A DNA stretch of 64,000 bases from the NCBI GenBank assembly GCA_040285745.1, contig JAUFOR010000004.1:1116001-1180000 (forward strand), read 5' to 3'. Shown here in pieces: positions 1 through 64,000 of this stretch. Within the stretch, counting starts at the first letter, position 1. Each line of letters starts with the position of its first letter. The position numbers and the translations under genes were made by a program. Source of the stretch: Barthelona sp. PCE. Its lineage: Eukaryota. The notes beneath the pieces were generated by a model. It ran no database searches. It saw nothing but the letters and a program-made list of their open reading frames with translations, and was not told where the DNA came from.

Positions 1-307
1 CAAATCACCAGGAATCTCTTCAGCATGTAATGCACAATATTTGACTTTGGGTACTGAAGACGAGATAACTTTTGTTGATGTAAGACAACCTGGTACCGTT
101 GCACATCTTTCTATCCCCAATTTGACACCAAGGATGTTAAGAACAGATGGGAAACATACTTATGGAGCGAGTAATGATAATGAGTTGTTTTGCCTTCGGG
201 GAACACGTATCATTTCCAGGATACGGTTAGGTAATTCAGTTAACGCAATGCATTGTAATGCTGGGCTGTTTTCAGTAGCTTGTGATAATGAGTTGTATTT
301 GTTCTAA
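1..307 (+). CDS. 3' end of a probable WD40/beta-propeller protein (5'-truncated by the window edge)
   Basis: Frame is open from the window start. It has WD-like segments (ITFVDVRQP, VNAMHCN..FSVACDNELYLF) and ends at TAA 305-307. Confidence 0.5.
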   Translation, partial: KSPGISSACNAQYLTLGTEDEITFVDVRQPGTVAHLSIPNLTPRMLRTDGKHTYGASNDNELFCLRGTRIISRIRLGNSVNAMHCNAGLFSVACDNELYLF

Positions 308-342
308 GCTTGTGTGTTTGTAAATTGTATGAATTTTTTTTT

Positions 343-978
343 TTATTTCTTGCTGAATAATTCATGTTCATTGAAAATTAAAGCACCAGTACCTTCAATG
401 AATTCACGTGTGTTAACTTTGATCTTCAAATCTACTTCACCACCACCCATAAAAAATGAACTATGTGGTATATCCAAGACCTTTTGATCAATAATTATTG
501 GAACAGGTTGTCGCATGCCGAATACTGTATGTGCATTGAATTGATATCCAGTAAGTTCAGCGGCTGTCTCAGGTTCTACTGCACGCAATTTAAAATTTGA
601 TTTAACTGATCTATTAAAATTTCCTGGATGATAACCTATGAAGTTACGCAATTGTTGTGTGTTTAACTTTGATGTGTATTGAGTGATTACAGCGTAGTAT
701 CTGCACCAGTGGGGATGTTCCATGAAGTCTTCATCTCCATTATATAAAACGTTTTCGAAAAACAAGGTTTTGCACAATTGCACTTCAGATTGTGCCTTTA
801 ACGATTCTTTACGCCATGAGTATGGCATGTTGTAGTATATGCTGGGGACTCTGTACAAACGGGCACTTGGAACCTTTGCTTTTGCGTCCTGGATAGCTCG
901 AAGACCATCTCCGTTAATAATGTATTCCAAATCTTCAATTCGTTGATCAATGGTGGATTCTCGTACTGGATCAGTCAT
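343..978 (-). CDS. YbaK/ProX-type aminoacyl-tRNA editing (deacylase) domain protein
   Basis: LCKTLFFEN (YbaK Lys motif), ELTGYQFNAHTVFGM, PIIIDQKV, FFMGGGEVDLK. Confidence 0.8.
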   Translation of the reverse strand: MTDPVRESTIDQRIEDLEYIINGDGLRAIQDAKAKVPSARLYRVPSIYYNMPYSWRKESLKAQSEVQLCKTLFFENVLYNGDEDFMEHPHWCRYYAVITQYTSKLNTQQLRNFIGYHPGNFNRSVKSNFKLRAVEPETAAELTGYQFNAHTVFGMRQPVPIIIDQKVLDIPHSSFFMGGGEVDLKIKVNTREFIEGTGALIFNEHELFSKK

Positions 979-1297
979 TACAGTGGTTAAAAACTTAGTG
1001 AAAGAGGTGATTTGTGTAATTTCAAGAAGGTAATGGGTAGAGTTTTTTGTGTTCTAGTCACATGCTTCAGCCCCTTCTAAATGATGTGTTCTCCACAATA
1101 CTGAACGAAATTTTAATATTTATTCAAAAAAGTACTCTTTTTTTTGAATGTTTTGTTATTGTACAGATTTAAGGTACATTTTTGTTGAATGTTCCAGATA
1201 AAGTTATTATACTATGATTAGAAGTGTGTGTATACGCAATGTATATTATGCATACGTTTTTTTCATTCTTACCCATATCACAGATTATTCAACAAAA

Positions 1298-2266
1298 ATG
1301 ACGTTTAGGGGTCAGTCAATGAATATTTCAGACCTCATATCTCATTGTAACAAAATATTGCAGGCAGATCTGTCGACAACATCACACTTTGCTGATGGTG
1401 TAGCATTAACACAACTCCTGGACTCAGTAGTGTGGATGCGCGGTGATAAAACTTTGATGCGTCTGCGTGTTCCATGTCAGAGCGATCAGCATCGTCGACG
1501 TAACTTCATGCAGCTTTTCTCTTTGATGATGGCTCTTGATATTAAAGCACCATCAGTTGAAGTCGACGACTTAGTGTCTCATTCTAAGCAGAAGAAGGCA
1601 ATTCCACTCTTGGGTAGTATTTTGTTAAAATTTGCAGTCCAGCATCAGCATAACGTCTTTTATCCTGCATTGCAGCGCCGTATGGAGCTGTATCAGAAGC
1701 GAAAGGCCACATTGCCGACCTGTTTTGTGCCAAACGATCCATCTATGACTGAATTGGCAGCTAGTAATCTGGAAAACGGCATAACAACTGATGAACTACG
1801 AGAAGAAGCCATCAACCGTTTCACTCGTGATGTTGAAGAGTCTCTTTCTGAAGAGTATGAGTCTGAAGAGGAAGTTGTTGTTGTGCCGAGGAATGTAATC
1901 AATTCACCGGATAAGATTGCTACACCTGTTAGCACAGAACTCAAACCACCACACAACCCTCAACAGAATGAGATATCACCCCACAGCGCCCTATCCAAGC
2001 ACCAATTAGTGAATTTGTTGAGTAGTCGTATTCGTTCAACAATTGATGATCTTCACACACACGTAAACAGCGAACTTGAGCTGGCTGACCAATACCAATC
2101 GGAGATCATCCAATTGCGTGATGAAGTCGATTTTTATTTTGATAAAATCGTCACTATGGAAATTTATTGTGATGGATTTCCCAATTCTAACTATTCAGAA
2201 CCCTTATTAGAGATATTTCGAAAAAAACCTAAATGTTTTCTTCGTGCAAAATCAAGAAAAAGATAA
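1298..2266 (+). CDS. EB1/RP family microtubule end-binding-like protein (CH domain + EBH domain)
   Basis: N-terminal CH-like FADGVALTQLLD..RRNF. C-terminal LRDEVDFYFDKIVTMEIYC resembles EB1 ERDFYFGKLRxIE. Start placed at the ATG at 1298; the ORF track starts at 1214. Confidence 0.7.
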   Translation: MTFRGQSMNISDLISHCNKILQADLSTTSHFADGVALTQLLDSVVWMRGDKTLMRLRVPCQSDQHRRRNFMQLFSLMMALDIKAPSVEVDDLVSHSKQKKAIPLLGSILLKFAVQHQHNVFYPALQRRMELYQKRKATLPTCFVPNDPSMTELAASNLENGITTDELREEAINRFTRDVEESLSEEYESEEEVVVVPRNVINSPDKIATPVSTELKPPHNPQQNEISPHSALSKHQLVNLLSSRIRSTIDDLHTHVNSELELADQYQSEIIQLRDEVDFYFDKIVTMEIYCDGFPNSNYSEPLLEIFRKKPKCFLRAKSRKR

Positions 2267-2275
2267 TTAATATAA

Positions 2276-3904
2276 TTAGTAACCTAATGATGTAGTAATT
2301 TTTAGTTGTCTAATATTATCAGCAATGAGGGCATCAACACCTAACTCATACTGTTCCATGATTGTACGTTCAATATTATTGTCTGATCCAAAGGTGACCA
2401 AGAACAAACCATTGGATTTAGCTGTTTCTATGATTGCATCACGGTCTTCTTGCTTGAGAAGGACATCTGAGTGCAAGACAACACCATCTAAATTATTGGT
2501 GATAGCCCATTGTAGTGAGGCGAAAGTTGAATTTCTACGTTCATCATAAAATTCTCCTTCACATTCACTTAATAATAAAACTGGGAAGAATGGTTGTTTA
2601 ATCTTTAATAGTACAGCTAATTCAGGATCGAAAGTACTGAAATAAATTGGATTATTGACATTATGATTGAAGACGTTTTCTAACACCATATCAGCAAAAT
2701 CATTGCGTGCTGGATATGACCCGAGGCCAGATTTAACCTCTCTCTCAACAGGATACTTGAGCTCGATATTAAACCCAAAACCTGTGTTTGTAAAATGTTT
2801 GAATAACTGACTCAGTTCTAAGGCACGGTCACTGAGCACAAAGGGTCTATTCTTGGTCTCTGTCTCATCAAGTGTATGTCTAGCCTTGGATTGAAGATGC
2901 TCTGATACCTGCGCAAACTCTCCAAAATCGTTGAAAGAGATGGATTTATGGAAGGATGATGTGCGCATGCGGCCCTTCTTTGGCATCTGAGAAGGTACAT
3001 TTAATGAATTATTATCTTCTTCCTCAATATTTTCTTTTAAATCAGGTGAAGAAGAAATTCTCTTCAATAAATTGATTTTTGCGTCAAAGCGATCGATAAA
3101 CTGCTTGCGTGTCAGTGAACACACAGGTACATTATGACCGTTAGACATCTGAATGAAATAGTCGTGGAAAATCACAATAGCATCGTCCTTTGTTGGTTGT
3201 ACATCAAATTCAATCCAATTTGCACCGCTCTTCCGTGCCATATCGAAACTGAGAACAGTATTTTCAGCGAAAGGAGTTCTATGATTGGTATGTCTTGAAG
3301 AATTACCCGAACCACGATGACCAATAAGCATACGGGGAGAAAGAAAAGGATGCCTAGTAAGGGGACGAAGGTATGGGTTCTTTTGGAATAGTTCGATACG
3401 GGAAAGCATAGATTTATGCATTTTAACCAAAGCTTCAGAAGCAGTTAAGAAACTAAAATTTGGAAATTGAAAAGGTTTTGCAACGAAATAACTTAGAGTA
3501 AGGATACCGACGACACTGGGGAGAGCCATTGTTGTTAGAAGAGGTCTTCTAATACATCCTCTGCAGTCACCAAACGTAGGGAAATCCGTTTCAATAAAAT
3601 GAGATAACATAGCTTTGGATTCATCATTAGCGGTTACTTTGATGATGAAATCAAAACCCTCTTCAAGATATACTGGAATACAATACCAATTGTACACAGG
3701 TTGTGTTTTGCATATGTTTTCGGGGTACTTGACATTGTACTCAAGGGGTATGTGCCCGGGGAGACGATGGGATATTAATGTAAAGATAAGATCGTCATTA
3801 TTAACTGAAGAATTTGAATAACGCACCTGCAATGGTGGAACTTCCTCATCTGAGTAAATATTTGGGCGGCCCCCAAGTCGGATAAAGAGATGGTGCAGAA
3901 CCAT
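2276..3904 (-). CDS. Glycerophosphodiester phosphodiesterase (GDE5/GPCPD1-like)
   Basis: IGHRGSG, AENTVLSF, IEFDVQPTKDDAIVIFHD, FNIELKYP, FSTFDP, GVDALIAD. First ATG is at 3904. Confidence 0.9.
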   Translation of the reverse strand: MVLHHLFIRLGGRPNIYSDEEVPPLQVRYSNSSVNNDDLIFTLISHRLPGHIPLEYNVKYPENICKTQPVYNWYCIPVYLEEGFDFIIKVTANDESKAMLSHFIETDFPTFGDCRGCIRRPLLTTMALPSVVGILTLSYFVAKPFQFPNFSFLTASEALVKMHKSMLSRIELFQKNPYLRPLTRHPFLSPRMLIGHRGSGNSSRHTNHRTPFAENTVLSFDMARKSGANWIEFDVQPTKDDAIVIFHDYFIQMSNGHNVPVCSLTRKQFIDRFDAKINLLKRISSSPDLKENIEEEDNNSLNVPSQMPKKGRMRTSSFHKSISFNDFGEFAQVSEHLQSKARHTLDETETKNRPFVLSDRALELSQLFKHFTNTGFGFNIELKYPVEREVKSGLGSYPARNDFADMVLENVFNHNVNNPIYFSTFDPELAVLLKIKQPFFPVLLLSECEGEFYDERRNSTFASLQWAITNNLDGVVLHSDVLLKQEDRDAIIETAKSNGLFLVTFGSDNNIERTIMEQYELGVDALIADNIRQLKITTSLGY

Positions 3905-4459
3905 TAGGCTCAATGGGGTGTGAAAGGGGAGATAATACTAATACTATAACTTCAAGGGTTTCTCAACGTTTATTGTGGGTACCCAGGTGTTATTATCATA
4001 TAGTGGACCATGTGAAGGTTGTGGACTTTGGTCTGTTCACATAGAAACGCTAAGATGGTGCTCCTCTTTACAATGTCTTTGGTGCGATTCTATGTTTGCA
4101 CAGCCTTAACAGTGCAATTAATATGCCACCAACGAGCGGAATTTATCGAATGATATAGATTTCTCCAGAATTCTCTTTTTGAGCTTGAAGACGTGGTCTG
4201 ACTGAAATTTTGACATGGTTTACACCACATTTATGCAATTTTGAAAGCATTTCTACGTATTTAGCGATAGTTGAGTGTTTCAATCTGATTTTTTCACCGA
4301 TTTCTCTTCATTGTTTTGAGTTATGACACTTTGACATCATTGCACAGCCGACTCTCCAAGAAAAGCAGCTCTCATATGTAAACTTATATTGTATTACAGA
4401 GTACCAAAGCAGTATTCGATTTTTCAACTTTTTTACCGTTTTTCCCTTAAATAATAGCA

Positions 4460-7168
4460 ATGAAGACTGTTTTAATTACTGGTGGAGCTGGTAACATTAG
4501 CTATGCACTTGCTTCCCAAGTTGCTTCTGGCTCTCTCCTCGGTGACGAAGAGATTGAGCTTCGTCTTTTTGACATTGCACGTGCTGAGCAAGCACTCCAG
4601 GGCGCCGTCATGGAGCTCGAGGACTGCTGCAGCACTGTCACAACAAAGGTTATTGGTACCATTGATCCTGAAACTGCTTTCAAGAACATTGATGTCGCCA
4701 TCTTTGTTGGTGGATTCCCCCGTCTTCCAGGAATGAAGCGTTCCGATCTTTTGGAGAAAAACGCTGAAATTTTCAAGCAACAGGGTGAATATCTTCAGCT
4801 TTATGCTAAGAACACTTGTCTTTGTGTTGTCATTGCCAACCCCTGCAACACTAACATGACCATCCTTGCCTCCCAGGCTACAAAGATTCCCCTTCGTAAC
4901 TTTACTTCACTTTCACGTTTGGACCTCAACCGTGCTCGTGGTATGATTGCACGTAAGATGAACCGTAATCCCAATGAAGTGCACTCCATGCTCGTCTGGG
5001 GTAACCACTCCTCTACACAGGTTGCCTCTGTTGAGCAAGCTTGGATCATGGAAGATGGAGTCAAGACACCTGTTAATGATATTGTTGATCAAGAATATAT
5101 CAAGAACGATTTCATTGCTGACGTTGCTGGTCGTGGTGCTGCTGTACTTCAGACTCGTGGTGCTTCTTCCGCTACTTCCGCTGCTCGTGCCATCCTTGAT
5201 CACACTCGTGATTGGATGATTGGTACCAAGCCTGGTGAGTTCACATGTATGGGTATCATCACTGATGGTCTCCTCTACGGTCTCCCTGCTGGTATTGCTT
5301 TCTCTCTCCCCGTCGTCTGTCTTGGTAACGGTGAGATTAAGGTTGTTGATAACCTCAAGCTTCCTGATTGGATCCGCGCAAAGCTGAACCTTTCTGCACA
5401 GGAACTTGTTCAGGAGAAGAGCCAAGCTGCTCCTTTCTTAACCGACCGTGATCTCCGTAACTTTACTCTTCAGCACTGCCGTATTGAGGATGTTGAATAC
5501 CTCGGTGTTGTTCCTTTCGAACACAAGCCTATTGTTCTCGCAGACTCCATCTTCAACAAGGATCTTGGTTTTACCATGGCTGAGCGTGAAGCCCTGGGTA
5601 TCACTGCTTTCCTTCCTCCTCGCGTTGAAACCCTTGAGGAACAAGTCCAACGTTGTCACAAGGCTATGGAGATGCTCTGCCCTGAACCTCTTCAGAAGTT
5701 TGTCTATCTTCGTCACTTGAGCGATACAAACGAGAACCTATTTTACGCTGTCCTTCAATCTCGCCCTGTCGAACTTCTTCCTATCGTCTACACACCTATT
5801 GTTGGTGCTGCTTGTGTCAACTGGTCAACCATCTGGCCCAATCACAGCCGTGGTCTCTACCTCAACAAGTCTCACAAGGGTCGTATTCGCTATATCCTCC
5901 AGCAATGGCCCCGTCGTGTAGATGGTATCGTCGTCTCTGATGGTTCCCGTATCCTCGGTCTCGGTGATATTGGTTCAAACGGTATGGGTATTCCCATTGG
6001 AAAGGGTAACCTCATTGTTGCAGGTGGAACTTTTGACCCCGCACACTTCCTTCCCATTATGTTTGATCTTGGTACTCGTACTGAAAAGGTTCGCGATGAT
6101 CCTCTTTACCTTGGTCTCCGTGAAGAGAAACTCTCTGAAGTTGAGATCCTTGAGTTAATGGATGAATTTGTTGATGCCATCTTTACTGTCTGGCCTCACG
6201 TTCTTCTTCAGTGGGAGGATTTCTCTAATGACATCGCTTTCACCCTCCTTAACCGTTACCGTCTTCGTCGTACTTTCAACGATGATATCCAAGGTACTGG
6301 TTGTGTTGTCACTGCTTCTATGATCAACTCCGTTAGGCTTTCTGGTATTGACTGGAAGGATCACAAATTCCTCTTCTTCGGCGCTGGTTCAGCCGGTGTT
6401 GGTGTTGCTGATGTTATTGCTTCTGAACTCGCAAAGCAAGTTGGTATTTCATTTGAGGAAGCCCGTAAGCATTTCTACCTCTTTGACTCCAAGGGTCTTG
6501 TTTCATCTACTCGTGGCGGTCGTGCTCTTGCTCAGCACAAGATTCCTTATGCTCACGGTTTCTTTGACCATGAGTGTCCTACTTTCGAAGAAGCTGTTGA
6601 AATGCTCAAGCCTACAGCTCTTGTTGGTCTGGGAACTATCCCTGATGTCTTCACTAAGGAGATTGTCGAGAGCATGTGTGATTACATGCCCGAGACCACT
6701 CGCCCCATCATCTTTGCTTTATCCAACCCTACTTCAAAGATTGAGATCACTTCCACCAACGCCGTAAACTGGTCAAACGGTCGTGCTATCTATGCTTCTG
6801 GTTCTCCTCAACCCGTTGTTGAACTCAACGGTGTTAAGAACGTTCCTTCACAGGCTAACAACTTCTATGTATTCCCTGGTATTGCATTTGGTGCCGCACT
6901 TTCTGGTGCTTCCACTATTTCTGATGAAGTCTTTGTTATGGCTGCTGAAGCTCTTGCTGATATGGTTACTGAAGAGGACCTTGCTGTTTCTTCCACACTT
7001 CCTGATATTTCCAATATTAAATCCATTTCTGCTGCTATTGCTGCTAGAATTTCTCGCTTTGTTGTTGAGAATGGTCTTTCAACTGTGGATCTCGGATGGC
7101 CAGAGGATGGAAACCTTGATAAGTATCTGGAGATTGCTCTCGAGAGACAATGGTCTCCAAAGTATTAA
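4460..7168 (+). CDS. Malate dehydrogenase - malic enzyme fusion protein (902 aa)
   Basis: aa ~1-328 is a cytosolic-type MDH (ITGGAGNISY, GGFPRLPGMKRSDLL, IANPCNTN, SRLDLNRA, WGNHSSTQ). aa ~355-902 is a malic enzyme (PIVYTP, DGSRILGLGD, GIPIGK, QWEDF, FNDDIQGTG, GAGSAGVG, ALSNPT). There is no stop between them. Confidence 0.95.
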   Translation: MKTVLITGGAGNISYALASQVASGSLLGDEEIELRLFDIARAEQALQGAVMELEDCCSTVTTKVIGTIDPETAFKNIDVAIFVGGFPRLPGMKRSDLLEKNAEIFKQQGEYLQLYAKNTCLCVVIANPCNTNMTILASQATKIPLRNFTSLSRLDLNRARGMIARKMNRNPNEVHSMLVWGNHSSTQVASVEQAWIMEDGVKTPVNDIVDQEYIKNDFIADVAGRGAAVLQTRGASSATSAARAILDHTRDWMIGTKPGEFTCMGIITDGLLYGLPAGIAFSLPVVCLGNGEIKVVDNLKLPDWIRAKLNLSAQELVQEKSQAAPFLTDRDLRNFTLQHCRIEDVEYLGVVPFEHKPIVLADSIFNKDLGFTMAEREALGITAFLPPRVETLEEQVQRCHKAMEMLCPEPLQKFVYLRHLSDTNENLFYAVLQSRPVELLPIVYTPIVGAACVNWSTIWPNHSRGLYLNKSHKGRIRYILQQWPRRVDGIVVSDGSRILGLGDIGSNGMGIPIGKGNLIVAGGTFDPAHFLPIMFDLGTRTEKVRDDPLYLGLREEKLSEVEILELMDEFVDAIFTVWPHVLLQWEDFSNDIAFTLLNRYRLRRTFNDDIQGTGCVVTASMINSVRLSGIDWKDHKFLFFGAGSAGVGVADVIASELAKQVGISFEEARKHFYLFDSKGLVSSTRGGRALAQHKIPYAHGFFDHECPTFEEAVEMLKPTALVGLGTIPDVFTKEIVESMCDYMPETTRPIIFALSNPTSKIEITSTNAVNWSNGRAIYASGSPQPVVELNGVKNVPSQANNFYVFPGIAFGAALSGASTISDEVFVMAAEALADMVTEEDLAVSSTLPDISNIKSISAAIAARISRFVVENGLSTVDLGWPEDGNLDKYLEIALERQWSPKY

Positions 7169-7200
7169 TCAAAAATTGATTAACTGTATTGTTTATTATC

Positions 7201-7821
7201 TTAACACTTAATAAAAGAAAAAAATTGTTCCGGTACACCAAAACAAGCTGCTTGAATTTCTTCAAAGGGTTTTATAGTATATTCCTTCATTTCTTCTGAA
7301 ATAAAACCTCCTGCACAAGTTAAAATGTGTTCATGATGTAAAAGATGATTGAAAACTGCTTGATCAAACTCTTTAAACTTGATTTCATCAACTGATGAGT
7401 GTAATGTTAGTAATTGATTCTCCACATCAAATACTGACCATCCATTGACAACATGTAGTGAGGAATTAGAATAGGACTCTAAATAGCGACGTACAGTTTC
7501 ACGATCCTTAGGTTTAGGGCGCACCTCAATGCCTTCTGGGGTCTGTTTTACAACAAGTTGATCAAAACAAACAACAAAAGTGTCGGGACTAAAAGTGTTA
7601 GAATTTAAAATACTGCCCAGTTTTTCATTTGAGATACGCTTTGTAAGATGCTGTACATCTTCAATGGTGCGGCATGGGGTACTGTTTAAGTCAGTTTCAT
7701 CGAATTCTGAGGAATAAAATTCACCAAGCTGAAATTCAGAGGGTGGTAATAGCTGACCAAACATCTTCTTGATGAATGCTTGGCGCCAGCGTGACGTTGT
7801 TCCAAAACAAATGTTTTTCAT
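7201..7821 (-). CDS. Maf/YhdE-like nucleoside triphosphate pyrophosphatase
   Basis: FGTTSRWR (Maf S-x-S-x-x-R start), EFDE, VVCFDQLVV, PKPKD, CAGGF. Confidence 0.75.
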   Translation of the reverse strand: MKNICFGTTSRWRQAFIKKMFGQLLPPSEFQLGEFYSSEFDETDLNSTPCRTIEDVQHLTKRISNEKLGSILNSNTFSPDTFVVCFDQLVVKQTPEGIEVRPKPKDRETVRRYLESYSNSSLHVVNGWSVFDVENQLLTLHSSVDEIKFKEFDQAVFNHLLHHEHILTCAGGFISEEMKEYTIKPFEEIQAACFGVPEQFFSFIKC

Positions 7822-8132
7822 TAACTACTAAAAGGAGTAACAAAACTAAATACGGGCATCCTTGAAACAAGGCCCATTAATCACGTCAAACGATGCCCTA
7901 CAACAAAAAAAGGGAATGTACAAAAATATACAACGTAGTAAAGTGAAGAAATGAAAAGTTAACTATATTGTGTCACAGAATATTTTTAAGAAGTATCATG
8001 ATGTGGCACGGGTACATATCGGGTGATTTGTGATGGATACGAAGATGTTTAACATGCAAATCCGAGAAGAAGTGTACTTGTTCCGTTTTAAGCCATTAAA
8101 CCTTATCCTATCTTTCTACGCCCATTAAAGGC

Positions 8133-8960
8133 ATGCCCGACTTTGACAAGCTGCTGGACGAGGCCCTAGAGCCCACAAAACCAAAAGAATCTCGTGTAGA
8201 AGCAGAGCCTACTGAAAAGATGTTAGAAGACTTGTTAGATGATCGTTTAGCCCGTGCAAAGCGAGCTAAACGGGCCTCTGAATTGGCCTTGGGAAACGGG
8301 AATCAAGCAACAAAGAAGAGCAATGATTTCTTGCAGAATCAAATAGCAAATGATCAGAATCCATCTCAAACGGTGCAAATTCAGGACGTCATGGACGGAA
8401 ACCCACCAAACAGCCCTTTTGCTAATTCTTCTACAATGTCATCTGTTGGTTCAACAAAGAATTTATTGGACGATGAATTATTGAGTCCTTCATCTTCTGC
8501 CACAAGTGTGTTTCTGTCGGTGTTGCAGGAGGACGAAAGGAAAGAAGATCTTAGCGCAACGCCAAGGAAGTTTGCAAAATTCCTACGTCAATTGGATGTA
8601 TCACAAGATAAACCAACATTGAACCTTCAGTTTGAGCTTGATCACACGGAAGATTTTCTGGACAAGCTGTTACAAAGTTTTGAAATGTTGAATGATAAAC
8701 ATAAATCATATTTTTTAAAAAATCTGAAAAAAACTCAAGGTTATCAATTTTTTTGGAAATATTTAGTTTTTCTTTATTGTTTCTCATCCAGATTCTTAAT
8801 GGATGATTTAACTTTTTTTGAAAATTTATTTCTTGATATTTATCAAAAATTAAAAACTTTGTTATTATTTGATGAATTTAATAATGATGTTTCTATGTTT
8901 GATTTGTCAACAGAATTGTACGATAGCTTTCTTTTACGGTTACAAAATGATGGTTGTTAA
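8133..8960 (+). CDS. Hypothetical protein (disordered N-half, helical C-half)
   Basis: 275-aa ATG-initiated ORF after a pyrimidine-rich leader. No family recognised. Confidence 0.6.
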   Translation: MPDFDKLLDEALEPTKPKESRVEAEPTEKMLEDLLDDRLARAKRAKRASELALGNGNQATKKSNDFLQNQIANDQNPSQTVQIQDVMDGNPPNSPFANSSTMSSVGSTKNLLDDELLSPSSSATSVFLSVLQEDERKEDLSATPRKFAKFLRQLDVSQDKPTLNLQFELDHTEDFLDKLLQSFEMLNDKHKSYFLKNLKKTQGYQFFWKYLVFLYCFSSRFLMDDLTFFENLFLDIYQKLKTLLLFDEFNNDVSMFDLSTELYDSFLLRLQNDGC

Positions 8961-9205
8961 CAAAAAAGAAATGTGAAAGAAAAAAATGTGAAAGAAATTC
9001 GGTTACATTTAACCAGGGGAGTAATACACTGTTTTTTGTGTGATTTTTAACCCAAATATTTCTATTCTGTAAGCATTTCATAGCATCAATAGTTTTCGTT
9101 GAAGAAGATAGCAATTTAGTAAAGGAAAAGGTACGAAAAGTTTATTAATGTTTGCTATACTAATGATTGCTATTGTTGATAATACATTATTTAATCACCA
9201 ATTGA

Positions 9206-10270
9206 TTAGAGCTGATCATCAATGGAAGATTTTTGAGGGAAAGTTTGGACAGTGGACCACTCTTTACGTAAACAAATGTTCTTAGTACGGCCAGAAAGAC
9301 TGTCAACATAAGCCTGCATGGCAGCAGTAAGAGGGAAGAAAATGGCAAAAATATAAAAAAAGAAGTTAACGAACCAAAGAGAGATATCTCCGGTAAAGTT
9401 AGGGTTAGAAATCATCATAACTTTTTCTTTGCCCATACCATCAAGTGAAACAGTGCGGTCAGATTCGAATTTTTTATCTCTATGTTTGATAGAATTTTGG
9501 AATTCTCTGTAAAAATGAGTTTCAGCATTTGCAGATTGAGGATCGGCAGGTTTAATAGAATAAGTCAAGTGAATTTCAACCAAGGGAGTTGTAGGATCAA
9601 GAAGGAAATCAGATCTTTGATTTGTGGTTCTAAAATCCATATATTCAAATTGTTTACGCTCATCTGCTGTAACAACCTTCGACTCATAAGTTGCGACACG
9701 ACCATCACTACCACGAATAGGCTTGCCATCAGGTCCGTTCATAGTCTTTGTTTCCTCATGATAAGCGGTACAGTGATATGAAATTCGGGGTTTGGACATA
9801 ACGCAAAGATCATAGAAATGACGGATACCGTTCATTCCACCGCGAATGCAGCAAAGACGTTTGTTGCTGGGAATACAAAGGTTGATACTCCATCCATAGC
9901 ACACAACAAGAAGCAGATAAATGCTCCAATGTTGGCCATTCAGCATAAACAAAACAACCATAGATAGTGTCAGGATGATGTCATAAGCAAGGGTGCTTGT
10001 AATAGAAAGATCGGAGTCGCGACCAGTTGCGGCTTTGGTCTGATTGTATGCGATGATTGCAATCACATCAGGACCAAGAAGGAATATGGTGCACAATATA
10101 GCGAGTATTGTTCCCATTGTTCCCATTAGGTCACTTAGCGATTGACCAGAAAAAGCGCAAAAAATGGCAGTTAAAGAACTAAGGATATTTAGACCTACAA
10201 CTATATGTCCGAAGAATGGAAATAGATCGTAGATGGTCTTAGGGTTCACGGATTGTGGTTCAGGATGCAT
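9206..10270 (-). CDS. TMEM151-like multi-pass membrane protein
   Basis: Four N-terminal hydrophobic segments, then PRISYHCTAYHEE..KVVT..F.Y.DF and a C-terminal TM hairpin, as in the TMEM151 family. First ATG is at 10270. Confidence 0.6.
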   Translation of the reverse strand: MHPEPQSVNPKTIYDLFPFFGHIVVGLNILSSLTAIFCAFSGQSLSDLMGTMGTILAILCTIFLLGPDVIAIIAYNQTKAATGRDSDLSITSTLAYDIILTLSMVVLFMLNGQHWSIYLLLVVCYGWSINLCIPSNKRLCCIRGGMNGIRHFYDLCVMSKPRISYHCTAYHEETKTMNGPDGKPIRGSDGRVATYESKVVTADERKQFEYMDFRTTNQRSDFLLDPTTPLVEIHLTYSIKPADPQSANAETHFYREFQNSIKHRDKKFESDRTVSLDGMGKEKVMMISNPNFTGDISLWFVNFFFYIFAIFFPLTAAMQAYVDSLSGRTKNICLRKEWSTVQTFPQKSSIDDQL

Positions 10271-11131
10271 TGAATAAATTTTTGTTTTCAAGGAATATTG
10301 AGGTTGAATGAGGTTGTTCAAGTTTTAAATTCTTTTAAGATGTTTGAGTAAAGATATTAAGATCTTGATTCTTCAACGTAAAAGAGGATAGAAAATGTTA
10401 TTCAGGATTCTTTCATTTGAATTAGTCATAAAGTACATATAATGATAGTATTGGTTGTGTTGGTGCGGTGTAGGCGAGGTTTTTTTCTGAATGAGGAGTT
10501 TTTACATTTTGAAAATCAATAATGGATTCTGTTTTATTAATTAAGAGTTTTGGAGCTTTGTCATGGGTTAAACATGAATAAATAGAGATTTAACTATAAT
10601 CTACACTCCTAATTGTTGAATAGAATCTTGTTTTTTTCTCAAGATTTTTTTTCTCGAGAATCATCTATGCTAGCATACAACAAGGAGGGTAAACAGATTT
10701 TTACAAGCATCAATCCTTGTAACCAACATAGATTGTAGAAGTTCCCATAGTTCAATTTTAATTTCTTGGTATTTCACAATTTCGATTTCTATTTTCCCAA
10801 ATTGCACGTACCCAGTCAGACATACGTAATGCCCAGGAAATACTGTGGATTACGTAGACTCTTTGGCATTCAACATCATAGTTGCTGGCTGATTATATCT
10901 TTGAATACCTGAACGATCACAATAACTGTAGTTGACTGGTATTCCTTGGGGCTCATTTACAAACGACAATTTGATTGAGTACGACAACCCTCATGAAAAT
11001 GAATATCTATAAAGCATTCATAGTGCAAAATTGGCCGTCTAAAAAATCAGAAATATTCTTTAAATAAAGCTAGATAGGAAATCCATAATATTTTTTCATT
11101 AAAAAGAACTAAACAATAAAATCCTGAGCTA

Positions 11132-13225
11132 TCAATTGTTCATCATCTGGGCATGATATTCAGGCATGTGGTATTCAATAAAGGATGCCTCGGCCAGGAA
11201 CGAAGGTAAGTGGAATGTTTCTATCTCTGGATTCATCGATTCTGGGTCTTCTTCAACGTTAAAAGTTTTTAACACAATTGTCTTAGTATCTTCCTGATAT
11301 GTAATATCTTGAACAATGTTATTGGGTATATTGCGGTCGAGATTTATATTCACACCTTTATAATACGGCAATATATCGTTTGTGAAAAAACGCGTTTTGA
11401 TAGCACCATCTTCAACACATGCTCTAACAATACCATCCTTCACGCGCATGTGTGAATCTCCCAGGAACTCGTGGAAACGGTTACCTACTTCTCGTTTATC
11501 AATAAAAAATCTCTTCCATATAAAAATCGGCTCCAAAAAGTTTCCAGTTGACCAATCTAAACAGTGTAAATATTGCATTACTGCTTCTTCAACGTATGTG
11601 TGTGAAATAAATAATTGGTGATCAGCTACTGTAGCCAATGGATGAGAGCTTAAATAAACAGAACAACGTTCATTGCATTCATAAAAAAAGTGTTTTTTAA
11701 TATCCACATCATCCACGCTGATATTAAACTGCAAAAAATGGATTGAATCACAACATACAATGCAGGCCGAGTCACCAGTCAGTGAATGGTAAGAACTCAT
11801 TACTTCTGAATTTGGAGGAAGTTCCAAAATCATCTTACTTCCCAAATACACTAGACTTTTACCATCACGACAATCAACATTGAGAGGCAGCTCATAAATG
11901 AACTCACTGTTACAAACACCGCATTGAGGTAAATTTGTTATGTTAGGTTTAGATTCGGAGTTTATCCAGTGTATTATAACAAAAGCATTTTTTTCACAAT
12001 CTTTCTGACCCACTACATAAAAACCTTCTCCTTCAGCTGGATGAACTGATATGATTGCGAAATCGTTATTACGTGCACTCTTCAAAACAATACATTTCCC
12101 CTCTTTAAAGAAAAAGTAACACATACTCTCAGAAGTATCATACATCTCGGCTATTCCATCAAAAAAGATTTTTCAAACGCAACATCTCATTATCAACTGT
12201 CCTGAATTTGATTGAACCAAAACGTCTTGTACTATCTACCCCAAATAAAACACAATCCTCATCATGAAAGTAATTATCGATCAAGTCTATGTGCTTCAAA
12301 CTATTGCATATAATATTCTTAAAATTCATTTCACCCTCTGACATCGTTAATTCACCGTTTACGATACGAACCACCGTAAATCTTGATCCAATAAGTAGTA
12401 TAGACAAATCTTTAGTAAGCACTAATAATGCAAACATTGACCAGTTTTTCGCATTTATGTCCTTCAGCTGTGGAAACCTATCTGTTAGCAAATTTGGTTA
12501 CTTTGGCTATCTAATATCGTTAGTTCATCAATTTTATGGTTTTTGATCCTTGCAGAACAAATACAATCTGAATTCAGACACTTGTAGAATCTTGAATGTA
12601 TACCGTCAATCTGCTTAATATCTGGATTATGTGCCTCGTCCATGTCATCTGTAGAAAATTTGTAATGCCATATCGAATTATCTTGTGGTTTCTTCAACAC
12701 AATGAAGTTTGAGGATTTTGTTGTTATTGAGGTATACTCTCCAAGACATCTATATTTTTCAGTTAGCACATTTAATATGTAGCATTGTTTCACCAACCTG
12801 TTATCGGTGTCTTTAATTGTAAATAATAAATGGTCTTCATTCAAGGGTACAATATTGCTTGATAAAAATTTTGTTGGGCTGTTCACAAACGGATAGGGTA
12901 TTCTTATACTTGTGTGATCGTCACTCATGATATCATTAAAGAATAAGATATTAAATTCAAGTAAAATTCCATCATCATTAAATATTTTCTCAACAAAAAC
13001 ATATCTTGTTCTTCCTGTTTTTCGCTTTGAAAAATACTTGAGAGGCTCACGCACACTCTCCACATATCCAACAAAGTTCTTACCTTCAACAGTGCTTTCT
13101 ATTGGGGTGATATCTGTGTTTTCTCTTGATTTAAGTAATCTTAGGCCATGGTCTTCAAATATCATTTGCCCTTCGGGATATGCCTTGATGATTAAGTCTT
13201 CCTCGAATTTGCGAATCCTAGGCAT
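11132..13225 (-). pseudogene. Frameshifted member of a lineage-specific ~700-aa family (paralog of 31175-33352)
   Basis: ORFs 12485-13225, 12159-12491 and 11132-12145 align colinearly with the 31175-33352 protein. There is a 1-nt loss near 12492 and a 1-nt gain in a T6 run near 12161-12166. Confidence 0.75.
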
Positions 13226-13493
13226 GTGAATGCGTTTTTAGAATTTAAAACACTGACTATTACAAAATATACTTGATGTGGCTCAATTAAAACCACATAT
13301 CAGGTCTTTCAACCATATTATTTGAAATTTGAAGGAATAGTGAAAGTAAAGTGCATTTTTTTTACAGTACAAGTATTTTCATGGATTATGACGTGGCACA
13401 TCTTGAAGTAAGCAATGAGATGTGCCTGTGAACAACGATAATATCAAAATAATGACATAGAAGCACTCTCCTTTCCCCTTTTACACTTTTTCA

Positions 13494-14543
13494 ATGACAG
13501 AAACTGACGTTACAAACGATTTCTTCCCAGATTCCGATAACGATGAATGGGATACCTCTAATACCAACAGCAAACAGAACCAATCGTATGAACGTGATAA
13601 TTATCGCAATGACTATAACAGAGATAACAGAGACTATAACAGAGATCGTAGACCCAACAGGAACTACGAGAATAACAACCGTACGTATTACGATCGTTCT
13701 GCTGGTCGTCACGATCGTGATCGTGATCGTAGACCCAGACGTGAAGCCTCTTATCAACCATTCCCTACTGAAGCACCCTTCAAGGGCTACTTCTCCAATG
13801 TCAGTTATGATGCTACTGATAAAGATGTTCGTGAATTTATGGATCGTTTTGGAAATGTTGTTGATTTTTCAAAGTTTAAGGATGGTCGTTTTATTGTTAC
13901 TTTCTCCACTGCAGAGGAATTACAAGCATTTATTGATACAGAAAGCGTAGATTTCTTTAATCGCACTGCTTATTGTACTTTGCTTCCCGATAGTCCTTCT
14001 TTTGCGCTGGACTGGAGGTCGTCAAACACCGCTACTCGCAATCCTTTCGGACGTCGTGATGATCGTGATCGCCGTCCCCGTTATGAAGATCGTGATCGCC
14101 GTCCCCGTTATGATGATCGTGAACGTCGCCCCCGATATGAAGATCGTGAGCGCCGTCCCCGCTATAACGATCGTCCTCGTTATGAAGATCGTGAAAACCG
14201 TTATGAACGTCGTGATGAACGCCCTCGTTATGAAAACCGTGATGAACGCCCTCGTTATGAAAACCGTGATGAACGCCCTCGTTATGAAAACCGTGATCGT
14301 CGTCCTCGTTATGATGAACAAGAAGGTCAAAGTCAAGGAGGTAGTGCCTTTGATAGATTAGAACAGCGCAATAAGGAGCGTGCCGCTAGAAAACGTAACA
14401 GAGTTGATCCTTTTGGTAACGCTCGTGCTAAGGATGACTTCAAGTTAGATAAGGTTGAAGTTGTTGCTACTCAACAACGTGAAGAAGAATCTGCTCCCGC
14501 TAACAACAATTCTTTTGCTTCTCTTGTTACTAAGAATGAATAA
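13494..14543 (+). CDS. eIF4B/eIF4H-like RRM protein with a DRYG-like R/D/E/Y repeat region
   Basis: PTEAPFKGYFSNVSYDATDKDVREF resembles the eIF4B RRM start. Also DWRS, NPFG and DPFGNAR motifs. Confidence 0.75.
   Translation: MTETDVTNDFFPDSDNDEWDTSNTNSKQNQSYERDNYRNDYNRDNRDYNRDRRPNRNYENNNRTYYDRSAGRHDRDRDRRPRREASYQPFPTEAPFKGYFSNVSYDATDKDVREFMDRFGNVVDFSKFKDGRFIVTFSTAEELQAFIDTESVDFFNRTAYCTLLPDSPSFALDWRSSNTATRNPFGRRDDRDRRPRYEDRDRRPRYDDRERRPRYEDRERRPRYNDRPRYEDRENRYERRDERPRYENRDERPRYENRDERPRYENRDRRPRYDEQEGQSQGGSAFDRLEQRNKERAARKRNRVDPFGNARAKDDFKLDKVEVVATQQREEESAPANNNSFASLVTKNE
14050..14315 (+). repeat. Coding 27-bp tandem repeat (RDERPRYEN-like units)
   Basis: cgtgatgaacgccctcgttatgaaaac is repeated exactly at 14211, 14238 and 14265, with degenerate copies upstream. 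Confidence 0.9.
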
Positions 14544-14580
14544 ATTGCGCTTTTGTAGAATATTTACAAAAAATTTTTTG

Positions 14581-15648
14581 CTAAACATTAACTGTTTTCT
14601 TTTTTGTTTTAATATTTTTTTGTTGTTCTTCTACGAATGCATCATATTGTCTTCTGCATTTCAAAAAAGATGTACTGATTACATAAATGATAAATGTAAC
14701 AAAAATAATTAAAACAATTGTAATGAAATATAATCTGTAAAAATTAAAAGCTGCTTCAAAACCTGGAAAACGGTCTGGAATGAAAGTGAATGACAGTTGT
14801 ATACTTAAAGAATAACATATTCTATTAATAAAATACAGTAATATTAAAGGAAGAGTAAGTAAAATAAACATAATACTTGAAAAAACACAAGAACCAAATG
14901 CCTCACTATGCATTTTATGAAATTTTTCAATATTAATATTGAAAAAATAAGGTATAAATACTGTTAGTTGACGTAAAAAGAGAGGAGCAAGAACTATATT
15001 TAAAACAAAATTTCTAAGTAGCATAACAGAAAAAGTACTATTGCTATCATCAGTATCAATAACTAATGTCAAAATCATCACAACAATGTCAATAAATATT
15101 GCAAAGATACGTATCCAGCCGTAAATAGCCATTCTTAAACCTACTTTAGATGGTTTTAAACCCGATACTAAGAATGAATTGGTAGAAAGTTGATAGAATA
15201 TCAGTACAAAGAATGCAACTTGAAGAATAGTGACAAGAAAAGATGCAATTAATGTAAAAAGTAGATATAAACCTTGTATAACATGTGACCAGTCAAAAAA
15301 TTTCCATTCATAACGGTTATAAAAATCTCCATTTTCCGTTGTGATTGTCATAGAGTACCCGATCCATGCCGGTAATATATATACGCATGCTAAAATATTG
15401 AAAAGTGGTAAAAAATAACTGTAAAAATTCTTTTCATTTTCAAAATAGGACATGAATAGGACTCCCCAGAGAAAATAGTAAGTTAAATATATCCCATATA
15501 TCAACAAAAACGTGAATCTAATCGGTTTAGGTAAAAAATTTGAAAAAATAGTGAGAATACATAGAATAAAATCAACTAATGCGATTCTATCTAGCTTGCG
15601 GGTGGCATCAGACTTTACATCGGTGTAAAGAAAGTTTGCCAGTTTCAT
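14581..15648 (-). CDS. Polytopic membrane protein (~8 TM), unknown family
   Basis: 355-aa ORF with repeated long hydrophobic segments and a basic C-terminal tail. Confidence 0.7.
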   Translation of the reverse strand: MKLANFLYTDVKSDATRKLDRIALVDFILCILTIFSNFLPKPIRFTFLLIYGIYLTYYFLWGVLFMSYFENEKNFYSYFLPLFNILACVYILPAWIGYSMTITTENGDFYNRYEWKFFDWSHVIQGLYLLFTLIASFLVTILQVAFFVLIFYQLSTNSFLVSGLKPSKVGLRMAIYGWIRIFAIFIDIVVMILTLVIDTDDSNSTFSVMLLRNFVLNIVLAPLFLRQLTVFIPYFFNINIEKFHKMHSEAFGSCVFSSIMFILLTLPLILLYFINRICYSLSIQLSFTFIPDRFPGFEAAFNFYRLYFITIVLIIFVTFIIYVISTSFLKCRRQYDAFVEEQQKNIKTKKKTVNV

Positions 15649-15831
15649 ATCATAAGGAGGTTAAAAGAAAGGGAAGAAAAAACAAAAATACTGTTTGATG
15701 GAGATTCTAAAAATATTTGGCCTATAGTATCTTGTCACAGTATCAAATAAGGTCTTTTGTAATTTCTAAAACAAAGAATCTCACCTTTGAAAATCTCAGG
15801 AAAACCACAGATCTTTCGTATTCACTGTTTA

Positions 15832-17331
15832 TTATTGAAACAATTGGATGCCACACTTATCAATATCCTCAAGAGAAACTTCATGACCGAATAAATCTCG
15901 AATTTTGGAAACATTACTGGAAAGCATATGAGATCTCTCCAGACCAAGACCCCAAGCAACAACAGTCAGATCATCAGGGAGGGTATCCATCTCACCATCA
16001 TTCATCTCACCTAACATGGTTCTAATCATTTCAGGACGGAAAATTCCGGAATTACCAATCTCAATGTGCTTCTTCAAACCAGGATGATAAGCAAGGATTT
16101 CCATAGAGGGCTCAGTGTAAGGGTTGTAAGCAGCCTTGAAACGAATATCAGTTAGTCCCATACGGTGGAAGAAATTCTCAATAACACCCATTAAATCACA
16201 TAAGGCTAACTTCTCTCCAATAATCCACCCCTCAATTTGATGGAATTCAGCAAGATGTGTAGCATCAACAGTCTCATTTCTGAAAACTCGATCAATAGAA
16301 AACATTCTCATTGGTTTAAAACCATTTTTCTTTGCTTCATTCAAAAGATTATATAAATGCCTGGATGAACAAGCTGTTGTGTGAGTTCTCAGGATGTTCT
16401 TAGCAGCCTCTTCTTCTGACCATGTATAACGCCAGCCAATTGAATCAGTTAATCCGCCATTCTCATGAGCATCACGTACTAAATCTTTATATCCTTCAGG
16501 TAATTCAGATTTTGCAGGTAATTCCATGAAAAAGGTATCATGGGCATCACGAGCAGGATGTTGTTGAGGTTGGAATAAAGAATCAAAATTCCAAAAAGAA
16601 CTTTCTACCCAATTCGATGTATCCATTTCGTTAAAACCCATTTCTAAGAAAATCTGTCTAAATTGGGTCTTTGTTTTTAACAAAGGGTGTAAATTACCAC
16701 TGTTCAAAACACCTCGAGAATTCATATTGTAGGGCTTGAAATTTAACTCCTTATATTTATCATCAGCAAGCATTTCAACAGTTAAATCACTCTCAAAAAC
16801 AAGGAAGGCGTTCTCGAAACATTCTCCTTTGCGAAGAATGTAGTGGGTAATAGTAATTTTCTTGATCAGACCCTTGAGTGCCTTTATAGTCTTCTTATCA
16901 CCAGTCATAGTCTCTACGAACTGTTTGAGTGTATCTTGTATGACATCACGGTGATCTCCATCAGCACGGGTTAAAAAGAGTCCAGCATCGGTATTTTCTC
17001 GATTTAACCACTTATTTCTATACATAAGGCCAATGAGGGGGCGAAGCACCTTGGCGCCACCAACCTTCTCCTCTAATTCACTTAGGAGCATACCTTCTGG
17101 AGGCACTAAAGTAAAAGTGTTCCATGCACTAGAACCAGAAATTAGCACTTCTTCACCTGCGGGGGTGAGTTCGTACTTTACCTCTGGGTCTACAGTTGCA
17201 TGGATGATCTTCTCAAGCAATAACTTCTTGATTTGCCCATCAAGAACTTGGTTCATGGTATCGAAGAAGCGAGTATCCAAAGTTTCCTTGTTTTTGAGTT
17301 CCTCAATGATCGTGTCGCGGTATTCGGACAT
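15832..17331 (-). CDS. FARSA: Phenylalanyl-tRNA synthetase alpha subunit (cytosolic type)
   Basis: GNLHPLLK, FWNFDSLFQPQQHPARDAHDTFF, LRTHTTA, FSIDRVFRNETVDATHLAEFHQIEG, YNPYTEPSMEI, AWGLGLER. Confidence 0.97.
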   Translation of the reverse strand: MSEYRDTIIEELKNKETLDTRFFDTMNQVLDGQIKKLLLEKIIHATVDPEVKYELTPAGEEVLISGSSAWNTFTLVPPEGMLLSELEEKVGGAKVLRPLIGLMYRNKWLNRENTDAGLFLTRADGDHRDVIQDTLKQFVETMTGDKKTIKALKGLIKKITITHYILRKGECFENAFLVFESDLTVEMLADDKYKELNFKPYNMNSRGVLNSGNLHPLLKTKTQFRQIFLEMGFNEMDTSNWVESSFWNFDSLFQPQQHPARDAHDTFFMELPAKSELPEGYKDLVRDAHENGGLTDSIGWRYTWSEEEAAKNILRTHTTACSSRHLYNLLNEAKKNGFKPMRMFSIDRVFRNETVDATHLAEFHQIEGWIIGEKLALCDLMGVIENFFHRMGLTDIRFKAAYNPYTEPSMEILAYHPGLKKHIEIGNSGIFRPEMIRTMLGEMNDGEMDTLPDDLTVVAWGLGLERSHMLSSNVSKIRDLFGHEVSLEDIDKCGIQLFQ

Positions 17332-17889
17332 TAAAAAGTTCGAAAATCGAAAGTGAATGGAGTTAGAAATTGCAAATCAACAGATATGCCAAAGTTTCAT
17401 GTATTTCTGCAGATGTACTGAGACTTTGCCAGAGAACTGGGGCCTTGGACAGTGTATGGTTATCTTTTATACTTTGAGCGACTCAAGAGTGGGCTAAATA
17501 TCCAGTTTGCGTTTTGGGATATTTTGTAATAATATAGGACACGTATAATGCAATAAGCCCTGTTAACAGTGATCTTAAGTTAGTGAAATACGCTTCAATA
17601 TTTGGAAAATTGTTTTCGATGATCTGTATGGTTAATTTTTCTTTATTGACATATAAAGATCATATAAATGTGAAATTATGAAATATTAATACCTAGAAAA
17701 TTGCATAAGATGTAGTTGAAAAATTTTTGTATTGCAGGTTTAGTTATGAGCATATTTATTTTATTTCACATTGTTGAAGTGTTTAAAACTATAAAATACA
17801 CATGTTTGGTATCCATAATAGTGAAACATAAAGGCTTTGAGATTTGTTTTCAAATTTGTACACTCTTTCTTGAGCGCATTGTGTTTATA

Positions 17890-18291
17890 ATGTTAGAAAC
17901 ACCTACAGAAAAGGCTTCTGTCACGCTCATATCACCTAATACAATGATCCAAGGCGGTTCAGACAGCTCCCCTTTTTCATTTTCAAAACTGCAACACAGT
18001 CCGACGAAAATGTTCTCCTTTTCACCTGAACAGAAGGCTAATAACCAACCTTTACGTGAGCATTTTGTTCAAACATCGTTTTCAATTCCAGTTGAACCTG
18101 TTGTTGAATCTACGAAGGAAGAATCAAGGAAAAAATATAATTGCTCCAAGGTAAGGTCATTCAAACCCACAAATAACGTGTCTAAGAAGAGGAAAAGGAA
18201 TCTAAAACCCAAGAAACAGAATGTGTCCAATCAAGAGCAGAAGAACAAGGTTATCATACCTTTTTATCCAACAAGTCTCATTAAACGGTGA
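17890..18291 (+). CDS. Small Ser/Pro-rich basic hypothetical protein
   Basis: ATG at 17890 (MLETPTEK), SP motifs and an NLS-like KKRKR. The upstream part of the listed ORF looks non-coding. Confidence 0.5.
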   Translation: MLETPTEKASVTLISPNTMIQGGSDSSPFSFSKLQHSPTKMFSFSPEQKANNQPLREHFVQTSFSIPVEPVVESTKEESRKKYNCSKVRSFKPTNNVSKKRKRNLKPKKQNVSNQEQKNKVIIPFYPTSLIKR

Positions 18292-18641
18292 TTTAAGTAT
18301 CATGTTATTGAGTTGTGGTCTGTTCTAGGATCATTTTAGTAAATTATATTGTCTTTTAACTATTTTTGTTTTTTTCATTTTAAGATTGTGAATTTGTTCT
18401 GTATTGCTTCTCACTATTTTAAGAAATACTGTTATTAATTGAAGCAATAGGGTACCTGTCTTACCTACACTTTCTTATCATGTAAAAAATACTTAATACT
18501 TATAATTTAATGTAGTAAAACACACAGTAATATCGTCTTAAAGGAATAAAAATATTTAGATTTGATGTTGTAAACAAAGGCTTGTTTTCGTTTTTTTAAA
18601 CCTTTCTAGCTTTTTTGATCGCTAAACGATTGGGATCAAGC

Positions 18642-20474
18642 ATGAAATCATTGAATTTCAAAAGGGCACCAGTTGATTCCGAATTCTGGAAAGACCGCCA
18701 TTCTTATTTGAATGGAATGAGCAATGAGCCATTGAGTTTACGAGTCACATCTCGCCTACCGCAATTTCACTGCTCATCATCTGATGAAATTCCCGAAAAT
18801 AATGAAGAGCATTCATTTTTGAACAATTTGCACACTGCTTCTTGTAATACCAGAGAATCTCTTGAACGTCGTAGGCTAGAGCTTGATGTAGAGACAAAAA
18901 TAGCTGAATTAGATTTATTTTATAATAATGGTGAACTTACATATCAAGAAAGATGTATGAGCCACAATGCTGATGTTAATAGGATTGTTCAATCATTAGA
19001 TTTACGTCTTGAAACAATGGAAAGTGGTTTTATTCAATGGAAAAAAGGAATTGAAGAAGAGAAAAAGTTTTTAAAAAAAATGCTGATGGATTCGACTTAT
19101 TCAAGAGAGGAAATTATTGCACATTTACAAAGGCAACAGACGCCATTTAATCCACGTGTGATAGATCCTGATAAGGATGAAGAGAAAGAAGATACTAAAA
19201 AAGTTTCACAATTCACCCAACGGTCTTTAGAATGTGATATTGACCAAATTATGTATGAAAACACATTGTTAGTGCAACAAAACAGAGATAAAGACGCAGA
19301 AATTGCTCTATTGCGAGGAGAGAATAGAAAGCTTACATTTGCTATTAACGATACTAAATATAGTTTAGAAAGCGTAAGACAAGAATTACAAAACACAGAG
19401 TTGCTTCTAAAGACACAAGAGGAGCGCTGTCTGGATCTAAAGAAAGAAAGTAGTGCAGATAAACATGGCAAGCAACGCATACAATTGCAGTTAGAGAATT
19501 TGCAGGAAGAGCACAGTAATCTTGTTGAAAAGAATAGCATGATGAAGAAGAATTATGACAATCGAATGGAAAAACTTGTTGTTGAGCATAATATGAAGAT
19601 GGAAGGATTACAAAGTCAAGTGGATACTCATAGTTTTCTTGTACAGAAAGAACTGGAAGATCGTATAATTCTTTTAAACAACACCATCAGCAAGTTAACA
19701 GCCGAGATAACGACGATGAAGATGTCTGATTCATTACTGCAAGAGATCACAGATATTGATGAATCGCAACGATTTTTTGAGAATTCATTTGCAAAGGAAT
19801 TACGATTACAACATGATAAGGAAATTGTGCGAATCAGCGATGGTTACAAGACAAAGATATTAGATTTGGAGGAAGAAATGACAGTATTGAAAGATCAATT
19901 AAAAACTGATGGTATAGATGTGGTCATAGATCATGAGGTTGAAATGGCTACTAATGAGCTTAAACAGCAGTGTAAGAGGCTTAGAGATGAGTTATTTGAT
20001 ACAAATCTTCAGAATAATGTTTTAAAACAACGAGTTGAAGAACTTTTATTAGAGATGGAAGATATGGTTATTAAACCGGTAAACATGGTTATTGGGACTC
20101 AGAAAGGCCAAATTTTTGCATCAGATTCAACACAAACACATCAAATACAGTTGACAACAAGAGCTGTTTCAGTACATCCTCGTGTTAATGACATTGAAAC
20201 ACAGTACGTTAATGAAGACACATTAGAATACTCAACAAAATCAACGCAAATTGTCACCAATGTTGTACCCGCTTCAATTGATCAAAGAAGGTGTATACGA
20301 TGCGGTAAGAATGATTCTGTATCACAAATTTGTTCATTTCATCCTGGAGTTCTTTCGAGTCGAGATCCTTTGAGCAGGACTACGAGCGCACGTAGGTGCA
20401 GGAGAGAGTGTATGCCAGATGCAGAACCATGTATGACAGCACATAAACATGAATATGATGATATAATGCCATAA
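18642..20474 (+). CDS. Coiled-coil protein with a C-terminal Cys/His (putative Zn-binding) module
   Basis: Long E/K/L/Q heptad region. C-terminus CIRC..CSFHPG..C..C..C..HKH. Confidence 0.7.
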   Translation: MKSLNFKRAPVDSEFWKDRHSYLNGMSNEPLSLRVTSRLPQFHCSSSDEIPENNEEHSFLNNLHTASCNTRESLERRRLELDVETKIAELDLFYNNGELTYQERCMSHNADVNRIVQSLDLRLETMESGFIQWKKGIEEEKKFLKKMLMDSTYSREEIIAHLQRQQTPFNPRVIDPDKDEEKEDTKKVSQFTQRSLECDIDQIMYENTLLVQQNRDKDAEIALLRGENRKLTFAINDTKYSLESVRQELQNTELLLKTQEERCLDLKKESSADKHGKQRIQLQLENLQEEHSNLVEKNSMMKKNYDNRMEKLVVEHNMKMEGLQSQVDTHSFLVQKELEDRIILLNNTISKLTAEITTMKMSDSLLQEITDIDESQRFFENSFAKELRLQHDKEIVRISDGYKTKILDLEEEMTVLKDQLKTDGIDVVIDHEVEMATNELKQQCKRLRDELFDTNLQNNVLKQRVEELLLEMEDMVIKPVNMVIGTQKGQIFASDSTQTHQIQLTTRAVSVHPRVNDIETQYVNEDTLEYSTKSTQIVTNVVPASIDQRRCIRCGKNDSVSQICSFHPGVLSSRDPLSRTTSARRCRRECMPDAEPCMTAHKHEYDDIMP

Positions 20475-20476
20475 AC

Positions 20477-21649
20477 TCAGCGACTGAGCAGTGCTATACT
20501 TTCTGAAAAAAGATGAGGGTTTGTGGAGCATGCTTGTTGTAATCCCACAAGAACTAAAGGATTATTGTCTGTGTATTGTGATCTTAATGCAGTTTCTGTT
20601 AGCTGAAACATCAATTCAGCATCTTCTTGTGCTGTTGCACGGATAGCACAAGCACCCCATGCGGGCGTGTGTTCAACAGATAGTCGATCACGCACGTATT
20701 TTTGGAAAATCAATGTTGGTAGTTGTGCAAGCATACCTTTTGACAAATTTGAGATGGCTTGAACAGATGATGCACCACAATGGAAGACAAACGGAACAAG
20801 CGCCTCATAGTCGAAAGGAGCAAGCATATGTATTACCAATAAACAACGCAATGAGTCAGAAATTTGTGCATCTTTTGCAGCTGGATTATTTGTTAAGTAC
20901 CACATTGTTGCATGAAGAAAGGCTTTGCGAAACAGTGTAGCAACCTCTTTAAGTGAAGCAATAACCGGTTGTAGATCATCTATTGGAATATTATGTAACA
21001 GTGTTAATATTTGTTGTGAAGCTATAGTAGCTTCCAGATTATTCATTTCAGGTATTAATTGAATTAAATCGCTGATTCTCTCTTCGGTAGATTGCTCCTT
21101 GATATTGATTGCAACGTGTTGTTCACTTAAAACAGGTGTTTCAGGATCAATTATGAAGGAAGGAAGCGGTAATCCGAATTCTCGTAAAAAAAGTGCTTTG
21201 AAACGTTTCTTTTCCTGTTTAACCTGGCTATCTTTGGAATAAATCTTTTCTAAATGTCTGAAAAAGTCAAACAAAAATTTTTGAAAATAGTCTGGTAAAT
21301 AAGCCAGATTAAATGATGCAAAAACAATTGCTCTTACTTCCACCTCAAGCATCTCTGAAGCATCCAGAACGTTGATGAATTTTTCGAATCTTGGATGGAA
21401 AATTAAAGATACAATGATTTTAAGTCGAGGCAGGTATTGTTTAGGTGTTCCTCTTAGAAGATTGACGAATGGAGAAACGAAATCAGCCCTCAAGTCAATT
21501 GAATCATCACACAGTCTGTTTAGAGTGTTGTATAAATCGATTAATGAAGAATTCTCTGTAACTGATGCAGTTTCTAATGTTTTGAGCATGTCCTCAGAAA
21601 ACCCAAGCAGATCAAAGATGATAGATGATGTACTTTGAAATGTTTCCAT
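20477..21649 (-). CDS. Hypothetical alpha-helical (ARM/HEAT-like) protein
   Basis: 390-aa Leu-rich ORF. No family recognised. Confidence 0.6.
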   Translation of the reverse strand: METFQSTSSIIFDLLGFSEDMLKTLETASVTENSSLIDLYNTLNRLCDDSIDLRADFVSPFVNLLRGTPKQYLPRLKIIVSLIFHPRFEKFINVLDASEMLEVEVRAIVFASFNLAYLPDYFQKFLFDFFRHLEKIYSKDSQVKQEKKRFKALFLREFGLPLPSFIIDPETPVLSEQHVAINIKEQSTEERISDLIQLIPEMNNLEATIASQQILTLLHNIPIDDLQPVIASLKEVATLFRKAFLHATMWYLTNNPAAKDAQISDSLRCLLVIHMLAPFDYEALVPFVFHCGASSVQAISNLSKGMLAQLPTLIFQKYVRDRLSVEHTPAWGACAIRATAQEDAELMFQLTETALRSQYTDNNPLVLVGLQQACSTNPHLFSESIALLSR

Positions 21650-21701
21650 TAAAAGAGGGTGTTTTCCACAAAAACAACCATCTAATCACTTATTTTTATT
21701 A

Positions 21702-22829
21702 ATGTGTGGGGGAGAGCATTGTAAAGGGCAGGGGAACTGTGAGAATTGTCAAAACTGTACTTGCAAAGATCATGAACACAGCAACACAGAATTAACTGCA
21801 GTAGATATGAATTCCATTCAAAAAGTCCTGAATTCAATGCGGACATACCACAGTGTTTTCATGCAGAAGATATTAAATGAATTTGACCTGTTCCAAGCTC
21901 TTAGCACCGAACATCAACAACGTTACACATCATATGAGGATAGACAGAACCGTTATGTTGATAGCGTTGGTGCTAACCAAGCATTTTTCAGGTTATTATT
22001 ATCATTCACTGATGTATACCTGAACTATGAAGGAAATTTTGAAATAGATGAAAACATTCAGCCAGATCCTGTTCAACATCAAAAGAACCAACAAATATTC
22101 GGGCTTATAGCAAGAGAGTGGAGCGCAGAATATGCAACTGAACGAGATGAATCATTTGGCGTTCTTTTAAATACATTAAAAGAAAATGTACCATGTACTG
22201 ACGATGTTGCAGTATTAATTCCTGGAAGCGCATGCGGAAGACTCGGGTGGGAAGTTTCTAAGCTGGGTTATAATAGTATTATGAATGAATTTGGATTTCA
22301 AATGCAATTATTGAGCAATCTTTTTTTGAATGTTGTTAACAAACCGGAATCTTTAACAATGTACCCGTATATTCACGATGCATGTAACCATGTGTCGCTT
22401 GATACGATGTTTAGGCGTGTTTTAGTCCCTGATCAATGTCCAGTAATGGAGGGGAGTGAAGAAAATGGTGAAATGTCGTTGTTATGTGGAGAATTCGTTG
22501 CTACATTCAGCAAAGAACAGTACAAAGATTCATTTGACTGTATTATGAGTTGTTTTTTCTTAGATACAGCTGTTAATATTTTTGAATACTTTGATACTAT
22601 CGTACATTGTTTAAAACCAGGTGGTATTCTAACCAATATCGGGCCCCTGGCATGGCATTGGAAAGATAAAAGTATCGAATTGACATTCTTAGAAATTAAA
22701 GAGATACTTGAAGGTTATGGTTTCGAATTTTTAGAATTAGATATGAAAGAAACAACATACGCTAGTTGTGAACATAGTCTTATGCCAACCGTATATGAGA
22801 CTGTATACTTTGTTGCTAAACTTAATTAG
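21702..22829 (+). CDS. CARNMT1: Carnosine/protein-histidine N-methyltransferase (N2227 family)
   Basis: AREWS..ER, VLIPG..CGRL, NEF, YPYIH, CFFLDTAVNIFEY, LKPGG..NIGPL.WHW, SIELT. Confidence 0.88.
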   Translation: MCGGEHCKGQGNCENCQNCTCKDHEHSNTELTAVDMNSIQKVLNSMRTYHSVFMQKILNEFDLFQALSTEHQQRYTSYEDRQNRYVDSVGANQAFFRLLLSFTDVYLNYEGNFEIDENIQPDPVQHQKNQQIFGLIAREWSAEYATERDESFGVLLNTLKENVPCTDDVAVLIPGSACGRLGWEVSKLGYNSIMNEFGFQMQLLSNLFLNVVNKPESLTMYPYIHDACNHVSLDTMFRRVLVPDQCPVMEGSEENGEMSLLCGEFVATFSKEQYKDSFDCIMSCFFLDTAVNIFEYFDTIVHCLKPGGILTNIGPLAWHWKDKSIELTFLEIKEILEGYGFEFLELDMKETTYASCEHSLMPTVYETVYFVAKLN

Positions 22830-23604
22830 GATTTTTTTTTCTTTTTTTCCGGTTTTTTTTCCTTTCGATTAATTGTGCAATTTTTGAATGTAAATCATCA
22901 CGCTCATTTTTAACATTGGTATATTTCTTTCTAATATTTTCGTTATCATTGCTTAACTTTCGTACTAAACGTAGTAGTTCTTCATTTCTACGTTGCAAAA
23001 CAACCAGCTGTTTATGAATTTCTTCATTTTCACCATTTCCAACAGTCATGGTCTCCAGGTCTTGAACAACACTTTCCATTTGTTTCATTTGTTGAGTCAT
23101 TTGATTACGATTAGAAACTAACTCAGTTTTTAGTTTTTCATTTTCTTGCTTTAAAGATATAATAATCGCATTGTCTTTTTCTTTTTCAACAAGAAATATG
23201 TTCTTTATCTTGTTAATCTGTTTTAATAAAGTTTGTTGAGTTACAAATGTAGTAATATCTTCGTGTCTAAAAAGAAGCTCTTCATAATTCGGAAATACCT
23301 TTAGTGGACTGTCAATCATGGGGTTCTCGACAAAGAGAAGCCTGAATGCTTGCTTAGAATCGCTTAAATCTGACTTTATGCGAGAGTATTGCGCATTCAA
23401 TTCCTCGATTTGCTGTTTGAGAATCATATTTTCAGCCATTGCAGCTGAACTTTCAGCTAGAAAAGCATCATTGGAGAAATTTGGATCGGTTTTTGCGTTT
23501 AGAACGATTGCTTTTTGTAAAAGCCCTTGTAGTGATGATTTTTCTTGCATTTTATCATCACTAAACCTATCAAAGCTCCCTAGAAAGTACTTAACATCTT
23601 CCAT
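22822..23604 (-). CDS. Coiled-coil protein
   Basis: Heptad-rich 260-aa ORF with a basic tail. Overlaps the CARNMT1 stop by 8 bp. Confidence 0.65.
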   Translation of the reverse strand: MEDVKYFLGSFDRFSDDKMQEKSSLQGLLQKAIVLNAKTDPNFSNDAFLAESSAAMAENMILKQQIEELNAQYSRIKSDLSDSKQAFRLLFVENPMIDSPLKVFPNYEELLFRHEDITTFVTQQTLLKQINKIKNIFLVEKEKDNAIIISLKQENEKLKTELVSNRNQMTQQMKQMESVVQDLETMTVGNGENEEIHKQLVVLQRRNEELLRLVRKLSNDNENIRKKYTNVKNERDDLHSKIAQLIERKKNRKKRKKNPN

Positions 23605-23643
23605 TTCATGAAAAGGGATGTATTTATTGAACCGTAATTGATC

Positions 23644-24870
23644 TTAACTAAAACTTTTTGCTTTCTCTAATGCATATGTAAAATCCGGTATTTCCACAGC
23701 CAACTTCCTCACAAATGCTATTGCATCACTTTCAAAACTCAATAAATCAGCAAATTCATCATCTGTTGCTGACCAAAAATCTTTTGAAGCATTCACGATG
23801 AAAACACCATTACACTTCAGCCTATTGACTTGTAAAGCTCTCTGTGGAGGTAATAAACTTCTAAATTTGTTCACTGTATTTGGTATAAAAGGTCTTTTAA
23901 TTGTACTGAAAGCTATAGGTAACTGTGGTGTATCATTTCTATTATTATTTTTCTGTAATGGGTTTGAAATGATATCACTTCTTCTAGTATTACTATCTGG
24001 TTCAGATAAAGTATCATAATTAGGGTCAAACAACTCTTCAGTATCCAAATGTACTTCTTCCTTTAATGTGCGCGGCCTAATATCGTTTCCGGCAATCTGG
24101 GCAAGTAACATAGTTGGTAAACTTTCTAATAGTCTTACATGAGGAACTTGAAGCACAGGTTTTGTCCAATGCACTAATTTTTTGTTTTCAAACTCAAAAT
24201 TATGAAACGTAAGCACTGTCCCAGACAGCACAGACTCTAACAAACGATGATTCAACAAAGGAAGCCATAACACTGTAAAAAATGATTTTTCTGTATCAAG
24301 ATCTGTATTCTTTAATGTTAATATCTCTGGGAAGTCCCGCTTGAACTCCTTGATTCGGTTCCAAAGAGGTTTTCTCAAATATGGTGGATGTGAATCTTTA
24401 AATTGGAAGACTTGTACACTTGTATCTTCAACTTCATTAATAGATGATGTGCAAAAGATCTGCTTGAATCCATCATAGCGCTTCAGAGCGGATGTTTTCA
24501 CCCATAACTCTATACAGCTGAGAATAGGAGTGAAATATATTGGTAGAACGTTGGAATACATTTTTAGATATGTGAGGAATCCTGTAGGACAGTTGTAAAA
24601 GTTCCACAGATCCTGTAACTCATATTCCATAACGTTAGAATCTACTTCACTTAAAAAAGTATCGTGAAAGCTTCTTGTCCTTATATCTGGTGGTGAAGCC
24701 CCAGATTCTGACCCCAGAGAGGAGGAATAATCGAGTTCTGGAGCAGATAACCTTCGTTTAGATGGTGAAGTATTACTTATCGCTTGTGTGGGCGCGATAA
24801 ATGGTGCTGTTGATGATGCAAACGCAGCCACGTTTGACGTGTTCCCCAATGATGCAAACATTGTTGACAT
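23644..24870 (-). CDS. DUF789 family protein
   Basis: YELQDLWNFY, YFTPILSCIELW, F..PPYLRKPL..I, FP..TL..DL..S.F.V.W.P, LTFH. Confidence 0.75.
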   Translation of the reverse strand: MSTMFASLGNTSNVAAFASSTAPFIAPTQAISNTSPSKRRLSAPELDYSSSLGSESGASPPDIRTRSFHDTFLSEVDSNVMEYELQDLWNFYNCPTGFLTYLKMYSNVLPIYFTPILSCIELWVKTSALKRYDGFKQIFCTSSINEVEDTSVQVFQFKDSHPPYLRKPLWNRIKEFKRDFPEILTLKNTDLDTEKSFFTVLWLPLLNHRLLESVLSGTVLTFHNFEFENKKLVHWTKPVLQVPHVRLLESLPTMLLAQIAGNDIRPRTLKEEVHLDTEELFDPNYDTLSEPDSNTRRSDIISNPLQKNNNRNDTPQLPIAFSTIKRPFIPNTVNKFRSLLPPQRALQVNRLKCNGVFIVNASKDFWSATDDEFADLLSFESDAIAFVRKLAVEIPDFTYALEKAKSFS

Positions 24871-24925
24871 GCTGCAAAATTAAAGATTGTGAAATGGAAT
24901 TTGTATTAAAATGCAATCACTACAA

Positions 24926-26806
24926 TCATTTATTTTCAATAGCAACCATCAGTTGATCAATCTGGTTGCATAGATCAATGTTAAGTGTTGAAGCTTCATT
25001 CAATTCATTAACTTTTGACACTAATTCAATTTTGTTTTCAACAAGCTCTTTTTGTAATTTCTCAATAGTATTTAACATCTCCATCTCTCTATTTCGATGT
25101 GCTGCTTTCAAATTACTTAATGTAGTCTCAGAATTCAACGCTCTACTCAATAATCTTTCTCTATCTTCATTATTTACGCCTATTTCATTTGAAATTTGCT
25201 TCACATGCTTCTCTAATTCTTCATTTCTCGTTTTTAATGTATAGTTTTCTCGTTCTAAAGATTCTATCTTTGCATACAAGTTATGCATCTCACTTTCATA
25301 CCCCTTGATTACATTTTGTGTTGTTCCAATGATGTTACTGTCAATCTGATGCGTGGATAAACTGCGTTCAAGCATTGTACTTGATTCTCTTTTCATTTTG
25401 GATAAAACTCGCAAAATAATCTCTTTTTCATCATTAGAAAGTAAAAATGTATCTAATTCCAACTCATTTATACCCATTAAATCATTACTGGAACAGTTAC
25501 TCACAAATATCTTAAAATTTTGATTGTTTGTCACCCTAAGCAACAAATTTCTCAGTCTACCAATGGGGTTCTCTGCTACAGCTCCTGGATTGGGAACCTT
25601 GCCGAAATCTAATACACTAACACTGTGTATTTTCTTATCAACAAAACGTGAAGGTGATATTGGTGTATGATGAGCAGGTGAATGATGAGTAGGTGAATGC
25701 TGGGGTGGAGATAAGATAAAATTATCAGGTATGTTACCCCCTTCAAAATCTATTGTATGCTCTGCAATTAATGGTGTTCTGTTAGAGTTACTTACGGGTA
25801 CAATAAGGCTTGTTATTCTTGTTTTAATCGGTGTAGAAGAGCCTAACAGTTCTATAGTTAGATAATAATCACATATACAACAGGGAGATTTAAAAGAAGG
25901 CTGTAAAACAGGTATATCTAATGTAAAAGAAAAATTGGTCTGCTCTAACGGTCTCACCATAACGTCCTCCAAAGATAATTTCTTTCTAACAACCGTATTA
26001 CCTTTTTTAAAACGATGACCTCCAGCAATACCAAATAAAGCTTGTTTTAATTTAATATTGATTGGTCCTAAAATTGAAACCGTCTCATTATTAACAACCA
26101 TTTGCACTTGTGTTTTTTCGGATAAATGTGAAGCAATGTGTACTGTACAATCAACATTTGATGTACCTACAATATTTGATGATGTGCATGATCTTTCTTC
26201 CATTTGAATGAAAGCTGGTAATATATAAATTGGATGCTCTTTTATAATACGGTCAAAAGCACTTGTTTTAATTGAAATTCGCAGTTTAGATTGGATTTTA
26301 TACGCTGATGTATTGAGATTACAAGGATAATTTGAAGGAATGAAAATAGAAAAGTCAAATGTGTGCATTCCTTTTTTAAAAATGAAATCTTTTTGCTCTA
26401 AAAACGTTGCATCTGACGACTCAATCATCTCAGATGAATCATTAGAAACAAAAAAAGTAAGAATCTCTAATGTAAATTCATTACAAACACAATCTTGAGG
26501 AATAACAATGTTAATCCCCCCTGGTACCTCTGTGTTCTGGTTCATCTTCGAATCATTCATCACAATCCTCAATAAAGAATGTGATAGACCAGAAGTGGAT
26601 GTGTCAAAATTTTCAAATGAATGATTCAAAACAGATATGCGCAGATTCTTCCCATTGATATGTTGCGGGAGATCTGGTGTGGACCCCCAATGTGATGCTG
26701 ACATGCGCGAGAATGAACTATGCAAAGAATTTAATGAATCTCTGCGGGTCAAACTCAAACCGTCCTTAAAGCTTGATACGGACGGAGTCAAAGTTCTGTG
26801 ATGCAT
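24926..26806 (-). CDS. Arrestin-domain protein with a C-terminal coiled coil
   Basis: FKKGMHTFDFSIFIP..P (arrestin-N) and FTLDIPVLQPSF..ICDYYLTIE (arrestin-C). The last ~140 aa are coiled coil. Confidence 0.7.
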   Translation of the reverse strand: MHHRTLTPSVSSFKDGLSLTRRDSLNSLHSSFSRMSASHWGSTPDLPQHINGKNLRISVLNHSFENFDTSTSGLSHSLLRIVMNDSKMNQNTEVPGGINIVIPQDCVCNEFTLEILTFFVSNDSSEMIESSDATFLEQKDFIFKKGMHTFDFSIFIPSNYPCNLNTSAYKIQSKLRISIKTSAFDRIIKEHPIYILPAFIQMEERSCTSSNIVGTSNVDCTVHIASHLSEKTQVQMVVNNETVSILGPINIKLKQALFGIAGGHRFKKGNTVVRKKLSLEDVMVRPLEQTNFSFTLDIPVLQPSFKSPCCICDYYLTIELLGSSTPIKTRITSLIVPVSNSNRTPLIAEHTIDFEGGNIPDNFILSPPQHSPTHHSPAHHTPISPSRFVDKKIHSVSVLDFGKVPNPGAVAENPIGRLRNLLLRVTNNQNFKIFVSNCSSNDLMGINELELDTFLLSNDEKEIILRVLSKMKRESSTMLERSLSTHQIDSNIIGTTQNVIKGYESEMHNLYAKIESLERENYTLKTRNEELEKHVKQISNEIGVNNEDRERLLSRALNSETTLSNLKAAHRNREMEMLNTIEKLQKELVENKIELVSKVNELNEASTLNIDLCNQIDQLMVAIENK

Positions 26807-26891
26807 ATGTGGGTCAGATAAACATACAAATCGTTACTGAAAAGGTAGTATAATCGTGTTACACCTTTTATTCAGCTTTTCTAAAGGGCAT

Positions 26892-29270
26892 ATGTTGTCA
26901 GAAGAGTCATCCAGACACTCAGTGTCTGATAATGATAAGCATAGCATATTAAGTATGGAAGGACTTGATTTTGTTTTTCCATACAGCGCATTTGTTTCTA
27001 TAGATGAAAGTTATGGAGATATGTACTGCTTAACCCCAGCAGAGGACAGGTCAAGCATTCTATTTCAGATGATATCCCTTGGCACAGAGGATAAATCCGT
27101 TAATTGTGAAATAGAGCTGCCTCTCACTGAAATGCCCAAATTAGTAAGGGTTAACCGTGACCACACAATTCTTGCGACAGTTAATGATGATTGTATAAGG
27201 TTGTTTGGCTTGCAAGCAGAGATGGATGTGTTTTTTAAATTTTCTCGTAATCATATAGTATTAGATATGCGATGGCTCTTTAATAATCAATTCTTTTTAG
27301 TCACATCCATTGGAGCAGAGTTATTTTATATTAATTTTTCAAAAAACAAGTTGGTTTCAGAAAAAAAAATCAATTTGCAAGTTGGTTGGCATAAATTTAT
27401 TCCTGATTCACAATGTTTATTCCTTGGGTCTCATGCATCACAGAGCCGTATGAGGCGCAGAACATTCTTTAAAACACATGTTCAGCCGTTATTATTTAAA
27501 GAATCAAATCTAATCAAACTTCGATCGTTTTCTTTGAATTTTAATTCAGAACCAGATTTTAACAAAGATATTTTACTATGTAACGTTGGTGAGAAGCTTG
27601 TTCTTTTCATTAATAATTATATTGAAAAGAAAAATATTCATTGTATCAATGTTTATTTTTTTGATGGGATTTCTTTATATAATTCATTTGAAATTACTCT
27701 TCCAATGGCATTGATCAAGATGTTTGTGATCAATAGAGCTCTAATTGTAATTTTTGGCAATGATGAAGTACAACAAGTTGAGATTTTTGATTTACCCATT
27801 GATAGTGATGGTAGTTTTGTTGTTCCAATGGATAACAATGATGAAATAACAACGCTCACCGCTCTCAATAGCTTCTCTCAGACAGATATGTGCGTTTCTA
27901 CCCAAGTTTTTCGTGATTCAACATTTCCTTTTAGTGGTAACAGTATACTAACTGGGTTTCCATTTGTTTATGCCTTACATGGTGTCAGTGCTTTTGGGTT
28001 TATTCCGGTAGGAGAATGTAGAGTTTGGAGTGTAGGTTTTAATTATCGTCATATGGCTACATTTTGGCCTGTGTTAAATCAAGAAGAACCTCATCTTGAA
28101 TCTGATCGATATTTCCTATTTGATGGTTCATCAAAAGATATTACAGTTCCCCTTAATGGATCTCCATTCACAACTTTATTAGTATTTCTCAAATTTTTAT
28201 GCAGGCGTAATGAAATTTCACATATTACAGTCAAATTAGCATTGATGTTTGTACGTAATTTAATCCTTGTTGGTGCTCCACTTACGCTTCAACTCCAAAT
28301 TTTTAATCTTTTTGTTAGAACTCAGGTTGTTAATGCCATCTCTTTAGAACGTCAAAGTAAGGCTGTTTTAGTTCGTGAAAAGACTAGAGTGAACACATAT
28401 CAACGCATGTTAGAGATTGTTTTACCTCATACACGTTATCTAGAACGTACCTTCTTTACTCCACAACAGACAACTATGAAACCTGTTCGTGTATTATCAC
28501 CTGTCCTATCACCCCATTTGGTGAAACACATCAAGAGAAGTTCTATGTTGAATCCTTGGGAGGTACCTCCCTTCTTCAGAATTAGTGAAGAACAAGTTGT
28601 ATTAAGCATATTTGAACCTTTAATTGAAACCCGTACACCAATGTTATGTGAAAGTTTCTTAGTTTATGTATCCCTATTAGTCCAACATCGCGTAATAATT
28701 ACATCAGATCTAGTTGAAAATACATTGATAAAAACGTTATGGACTTATGATGAGCCCAATCTATTACGTATTCTTTTACAATCCAGGTTGATTAGAGACA
28801 CTGAGAAGAATACAATTTTGTTAATGAATACTATCTTTGATAATATTCGTTTTAGAGAATTTATTCAAAATTGTGGGGATATGATTTGTAGAATGACAGA
28901 TACAGAAGATTCTTTGATCTTTTTGAACAAGATTGCACCTCATGAAAGTATTTTATTGAGTAGATTGAAAGACGATTTGAAATTAAACGAATTAACTCAA
29001 GTTCAACCGGCTAAAAAGAACTTTTTAGAAACTAAATTACGAAAATTAAGCCTTAATGAATGTTATATTTATTATGATTTGATAGATAGATTAGGATGTG
29101 AACCTATAAGTAGTATTCGAAAAAATTTTTTCCAATATAAGAAGAATTGGACCAGCAATGATTTAGAAATTCAAGATGCAATTGAAAATGATACATTTAA
29201 GATTGATAATCCAGAAAATGTTTTAAAAAAAACTGTTGCAATTGAGAAAAATATTAATGTTTTTCTTTAA
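26892..29270 (+). CDS. RMC1: Regulator of MON1-CCZ1 (Mic1/C18orf8-like)
   Basis: N-terminal beta-propeller-like region. C-terminal FLVYVSLL..HRV..LIKTL..LLRILLQSRLIRD resembles the Mic1 domain. Confidence 0.65.
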   Translation: MLSEESSRHSVSDNDKHSILSMEGLDFVFPYSAFVSIDESYGDMYCLTPAEDRSSILFQMISLGTEDKSVNCEIELPLTEMPKLVRVNRDHTILATVNDDCIRLFGLQAEMDVFFKFSRNHIVLDMRWLFNNQFFLVTSIGAELFYINFSKNKLVSEKKINLQVGWHKFIPDSQCLFLGSHASQSRMRRRTFFKTHVQPLLFKESNLIKLRSFSLNFNSEPDFNKDILLCNVGEKLVLFINNYIEKKNIHCINVYFFDGISLYNSFEITLPMALIKMFVINRALIVIFGNDEVQQVEIFDLPIDSDGSFVVPMDNNDEITTLTALNSFSQTDMCVSTQVFRDSTFPFSGNSILTGFPFVYALHGVSAFGFIPVGECRVWSVGFNYRHMATFWPVLNQEEPHLESDRYFLFDGSSKDITVPLNGSPFTTLLVFLKFLCRRNEISHITVKLALMFVRNLILVGAPLTLQLQIFNLFVRTQVVNAISLERQSKAVLVREKTRVNTYQRMLEIVLPHTRYLERTFFTPQQTTMKPVRVLSPVLSPHLVKHIKRSSMLNPWEVPPFFRISEEQVVLSIFEPLIETRTPMLCESFLVYVSLLVQHRVIITSDLVENTLIKTLWTYDEPNLLRILLQSRLIRDTEKNTILLMNTIFDNIRFREFIQNCGDMICRMTDTEDSLIFLNKIAPHESILLSRLKDDLKLNELTQVQPAKKNFLETKLRKLSLNECYIYYDLIDRLGCEPISSIRKNFFQYKKNWTSNDLEIQDAIENDTFKIDNPENVLKKTVAIEKNINVFL

Positions 29271-29754
29271 GTCGATCACAACCAAAATAACGTCTTAAAA
29301 GTGTCAAATTGGCTATTGCTGTTGGCCAATGTGTTCTATGTGTACCTAATTTGGATTCCTCTTCTCCAATACGCTCAAGAACTTCATCAGCCGTTGTGTT
29401 AGAGTTTAGCAGCATTTCTATGGTTTGTTGAGATGGAGATATATTGTCCACACTGTCATTTTCCTGTTGTAAAATTGAACGAGCCCGATTTTCCGGGTTT
29501 AGTAAATAACGAAATGCTCTAATTTTCTGTTCATTCTCGCTCTGATTCTTTGACGCCAATATTGAATCAGCAACGGTGCTCATATCGATCTGATCAAGTG
29601 CTGGAGTTAGTCCAAGAATTGAAAATGGATCATGCACGGTGAAATAATCTGGATCACCACATATACAGTCTTCTGGTAAACATTCCTTTGGTGTGTTGAT
29701 TGAAGCTCTAAAAACACCCACTTGACAGGCAGATTTGCCACGAAAGATGTTCAT
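29254..29754 (-). CDS. Degenerate HscB/Jac1/Hsc20-like co-chaperone (J-domain lacks HPD)
   Basis: Cys cluster, DPFSILGL..QID, IRAFRYLLNPENRARSIL (~INxAYxTLxxPxxRAxYLL), and C-terminal AIANLTLLRRYF (~HscB oligomerisation helix). Confidence 0.6.
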   Translation of the reverse strand: MNIFRGKSACQVGVFRASINTPKECLPEDCICGDPDYFTVHDPFSILGLTPALDQIDMSTVADSILASKNQSENEQKIRAFRYLLNPENRARSILQQENDSVDNISPSQQTIEMLLNSNTTADEVLERIGEEESKLGTHRTHWPTAIANLTLLRRYFGCDRLKEKH

Positions 29755-29916
29755 ATAGGTTAGAATTGATAAACAACAGGTTTTCTATGTATTGGTCTCG
29801 TGAGTTACATGTATCATTAGGCATACTACAACAATTAAGATATACTATATGTGAAAAACAATATGGTTGATTGTAAAAAATATTACTACCTTTCTCCTAC
29901 ATTTTTACAGGTAGAA

Positions 29917-30255
29917 ATGGGCAAAAAGGGAGGAAAAGAAGTACAACTGGCAAAAGAAGAAGAAATTATTCATCATAGAACAGAAGAAAATGAAGTTGAA
30001 AATGAATTGCTCCAAGATATTGATATGAACACCATAGATAGAAAGTTGAAGGGGCTGCATCGGCTATTTAACGAACAGGCAGCTGGAAGTAGACTTGAAA
30101 CTGAACAAATTTTTTCAGAACTACCACAACCTATTAAAGCACAGGATATTGAGCTATTAATCAGTCAGTTACTACGAGAGAGCGACACACAGGTGCTCAG
30201 GGAGGCCAAATTTATCAACGTGTTACATTCTGAGTTGAATGCAAAACACGAATAA
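29917..30255 (+). CDS. Small hypothetical protein
   Basis: ATG at 29917 (MGKKGGK) after a pyrimidine-rich leader. 112 aa. Confidence 0.55.
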   Translation: MGKKGGKEVQLAKEEEIIHHRTEENEVENELLQDIDMNTIDRKLKGLHRLFNEQAAGSRLETEQIFSELPQPIKAQDIELLISQLLRESDTQVLREAKFINVLHSELNAKHE

Positions 30256-30608
30256 CAAATATTTTTTATAAACACCAAAAAGATCTCAAATCGGGTGGTT
30301 GATTAATAGTCCTGTTTGAAGCGAGTTATATACCATATCCGTTATGTTGTTTTGTAATTTTTTGAATCACAGATTTTTTTAATAATTTGCGTTAGTCAGG
30401 TATATGTCTCTTGCATTTAAAAATTTTTTCATTCAACTTTATGTGCTAACCATGGATTTTAGCAGCGTAGTAGTATGTGTTAGGTTACGTATGATTATTT
30501 ACAGTTAACAAGCGAATTTTTTATTACATAATTAGTTGAATTTGTGATGATTATTAATGGGAATGGTTGTGATATGATGTAGATACAGTAAATTAATGTT
30601 GAAAATCG

Positions 30609-30800
30609 TTATACTAGTTCACAAGAAGAAGTTATTTCACGATTTTGCTTTTTAAAGTCCTTAAAATAAGATGGGCTAATTGCATCAATGGAATAAGAGT
30701 TTTTTTCATCGTTTTTAAGCGTGTAAGTTACGAAAAAAGCAATTCCGACAAGTGAAATTAATATAACAAAGACAAAAGCTATTTGATGTAGTTGAGTCAT
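30609..30800 (-). CDS. Possible small single-pass membrane protein
   Basis: 63-aa ORF with one N-terminal hydrophobic helix and a pyrimidine-rich upstream leader. Confidence 0.35.
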   Translation of the reverse strand: MTQLHQIAFVFVILISLVGIAFFVTYTLKNDEKNSYSIDAISPSYFKDFKKQNREITSSCELV

Positions 30801-31174
30801 TCAAGCAGGATTTTTGGTTAACAAAGAGTGGAAGCGGAGAAGTAAATGGAGAAAAATTTGGAAATGAACCTAGAATCCACTATTTTCATTATTGCTAAAT
30901 TTTTAGCTTTCTGAAGTTGTTAAACGTATTATTGACTTTAAATATAAAGCCTTAACATTTTTTATGTTTGAAAAAAAGAAGATTTTTCAATTTTTGGAAG
31001 AGCATTTGAAGTCCATAGTAAGAATACCAAAATGTAAATAAGAACAACGGCTTTCTCAACGATTCTCATTTGTCATAAGATTGAACATTAAAGAAATATG
31101 CCAGAATCAATCAGTAAACACAAATCAATGCTATCTCTTTTTACACTTGTTTCATCACGGCAAACAACTTGCAT

Positions 31175-33352
31175 ATGCCTCGTATCCGTAAATTCGAGGA
31201 TGACCTTATCATTGGGGCCTTTCCCGAGGGGCAAATTATTTTTGAAGGTCAGGGTGTTAGAATGGTCAAAAGCAGAGAAGACACTCGTTTAAATAATCTC
31301 ATTGATGCTGTTGATGGGGAAGAATTTTGTGGATATGTTGAAGAAACGTGTGAAACACTTCGGTATTACTACAAGCGAAAAGCTGGAGAAGGATATATGA
31401 TCGTTAAACAGCATTTTAGCGAAAATGATCGATTAACTGATCTTTAAATCCTGTATTTCAACGAAATTAACAGTGATGAACACACCAACAGAAAGATTCG
31501 TTTCCCTTTTGATGATTTGGATAATTTACAAAAATTCGTATCGAGCGAATTTGTTCCATTAGATGAAAACCACATTTTTTTTTCTATTACAGAGGTTGAT
31601 GAAGAACACCAAAATGGAGAATCGACTCATTGTTTCATTCTCAATATCTTAACAGAGCAGTACAGATGCCTTGGAGAGTACGAGTATTACTCTATCAGCA
31701 ACAATTGTTCCGTTGAATATGTATTGATGAGAAATTATGGAAATGATTTTTCAATATTTTACTACAATTTCTGCGCAGATGATATGGATGAGGCTCATGA
31801 GCCGGATATCGTGCAGCTAGAAGGTGTCCATAATCAAAACTGTATAGGATGTTACAATGCTGATTGTGTTTGTTTTTATGTTAATGGCGAGATATTAGAA
31901 GAATTGATCATTTTTGACCGTCAACGAAACCGTGTTGATCTATTGGAAAGATTCCCACAGTTATTAGAGTTGAAAATGTCCTACTGTTCTTATTTTGCCT
32001 TGTTCACATTGACACAAGATGTATTTTCTGCGCTTTTAAATGATGGCTCAATTTGCACTGTTGTTCATATTGAAAACGGGGAGCTTAAGACGACAACCGG
32101 TGATGTGGGCAGTAATATTGTCCATTGTGATGATTTAAAACACATTGACTTGGCAAATTCTTTTCATAATGAACGCCAGTTTTTTGGAACTTGTGATACA
32201 ACGTGTGTTTATGGTCCTATAAAGCTTAGAAAAGTCGATAATGAGGTGATTCGCTTGCAAAATATTTGGCCTCACAGAGTTATGTATGATGGGACAGTAC
32301 ATTTTGCAGATAGCAATCGGAAAAGACAGTGTTACTTTTACTTCAAAGAAAAAAGAATCGTCACACATAAAAGTGTTATGACTAACGATAGTTTCATGTT
32401 TGAAAGGAATTACAGTGAACTATCGATGCACCCGGTTGAGGAAGAGTATTTCTTTATGATTGCACAGTGTAATAGAAGACAAGGTGCTTCAGAAATAGTT
32501 AAAATACACTGGGAAGGTTCAGAATCAAAACCAATAATAACTCCTTTTGAAAATAATGGCTTTTTGAATTATAATAGCTTAGTTCTTGGGTTACCATTTT
32601 TTATTGATTATAATGAAAATGTTTGTCAAGGTTATCTTGGTAATACAAAAGTTTTGGAGCTTCCACCAAATGAGTACATAAATGATTGCAAGCCTTCAGT
32701 CACTGGAAGTTCTGTGTGTGTTAGTTGTACTAATTCAACACATTTTTTACAATTGCTGATCAATAATAATGATGTTGAGGTTCAAAAGCACATCACTTTT
32801 CATCATGGCGATGATGTTTCGAATGTAGTCTTCTGTCATCATCCATTAACAGATACAGCTGACCACCAGCTCTTTGTTACATATAAATACAACAATGATG
32901 GTGAGGAACAGTATATGCATTGTTTAGATTGGTCAACAGGAAATTTTTTGGAACCCGTTTTGATATATAAATATTTAAATGATGGTGAAATGGATGAAGA
33001 ATTCTTGGAAGGTAACTGTTTCTTTAAGTTCATAGGTGATTCGTATATTCAAGTAGAACAAGGTATTAATAAGGTATCCATTGTTAATGGCGTTATTGAA
33101 ATGCGATTTTTTACAAATACTATTTTACCAAATATTGGCAACGATATTCGCAGCTTAAATCTACCTAACAACGTTGTTCAGGAAGTTATTTACGAAGAAG
33201 AAACCAAGACAATGGTGTTGAAAACATACAACGTTGAGGAAGACCCAGAATCAAAAAATCCCACTGTGGAAAGGTTCCACCTTCCTTCGTTCCTGGCGGA
33301 GGCGTCCATCGTTGAGTATCATATGCCCAATTATCATGCAATAAATAAATAA
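31175..33352 (+). pseudogene. Family member (~725 aa) interrupted by a single in-frame TAA at 31445-31447
   Basis: ORFs 31169-31447 and 31517-33352 are in the same frame. The read-through RLTDL*ILYFNEINSDEHT aligns with the paralog's ILLEFNILFFNDIMSDDHT. Confidence 0.75.
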
Positions 33353-33821
33353 TTCATCAGTCATATAGATTTTCAACACCTTCTAATAGCACAGTCAAAG
33401 GATATAATCAAAATGTTGCAATGTAGATTACACCACTTTGTTCATGTACAGGGACTGCTACATTTGATATGTCATTAGTACTATTTTGTGCATCACAGGC
33501 AAAGGGTGCTGATGGTTCCACATATGTCTTCACGAAAGAAGTTTGATTTAATTGAGCCTCAAGCTCTTTAATTGACGCATGTATTTCTTTCACATTTGAT
33601 TTCTCTAAATGAATTAAAATTTCCTTAAAAAGAGTATCTGTTCGTGTTGCACTGGCTGCTTCAGACGAAACAGTGTTTTTATACCAAATTTTGAGAGTAA
33701 GACTGTTCTACATGCTAAAAATTATTGCTGACGCGAACATAAGACACTGTTGTGTGGACTTTTATCAGTAACAAAAAGTGTTTTTTTTATTGTTACCTAT
33801 TTCACATTACTAAACAATATT

Positions 33822-34616
33822 ATGGATCGATTTATTGAATGTACAATGGATTTTTTGACCTTTAAATGGTCTCAGGAGTGTTTTTTCTACCTATTACGAA
33901 CAGGGCTTGGATTTGGCATTGTATTGGGTTCAGCTATCATCAAGCTACCACAAATCTTGTCAATCATGTCTAAAAAGAGCGCAGGAGGTCTACTTTACTC
34001 CTCAATTTTGTTGGAGATGTTAAACTGTTTATCCACTGTTGTTTATGCAACACGAAAGAACTTTGAATTTTCAGTCTACGGAGAAAGCGTATTCCTTCTA
34101 CTCCAGAACATGTTTATTTTTGTTTTAATGCTTCATTATAACGGTCAGTTAGCCTCGATCAAAGGTATGGCTTTATTTTGGTCAACGATAATTATTGGTA
34201 GTCTTTTACCTACCAAAGCCACCCCAGATGTCATTATCAAAACACTTGTATCATTACAAACTGTTTTTGGTTTATTAGGAAGAGTACCCATTATAGTTAA
34301 GAATCTTCGTTCAAAATCTACTGGTAGTCTATCATTTTTCACATATTTTGCCACTGCACTTGGTGGATTAATTCGTTTCGTTACTTTTTATATTTCTACA
34401 AAAGATGTTATAGGTTCTATAGCTCATTTCTCTAGTGCCTTATGTAATATTATAATTGCTGTGCAGATTCGTATGTATAAGCCAACAAAGAAGGAGGAAA
34501 TGAAGAAAAATGATGAAGAAACCTCTGAAGTTTCTGAAGTTGAAGAAGAAGAGAAACCTCTTCTTGAGCAGGAGCAAGACATTGATAATGACGGTGAAGA
34601 TGTGATCGAGGAGTAG
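33822..34616 (+). CDS. MPDU1: Mannose-P-dolichol utilization defect 1 (PQ-loop) protein
   Basis: GLGFGIVLGSAIIKLPQI..KSAGGL, FSVYGESVFLLLQN, and a second loop RVPII..KSTGSLS. Confidence 0.88.
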   Translation: MDRFIECTMDFLTFKWSQECFFYLLRTGLGFGIVLGSAIIKLPQILSIMSKKSAGGLLYSSILLEMLNCLSTVVYATRKNFEFSVYGESVFLLLQNMFIFVLMLHYNGQLASIKGMALFWSTIIIGSLLPTKATPDVIIKTLVSLQTVFGLLGRVPIIVKNLRSKSTGSLSFFTYFATALGGLIRFVTFYISTKDVIGSIAHFSSALCNIIIAVQIRMYKPTKKEEMKKNDEETSEVSEVEEEEKPLLEQEQDIDNDGEDVIEE

Positions 34617-34680
34617 TTTTCATCGATATGTAATCATAGTAAAGTTTGTTATTGATGTTTGACATATTTTAATCCTTTTC

Positions 34681-35115
34681 ATGAGTGACGTTGAGGTTGA
34701 AACCGTCTCCAACAAAGAAGAAGGGCAAATACACCAGGAAGTACAACCTAAACAGTTGGTAAACATTCGTAAAGAAGATATAAGATTTTATAAATGTTGT
34801 GGTTGTCATGCTTCGTTATTCACAAATCATCACATCATTGAGCATGAAGTGGGGCATGGGCAAAAAGACTTCAGACACAGAAAACGTGACAGGAATGCGT
34901 TTGATATTGTTCATTGCACCTCTTTTTTTGTGGATTGGGATAAGTTACCCTGGCTCAAAGATCAGGTGAACGATAAGGGTCATTATGGTCGTCTAGAATG
35001 TCCCAAGTGTGACGTAAAGATTGGAAATTTTAATTGGTCTGGGTCTACTTGTTCATGTGGAACGTTTGTATATCCAGGTGTACAAGTTCAGAAAACAAAG
35101 GTTATGTTGTTGTGA
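34681..35115 (+). CDS. Stand-alone Yvh1/DUSP12-type zinc-binding domain protein
   Basis: YKCCGC..LF..IEH, CTSFFV..W, GRLECPKC..KIGNFNWSG..CSCG..YPG.QVQK.KV. No phosphatase domain. Confidence 0.8.
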   Translation: MSDVEVETVSNKEEGQIHQEVQPKQLVNIRKEDIRFYKCCGCHASLFTNHHIIEHEVGHGQKDFRHRKRDRNAFDIVHCTSFFVDWDKLPWLKDQVNDKGHYGRLECPKCDVKIGNFNWSGSTCSCGTFVYPGVQVQKTKVMLL

Positions 35116-35214
35116 TTCTTTTATTTGAATATGCTCATGAAGTTATGGTATCTAGAGATTTTTTTTTTCCAAGTAATCAAATGATGTCAATAAACTATTT
35201 AATGGTTATTTCCA

Positions 35215-35973
35215 TTACCTGCGCTTTCTTCTATCATTCTTTCTACGTTCACTTCCACCACGAGTAGCTCTACGATGTCCAGGTTTTCCACTACGTATAG
35301 GTTCTTCTTCAGGATGCTGAAACACTGGGAAATTTTTTCTTATACCTGTACCACTGGCTTCTCTAGTGTATTCCCATAGATCAACAAAAATCTTCATATT
35401 TCTTTTTTTATGAAACTTGTATGTATTCTCCAACACCCAACTATATTGCTTAACAAGATCAGCCGAAAACCCATGTCTTACTCCAAAATTTGTGAAATGA
35501 GAGCGAGTTGAAGATTTGTGGAAACTATAGACCAGACCAGTACTATGTGCTATGGCTATTTCTAAGAAACGACTATCAATTCCGGCATTGTGCTTAGTTC
35601 CAAAAGGTGGATTTAAAATAACTATGTCAAATATCATATCACCAAAATTATGCTCTAAAACATTTGCTTCAACAAGTGTAATTGGAGCGTCTCCCATCCC
35701 GTTATCATTCATGTTCTGCCTGAAAAGTTCAAGTGCAGTTGGATCGATGTCTATAGCAACGATATTGGCGGCTCCACACATAAGGGCTCCTAGAGAAAGA
35801 ATTCCTGTACCACAGCCAAGATCAAGTACGTTTTTACCCTGGAAATTGTGCCCATAATCCCACAAGAAATCAGCCAGAACATTACCAGGTGTGCTGTACT
35901 GTTCCTTCAATATATCTGGGTTTTCAAACCTCAGAAGCTTTTGCAAGAAAGATTCTAACTCCCACTTTTTCAT
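35215..35973 (-). CDS. METTL5: 18S rRNA m6A methyltransferase METTL5
   Basis: F.NP..LKEQYSTP, VLDLGCGTGILS, NPPFGTK..GID..FL, VYSFHKSSTR, YKFHKK. Confidence 0.92.
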   Translation of the reverse strand: MKKWELESFLQKLLRFENPDILKEQYSTPGNVLADFLWDYGHNFQGKNVLDLGCGTGILSLGALMCGAANIVAIDIDPTALELFRQNMNDNGMGDAPITLVEANVLEHNFGDMIFDIVILNPPFGTKHNAGIDSRFLEIAIAHSTGLVYSFHKSSTRSHFTNFGVRHGFSADLVKQYSWVLENTYKFHKKRNMKIFVDLWEYTREASGTGIRKNFPVFQHPEEEPIRSGKPGHRRATRGGSERRKNDRRKRR

Positions 35974-36305
35974 CACAAAAAGTGTTTAGTTACGGGAGAG
36001 CTTAGAAAAAGGTTTTAAGAAAGAACACAATGTTTCATAATAATTGGCTCGTCCTTGGGCACTGTATCGCCCCCAGAAGTGCATCAAACCTTTATAAATG
36101 CTACTGAAATTAATAGAGCTTGTTGTATGTTTTCTTACTCTTTTCATTTCGGAAAGATTGGATGTGGAACCCATATTCTGCATCGTTGAAGTGAGAACGC
36201 TAGACTTTGACCTGATGGTTTGTCGCCTTGCAGCCTAAGCGTTTAGCTCTATCGTTGCACAGTTTCATGCCCATCTAAAACTATTCTTTTATTCATAATA
36301 ATGTG

Positions 36306-37292
36306 TTATTCAATATTACGCTTCCTCTTTCTATTCTTTTCTTTGTAAAAATGCTGAAAATCTTGGAAATCATCAACAGTTAAATGACTGATTTCTTTGG
36401 TACTGTTATCAATAATACCCTCCATTAACTCCTCGAACCAAGAATCATCATCAATCAATGATTCAACACTTAATTTCGATAAAGAGCAACTATAACCAGA
36501 ACCACCATACATTTTTGTAGATTTCCATATCCATTTCAATAAAGGAAGAGTTGTAGCAATATATTTCTCATCTTTAACCTCTGATTCAAGGAACCATACC
36601 TTACCAGGTAGCTTAGATTGTAAAAGATTGTGATAAAAACCGTTTGGTGATAGAATTGCCTTACCATTAGTGGGACACCCTTCGAATAGAACATATACAG
36701 GCCCATTCTTTTTCTTTTTCGCCTTATGGAGGAGCTCGATGAGTTTGGTAGTGCCTTCATTTTGAGGTTTCTTGTTATACTGATAATGAGTAAAGATTGT
36801 TAAGGCAAGATTGGTTAAAAATCCAGTTTTATGACCACTGATGAATTTAGGAAAGTAAAAATCACCTCGTTTGATCTGATTTATGCCAACAAGGTCGAAA
36901 ATAGAACTATATGTAACAAAAACAAGATCTCCATGATCAGGTAGTGAATCAGTTTGTAAACTTCTTAAACCAGGCTTTGTAACAGAATATTTTGCAAGAA
37001 ATCCGTTCATATTACCAATAGTGATCATGAATAAACGGCAATATAAGTTGGTTGTGTAGTTCTTAATGCCACGTTTAATAATCGGTGCAAGGATGAAGAA
37101 ATTGGCAAGCAGTGTCATGGCCAACAGCCAAAGGAAAAATATGGCGAACAAACCCAATCGTAATGCACGAATTGGAAATATACACAGATTTTTAAAAAAA
37201 CGGCCCACAATATTTCCATATTTTACGTTACCTGGTGGAGCAAACGGGTTTACACCGTGTTTTTTATCGGAAAAAGGTTGATATTTCTCCAT
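36306..37292 (-). CDS. Loa1/Vps66-like lysophospholipid acyltransferase
   Basis: MEKY..F.D..G.NPF start typical of Vps66, a TM region, motif I-like TYSSIFD, and FEGCPTNGKAIL. Confidence 0.7.
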   Translation of the reverse strand: MEKYQPFSDKKHGVNPFAPPGNVKYGNIVGRFFKNLCIFPIRALRLGLFAIFFLWLLAMTLLANFFILAPIIKRGIKNYTTNLYCRLFMITIGNMNGFLAKYSVTKPGLRSLQTDSLPDHGDLVFVTYSSIFDLVGINQIKRGDFYFPKFISGHKTGFLTNLALTIFTHYQYNKKPQNEGTTKLIELLHKAKKKKNGPVYVLFEGCPTNGKAILSPNGFYHNLLQSKLPGKVWFLESEVKDEKYIATTLPLLKWIWKSTKMYGGSGYSCSLSKLSVESLIDDDSWFEELMEGIIDNSTKEISHLTVDDFQDFQHFYKEKNRKRKRNIE

Positions 37293-37380
37293 ATTAGATA
37301 ATATAGAGTGAAATAGGAAAAAATTTCAAATACAACAAAAAATCACATATTTTACATACCAACACACTGGTTAAACTGGT

Positions 37381-39135
37381 TTAGCCCACATGATCCTGTT
37401 CTACAAACATAACAACAAAATTTTCTGTTGGTGGTGAATCAACAAGAAATACTGATCGCATATTGAAACGACGATCTGGATGTACATCTTTAAGAATAAC
37501 AAAGTCCTTTTTTTGCATTTCTGACCTAAATTTGAAAATATTTTTGATAAAAACTACAACATCAGGACTTCTTCTAGCAGATAAATAAGTAGTTTGCCTT
37601 AAACTTGAATGTGAATCAGAAGGTTGTCCTAAAAACGATTTTACCATTCGTTCGTCATCTTCATCCAAGTAATCAACAGCATAATTTTTCACTAAACATA
37701 ATCTACACAATGTACCTAAGATAAACACTTTTTCTTCATCATAAGTAAATTCACTTTTCTCTGTGAAACCCATTTTAGTAAAGTATTCAATGCATGTGTC
37801 CATATCAGAAACTAATAACTTGGTGTAACCAGAGTTTGTTGCAAAAGGATTTTTTTTTAAACTATCCTTACGTTCTTTAACTAATCTTTTAATGAAGCTC
37901 AATTGTTCATTACGCTCTGTAAAATATGTAAATTGAATATCAGTGTAATCATCTTCAAACAATACTTGTTCCATGCCATTTTCTAAAGTAATTGAATACT
38001 CGCCATTTTTAAAAACTGTTTTGGTACAAAACATGGAGTTAAACATAGAAGAATTAACAAGTGGAGAATACTTTTTTTCAATGAAAATTCTTATAACAAT
38101 ATGTTTATCAATAAAAACAAATGTAAAGGCTTCGGGTTGACAATGTTTAATAGCTTCTAAAGGTATTTTAAAAGGATTTTCATCGCTACCAAAGGAAAAA
38201 CATAAATGAAATGGTGTTAAATGCATCGTTCCCCTTTTATGATTTATGCCACAAGTATAAGATACAATAATTGCTTCATTTTTATCCAACCCAAATAACT
38301 CCCTGATGCGATTATGTTCAGGGTCTTCGAATTTCTCCGACAATCGCTGTTTAGCATCTCTTAATTCTTCTTTCAGAGCTGCACATAATTCAGTAATATT
38401 AACAAGTTGATCATCTTTATAATTAATTTCATTTCTTAAGATACTTAATTGCTCTTTAAGGTCATTGTTTTCTTCTTCTTTAGCAATACTATATTCAATA
38501 TCATCAATATTACTCTCTGTAAAATGATTTTCCGATCCTAAATCATTTTTCCCACCAATTGAAAAGTACTTATTGGCTGATTGAATATTGGACAGATCAA
38601 CATCACATATTTCTAGTATGAATTCTTGTTCTTCAGCCATAATTTCAAACTTTTCATCCATAGGACCAGTTACATACTGAAATAAACGAATTAATAGTTC
38701 TTTTAGTTGTTCAAACAATTCAGAGAAATTCGAATACATCTCCTTTTGTTTAAAATTTTGTTGTTTGAGATTATTATGTTCTCTAACAATATTCTTCAAA
38801 GCCCGTTTAAGTTTAACTACCATATTCTTCAACGCTTCCTCATCCAAGCGATCAATTTCTGGATCTTCTTCACTTGAATGTTGTTGTAAAAGTCGAAGAA
38901 ATACAGAGAAAACACGAAGTTCATTCTTTTTGAGTTCCCTGGCTTTTTCATCCGTTGGCTCCTCTGTTTCAGTATACTTATCCTCAAGAAGCGAGTCAAT
39001 TTGCTGTCTTGCAATGGACAGTTCTCTTTTAAGCTGTTGGAAGTTTTCCTGACTGTATTCTAACATACCCTCTGTATCATATACCTCTCTCGAGTCAGAG
39101 AGCGTGTTCAGGACGGCAAATAAATGGTCCTTCAT
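37381..39135 (-). CDS. Coiled-coil + GRAM domain + C-terminal glyoxalase/VOC-like domain protein
   Basis: GRAM: RELFGL..NE.II.SYTC..RGTMHLT..HLCF. VOC-like: LLVSDMDTCIEYFTKMGF..RSVFLVD.P..N.V.FVEQ. Confidence 0.65.
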   Translation of the reverse strand: MKDHLFAVLNTLSDSREVYDTEGMLEYSQENFQQLKRELSIARQQIDSLLEDKYTETEEPTDEKARELKKNELRVFSVFLRLLQQHSSEEDPEIDRLDEEALKNMVVKLKRALKNIVREHNNLKQQNFKQKEMYSNFSELFEQLKELLIRLFQYVTGPMDEKFEIMAEEQEFILEICDVDLSNIQSANKYFSIGGKNDLGSENHFTESNIDDIEYSIAKEEENNDLKEQLSILRNEINYKDDQLVNITELCAALKEELRDAKQRLSEKFEDPEHNRIRELFGLDKNEAIIVSYTCGINHKRGTMHLTPFHLCFSFGSDENPFKIPLEAIKHCQPEAFTFVFIDKHIVIRIFIEKKYSPLVNSSMFNSMFCTKTVFKNGEYSITLENGMEQVLFEDDYTDIQFTYFTERNEQLSFIKRLVKERKDSLKKNPFATNSGYTKLLVSDMDTCIEYFTKMGFTEKSEFTYDEEKVFILGTLCRLCLVKNYAVDYLDEDDERMVKSFLGQPSDSHSSLRQTTYLSARRSPDVVVFIKNIFKFRSEMQKKDFVILKDVHPDRRFNMRSVFLVDSPPTENFVVMFVEQDHVG

Positions 39136-39245
39136 ATGAAAAGATGGAAAAAAAATGAAAATGATTTAAAGCATTTACATTTTGAAGTAAACAGACTTAT
39201 TATCAGTGTCTGTGTACCCAATCAAGCTTATGACAAGGATTTTAC

Positions 39246-40409
39246 TTACATTGCGAGAACTCTAGCTAAATTCTCTAACTTGTTAATTGTATTTGATGCA
39301 GCATTAGAAAACTGCTTGACATCCTGACTGATTCGGTTAGCCCTGTGAACTACACCTTCTAATTCATCAATTCTGAAAGTTAAATCTCCATTCTGAATAA
39401 ACTCAACTAGATCCAATTCTACTAATTTAATAGGTAAACTAAACTCTTCAGCAATCTTAGCAAGTGTCACTCTTGAATAACTTTTTAAAAATTGTCTGTA
39501 ACAAGTCTTTCTAAAATTATAAAAAAAGAAACTTTCAAATTTATGGCAATAATAATCAGTTTTTAATCGTTCTTTAATAGAAGCGGCTAATTTCAAACCT
39601 TCTTTATAATTTCCATTATAAAAATTATTGGAAAATTCTTCAATATCCTCTAAAGAATTAATAACTGTCTTCACATCTGAGCTGTTCAATACATAATCTC
39701 TATATCTAGGTCTTTTTAAAGTAATTACAGAGAAAACACATAAATAGAACACTAAACGTTCGAAATCTATTAATTCTGTAGCCATAAAAGTATTTAAACA
39801 TTCAATAAAATCATTAACACAATCTAAAAAGTTACCTTTCATTAATGAAAATAAACCACGATAAGTTAAAAGTCTATTCTTATGTTCAAAGTCAAGAACA
39901 TTGTTTTGGGCCATAATATCAATATCAGCCAACCATTTTTCAATCATAACAAAATCATTGCAACAAAAAGAAATAAGTAAACGTAAAAACACGCTCTTCA
40001 TCTTGGTGCTGTCACCCATGGGGATGGCATCACACTCTTGGAAAATCGCAAATCCCTCATCAACCTTACCAATCTTACAAAGAAGTTGTGCTTTCTTGTA
40101 TTTTCCATTGAAAACTTCAACAGAACCCATATCACGCTTTGCTTCTTCGATTTCATCATCAATTTTGACAATTTCTTCGTCAATGTATGACTGTAGTTCA
40201 CTAACTTCTTCTTCTGTAAGAGATATATAATCACAGTCAACCAAATACTTATCCCTGAAGTATAGGATCTTGTTCTCGATAATGATATCCTTCATTTCGT
40301 TAAAGGATTCACTTTGATCCATTTCTGAAACGCTGTGTAAGAATGAGAGTTCCTGAAGCTTCAAGATCTTCCTCCAGACCTTATCTTCCGATTCAGCTGT
40401 GAAAAACAT
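39246..40409 (-). CDS. RPN7: 26S proteasome lid subunit Rpn7 (PSMD6)
   Basis: DFEHKNRL..YRGL, TF.ATEL, YRQFLKSYSRVTL..IAEEF, C-terminal PCI with RID..GVV. Confidence 0.9.
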   Translation of the reverse strand: MFFTAESEDKVWRKILKLQELSFLHSVSEMDQSESFNEMKDIIIENKILYFRDKYLVDCDYISLTEEEVSELQSYIDEEIVKIDDEIEEAKRDMGSVEVFNGKYKKAQLLCKIGKVDEGFAIFQECDAIPMGDSTKMKSVFLRLLISFCCNDFVMIEKWLADIDIMAQNNVLDFEHKNRLLTYRGLFSLMKGNFLDCVNDFIECLNTFMATELIDFERLVFYLCVFSVITLKRPRYRDYVLNSSDVKTVINSLEDIEEFSNNFYNGNYKEGLKLAASIKERLKTDYYCHKFESFFFYNFRKTCYRQFLKSYSRVTLAKIAEEFSLPIKLVELDLVEFIQNGDLTFRIDELEGVVHRANRISQDVKQFSNAASNTINKLENLARVLAM

Positions 40410-40820
40410 AATGAAGTCGCAACAAGGAAGGGTAATAAGTTGTAAATCACCTTCATACTTTTTTTATGTTATGTTGTTGAATGTTCAAGAGATTTATGGG
40501 CATTACCTTGTTAATTTTGGTGCGGAGTGTATTAAACAGGCTTACTTAAGGAATTTTTTTCCAAAAAACTTTTTGGGCTCATAATTTTGCTTATTTGAAT
40601 TGGATGTTGTTTATTGGGATGTTTTTGTGAACATGTATTGAAATAATATTGAAAAATTTGCAATATTTATTTGGAATTTTAGAATTTTTAGGAATCATTA
40701 ACTACTGCACATTATCTTACATGATAAACAACTGATATACCACATAAACACATCGCTGAATGGCAAGATGTAATGAACAATAAACAACTGATCTTATACT
40801 CTCTTTTTTCTTTCCTTCAC

Positions 40821-42368
40821 ATGGCTGAGTACCAACGTATCACTCATAAAGTACATCGGCCGCTCTTCGAGCAGCAAAAGCGGGCAGATATTGATCAGTT
40901 CTTCCGATCATTCAACAAAACACATCTTAATCGCGTTCTGGGATCTCCAAGCTCTTCAGAGTTCAGTAGCTCGCTCACACCACAGCTGTGCGCTTTGTCT
41001 TCTAGCTCTAGAATATATATATATGATGTTGAGAATAATGAAATCGTAACAAATATTACAAGGTTCAAAACCCCTGTTTTCTGTGCATCATTCCACCCAG
41101 AGAGCCCACTTATCGTAGGAGGATGCGATGTAGGTTTGGTAAAAGTTGTAGGTATCAAGAAAAGTGTTCAATTACGTTCTTTTAAGGCTCATGATGGACC
41201 TTGTAGGGTTGCAAAGTTCATTAACGCCCACGCAAACATCCTGCTCACTGCAGGTGATGATGGAAAGATTGCAGTTTGTGATGTAGCAACTGGAGAAATT
41301 GTTCGAAAATGGGAAGCTCACCAAGCTTATATTCGATGTGGTGAAGTTGTAGGTCACCAAGGTATGTTCATAACTGGATCAGACGACGGATTCATGCGTT
41401 TATGGGATTATAGAAGTGATAAGCCTCTCGTAGCAGAATGGAGCGGTTTTACGGATCAGATTAATTGTTGCACAGTAATGCCCGGTAACTTCATGTGTGC
41501 TGTTGGCAGTGGGCCGCATCTTAATACAATTTCTTTAGCGCAACCTGGTAAGATACAATCAGTGAGTCACGTTCATCAACAAGAGATTTCTGCTTTACAG
41601 TATGATGCTTTGAATTCTGCTTACATTACAGCTTCCTATGATGGAAGTGTCAGTTGTTTAAGTTCTGATATGAGTGTTATTTGGGGATTCAAATTGAATG
41701 CACCTATCTCTACAATGTCGTATTCTCCCAAGAGTTCACACATTGTATGTGGTTGTATTGATGGATCTGTCATTACAAGGTATCGTGGTAACTTTAGAAA
41801 TGATATGAATATCTTTGATGTGGAAAAAATGGAAGAAAATGAAGAGTATTCTTCTATGGATAGTTTTTTAAAACAATTTAGCAGTGGTCATCATGAAATT
41901 AAACAAATCATGAAGAAAGAATATAAAGATGCTTTAAAAGATGCTGAGTTTAAAGATATTGAGAGAAAAAGAACTTTTGCCGAATATGATCAATTTTTAA
42001 GGAAATTCCAGTACGCAAATGCTATCATTAGTGTTCTCAACTTGAATAACACAAAAATATTTGCTTCTTTATTGCAAGAATTGGTTTTGAGGGATGCGTT
42101 AGTGCTAGCTCTCAACGGTCTTTCAGATGAGACACTTATTTCAGAGTTCATGAGGCAGATTACTCACATGTTGAGCTATATGGAGTATCAAGAACTGGTT
42201 TTAGAAGTTATTGATGTTAGTTATCAATATTTCAGTTCTAACCTGAGTAGTGTTGCTGTAATTGATGGGTTCCACACTTTATACCACAAGATACGTAAGG
42301 AGAACGAGTTCCAAGATGATCTACTGACTTTGCGTGGTGTAATCAATTCTATGGATAACTTTCAGTAA
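40821..42368 (+). CDS. UTP15: U3 snoRNA-associated protein 15 (WD40 + UTP15_C)
   Basis: ITRFK..V..ASF, LRSFKAH, H..YIRCG, TGSDDG..RLWD.R, YDQFLRKFQY..A, SLLQELV.R..L..AL. ATG at 40821. Confidence 0.88.
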   Translation: MAEYQRITHKVHRPLFEQQKRADIDQFFRSFNKTHLNRVLGSPSSSEFSSSLTPQLCALSSSSRIYIYDVENNEIVTNITRFKTPVFCASFHPESPLIVGGCDVGLVKVVGIKKSVQLRSFKAHDGPCRVAKFINAHANILLTAGDDGKIAVCDVATGEIVRKWEAHQAYIRCGEVVGHQGMFITGSDDGFMRLWDYRSDKPLVAEWSGFTDQINCCTVMPGNFMCAVGSGPHLNTISLAQPGKIQSVSHVHQQEISALQYDALNSAYITASYDGSVSCLSSDMSVIWGFKLNAPISTMSYSPKSSHIVCGCIDGSVITRYRGNFRNDMNIFDVEKMEENEEYSSMDSFLKQFSSGHHEIKQIMKKEYKDALKDAEFKDIERKRTFAEYDQFLRKFQYANAIISVLNLNNTKIFASLLQELVLRDALVLALNGLSDETLISEFMRQITHMLSYMEYQELVLEVIDVSYQYFSSNLSSVAVIDGFHTLYHKIRKENEFQDDLLTLRGVINSMDNFQ

Positions 42369-42503
42369 ATAGCAGGTTTTGATCATTCCTGAGCAGTTGA
42401 GAGCATTTGATTTATAATAAACTGAGAATAGACGAATAAAAATCGTTTTGTTTTTCTGACCCTTTTCATTGTATCATTTCACACCGGCTATCTAGTAAAT
42501 AAG

Positions 42504-44210
42504 ATGGAGGCCAGAAAGCGAACATCGTCATTTGATGGTTTGCCTGCCAAACAGCAATTCACAAAGATAGATCAGAATTGGACTACAACTATACAGCACA
42601 GATATTCCACACTTCAAGCGCGGGTCATTGACCACTTGAGCAGGGTGTTACCAAGAGATAGTATTGCAAAAGCGGAAATTGAGAGTTACGATTCTATTTT
42701 TTCTAGAACCGATGTTGTCATGTATTCCATGGAATATGAGCTTCCGCTAAAGGACGTTAGCGTGTTCGTGCGGGATATTTACGATAATTACGTAGATATG
42801 TCGAAACCTGCATTGAAAACTGAACAGAAAGGGGATTTTTTAAGAACCACATTCATTAACAGAACTTTCACAACCAAGGGTCCAAACACAGAGCTTACTG
42901 AAGCGGAAATGAAAGCTAAGTTAGGTGATTGGGAGGAGTACGATGAATTTTTATGGCGTACTTATCGTAGTCGTGTTAAAATTTTGAATTTTAAGAAGAA
43001 ATGGTTACCTGCAGTTAGCTTAAACCGTGTAGGAGTGTTTAAGAAAGAAGTTTTTTCAACATTAACCGTTGATCATGTTTTTATTTTATGGCAACGTATT
43101 ATTTTTAGAAAATTAGTTCCATCACAGAAGATAAGTGCAACTAGTATTGTATTTAATTATTTAGGTAAGTTTTTAAAATTACTTCAACTTAAAATGATTG
43201 AATCCAATTATTTTGATTGTGATAAATCAAACAAGATCATTGATTTAGCTTTATTGAGCATGGAGATGAATATTTTTGCGATATCCCAGTTGTTTGATGA
43301 CGGAAATGGTAATTTAGATGGTATGATTTATGGTAGAGTTTTGAAGAGTGGTGTTTACTCAACATTACTTGAATTTTATAACCTTAATCAGTATCCAGAG
43401 CTGAAAAACTTTGCTTTTGTAGGGCTCAAGCGCTTTTACGAAGCTAAACATGGGTTGCTTTCGCAAAATGAACGGATTAAGTCTAGTAATTTCCAGGAGT
43501 TCTCTCTTGCACTAATTAACGATATTCAAACGGCACGTAAGGCACAGGATAGTCTGCAAAACACAACAAAAATGACCAAAAAGGCACTTACACTAAAAAA
43601 GATGGGTAGCTTGGTGAGTGAAGAGCAATCTAAGGATGATTTTAAGGGTTTACGTGTTTCTTTCAAAGCTCAGTTGCAGGAAAGCGAGTCAGTTGATGCA
43701 TTTAAGATGCTTGATGATGTTATAGAGCCGAAAAATCAACGAGAGTTTGACCGTGAACATATTTTTTCTCATTACGATCATAAGGTACGAACAAGATTGG
43801 AGAAGATGAAGTACAATAGACGTTATACCATTATTCAAGAAGAATTTGATAAAATACACAAAATTGGTGATGAACCCTTGTACGAAACACCGCCTTTATT
43901 AATTATTCCCAAAGAAATAAGGGAGGGGACTTTCTGGGGCGACTACCCACCAAGAGAAGGTATACCACCATCAAAGAGGAGATGTTCAGAGCCTAAAAGA
44001 ATAGCTGATCCAGAGTCGGTTGGAGGTATCATTCTTATTGATGACGTGGAAGAATACCCGTTTAAGAAGGCGCAACCAAAACCAAAAGCTGGTTTAAGTG
44101 TTTTAGCAAGTTTAAAACAGAAACAAATGAAGAAAAAGAAAGCTATGCAACTCTTAACATCGAAACAGAAACAGACTCGAGGTCTGGGCTTTCCTCTAAG
44201 TAAACGATAG
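42504..44210 (+). CDS. Hypothetical protein
   Basis: 568-aa ATG ORF with a basic C-terminus. No family recognised. Confidence 0.65.
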   Translation: MEARKRTSSFDGLPAKQQFTKIDQNWTTTIQHRYSTLQARVIDHLSRVLPRDSIAKAEIESYDSIFSRTDVVMYSMEYELPLKDVSVFVRDIYDNYVDMSKPALKTEQKGDFLRTTFINRTFTTKGPNTELTEAEMKAKLGDWEEYDEFLWRTYRSRVKILNFKKKWLPAVSLNRVGVFKKEVFSTLTVDHVFILWQRIIFRKLVPSQKISATSIVFNYLGKFLKLLQLKMIESNYFDCDKSNKIIDLALLSMEMNIFAISQLFDDGNGNLDGMIYGRVLKSGVYSTLLEFYNLNQYPELKNFAFVGLKRFYEAKHGLLSQNERIKSSNFQEFSLALINDIQTARKAQDSLQNTTKMTKKALTLKKMGSLVSEEQSKDDFKGLRVSFKAQLQESESVDAFKMLDDVIEPKNQREFDREHIFSHYDHKVRTRLEKMKYNRRYTIIQEEFDKIHKIGDEPLYETPPLLIIPKEIREGTFWGDYPPREGIPPSKRRCSEPKRIADPESVGGIILIDDVEEYPFKKAQPKPKAGLSVLASLKQKQMKKKKAMQLLTSKQKQTRGLGFPLSKR

Positions 44211-44401
44211 AATGGTAATTGTGATTTTATGTTGTGATTCTATTGATTTCTTCAGAAAATAATAAGATTTGATAAATAGAAGCTATTTTCACTACGTTCG
44301 TACTTTACTGAAAGAATAAAAGGCTGATTGGTTCAACAAAAGTAACTTTTCCTTGATATTCTGTTTTCACTCCTTTTCACACTAGTTTGACATTTTGAAG
44401 T

Positions 44402-46366
44402 ATGACTGCCGAGTTCATTCAGGAAAACCTTGTCGAAATTTTGCAGACAAGAGCCAAAACACTGGAAGATACAAACGCTGAGCTGTTTGAAGAAGTTCAA
44501 AAACTGAAGAATCAACTGCTTCAAGCCCAGATTCCAACGTTGTCTGGTGAATCTAAAACCAACAAGAAAGGAATTCAGGATAAAATTTTAAAACGATCCC
44601 GACAACAAACCATATTATTTACTGAAAACATTCGTCTGAAGCGTCGTATTGTTGACCTTGAGTTGAAACTCGCTGAAAAAGAAGGAAAATCTGTTGATGA
44701 AGTAGAAGTTGAGACACAACCTGAACTTGTTGTTGAGCCTGAAGCACCAATTGAAGATAAAGCATTGGAGCTCCCAGATGAACCATCTGTTGAAGGATCG
44801 ACCACGTCAGAGGCTGATCCATTGATTGTAATTCGCTTGAAATCAGAAATGGGCAAGATGAAGCATCAACTGACCAGACGTATCAAGGATCTTGAGCAGC
44901 AATTGATAGAAAAAGAGTCCATCATAATGGAGTTGAGAACGATTGAGGATGAGAAGATTGTTGAAATCCCAACAATGGATGAAGTCATGGAAGGAGTTAC
45001 AGAAAAAGCAACTTTACAAAATGAACTGGATATAGCAACTGAAAACAGTCATAATGTACAATCTAAATTGGTCTCATACATGCATGAGGTTGAAAAATTA
45101 AGCAACCAATTACGTTCAGCTTTACGTGTAAGTTCAATGATGGATGAACAACTTGAGAACAAAACTAAACAAATTTCTGAGCTCGAAAAACATATTGAGG
45201 AAGTTGAAAAGCGTTATAATGACTTGGATAGCACGTCTACTGAAACAATTCAGAGATTACGTGATCAGCTTTTATCGATCCAAAAAAACAACACCAGTCA
45301 ATCATCGAATTTGAAAACTAACATTAGTTCATTATCTCAGGAGATTGATCGCCTTGTTAGCGAGAACAGATCATTACGTCATTCACTTCAAATTAAGCAT
45401 TCTACTACAGAAAGTGCTGCTATTAAGATTTTAGAAGTACGTAACCAAACTTTACAAGAAGAGTTAAACGTATATAAGACACAGCGTTCCCGTATGGATG
45501 ATCGTATCCGTGAAGCTGATTTGGAAATGCACGATTTGCGTTTGAAGAATGAAAATTTGCAAAACGATAAACATTCTGGTGTACTTCAGAATTCATATTT
45601 GACTGCTCAGATTGAGGAGCTTCGTGGCCAGGTACGTACAAGCGAAGATGGCCAGGTGCTTCTGCGTAAGCGTATTGAAGAACATGTTAGTGAGATTAAA
45701 CGAGTTAAAAAGGAGTTAGCAGTTGAAATGACTCACGTTAAAAACCTTAACGAAACAATTTCTTCCATTAAGGAAGCCCATATTTCTGAGAAAGAAGGGT
45801 CAATTCAACAAATTCGAAAACTAAGGGATGAGAAAAAATCTTATCAAAAGAAGTACACTGTATTGCAAGATGAATTTAACAAGTGTGTTCCCAGAGTAGA
45901 ATTCTTCAGTGGTGATTTTATGAAGGCTATTGGTACTAAAACAGAAGACTTTGTTCGTCTTAGCTCCATTCAAACTCCTTCAGATCTTGTTATTTGCGCC
46001 AATGGACTCACTGCACGTGTTAATGCAGCTCTCGGTGCCCAACATGATCGAATTCGTTATTTAAACACTAAAATCACGGATTTATTAGATGTTATGCTTG
46101 CTATTCTTAACGATATTGTTTCATCACCTGAAGATATCAAGAACAAGGAGATGTATCACGGTTTATTGGTAAAACTCCAAGCTAATTCAACTCAGCCACT
46201 CATTCAAAGCGAACATCCAGGACCTTCAATAGATCCTACTTTTGCACCTAGTGTCGTTGATGCTATCCCCAGTACACCTATTTCAATGATTAAACGTACG
46301 GTTTTTGAAGCCACTGAAAGTAATCTTCGAGAATCTGAAAGACCAATCGAAGAAGAAGAATTGTAA
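44402..46366 (+). CDS. Long coiled-coil protein
   Basis: 654 aa with continuous heptad-like E/K/L/Q composition. Confidence 0.7.
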   Translation: MTAEFIQENLVEILQTRAKTLEDTNAELFEEVQKLKNQLLQAQIPTLSGESKTNKKGIQDKILKRSRQQTILFTENIRLKRRIVDLELKLAEKEGKSVDEVEVETQPELVVEPEAPIEDKALELPDEPSVEGSTTSEADPLIVIRLKSEMGKMKHQLTRRIKDLEQQLIEKESIIMELRTIEDEKIVEIPTMDEVMEGVTEKATLQNELDIATENSHNVQSKLVSYMHEVEKLSNQLRSALRVSSMMDEQLENKTKQISELEKHIEEVEKRYNDLDSTSTETIQRLRDQLLSIQKNNTSQSSNLKTNISSLSQEIDRLVSENRSLRHSLQIKHSTTESAAIKILEVRNQTLQEELNVYKTQRSRMDDRIREADLEMHDLRLKNENLQNDKHSGVLQNSYLTAQIEELRGQVRTSEDGQVLLRKRIEEHVSEIKRVKKELAVEMTHVKNLNETISSIKEAHISEKEGSIQQIRKLRDEKKSYQKKYTVLQDEFNKCVPRVEFFSGDFMKAIGTKTEDFVRLSSIQTPSDLVICANGLTARVNAALGAQHDRIRYLNTKITDLLDVMLAILNDIVSSPEDIKNKEMYHGLLVKLQANSTQPLIQSEHPGPSIDPTFAPSVVDAIPSTPISMIKRTVFEATESNLRESERPIEEEEL

Positions 46367-46380
46367 AAAGAATGTTTTTA

Positions 46381-49300
46381 TTACCAATGATCATTGGGAG
46401 TATTATCAGGAGCATAAAGTTTAGTAAACTTAGAAGAAGCAGTCATTGCAAACATAACACGTGTTGGATGCCAAATACAATGAGTTCGAACACTTTCAAA
46501 ATGGGGACTAATGGTGGTTAACAAAGAACCATCAGTATTGAAAGTGTATATCTGATCATCAAATGACATTATTCCTAGAGGACCACGGTTGTGAATCGCC
46601 ATATGTGTTAAACGTTTGCTTCTGTTACCAGGAAGTTGTTGTATCTGTTCAGATGTGAAGATAGTTTCAGTATCCGAATTGAGTCCTAGTTTAAAGACTG
46701 ATCCATCGTTAAGAGCGGTATATACATACGCAGGATCTTCTACTTGTTGACACAATGATACTACAGCTGAACCCTTTTTGGAACCATTATAAAGTCGCAT
46801 GACACGACCTTCCCGTAGATCTGTGAAAAGAATGGTACCTCGGGTTGTTCCGCAATAGACAATGTTCGGATCTGCTGTGTTCAGCTTGATAGTGGTAATT
46901 CCTTCTTTTGCAGCATGTTGTGCAACAGAAAATTGTCCAAGAGTCGTTTGACTATTTAGATCAAAAATTCTAAAATAATGACTGCGTTCTTCACAAACAG
47001 CAAATGTTCCATGCTCTTCGCAGAAATCACTAAGAGTTGGACGTCTTTGAACACTAGGGAACAAGGTAGACGAAGAGGAAAGATAATTATAGATTGGGTC
47101 ATCAAGCAAAGAACAGCTAAAAACATGACGGTGACCACCCAGAACGTGAGGGTTGTTGAAAATATCAAGAGTACCACCGCTACGCATGCAAAGCAACAAT
47201 CCGCTTGGGAAATTAGAGTTGCCATAAAACATTTTTTCAACATTTGTGACTGGAATCTTATTCTGTATGTTTCCCTCCATCCAATTCCAAACATCAACAG
47301 ATTTATACTGATTTAAGAACGTAAAATCACGATAAGGATGAAAGATAATATTTTTAGGTGGTTCATCTCCAATCATACCTATTAAATACAACTGTTGGTA
47401 ATGTGAAAATGTATCATAATCACGTTGAGTACTAATGAGCATACGTTTGTTTCGTTTAACAGTGAGCTGGTGTTGCATGTGTTTTGGATTCGTTTCATCA
47501 ATAGGACCACGATAGTATTTCTCGTTGGCTAAAGGTTGGAACACAAATTCTTCAATGGATGACTGTAATGATTGTGCTTCATGTGAAACATTGCTTGTGA
47601 AAGATCCGTTCTTGATATCGAGCTCAGCCATGGAATTGTTTAATGTTGTAAGACTGGATAGATCAGTGGCGCTTGACCAACTGCGTGGTAAACTCTGTTC
47701 ATTTTCAGGAACGCTGTACAAGTTATGATTAAGAACATCCTCACTAACAATTTTAAGAAACTCTTCAGCTGAATAACCACTCAACTTCTTGAATATAGCA
47801 TTTGCAGCCTTTCTCAACGGTGAGAAACTATCTTTGGTCATTGTGATCAGGAAAGACCAAATCTGTGCAGTAACTTTCGTTATCTCACTTGTATCATTAG
47901 CAATATCGTGATTATCGATGAAAAGATCGATTGCATAACGGAAACTGCTAAGAAAAGTAGTAATAACAGTCTGTAACGCACATAAAAACTCCTTACGTAC
48001 TTGGATAGAGCAATCATTGCAACATAAACAGATTACGTACACGTTCTTCAAACATGTAAGCTGGAATTCAGCCTCGCGGTTACTTGGAATGCCTTCAAAA
48101 CAACCTGAGAAAGTACGACTCCTTGTATTAAATTCATGACTACCTTGTGGAGAAACTGGAGAAATTGGGGATAAAAGAGGTGAAGTAAAACTCTGAAATG
48201 AAGCAGCTGAACCTCCACCAATGTGCTGACCAGCTGAAAACAATGACACTCGTGAAAAATTACGCACATATAAACACACTAAAGCACGTACTATAGGATT
48301 ACGATAAGAAAGAAAAGAAGCAAGGATGTCATTGACATCTAAATTCATGAGTTCAATCTTTGCTGCAGGAATTTCTGCTAGTGAAGCAAGTAACATAATA
48401 AGCCAAGAAACATACATATCGTAATCCTCGATAGACTGATTATACTTTGCGAGAAACTGCTGTTTCGTCATGCTATTGATGTGAGGGATGTTGTCTACAA
48501 CGGCTTTAATCAAAGAAAGAACATTTTGCACAAGGGCACAAGAAAAAATCCATCTATTGGAGTTGTTATTCGTATGTTTAACCATTTGTGAAAGAATAAC
48601 ACCTGCCTTGGCACGGTCTCTGAAAATCTGTGCACTACGAACATCACCACGTAGGAATAAAAGAAACGTACGATAGTTTTGTTGATTCATATTTGTAAGA
48701 CCACTAATACATGCAATAGGATCATATAAAGTGAAAAGTAACCACAGGTGAAGGATCAAATCACCACTTTCGTGATGAGACTGTAGCATCTTGACCAAAA
48801 ATTGAAAAAATCCAACAGAAACAACATCTTCAATGAAGTCACGCCCAATATCACAATATTTAACAAGTATTTTCAATGCACGTTTACGAAAATCAGTGCT
48901 CAGCATGATTTGAAGTAATAAAGGTAATTCAATTGGTGGAGCTCGTCGCTCAATTGAAGTTAACATACCAAATGATGTAGTACCTAATTTAGATGTCTCA
49001 TTCAACCAGTTTTCTAAATAAATCAGTTGATGATCCCAAAAAGGACATACTGGGTAAGTAATATTACCAGTCGAAAGTGAATCAATTCTTAAAAGGAATT
49101 GTTCAATTTCCCAATCAAATCTTAACCAAAGGTAATGATTAAACGTACAAGGTAAAACAGGGTAACTAACTGGTTTAAAACCAAAAACACGAAATATTCG
49201 TTCTGCTAAAAGAAAATGTCGAAACAAACTTGCCATTAATATATCTTGTCGAAATAGTTCATAAAATTGATCATATTCCAAAATATCCCATGCTATAGCA

Positions 49301-50346
49301 TCAGTAATGGCTGTAAGTAGCCAAAACAATTCACCAATAACAGATTTACGTACAGTAGGAGTGTGAGAAACATCTTGAATAAATTTGACTGCTAAAGCTT
49401 CAAGATTGGGAGGAATGAGCAAGAAATTGGAAATAGCAAACAATAAATAAAACTTAATAGGTGTGGTAAGAATAGCAGTAAAAGAATCATGAGGAAAACG
49501 AGCATCAAAAATTAAATGAAAATCTTCCGAACAAGCACCAAAAAAATAGAACTTCTTCTTTTGAACGTTACTACCATGATTTAATTGCAAATACTGTTGT
49601 TCATCTTCTTCATATTGCTTAATAACATTAATTAAATGAGCAGAGCCTGGACAGTCAAAAACAAAAACACAATTATTACATACTTTACGCAGTACATCAT
49701 TGAAAGGAAACTTAAAATACGTTTTTTTTCCACCAGTGGTGCTGTTTTTAAAAACATGAATTTGTCCATCATTGACAAGAGGTGGTACACCATGACCATT
49801 ATAATGAAATAATCCACGATGGTTCTGTGCACACCGTTTCAGATGTGAACATAAATAAAGCAAGTCATCACGAGAGGGATCACACTTATCCTTGAATTGA
49901 CACTTGTTCGATGCTCTAGTTTTGTATTGTGACTTTAAATTACTGGTAATGAGATCCATGGCCTCGATTGGGAGGTACTCATGAGGAAGAATCCATGAAT
50001 GAGATGAAGCAAAAAGTTTAAAAGATTGATCTGTACGTTTGCGTGTCTGTTTCTTGTTACGAAAATGGTTGAAACCAACACCTTCGCCTTTATCCATTCT
50101 CTCTAATTCCTCACGCTCAAACTCATCAAATTGCATACGTTCATAAGGATTCTCATTAAACTGTCCCATTCGAGACGGATGCCCTGGTGGAGGATCACCG
50201 ATGTTCAGGCACATGCACAAACTAATGGCACTTGTTCGTATTTTAGATTTTGGAAGTAAGGAATATTTCCTTGCTTTTACCATGTCTGTATGTGCATGAA
50301 ATTCTGTTTCTTCGTAAAAAAGAACTGGCTCATCACTTTTTAACAT
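46381..50346 (-). CDS. RPTOR: Raptor/Kog1 (TORC1 scaffold)
   Basis: CMCLNIGDPP, LFHYNGHGVP, VFDC, P.D.FTA.LTTPIK, GEL.WLLTAITDAIAW, LFRQDILMASLFRHFLLAERI, then HEAT and WD40 regions. Confidence 0.95.
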   Translation of the reverse strand: MLKSDEPVLFYEETEFHAHTDMVKARKYSLLPKSKIRTSAISLCMCLNIGDPPPGHPSRMGQFNENPYERMQFDEFEREELERMDKGEGVGFNHFRNKKQTRKRTDQSFKLFASSHSWILPHEYLPIEAMDLITSNLKSQYKTRASNKCQFKDKCDPSRDDLLYLCSHLKRCAQNHRGLFHYNGHGVPPLVNDGQIHVFKNSTTGGKKTYFKFPFNDVLRKVCNNCVFVFDCPGSAHLINVIKQYEEDEQQYLQLNHGSNVQKKKFYFFGACSEDFHLIFDARFPHDSFTAILTTPIKFYLLFAISNFLLIPPNLEALAVKFIQDVSHTPTVRKSVIGELFWLLTAITDAIAWDILEYDQFYELFRQDILMASLFRHFLLAERIFRVFGFKPVSYPVLPCTFNHYLWLRFDWEIEQFLLRIDSLSTGNITYPVCPFWDHQLIYLENWLNETSKLGTTSFGMLTSIERRAPPIELPLLLQIMLSTDFRKRALKILVKYCDIGRDFIEDVVSVGFFQFLVKMLQSHHESGDLILHLWLLFTLYDPIACISGLTNMNQQNYRTFLLFLRGDVRSAQIFRDRAKAGVILSQMVKHTNNNSNRWIFSCALVQNVLSLIKAVVDNIPHINSMTKQQFLAKYNQSIEDYDMYVSWLIMLLASLAEIPAAKIELMNLDVNDILASFLSYRNPIVRALVCLYVRNFSRVSLFSAGQHIGGGSAASFQSFTSPLLSPISPVSPQGSHEFNTRSRTFSGCFEGIPSNREAEFQLTCLKNVYVICLCCNDCSIQVRKEFLCALQTVITTFLSSFRYAIDLFIDNHDIANDTSEITKVTAQIWSFLITMTKDSFSPLRKAANAIFKKLSGYSAEEFLKIVSEDVLNHNLYSVPENEQSLPRSWSSATDLSSLTTLNNSMAELDIKNGSFTSNVSHEAQSLQSSIEEFVFQPLANEKYYRGPIDETNPKHMQHQLTVKRNKRMLISTQRDYDTFSHYQQLYLIGMIGDEPPKNIIFHPYRDFTFLNQYKSVDVWNWMEGNIQNKIPVTNVEKMFYGNSNFPSGLLLCMRSGGTLDIFNNPHVLGGHRHVFSCSLLDDPIYNYLSSSSTLFPSVQRRPTLSDFCEEHGTFAVCEERSHYFRIFDLNSQTTLGQFSVAQHAAKEGITTIKLNTADPNIVYCGTTRGTILFTDLREGRVMRLYNGSKKGSAVVSLCQQVEDPAYVYTALNDGSVFKLGLNSDTETIFTSEQIQQLPGNRSKRLTHMAIHNRGPLGIMSFDDQIYTFNTDGSLLTTISPHFESVRTHCIWHPTRVMFAMTASSKFTKLYAPDNTPNDHW

Positions 50347-50420
50347 CTTTCAAAAGTTGAAAGAAGCAAGAAGAGCAAAAACGACCTCAATAACTATTAA
50401 TTACTCAAATGTTCATTTTT

Positions 50421-51824
50421 TTATTCAATGTGTGTTGTTTCGAATACATAGGCTTGTGATATCAACGTGGAAATATCATTAATATCAATTCCCTTTAGTA
50501 AGTCTGGTAAGGTTTGAAAACAGGAAACTGCAAACTCTATACTATTAGATTTCATGAGATTCGCGTTTGGCACTTTGTCAGCAACCTCATCAGCATCAAA
50601 ACTTAATGTTACATGATGAGGAAAACGACGATTTCCATTTTCTAACAAATTTTCTTCACAAAATAATTTTTTAAAGCTTAATATAATTGTAATGATAACA
50701 AAAAGATGCAAATTCAACCATTTAGTTGTATCCTTAAATTGTGGACTGATTAATCTGCTAAAATAACAACCCCACAATTCAACAATCATTTTAATATTAA
50801 ATTCTCTTGCTAATAAACAGTTAAACCATCTGAATGAGTACATCAATGGGTCTAATCCCAGATTATTAAATAAATGATTGTGTAACTCAGGATCAATGAT
50901 TTCCAAATAGTGTTCAATAAAAGTCATTTGTTTCTTAATACCAGGATAACCTTCAGTGAAAAAATCTTGAATGGGATCAATAAAAGTAGTATATGAATGA
51001 TATATATCACTCTCTATATCAAACAAATAATCTAAAAATTGATGCATTGACAAGAGCGGTTGATTACAACTATCATCTAAAGAAATAGGTGTATTAATAC
51101 AATAAACACCATTATCACGGACTATAAGTGAAAGACACGTATCTATGTCATCAAAATACTCTTGCAAATAAACATACAAAAACGGACACAGCAATACATC
51201 CATACCTTGTACGTAACCACATGCAGGATGCCTGATAGACCATAGATAAAGTATACGTGTAAAAACAAGCTCAATAATGTTATATTCAGAACCCATATCA
51301 TTAGGTCTGTTAGTTAAAACAGGATGCTCTAATAATTCTGGGTCTATGTTAGAAATATTTATGGTACAATGAAACAATGGTATATTTGGTTGTGTTCTTG
51401 GCATATCCTTTGCAATTTGTTCAATAATACGTGTGAGAACAGTTGAGTTTCTTTTAATAGATGTAGTAAAATGATCATTAACCATTCTCCAATATTTGTT
51501 TCGTTTATGCCTTAATTGTGTGTTAAAATCTACACCTGGTGATATCAGACCCGTTGCTATGCGCCACAACGTAGGTATATGTTCAAAACAATTACCGTCA
51601 AATAGAATTTCAGAAATATCATCAAGAGAAAAATTCTCATCCTCGACAATCGATTTGATCCTTATCTTTCTTGACATCTCAGAACCTTTTCTTAGCTCCA
51701 TGGCACTTATTCCTGGGGAAGAAGGAGGTTTCATAATGCCATTTGAGATGCTGGAAACTGAAGATATTGAATCTGTAGAATTTGACCTTCCTCTATTAAA
51801 AAAACGTGATAAAAAGCCCGACAT
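50421..51824 (-). CDS. TBC-domain Rab GTPase-activating protein (Gyp1/TBC1D22-like)
   Basis: QIAKDMPRTQP (R finger), RILYLWSIRHPACGYVQGM (Q finger), FRWFNCLLAREF. Confidence 0.9.
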   Translation of the reverse strand: MSGFLSRFFNRGRSNSTDSISSVSSISNGIMKPPSSPGISAMELRKGSEMSRKIRIKSIVEDENFSLDDISEILFDGNCFEHIPTLWRIATGLISPGVDFNTQLRHKRNKYWRMVNDHFTTSIKRNSTVLTRIIEQIAKDMPRTQPNIPLFHCTINISNIDPELLEHPVLTNRPNDMGSEYNIIELVFTRILYLWSIRHPACGYVQGMDVLLCPFLYVYLQEYFDDIDTCLSLIVRDNGVYCINTPISLDDSCNQPLLSMHQFLDYLFDIESDIYHSYTTFIDPIQDFFTEGYPGIKKQMTFIEHYLEIIDPELHNHLFNNLGLDPLMYSFRWFNCLLAREFNIKMIVELWGCYFSRLISPQFKDTTKWLNLHLFVIITIILSFKKLFCEENLLENGNRRFPHHVTLSFDADEVADKVPNANLMKSNSIEFAVSCFQTLPDLLKGIDINDISTLISQAYVFETTHIE

Positions 51825-51909
51825 CTAACTATATGTCATAATAAAATCAACAGAATAGGTAATAAAATTGTTACTAGAAAAACTTCCTTTTCCACAATTT
51901 CAGACGAAA

Positions 51910-53554
51910 ATGTCAGCACGTCCTAAGATTGATCGTCGAAACGTAGAGGATAGTGAACGCTTCCAATTCTTCTTAAGTCATTTTGTTGTATGTAGCCAGC
52001 AGTTCTTTTTTTCAGTTGAATTTAACTTACTTTTAGCATCAGAACATCAAAGTTAACTCAAGTAGAACTGGTAACGAGAACATGCGGTTCTCAGATCTAT
52101 CATTACAAAACGGAAATATTTCATCACCCGATAAAAGTAACATTTTCAAGGACAGTAGTCCACAATATGCATTTACTATTGAGGGGGTCCCTTTCTTCCC
52201 AAAGTTAAGTAGCTCATTCAACACTGATACACAAATTTCAAGTAATTTTTCTGTTCGTCGCAGAGAATTAACCAAATTCGAGCCACAGTTGAACAAAGCA
52301 AACGATATGAACCTCAATTGGGATACATCAAATAAGGGACGTATTGATAGAAATAACAGAAGTTATAATCAACTTCGAGCTAATGAAGAGAAGTTTGGAA
52401 TCTCTTTAGAGTTTGATGAAACCAAATACACGTCAGGTATCAATCGTAATGATCCTCAATATGCTGAAAAATTACGTTATGCAAAGCATGAAGCACATAT
52501 TTTACAAGAAATGGAGCGTAGAAAGCATTCTAATGTTAATGAATCTCATTACTCAGATGTAATACCAGAAGTTAAGAGCACAAAGATGAGAGCAGAACGA
52601 TTATTTGTCGAACATCCTAAGCTTTTCAGCAAAACTGGTGTGAAAGATACTTTAGATTTACATGAATCGTTTAACCCTTCTTCTCCTTATCCTCCTTCTA
52701 CCCTTTCTTCAAGAAGATCACGTAGTAGTAGTATGCGTATTTCCAGTGCACGTGCACGCAGTCCACGTTCTAGACCTAATTCTGCAGCAAGCTTGAAGAA
52801 GAAAAGACCAAATTCTTCACGTGTTAGTTATGGAAGTAATAAGGAGACTCTAAAGGAGAAAACAGCAAAGATGATAAAGGAGAAGACGATGAAAACCTTT
52901 ATTAATGAGTGGAAAGATGCATCCAGCAATGGATTTAGGAGTAGACCGCGAACAACTTCTGTTTTATCAAATACAGATGAGAAGAGTTATGGATTTTTGA
53001 ATGTGCATCAGGAGTTCAAAGAATTATCAAGAAGAAAGAAGAATAGAGGAGAATCACCGTTGAGCAGACATGAAATGAAACCACCTATTCCACAAACACC
53101 TGAAAAGAGAGTAACAACTAGAATTCATAAACGTAAGAATGGTAGAAGATTAAATATGGATGAATTAGAGGGCATGCATAAAGATTCACATTCAGGTGGA
53201 GGAATTGATGATTTATTATTTTCAGCCTCTAAACGCAGTGAAGAATATAAGAATCAAATGGCACGTTTGAGTTTCTTAAGAAATGGTTTAGCTCATGAAT
53301 TATTGAAGACAATGAATGTTACACGTACTAATATTAATCAAATTAACATACCATATACATGTTCTGTAATTGGCAGTCAGGGTATAGTTTTAATTCCTCA
53401 AAATTCAGTTGTTCCTCAAAATACAGTTCCACATATGGCAAATACATTTATGCATCCGTTAGCTTATCTTATGATGATGAACCATAAAAATCAACCACCT
53501 CAGAAGAAGAGATACAATTTTGATAAAACTATCAGTTTTAATCCAAATAAATAA
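51910..53554 (+). CDS. Ataxin-2/Pbp1-like protein; two exons (51910-51987, 52037-53554)
   Basis: LsmAD signature FNTDTQIS..RELTKF..NQLRANEEKFGI..FDETKYT.I. Splicing a 49-nt intron adds an Lsm-like N-terminus in frame. Confidence 0.75.
51988..52036 (+). other. Spliceosomal intron (49 nt, phase 0)
   Basis: 5' GTATGT, branch-like TTTAAC, 3' CTTTTAG. Removal joins a 26-codon exon in frame to the downstream ORF. Confidence 0.75.
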
Positions 53555-53582
53555 TTAGTATCATGTTCAATAGTATTTATTG

Positions 53583-55406
53583 TTATATAATACGAATCAT
53601 TTTGTTATCTAGTATATATTTAATATCAAACTGTTTAATATGTATGTCATAGTCAGTGTAATCATTATTAAATATAAATAATTCACTCTTCATAATATAT
53701 TCATTTGTTTTATGAAAAAATCTTCCATATACACCAGGTCTTGGTGAATAAAAATAATTTTCTTCACTACATTTAGGTAAACTAATTGTGCGTGTATTCA
53801 TGTTATCCATAATATAAACTGTATCATCAATAACAAAAACACTAATATCAATAAAAATTACTGAAATACAACGAATTAATTGAAGTTGAATTGATTTAAC
53901 ATCTTCATCCTGAATTTCTGCATAATGTACAATATCATCAACCCCTAACAGATGTGATTTAGATCCTTTAAAAATAAACTGATTGGTTTGATATTGATTA
54001 ACTATACATTTATAACTCACACCAGGTAAAACAACATTATGTTTTTCAATAATCATTACATCATTGTCTATTTCATACAGTTCTAACGATCTATACCCAG
54101 ATAGCCAAAATTGATTTTCAAAAACATTAATATTTTCAAAAAATCCATCTGCACTAACTTCATTAATACTATAACTACTATGCGACATCTGTCCAATATT
54201 TTCATAATTAAAACTTGTTTGAATTGTGTCTTTCAAAGTAATTTCCTCAAATACTCTTTCAAAGTTAATATAGGCCTCTATATCACCGTTAATATTCTTT
54301 TTAACATACTTCAACATCCATACATCATCAAAATAAAATGGTTGCATGTCTATAATTGAACCATTTCTAACCATGAGGAATTGTTCACTAAATGGATCAA
54401 AAATTACTTTACGTTCATTAAAAAAATATGGTAAAATGTAATAACTGCTGTTCCAAATCTGATTCTTTGCAATAGAAAATGACGTGATCTCTCTCTGACG
54501 AATATTATCAAGAAGAAGACTATATGATCCATCTTTGAAAATAAATAGTTGTTGGTTAATGTCCAAAAATTGATCCATTTTGTATGCAGAAACATCTTTC
54601 AATATAATTTCACGCTCTTCATCATAATAATGTAAAGAATTATCAATATAAAAGAAAACTAGTCGACCAATAATAATGAACATTGTTGATGGCAATTTTT
54701 CTGGCAATTTAACATGTACCGGCTCATATGAACCATCAGGGTTGTAATACACGTAATCATTATTGTCTAAAGTGACAAATCGATGTTTTCCCGGAGTTAC
54801 ATCATAAGCAATAATTTCTTTTTCCACTAAAGGATGTTTAACAGTGAATATTGGACATTCATATTCATCTTCGGAAACAAAAAGAGCATATTTGATCGTT
54901 AAATCTTCAGTATAATACAAAGTTCCATTCATATTAAAACAATTATCCAATATAAAACTATGTTCTTCAGGTCCAAATGGATAAAATTCAAGTGGGAAAC
55001 GAGTTGTGAGTTCTGTGTTGACAATATATGGTTCGTTACGATAATCACACAGAATTGAATACCTTTCATTTATAAGAATTAGGTTTGAGTCATAGAAGCT
55101 ACTTGCCTTTATATGCTCAGATTCTATGAGCTCAAATTCTCCTTTAAAAATATCAGAATCATCATTTAAAACAAATTGGTAAGTTCTCAGATCAAAAACA
55201 TCACGTTCAACTTCTTTCCAACTCCAATAAATATCATCAATGACAGATTTATGTAGAATATCGTTCGATGTTATGCTCCCATTCCCCAATAACAAACAAA
55301 CCTCATTTTTATTTGAGGATTCACAATTATGTGAAACAAATAATCGATCCCCCTCACAAAAATATGAACAATTAGCGCCCCTGTACACTCTTGGTGGTTT
55401 TGGCAT
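53583..55406 (-). CDS. Lineage-specific beta-rich protein, possibly a distant member of the 11132/31175 family
   Basis: ATG at 55406. MP..RVY..FCEG start and F.I..IL..I end resemble the termini of the other two copies. Similar aromatic/Asn-rich composition. Confidence 0.6.
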   Translation of the reverse strand: MPKPPRVYRGANCSYFCEGDRLFVSHNCESSNKNEVCLLLGNGSITSNDILHKSVIDDIYWSWKEVERDVFDLRTYQFVLNDDSDIFKGEFELIESEHIKASSFYDSNLILINERYSILCDYRNEPYIVNTELTTRFPLEFYPFGPEEHSFILDNCFNMNGTLYYTEDLTIKYALFVSEDEYECPIFTVKHPLVEKEIIAYDVTPGKHRFVTLDNNDYVYYNPDGSYEPVHVKLPEKLPSTMFIIIGRLVFFYIDNSLHYYDEEREIILKDVSAYKMDQFLDINQQLFIFKDGSYSLLLDNIRQREITSFSIAKNQIWNSSYYILPYFFNERKVIFDPFSEQFLMVRNGSIIDMQPFYFDDVWMLKYVKKNINGDIEAYINFERVFEEITLKDTIQTSFNYENIGQMSHSSYSINEVSADGFFENINVFENQFWLSGYRSLELYEIDNDVMIIEKHNVVLPGVSYKCIVNQYQTNQFIFKGSKSHLLGVDDIVHYAEIQDEDVKSIQLQLIRCISVIFIDISVFVIDDTVYIMDNMNTRTISLPKCSEENYFYSPRPGVYGRFFHKTNEYIMKSELFIFNNDYTDYDIHIKQFDIKYILDNKMIRII

Positions 55407-55458
55407 GGCTGAAAAAAGTGAAAAAAAGTGAATCAACATAAACTACTTATTTACTGCT

Positions 55459-56118
55459 TTACTCACCTTTTCTTTTCTCTATATCCAAATACAACGCAAA
55501 TAAATACTTAACTGAAGGTTTGATTTCAGTGCCAAAAGCTTTTCGGTGGAAAAAGTTAATTAATTCATATTTTAATGCATTTTTAACTGATAAATCTGTT
55601 TTGTATAACTCATTGAAGAGATCAGTGCGCTCATTTGTAAGAATTAAGTTACCGAAACTGTTTGATAATGCAACAGCCTTCTTTTTTGTGAAACCGTATT
55701 TGCTAGGATCTTTCGTAATACCTCGAACAGTTGGTCTAATGTAAGCAACCGCTTCATCGAATCGATCTGCACCATGTAAAGCCATAAAATGAGAAATTTT
55801 TAGATTCAATAACAAAATTGGTGCTTCTTCAAAAAACTTTAGCGTTTGCTCGCAAGTGTTTAAAAATTCGATAACTAACATGTTTTTCTCAATGTCATCG
55901 GTTTCTAGGATAGTAATAGTATCCTTAATGAAATCTAAATCAAGAACTTCTTCCAAACGCTCAAATAATGGATTATATTTGTTTAGTCTTTTTGAAAGTA
56001 AAACAAGTGATTGTGTGTACCCCTCATGCTTAAAATAATCTAAAACAAACTCATTAGTGATGCGGTGTGGATGGTGCTCGTAATGACGGCGTTTTTTCTC
56101 TTTTCTTACAGGTTCCAT
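55459..56118 (-). CDS. LisH/CTLH-like domain protein
   Basis: TNEFVLDYFKHEGYTQS (LisH), then LLLNLKISHF..AVAYIR (CTLH/CRA-like). Confidence 0.6.
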   Translation of the reverse strand: MEPVRKEKKRRHYEHHPHRITNEFVLDYFKHEGYTQSLVLLSKRLNKYNPLFERLEEVLDLDFIKDTITILETDDIEKNMLVIEFLNTCEQTLKFFEEAPILLLNLKISHFMALHGADRFDEAVAYIRPTVRGITKDPSKYGFTKKKAVALSNSFGNLILTNERTDLFNELYKTDLSVKNALKYELINFFHRKAFGTEIKPSVKYLFALYLDIEKRKGE

Positions 56119-56460
56119 GTGTGTTTACCTAACAATAAGCGTCAATAAAAAGAAAAATTGAGACTGGAAAGGTTAAAGAACAGAATACAGGGTTTGGGCT
56201 GTTGGATTTTTTGTTCAGTCTTAATACGTTTTTATACTACTTTGGATGTTCTGTTGCTGCAGTAATGATACGTTTAGTCTCAACATGTAAGAGAATAATT
56301 AAAGTTAAGTGTGGGTAAAACGGATTGATGTAATATCAATGATTTTGTGGAAATTCTTACCGTTTACGATGAAATTTTACTTCAAACTGTTCCAAAGGCT
56401 GAGTGTAATAAATATTGAGGAGGAAGCTCGCTTCAGTTTTTTTCAACCATATCAACAAGC

Positions 56461-56979
56461 ATGACAGAAGAGAACATTGATAAACGGGAAGAGCCGAATG
56501 TTCAGGGTCGAAAAGCACGTGTTAAAGTCAAAAAGAGACGAAAGAGAAACAAGCGATCAAAAAAGGCAACAAAAAACAAAGAAGAGAACAAACAGGATGG
56601 AGTCAATGATGCATCTATTCTTGTACAGAAAGATGAACAAAATGAATCTTCATTTCTGGAACTATCATCCACTGAATTGTCAATTCTTAATTCTGTTTTA
56701 ACTTCACAGAAGCATAAAAGAAAGGAACAGAATGCAGCTAGCCGCAGACGTTCAGATTTCAAAGAGACTCAAGCTTTAAAGCAAAAGATTCGTAGAGAAT
56801 TAAAGAAGAAGCATATTGAAAAGGATTATTCGGATGTTGACAGAGTTATTCTGGAGAATAAGCGTAAACGCAAATCTTCCGAACGTAAAACATCTGCAAA
56901 ATCTACCAAACAGAAACAACAAAAAGTGAATGGAAAAAGGATAAAATTTGCCAAAATCCTGGTTACAGAGGTCGACTGA
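56461..56979 (+). CDS. Lys/Arg-rich hypothetical (possibly nucleolar) protein
   Basis: 172-aa very basic ORF with an ATG start. Confidence 0.55.
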   Translation: MTEENIDKREEPNVQGRKARVKVKKRRKRNKRSKKATKNKEENKQDGVNDASILVQKDEQNESSFLELSSTELSILNSVLTSQKHKRKEQNAASRRRSDFKETQALKQKIRRELKKKHIEKDYSDVDRVILENKRKRKSSERKTSAKSTKQKQQKVNGKRIKFAKILVTEVD

Positions 56980-57215
56980 GACTCTCCAAACAATTTTGAT
57001 CCTTAACCATGAAAATGATCTATATAGAGGTTTTCTCTATTTTAAATGCATTTTTATAAGTTACAATTCATTATAGTCAGAACACAGTTCTCCCCAGGGT
57101 TCCATTTATCTATCTAATATTTTTACCAACTTCATAAATAAATTTCACAGTCGTGTTATTCCTTTTTACCTATCTTTCGCTTAATTCTCTTTGAATAACA
57201 TTGCATTCATGTAAC

Positions 57216-57980
57216 ATGAGTTACAATAACACCGTTAAAGGGGTTTCAGCTGTTATTCTTGGCAGCTTAAGATACAGTTCTTCTAGTCGTGTTAGATTAC
57301 CAGCACTTAACAACGTGGATCCTGCGTATATGCTGCTTTACCCTATCGGCAATGAAGAATCTGTCTTTCCAACTTTTCATGATGTTTACTCATTTATTTA
57401 TGGGCTTTTTCGGAGGGCACAGGTTGAACCAGAAGCCATTTTGGGCACAATTCCGTACCTAGATCGGTTTTGTAATGCATCAGGTTTACGATTGACAATT
57501 CAGAATTGGAAAAAAATTGTTTTTACATTAATTTTAATCAGTTCAAAGTTTCATGATGATATTTCTTGTAGCTCTAAGAGTTTTCACATGTGCTGTGAAG
57601 GTATTTTTACCCTAAATCAAATGAATGAACTTGAAAGAGTTTTATTAAAAACTTTTCAATATAAATTAATCATAACTAGTGAAGAATATAAAGTATATTA
57701 CTACAGAATGAAGAATGTATGGATTAATTTGGATTTTAATGATGATTCTTCAATTATTCCAGTTGATAAATCAATTATTGACACGTGGAATCTTCCAAAA
57801 CATTGGGGTATCCACAGTATCTTTAATCCGCCAAGTATTGATGAAGCAGCTGGTATTGGAAGCATTTTTAATTCTCCAGGTTTAAGAGTTTTATCAAGAA
57901 CACGTTCTATGGTACATAATAACAGAAATCAGAGGATTTCACAAAGATCTAAGTTGCATAGACAGCAGAGTAAGTTGTAA
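57216..57980 (+). CDS. Cyclin Y / Pho80-like cyclin
   Basis: VYSFIYGLFRRAQ..E..PYLDR, NWKKIVF..ILISSKFHDD, MNELER.LL..QY.L..Y..YY. Confidence 0.85.
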   Translation: MSYNNTVKGVSAVILGSLRYSSSSRVRLPALNNVDPAYMLLYPIGNEESVFPTFHDVYSFIYGLFRRAQVEPEAILGTIPYLDRFCNASGLRLTIQNWKKIVFTLILISSKFHDDISCSSKSFHMCCEGIFTLNQMNELERVLLKTFQYKLIITSEEYKVYYYRMKNVWINLDFNDDSSIIPVDKSIIDTWNLPKHWGIHSIFNPPSIDEAAGIGSIFNSPGLRVLSRTRSMVHNNRNQRISQRSKLHRQQSKL

Positions 57981-58012
57981 TAAACGTTTTCTTGTTTTCT
58001 TCTTTTTTAACA

Positions 58013-58447
58013 ATGGAAAACATATTACCAAATAAGGAAGAGGAAGTTCGTCCGAAACTGACAATTTATGTTCGAAATTTAGATGAAAAAATGAGTCTTA
58101 GTGCACTAAAACGAAATTTGTATTCATATTTTTCAAGATTTGGGCAAGTTCTTCACATTAGAGTGTCGCGAACTCTACCTACTCGGGGACAGGCATGGAT
58201 TGTTTACTCAGAACTTGAAGGATCAGTGAGAGCTGTTCTGAAAGCTAATAACACGAGCTTTTTTGGCAAAACCATTGAGGTTCAATATTCAAAGCAACCA
58301 AGTGACTTCGAACGACAATTAGGGGCGAAAGAAATAACAGCTGATGAAATTAGAGAGCGTGCGACATTGAGGAAGAAGCGTAAGGCAGAATTGGTGGACA
58401 AATTGCAAAAAGGAGTTCCACAAAAGACACAGAGAACGAACAGTTAG
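58013..58447 (+). CDS. U1A/U2B''-family snRNP RRM protein (single RRM)
   Basis: TIYVRNLDEK..LKRNLYSYFSRFG.VL.I..T..RGQAWIVY..FFGK.IEVQYSK..SD. Confidence 0.88.
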   Translation: MENILPNKEEEVRPKLTIYVRNLDEKMSLSALKRNLYSYFSRFGQVLHIRVSRTLPTRGQAWIVYSELEGSVRAVLKANNTSFFGKTIEVQYSKQPSDFERQLGAKEITADEIRERATLRKKRKAELVDKLQKGVPQKTQRTNS

Positions 58448-58620
58448 TCACAGAAATAACAAATGGCGATTTTTAAAAATGTATAGCTAGACGTATTTAT
58501 TGATGAGTGAGCATATCAGGTGGTGGTGGTGTCGCATGAAGTGGCACTTGAGAATTGGTTATGTTAAATATTCTAAAGGTTAAAGCTGTAAATTGTTTTT
58601 TTACGATAATATCGAACTGC

Positions 58621-60207
58621 ATGAGGGTTTTTATCGTTTTTTTACTGGGAATCTTAGCCGTTTTGGCATCAGGGCTTGATTATGCACCAATTACGTCATT
58701 TTCATATGATATATGGAAAAGTGATTCTGACTTGAATGGTGATGATTTTTCCGCTCATATAAACTTGAAATACGATGCCAACATGGCCCCCCTTCCCCCA
58801 AGAACAACATATAAGTTTGGAGACACTTCTGTGTTTAGTTTTGATACTGTTGATAATATTCCGCTGCGAGATTATAAACCTTTAGGGGCATTTTTATATT
58901 CGAGTGAAAACGTCAAATCTACAGAAAACGTTAAATCTGCAGAAATGGAAAGTGATATCAGTATTGTTTATGATAAACTGTCGCTTCGAGATTATAAACC
59001 CTTTGATAGGTTTTCTTACTCTTTATTTGCGGATTCCTCTGCTAAAAGCACCTTAGAAACGGACAAGGAGATATTTTATGATCATCTTAAACCTCTTTCT
59101 AAGGTAAAAGTGCTTGATATGATAAATGAAGGAGATTTTGATGCTAATATTGATAGTACACTTTTTTTGGACTGGTTATCACCTCATCCATTTGACAAAC
59201 TTCAACCGTTGGTGAAGACAAAACCAATTATCGACTTTAGTATTAGCTTTACGTACTATTCAGCATCTGATGAAGACGGCAAAAAAGATGATGGTGTCAT
59301 CATTGAGCCTGTGGTTGAATCAACAGGGCAGGAACCGGAAACGGAACCTATTGAGCCAATTTCTGTGGTAGAACCTGTCATCCCAGTTGAGCCTCTTCCT
59401 GTGGTGGACAAGGAACCGGTTAAGCACAATATTACGACTGAACCAGCTGTTGAACCAATCATTCCTATTGTACCCATAGTTCCTATTGAGCCTATTGTAC
59501 CCATCGAACCAATAGTTCCTATTGAGCCTATTGTACCTGTCGAACCTATCGTTATCGTTCCTGTAGAGCCCATAGTACCACCAATTATCATAAAACCAAT
59601 TAACTTATATGATCACATCACGGTTAATAATGAAGAATCTTCATTGGAAATAACAGTTCCAGAAGGAAAAATCTTTTACATACTGTTCAACGAAAAAACC
59701 TACACAACTAATTCAAAGTTAATTCTTCCTTTACCGTATGGATCTTGTTCTATGTTGAAAATCATAGTCTATGGTGAGGAAGAGACCAAACCACCGTTCT
59801 TATATGAAGTCTGTGGTTCTGTCAGTCCTGTTTTTGATGTTCGAGTCGATATTGAAGGTATGATTGATCATCACTTGGTTATTACCGTAACCAAGGGGTT
59901 CATTGGCTACAATTACCATGTGATGGATACAAATGGTGAATCTATCGTTGAAAGATCATCTCAAAATCCAATCATGATTTTTGATCAAACTGATCTACAA
60001 CAATTCAGTAACCTTGATTGTATGGTGTATGTTTCGGTCAAAACTAAATTCGGATGGTCTGATGCAGCTGATCCTATTAGTATTGATATTAGTAACTTTG
60101 GATATCGTGAAACGCCGGCAATTCCTGCTGGTTCTTCATCCAATAATTTTCCGTTGCTTTGGTGCTTATTGCTCTTCTGTACTGTTTCTTTATTGTTAAC
60201 TTTGTAA
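58621..60207 (+). CDS. Secreted/surface protein with a PIEPIV repeat stalk and a hydrophobic C-terminus (GPI-like)
   Basis: Signal peptide MRVFIVFLLGILAVLA, Pro/Ile/Glu/Val repeats, FN3-like end (VYVSVKTKFGWS), and a small-residue site followed by a hydrophobic tail. Confidence 0.7.
   Translation: MRVFIVFLLGILAVLASGLDYAPITSFSYDIWKSDSDLNGDDFSAHINLKYDANMAPLPPRTTYKFGDTSVFSFDTVDNIPLRDYKPLGAFLYSSENVKSTENVKSAEMESDISIVYDKLSLRDYKPFDRFSYSLFADSSAKSTLETDKEIFYDHLKPLSKVKVLDMINEGDFDANIDSTLFLDWLSPHPFDKLQPLVKTKPIIDFSISFTYYSASDEDGKKDDGVIIEPVVESTGQEPETEPIEPISVVEPVIPVEPLPVVDKEPVKHNITTEPAVEPIIPIVPIVPIEPIVPIEPIVPIEPIVPVEPIVIVPVEPIVPPIIIKPINLYDHITVNNEESSLEITVPEGKIFYILFNEKTYTTNSKLILPLPYGSCSMLKIIVYGEEETKPPFLYEVCGSVSPVFDVRVDIEGMIDHHLVITVTKGFIGYNYHVMDTNGESIVERSSQNPIMIFDQTDLQQFSNLDCMVYVSVKTKFGWSDAADPISIDISNFGYRETPAIPAGSSSNNFPLLWCLLLFCTVSLLLTL
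59443..59590 (+). repeat. Coding degenerate 9/18-bp repeat encoding (PIEPIV)n
   Basis: Recurring cctattgagcctattgtacc / ccatagttcct units. Confidence 0.8.
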
Positions 60208-60279
60208 TAAACAATTTTGAGCATTGTTATTTCTTTTTTCACATTACTCTTTCATTTTTGGGTTATTTACTGCATTTGA

Positions 60280-61497
60280 ATGGGCATGAAGTTACTTTTC
60301 ATCTTCATACTGAGCTTCATAACAGTCTTATGCGTTCCTCCGATTTTTCCCCAATTCACCTTCACAGGACTTATTCAACTTAGTAACGAGATGGTAAATA
60401 TTGAATACACACCCCAGAGGTTCTCGTTTGCTACCAGATCAGATGGCACATACGTTTTAAGGGCTGTAGGAACTTCTGAAACTGCAGATGATGCTTATTT
60501 ATCTTATATAGAGCTACGAAACGTGCATACATGCGACGATAACAACTTCTTTCACTGGATTCGTGAAGATATTGGCGGTTTTCCTCGATTTAATTTTTCA
60601 CATTCCAATAGTGGGAAAATTCATTTGACTTATCCCAATTGTAATTCTGTAATTAGAGAAACCAGTTATCAGTACAAGTATGTAAGACAATCTAGACAGG
60701 CTACTTTCAGTCCTTCGGGTAGATTATTCGTTAATTATCATCGTAGTGGAATGCCTGGTGGTCAAAGTACTGAACCTCCTTATACAAATAGTGCTGATTA
60801 TTTATTCGTCAATTACCCGTTTACTTGGAGCAAAGACGTTCCCAATCCGGTGTTAAACAATCCCACAGCTCCGTACACATGTTCAACAAGAAAAAATGAT
60901 CCTTTTGAATTACTGCGTCATATCACAACAAGTACTGTCGGTTTTGGCTATTTGCAAGGTGATATATATCTGGTCACAGCCGATAAATATGCACTGAATA
61001 TTCATGGCTGGAGTTTAAGCGTTTACTTAAGTGAGACTTGGCCATATGACCCGAACGACTGTGAATCTTTATACACTTGGAAAAATCCTGTACATCAAGA
61101 TAAGGTATATCGATACTGCAAACGATATTTAGGAGCAAACAGTAAGATCATATTTGCTGATTTTTTAACCAATCAAGAAACTGTAACAAAAAACAATGCT
61201 GATATGTTAGTCTGTTGGATGGGTTCCACAATGCCCATATGTCGTATTGTTTATCGTGTGTTGGATAAGCCTAACCGAGTATGGGGAAAGTTATTTTATC
61301 CAACGAAAATGATGCCCGTTGATTCTACAATACCTACAAACCAAAATTTTGCTTTGGGTAGTTATTATGATGGTGAACGTTGGTCTTTTGGATTCTTATA
61401 TAATATTGAAAACAAAATTCAATTGGTATGGGGAAAAAATATTATGGATAGAGCAAATGTAGCTCCTCACACTACTAGAACAGAATTTAGATATTAG
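60280..61497 (+). CDS. Secreted hypothetical protein
   Basis: Signal-peptide-like MKLLFIFILSFITVLC followed by a Tyr/Thr/Asn-rich beta-type body. Confidence 0.65.
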   Translation: MGMKLLFIFILSFITVLCVPPIFPQFTFTGLIQLSNEMVNIEYTPQRFSFATRSDGTYVLRAVGTSETADDAYLSYIELRNVHTCDDNNFFHWIREDIGGFPRFNFSHSNSGKIHLTYPNCNSVIRETSYQYKYVRQSRQATFSPSGRLFVNYHRSGMPGGQSTEPPYTNSADYLFVNYPFTWSKDVPNPVLNNPTAPYTCSTRKNDPFELLRHITTSTVGFGYLQGDIYLVTADKYALNIHGWSLSVYLSETWPYDPNDCESLYTWKNPVHQDKVYRYCKRYLGANSKIIFADFLTNQETVTKNNADMLVCWMGSTMPICRIVYRVLDKPNRVWGKLFYPTKMMPVDSTIPTNQNFALGSYYDGERWSFGFLYNIENKIQLVWGKNIMDRANVAPHTTRTEFRY

Positions 61498-61574
61498 ATA
61501 AATTATTAAAAATTATTTTCTTTTAAACCTTTCTTAAAATTTGTGCAACTGTGTTTTTTACAAAATAAAACTGA

Positions 61575-64000
61575 TTATTGATCATTTGGTGTGAAGAAAT
61601 CAAAATCAATCTGTGGAGTTTCTACTTTAGGGCTTGCTAACAGACCTTGTTCTCTAAATCTCTCAATTAATGACATTCTACGAAGCCTTGCTGCATTAGC
61701 AATCATTTTAAATGATCTTTTAACCTTATTCCAACCTCTCTTTGCGATTAAAGCATTCAATTCATCAATATTCGGAAGATCAGGCCACTCTGCGTCTTGA
61801 TTCAACATTGCTATTTTTTCTGGGGTTGATGTGGGTTTAAATAATGCAATATTACCATCAGGAAATGATAATACTAATAAACCTATACTTGATTCAATTA
61901 ACTGTACAGTATGGACTAACCCTACTTTTTGACGAGAAATCTCTTTCACAATAACTATATCATCAATAGTACGTTCACTGTTAACACCACTAAACTTAAA
62001 TCTCTGATCAGAGCTACCTAAATCGAATACTATTAGCTCTCCATCAGCAGTAGTGACAAAAAGCAATGTCTCCTTATTATTAATAGTCATGTGAATAATA
62101 GAAGAATTAATCTTAACTAACAAATGTGCATTTGGTTTCTCTGAATAAACATCTACACCTAAAATAACACTTCTTTGATCCTCTGGTTCCAACGATACCA
62201 GCAAAGAATCCATTCTACGCATGTGACATGAAGCAGTAACATTAGGATATGGTGAAATTCCTAATCCAATGCAAGGAATTTCAAAAGATAATCGAGGAGC
62301 GTTTAAATGAATTTGCCAGATAACAATAATACCCTCTTCACTTGATATTGTAGCAAAGTCATCATGATAACTATCCTTAATTATACAACAACTGTCAATA
62401 TCGTGTTTATGTGCCATAAGAACCTGAACTGGATTTGCCTGCTGTCCTAGCCTTGGTAGATGCGGGATTTCAGCAATAAGACCATGCCAACCTGTTGCGA
62501 CACATGCAAAGTTGGGATTATCCTCAAGAATAGTAAGTTTGGTGATCTCAGTACCTAATTCAGGGAATGTAAATACTTGCTGACCACTGTTGAAATTAAA
62601 GAACGAGACAACACCATCAGCAGTGGCAGCGACAATCAACAAACGCCCATTTGGATCGAGTGAAGCCGCTGTAACAATTTGCTGGCCTGGAAGTAAACAT
62701 GAAAATGAGTGCAGGAGCTGACCATCACCCAGTCTCCAAAGAGAACACATGCCTTTCTCATCAACAACAAGAAGATTGTTAAGGAATGCAACATACAATA
62801 AAGCAATAGGCTTGGAAGTGTGCAAAGAGCTCACCTTCTTTTCCTCCACTTGTTTACCAACAGGTGCTGTGACGTGTGGGTGAAGGGACTGACGCAGACG
62901 GAACACTGGTGGTTCAACATCTTGCATTTTGGTAACGACCTGAGACGATTCATTGTTGACTGTCCAAAATCTAATCACATTTCCAGCTGTTGCTAAAATA
63001 CCACGATTACGATCGTATGCAGCGGAAGTAAACGCATCAATGGGTTGGTGAACGAAAGAATCTGAAATTGTTTGACGTTTCCGCCACATTCGCACATCAT
63101 ATACTAAAATTTTCTTATCTGAAGCGATACCAAAAACAGAATAACTCTGATCATGGAAGTAACAATCCAAAAAAGCTGTTTTATGCGATTCAAACGAATG
63201 TACTATATCTTTAGAGTAAGGATCCCAAATTTTCACGGTACGATCTAAACTACTAGTACTAATCAGTTTTAGTGTCCACGATAAATCAACACCGGTCACG
63301 CCGAGATTGTGTGCCTTAAACGATCTCTCCAAGAGCAATCTCTCAGAATCACTGATACAAATACGGCCACTAAGATCACCACTAATAATTCCCAACAGTG
63401 GATGAGTACAGAGAGTGTTTACCCAGTTGCGGCCGTGAACTGCGTTTGTATGTGTGAGCTGTCTGGATTCAACATCGAATAATGAAAGATAACCTGCTGT
63501 ATCACCGTATAAAACTGCATTCGTATTAGAAATGGGTTTCTTAATCAGTTCCATACACAATGGAGTCCTTGGAACACGGTGTTGGCTTGTTATCGTCCAT
63601 GAAGACGTGTTGTAGGTGAGTACTGTTGCGCCCAATGTACCAAAAAATGCAACTTCTGCATCTGGATCATAAACTCCATCAGTAATCCAGCCACCAAGTG
63701 CCTTTGCAGCCGGTTTTCCGTACCTCAGCATCGGGTCGTGTTTTCTCCCATCGTCTTCTGTGCTTTTACGAAGAAGATAATCGACCTGTGGCTTGGACAA
63801 TGATGTGTTCGTCTTGACATCTCTTCGCATAGCTAACTCACGTAACTCCTGTGCTTTATGTAATTCTTTGATTGTGTACGGTTGGTCAGGACGCGCAATG
63901 CGACGAAGATGTTTCGTATATCTCAAAGGTACGCCATTTGTATTTGGCAAGTTAGGTACACCTGCAATTTCTCCCAATGTAGAATCTTTAAATTCCTTAA
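61575..64000 (-). CDS. Large WD40-repeat protein (WDR49/WDR64-like), 5' end outside the window
   Basis: Multiple WD repeats (AHNLGVTGVD..STSSLDRTVKIWDPY, SDKKILVYDVR). Frame is open to the window end. Confidence 0.8.
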   Translation of the reverse strand, partial: KEFKDSTLGEIAGVPNLPNTNGVPLRYTKHLRRIARPDQPYTIKELHKAQELRELAMRRDVKTNTSLSKPQVDYLLRKSTEDDGRKHDPMLRYGKPAAKALGGWITDGVYDPDAEVAFFGTLGATVLTYNTSSWTITSQHRVPRTPLCMELIKKPISNTNAVLYGDTAGYLSLFDVESRQLTHTNAVHGRNWVNTLCTHPLLGIISGDLSGRICISDSERLLLERSFKAHNLGVTGVDLSWTLKLISTSSLDRTVKIWDPYSKDIVHSFESHKTAFLDCYFHDQSYSVFGIASDKKILVYDVRMWRKRQTISDSFVHQPIDAFTSAAYDRNRGILATAGNVIRFWTVNNESSQVVTKMQDVEPPVFRLRQSLHPHVTAPVGKQVEEKKVSSLHTSKPIALLYVAFLNNLLVVDEKGMCSLWRLGDGQLLHSFSCLLPGQQIVTAASLDPNGRLLIVAATADGVVSFFNFNSGQQVFTFPELGTEITKLTILEDNPNFACVATGWHGLIAEIPHLPRLGQQANPVQVLMAHKHDIDSCCIIKDSYHDDFATISSEEGIIVIWQIHLNAPRLSFEIPCIGLGISPYPNVTASCHMRRMDSLLVSLEPEDQRSVILGVDVYSEKPNAHLLVKINSSIIHMTINNKETLLFVTTADGELIVFDLGSSDQRFKFSGVNSERTIDDIVIVKEISRQKVGLVHTVQLIESSIGLLVLSFPDGNIALFKPTSTPEKIAMLNQDAEWPDLPNIDELNALIAKRGWNKVKRSFKMIANAARLRRMSLIERFREQGLLASPKVETPQIDFDFFTPNDQ

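Follow-up and report, generated by a model that had tools for sequence, protein, structure and literature searches.

A malate dehydrogenase–malic enzyme fusion in Barthelona sp. PCE: domain architecture, connector and putative cofactor preferences

Introduction

Can two consecutive reactions of malate metabolism be carried by one polypeptide in an anaerobic protist, and which cofactors would its two enzymes use? This question is raised by an open reading frame (ORF) of Barthelona sp. PCE in which malate dehydrogenase (MDH) appears to be joined to malic enzyme (ME). The window analysed is a stretch of 64,000 nucleotides (assembly GCA_040285745.1, contig JAUFOR010000004.1, positions 1,116,001 to 1,180,000), and all positions below refer to it. 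An initial annotation interpreted the ORF as a possible single-polypeptide malate shunt and implied that the architecture was new. Here, the reading frame, the two enzyme halves, the connector between them and the distribution of the architecture are considered in turn.

Architecture of the Fusion Protein

The ORF starts with ATG and is uninterrupted over 902 amino acids, and the ORF listing of the window returned exactly the frame that had been annotated (Table 1). It encodes, in this order, a complete cytosolic-type MDH, a connector and a complete large-type ME. Pfam identifies Ldh_1_N (residues 4–148, E 9e-30, 104 bits) and Ldh_1_C (residues 153–324, E 7e-30, 105 bits) in the first half, and malic (residues 422–601, E 8e-56, 189 bits) and Malic_M (residues 610–866, E 5e-80, 269 bits) in the second. 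A 902-codon open frame in DNA of 35% GC with such E-values is far beyond chance, and both halves can be aligned end to end with solved enzymes. All of the motifs named in the initial annotation are present: GFPR (R88), LFDI (D38), VYTP (Y444), IGK (K515), EDF (E586/D587), DD (D608/D609), DSKG (D676–G679) and HK (H693/K694). The claim that no presequence precedes the MDH also holds, as strand β1 begins at residue 2 in the AF2 model and an N-terminal extension is absent.

Table 1. Positions of the fusion ORF and its parts in the window.
Feature	Positions	Strand	Basis
Whole MDH-ME fusion ORF	4460..7168	+	902 codons + stop; four Pfam domains, one frame
MDH half, aa 1-328, cytosolic type	4460..5443	+	Pfam, NCBIfam, alignment, AF2 model
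Asp38 (GAC), end of strand β2, NAD-type residue	4571..4573	+	Alignment with human MDH1
Substrate loop R88-R94 (PRLPGMKR), Arg of MDH, not LDH	4721..4741	+	Aligned with 'PRREGMER' of human MDH1
Connector, aa 329-352 (DRDLRNFTLQHCRIEDVEYLGVVP)	5444..5515	+	Bounded by alignments to human MDH1 and nearest unfused ME
ME half, aa 353-902, large type	5516..7165	+	Pfam, NCBIfam, alignment, tree
NADP-type signature D676-S677-K678 ... R685 ... K694	6485..6541	+	Aligned with plant NADP-MEs

No second MDH or ME was found within the window, and Rfam and tRNA scans of it gave no matches. The host genome is very compact, and some neighbouring genes are separated by just a few bases; the host is best explained as a compact, intron-poor anaerobic protist. 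An alternative genetic code of the hexamitid or ciliate type was considered and rejected, because all three stop codons terminate the 37 ORFs of the window (TAA 29, TAG 5, TGA 3).

The Malate Dehydrogenase Half

The N-terminal half scores 399.4 bits over residues 3–323 with the MalateDH-SF1 model of NCBIfam (TIGR01759, cut-off 345.65), which places it in SF1. With TIGR01758 MDH_euk_cyt, the strict equivalog model for eukaryotic cytosolic MDH, it scores 350.3 bits and misses the cut-off of 470.4. The protist-LDH model (285 versus a cut-off of 486) and the plant NADP-MDH model (254 bits versus 598) are likewise not reached. Arg88 in the substrate loop agrees with the annotated assignment to MDH rather than LDH. 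An acidic residue ending strand β2 selects NAD over NADP in MDHs. The 'LRLFDI' segment with Asp38 aligns to 'LVLLDI' of human cytosolic NAD-MDH, so that a preference for NAD(H), as initially proposed, is suggested at the sequence level.

The AF2 model of this half has a mean pLDDT of 93.7, and Foldseek superimposes it on human MDH1 and on 4uup with a TMt of 0.96 and an rmsd of 1.1–1.3 Å (TMt 0.94–0.96 and 1.1–1.6 Å for solved MDHs overall). The fusion shares the MDH fold, the full set of catalytic residues and the Asp typical of NAD enzymes with 4uup and the eukaryotic cytosolic NAD-MDHs (MDH1; 7rm9, 5mdh), at 44–46% identity, whereas it differs from MDH1 in its long branch, a C-terminal extension predicted to be ordered and the addition of a whole ME. 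A trichomonad origin, to which the best PDB match 4uup might point, was rejected: 4uup is a reconstructed ancestor, and the real Trichomonas vaginalis MDH (4uuo) scores 272 bits, as does pig MDH.

The Malic Enzyme Half and its Cofactor

The C-terminal half belongs to the large-type MEs, the oxaloacetate-decarboxylating malate dehydrogenases, as it combines the malic and Malic_M domains with a subfamily score of 556 bits for PRK13529 (NF010052, cut-off 326), pairing residues 357–902 with positions 19–558 of the 564 in the profile. It is not assigned to malolactic enzyme (NF041582, 418.5 bits versus a cut-off of 850). MaeB-type fusions of ME with a phosphotransacetylase-like domain (NCBIfam PRK12861) likewise join ME to a second metabolic domain, but their ME is of the small type and the PTA-like domain is C-terminal; with 50.6 bits against a cut-off of 1178, the present protein is not a member of that family. 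Of the 38 ME columns with at least 95% conservation among 118 relatives, the fusion retains 34, with Y444, K515, E586, D587, D608 and D609 among them. These residues, which we take to be the equivalents of Tyr112, Lys183, Glu255, Asp256 and Asp279 of the animal enzymes, comprise the catalytic Tyr, the catalytic Lys and the metal ligands that the initial annotation had listed.

According to PMC3183043, NADP-dependent MEs carry Ser346/Lys347/Lys362, dual-cofactor enzymes Lys/Tyr/Gln and NAD-type enzymes Ile/Asp/His at the same positions; mutagenesis indicates that these positions control NADP+ selectivity, and Lys362 is the key determinant, as K362Q raises the Km for NADP more than 140-fold. In the fusion, D676, S677, K678, R685 and K694 correspond to Asp345, Ser346, Lys347, Arg354 and Lys362, and the region aligns to 'VDSKG...PFKKPWAH' of plant NADP-MEs. 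At the sequence level, the DSKG and HK motifs thus carry NADP-type residues, and by residue rules worked out on enzymes from animals and Ascaris, which might not hold for the fusion, the MDH half would use NAD and the ME half NADP.

An alternative is a genuine fusion in which NAD+, alone or alongside NADP+, serves the ME half, which would make the protein a redox-neutral converter of oxaloacetate to pyruvate or an NAD-linked malate oxidiser. At the equivalent of residue 314 the fusion has Ser644 where animal NADP-ME has Glu, and the loop preceding Lys694 contains one residue more than that of the plant and Trypanosoma cruzi enzymes. Its nearest relative, P0124, has Glu at the Lys347-equivalent, several bacterial relatives are labelled 'NAD-dependent malic enzyme' at the source, and sequence-based cofactor calls often err outside the clade for which they were calibrated. 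Against this, the fusion has the NADP-type residues at Ser677, Lys678 and Lys694, the last of them at the position that PMC3183043 describes as the key determinant, and this alternative is considered unlikely. The top-scoring solved relatives, which also speak against it, include plant C4 enzymes that are presumably NADP-dependent, their PDB titles reading only 'Malic enzyme'.

A Putative Malate Shunt on One Polypeptide

We favour, with a probability of about 0.65, a genuine fusion in which a cytosolic NAD-MDH and an NADP-ME would work as a malate shunt from NADH to NADPH. Both enzymes of this cytosolic polypeptide would be active: the N-terminal NAD-dependent MDH would convert oxaloacetate and NADH to L-malate, and the C-terminal NADP-type ME would oxidatively decarboxylate malate to pyruvate and CO2, yielding NADPH. 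These would be the last two steps of the route from PEP via oxaloacetate and malate to pyruvate, by which reducing power would move from NADH to NADPH; pathway logic suggests this direction of flux and also that fusion would keep the two activities equimolar and adjacent. The sum written in the initial annotation, OAA + NADH + NADP+ -> pyruvate + CO2 + NAD+ + NADPH, is that of the known 'malate shunt', an NADH-to-NADPH transhydrogenation that has been suggested to be possible in fermentative protists (PMC8100219), and this reading of the fusion is plausible. The shunt described in Clostridium thermocellum has the two consecutive reactions and the proposed NADH-to-NADPH transfer in common with the fusion, whereas PEPCK, MDH and ME are separate bacterial genes and proteins there and the flux has been shown in that organism, the fusion being known from its sequence (PMC8100219).

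Both reactions are reversible, and pyruvate carboxylation is possible for anaerobes in CO2-rich sediment, which might allow operation mainly from pyruvate, CO2 and NADPH via malate to oxaloacetate and NADH, for anaplerosis or aspartate synthesis. The MDH equilibrium lies strongly toward oxaloacetate reduction, and carboxylation by ME is usually kinetically poor. With the shunt direction being the one documented in vivo (PMC8100219), operation mainly in reverse appears highly improbable.

One half might instead have lost catalysis and serve as a scaffold or in regulation; the fast-evolving MDH would be the likelier candidate, and the protein would then be a single enzyme. The MDH branch is indeed long and unplaced in the tree (1.36 versus a median of 0.21), and ten of the 77 MDH columns conserved at 95% or more among 120 relatives are changed, e.g. 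P189A/D190S directly after the catalytic His; these features may imply altered kinetics or specificity. The other 67 columns are kept, including all known catalytic positions: the specificity Arg (R88), the second loop Arg (R94), the His-Asp pair of the active site (H183 and D155) and the Arg that binds substrate (R158), invariant in the MDH alignment (A2), are all present, and the GxGxxG region is intact. As the model also fits solved MDHs closely and the two halves share an equally strong codon bias (see below), loss of one activity is given very little weight, and the two-enzyme shunt is retained as the preferred reading.

The Connector and the Junction

Human MDH1 ends opposite residue 328, and residue 7 through the C-terminus of the nearest unfused ME pairs with residues 359–902 of the fusion, so that the connector is set at about residues 329–352. 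No homologous segment is present in MDHs or MEs that occur as separate proteins. In an AF2 fold made of MDH plus connector, the pLDDT is 88 for residues 331–340 and 81 for residues 341–350, with a strand at 339–341. The mixed alignments A1 and A5, in which MDH relatives are laid on the ME Rossmann region at 15–22% identity versus about 45%, were left out. The only confident contacts in ESMFold2 are those of residues 336–352 with MDH residues 254–261 and 286–299; their score is 0.68 against 0.00 for the best of three controls. The contact mark was attained in 51 of the 78 solved complexes, compared with two of 108 mismatched pairs (39 of 65 and two of 126 for eukaryotes). At least 95% of contacts agree between runs, and the partner pLDDT is at least 89. 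These models support a connector that is predicted to be ordered and to pack on the C-terminal sheet of MDH as an extra strand or turn, with only a short flexible hinge, at about residues 353–358, predicted to remain before the ME body. The annotated linker of about 25 residues is therefore borne out in length (24 by alignment), while as a free tether it is at odds with the models.

ESMFold2 predicts no confident contact between the MDH and ME bodies, and the Atlas model of the full-length protein has a pTM of only 0.62; a fixed channelling geometry is thus unsupported. It is conceivable, but rather doubtful, that the ordered connector holds MDH and ME as a near-rigid pair, and that, through MDH dimer and ME dimer or tetramer contacts, the chains are tied together in a higher-order assembly of defined form. 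Such an assembly would be a dedicated metabolon for NADH-to-NADPH transhydrogenation in which malate is truly channelled. It would be the chief supplier of NADPH in an anaerobe with a mitochondrial organelle that has lost nearly all of its metabolism, and the fast evolution of the MDH would be an adaptation to the assembly.

The junction itself was inspected for traces of an error. It contains no hidden stop, and the remaining two frames are full of stops across it. The sole homopolymer of five or more in the ORF is at 4717, far from the junction. No in-frame Met occurs between residues 264 and 373, M373 being the first later one. The effective number of codons (Nc) of the whole fusion, 35.8, is the lowest among the 37 ORFs of the window; the two halves give 35.5 and 36.3, versus 39.2–53.3 for the other 36 ORFs. 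This strong bias is common to both halves and the connector, in which every Arg (three), Leu (three) and Gly (one) codon is one that the gene prefers (CGT, CTC/CTT and GGT). The 72-nt connector has a GC content of 46%, and the spacer upstream one of 37%. An error of assembly or an indel is thus an unlikely origin of the junction. Although a single error could join neighbours across few-base spacers, the least credible alternative is an in-silico merger of adjacent MDH and ME genes by a lost stop codon or a junction indel, since a separate ME would lack a start codon (M373 is already part of the conserved N-terminal region of ME), stops close the other frames, homopolymers are absent near the junction, the connector has coding-type codon usage and GC and is predicted to be ordered, and RNA of Barthelona PAP020 independently yielded this architecture on assembly (PMC7542792). 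A genuine single-polypeptide MDH-ME fusion is in this respect confirmed from the sequence evidence.

Distribution, Relatives and Published Precedent

The MDH-ME fusion is very rare. Among 1.84 billion representatives, the window's own protein is the only one matching both halves. The architecture search proposed in the initial annotation agrees: Ldh_1_N, Ldh_1_C, malic and Malic_M occur together only in this protein among the 120 matches listed. An MDH-only query against long proteins gave three non-self matches, fused to hydrolase or helicase domains and none to ME; conversely, none of 28 long or multi-stretch ME matches has an Ldh domain. No fused cluster is present among the ESM Atlas matches listed, and, of 80 metagenome loci, 78 have ME only, two have MDH only and none has both, even as neighbours.

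Separate phylogenies of the two halves, also proposed at the outset, succeeded for ME, while MDH falls on the unplaced branch described above. The ME half is sister to two unfused MEs of 545 amino acids, P0004 from 'Eukaryota sp. GEM-RC1' and P0124 (SH-aLRT 99), with a Carpediemonas clade next out (support 87), a placement that fits the BaSk clade and points to a probably barthelonid-like metamonad, though in itself it is no proof of a barthelonid. These unfused BaSk/fornicate metamonad enzymes (P0004, P0124 and Carpediemonas P0060) are 50–51% identical to the fusion over the whole ME half and resemble it in the C-terminal 'QW.P.Y' and the HK.PYAH motif, whereas they lack an MDH domain and P0124 has DSEG in place of DSKG. 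The name 'Eukaryota sp. GEM-RC1' resembles that of a skoliomonad strain. A transferred foreign island, considered in view of a GC hump (0.454, 4–6 kb), was rejected, given the expression-type codon bias and the position of the ME half with metamonads.

The novelty implied by the initial annotation is not borne out. Two MDH-ME fusions were described in Barthelona sp. PAP020 by Yazaki et al. (2020, Proc R Soc B; PMC7542792), one with a cytosolic-type and the other with a bacterial-type MDH; neither has a predicted MTS, and cytosolic pyruvate metabolism was proposed. The protein from strain PCE conforms to this barthelonid pattern, with MDH N-terminal to ME in one polypeptide of a metamonad and no N-terminal targeting extension, and one PAP020 fusion likewise has a cytosolic-type MDH. 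The PAP020 fusions come from a transcriptome assembly (PMC7542792), whereas the present one is read from genomic DNA in a long contig; no PAP020 sequence is among the database matches, and the two are likened here by the published description. The bacterial-type-MDH fusion has no counterpart within the window. In the literature found on natural MDH-ME fusions, PMC7542792 is the only report, and the part of it available treats localisation rather than cofactors, channelling or the connector. The main text of PMC11316075 has no occurrence of MDH, malate or NADPH.

Implications

The architecture is thus already known and is not a discovery; given the prior barthelonid publication, the value of the present analysis lies in genome-level confirmation, the residue-level cofactor call, the predicted ordered connector and the count of its rarity. 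For substrate channelling, and for how NADH and NADPH are kept in balance, no test case is cleaner than a natural fusion of enzymes that act in succession. Here, one recombinant protein could carry the whole redox transfer of the 'malate shunt', with the split halves as a control. As the closest ME relatives are unfused, the fusion would represent a lineage-specific invention.

Architecture of the fused enzyme

The initial annotation described a single ORF with a full malate dehydrogenase (MDH), a linker of ~25 residues and a full large-type malic enzyme (ME), and this description is correct in every particular as judged from the ORF, the Pfam and NCBIfam matches and the alignments, which confirms the MDH-ME fusion. 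The N-terminal half matches MalateDH-SF1 (399 bits, cut-off 346) and the C-terminal half matches the large-type malic enzyme subfamily PRK13529 (556 bits, cut-off 326) in NCBIfam, and each half can be aligned end to end with solved enzymes. Models for malolactic enzyme (418 vs 850 bits), protist LDH (285 vs 486 bits), plant NADP-MDH (254 vs 598 bits) and MaeB-type enzymes (51 vs 1178 bits) all fell below their cut-offs. Residue 328 lies opposite the C-terminal end of human MDH1, and in P0124, the nearest unfused ME (545 aa, 50% identity), everything from residue 7 to the C-terminal end pairs with fusion residues 359-902; the connector is therefore placed at about residues 329-352.

Features of the fusion (aa, residues of the protein) and neighboring loci (nucleotide positions in the window)
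Feature	Position	Strand	Description
MDH-ME fusion ORF	4460..7168	+	single ORF, 902 aa, ATG start
Ldh_1_N	aa 4-148		Pfam, far above cut-off
Ldh_1_C	aa 153-324		Pfam, far above cut-off
malic	aa 422-601		Pfam, far above cut-off
Malic_M	aa 610-866		Pfam, far above cut-off
Maf-like gene	7201-7821	-	convergent with the fusion ORF
CARME-like gene	21702-22826	+	matches carnosine N-methyltransferase (CARME, PF07942) strongly (227 bits)
ORF-poor stretch	29270-31517		2.2 kb without an ORF ≥200 aa; only ORFs of 166, 134 and 92 aa
Raptor-like gene	46381-50346	-	1321 aa; Raptor N-terminal caspase-like domain (90 bits), C-terminal WD40 repeats
RabGAP-TBC gene	50421-51824		adjoins the Raptor-like gene

Catalytic residues and cofactors

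The MDH half keeps 67 of the 77 columns that are at least 95% conserved in 120 MDH relatives, including R88, R94, D155, R158 and H183. R88 is the Arg proposed to mark MDH rather than LDH, and this proposal is borne out by its conserved column and by the low score of the protist LDH model. An AF2 model of residues 1-360 (mean pLDDT 93.7, pTM 0.91) superposes on cytosolic MDHs with TMt of 0.94-0.96 and rmsd of 1.1-1.6 Å. In the ME half, 34 of 38 such columns are kept relative to 118 ME relatives (those of 480-700 aa among 149 representatives), and the catalytic Tyr and Lys and the metal ligands named in the initial annotation are all present (Y444, K515, E586, D587, D608/D609).

The "LRLFDI" motif of the MDH half is aligned with "LVLLDI" of human NAD-MDH1, and the shared Asp is in line with the earlier view that it favors NAD(H); this Asp presumably excludes NADP. 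According to Hsieh et al. (2011, PMC3183043), the NADP+ selectivity of ME is determined by Ser346, Lys347 and Lys362, positions occupied by Lys/Tyr/Gln in the dual-cofactor human enzyme and by Ile/Asp/His in the Ascaris NAD enzyme. "FDSKG...QHKIPYAH" of the ME half is aligned with "VDSKG...PFKKPWAH" of plant NADP-MEs and "VDTKG...AHKK" of the T. cruzi enzyme, so that S677, K678 and K694 correspond to the NADP set, as the DSKG and downstream HK had suggested. The alignments thus point to an NAD-type MDH half and an NADP-type ME half, with the caveats that the 314-equivalent of the ME half is Ser644, that one extra residue lies in the loop before K694, and that the sister enzyme P0124 has DSEG at this DSKG (Glu for the Lys347-equivalent) and keeps the HK.PYAH motif. 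The DSEG/DSKG difference implies that fused and unfused enzymes may differ in cofactor preference.

Evidence for a single gene rather than an artifact

Intron-free ORFs are packed densely on both strands of the window (GC ~35%), with standard stop codons (TAA 29, TAG 5, TGA 3 in 37 ORFs). At the MDH-ME junction only the frame of the fusion ORF is open, the remaining two being full of stops. No Met occurs between residues 264 and 373, which would leave a separate ME lacking a start codon. The sole homopolymer of at least five in the ORF is at window position 4717. Codon bias is stronger in the fusion ORF than in any other ORF of the window (effective number of codons 35.8 vs 39.2-53.3 in the other 36 ORFs), and its two halves are alike (35.5 and 36.3). 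All Arg, Leu and Gly codons of the connector are those preferred by the gene (three CGT, three CTC/CTT, one GGT); in the rest of the window TTA makes up 37% of Leu codons and AGA 32% of Arg codons. Junction and codon usage together look like those of a translated, highly expressed single gene, not of a former spacer.

Predicted order of the connector

Folding residues 1-335 and 336-902 as separate chains gave a score of 0.68 (best of three controls, 0.00); 51 of 78 solved complexes and 2 of 108 mismatched pairs reach the mark (39/65 and 2/126 in eukaryotes). Runs agreed in at least 95% of contacts, with partner pLDDT of at least 89. Confident predicted contacts are limited to connector residues 336-352, which touch MDH residues 145-146, 193, 254-261, 266-272 and 286-299; none was found between the MDH and ME bodies. 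As the chains are adjoining segments of a single polypeptide, these contacts are a prediction of intramolecular packing, and the model supports, rather than shows, packing of the connector on MDH. Independently, the AF2 model agrees on an ordered connector, with pLDDT of 88 (residues 331-340) and 81 (341-350), a strand at 339-341, a turn at 342-345, and values below 50 only at 353-360. Solved MDHs align over only ~323-334 of the 360 columns of this model, and the extension thus has no counterpart in them. The proposed linker is present at its expected length, but as both predictions make it ordered it would not be a free one; it probably continues the C-terminal end of the MDH fold in ordered form and leads into a short hinge. 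These models suggest that the two enzymes are held close, but neither a fixed tunnel nor a fixed interface is supported; pTM is 0.62 in the Atlas full-length model.

Ten MDH positions at least 95% conserved in the 120 relatives are changed (L37F, P59T, E93K, K121L, V125I, A129C, P189A, D190S, Q223A, S263C), which may represent co-adaptation to the fusion. P189A/D190S come just after the catalytic His183 and adjoin residue 193 of the predicted docking patch.

Distribution and origin

This domain arrangement is extremely rare. When 1.84 billion representatives were scanned exhaustively with phmmer, 14,519 matched at E ≤ 0.001; among the best 150 of these, only the window's own protein matched both halves, the best stretch of the remaining 149 lying inside query residues 323-902. 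No Ldh domain was found by Pfam in 28 proteins (all nine matches of at least 800 aa among those listed and 19 further long or top matches), whose extensions were thioredoxin, transglutaminase, Ras, GGDEF, a second ME, or nothing. Fourteen of the listed matches had two or three matched stretches; six are among the 28, and the other eight, at ≤597 aa, are too short for both enzymes. Word-indexed protein searches agreed, with no further fusion among the matches listed, and no fused cluster was among the ESM Atlas matches listed. Eighty metagenome loci comprised 78 with ME only, two with MDH only and none with both.

In an ME tree (84 rows of 392 proteins; quick IQ-TREE, SH-aLRT support only), the ME half is sister to P0124 and P0004, the latter from "Eukaryota sp. 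GEM-RC1" (SH-aLRT 99), and the three adjoin a clade including Carpediemonas (SH-aLRT 87). From the likeness of the names, we infer that this organism is "Skoliomonas sp. GEM-RC" of Williams et al. (2024, PMC11316075). Both sister enzymes are unfused, so the fusion either postdates the split from their lineage or was undone there. The MDH half is on a long branch, about six times the median (1.36 vs 0.21; 54-row tree), outside a well-supported bacterial clade and with no supported placement. Taken with the extreme compactness of the window, these placements suggest that the host is probably a barthelonid-like metamonad.

Genomic surroundings

Gene packing is extremely tight: 32 bp (7169-7200) separate the fusion stop from the Maf-like gene, 2 bp (20475-20476) separate ORFs at 20474/20477, and ORFs 21702-22829 (+) and 22822-23604 (-) overlap by 8 bp (22822-22829). 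At the thresholds used, 18 of 36 other ORFs of at least 200 aa had no Pfam match (7/12 and 11/24 in two batches), and no tRNA genes or Rfam families were found in the 64-kb window, which points to a very divergent proteome. The 1321-aa protein is probably the TOR-complex subunit Raptor. The ORF-poor stretch, unusual for so dense a window, may contain small genes, a gene with introns or a non-coding element.

A putative malate shunt in one polypeptide

The novelty implied by the initial annotation does not stand, since the architecture has already been described for barthelonid metamonads (Yazaki et al., 2020, PMC7542792). A full-text search for natural MDH-ME fusions returned nothing else relevant. 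The passages on the fusion in that paper do not mention cofactors, channelling or the connector, and the main text of Williams et al. (2024, PMC11316075), on genomes of barthelonids and skoliomonads, has no occurrence of MDH, malate or NADPH. The present analysis adds genome-level confirmation, a residue-level cofactor assignment, a rarity count, unfused sister enzymes, an accelerated MDH half and a predicted ordered connector.

An NAD-type MDH joined to an NADP-type ME would catalyze OAA + NADH + NADP+ -> pyruvate + CO2 + NAD+ + NADPH. This putative malate-shunt role is a reasonable reading that stood up to each of the sequence-level tests applied, and Koendjbiharie et al. (2020, PMC8100219) note that such a shunt may be active in fermentative protists as well.
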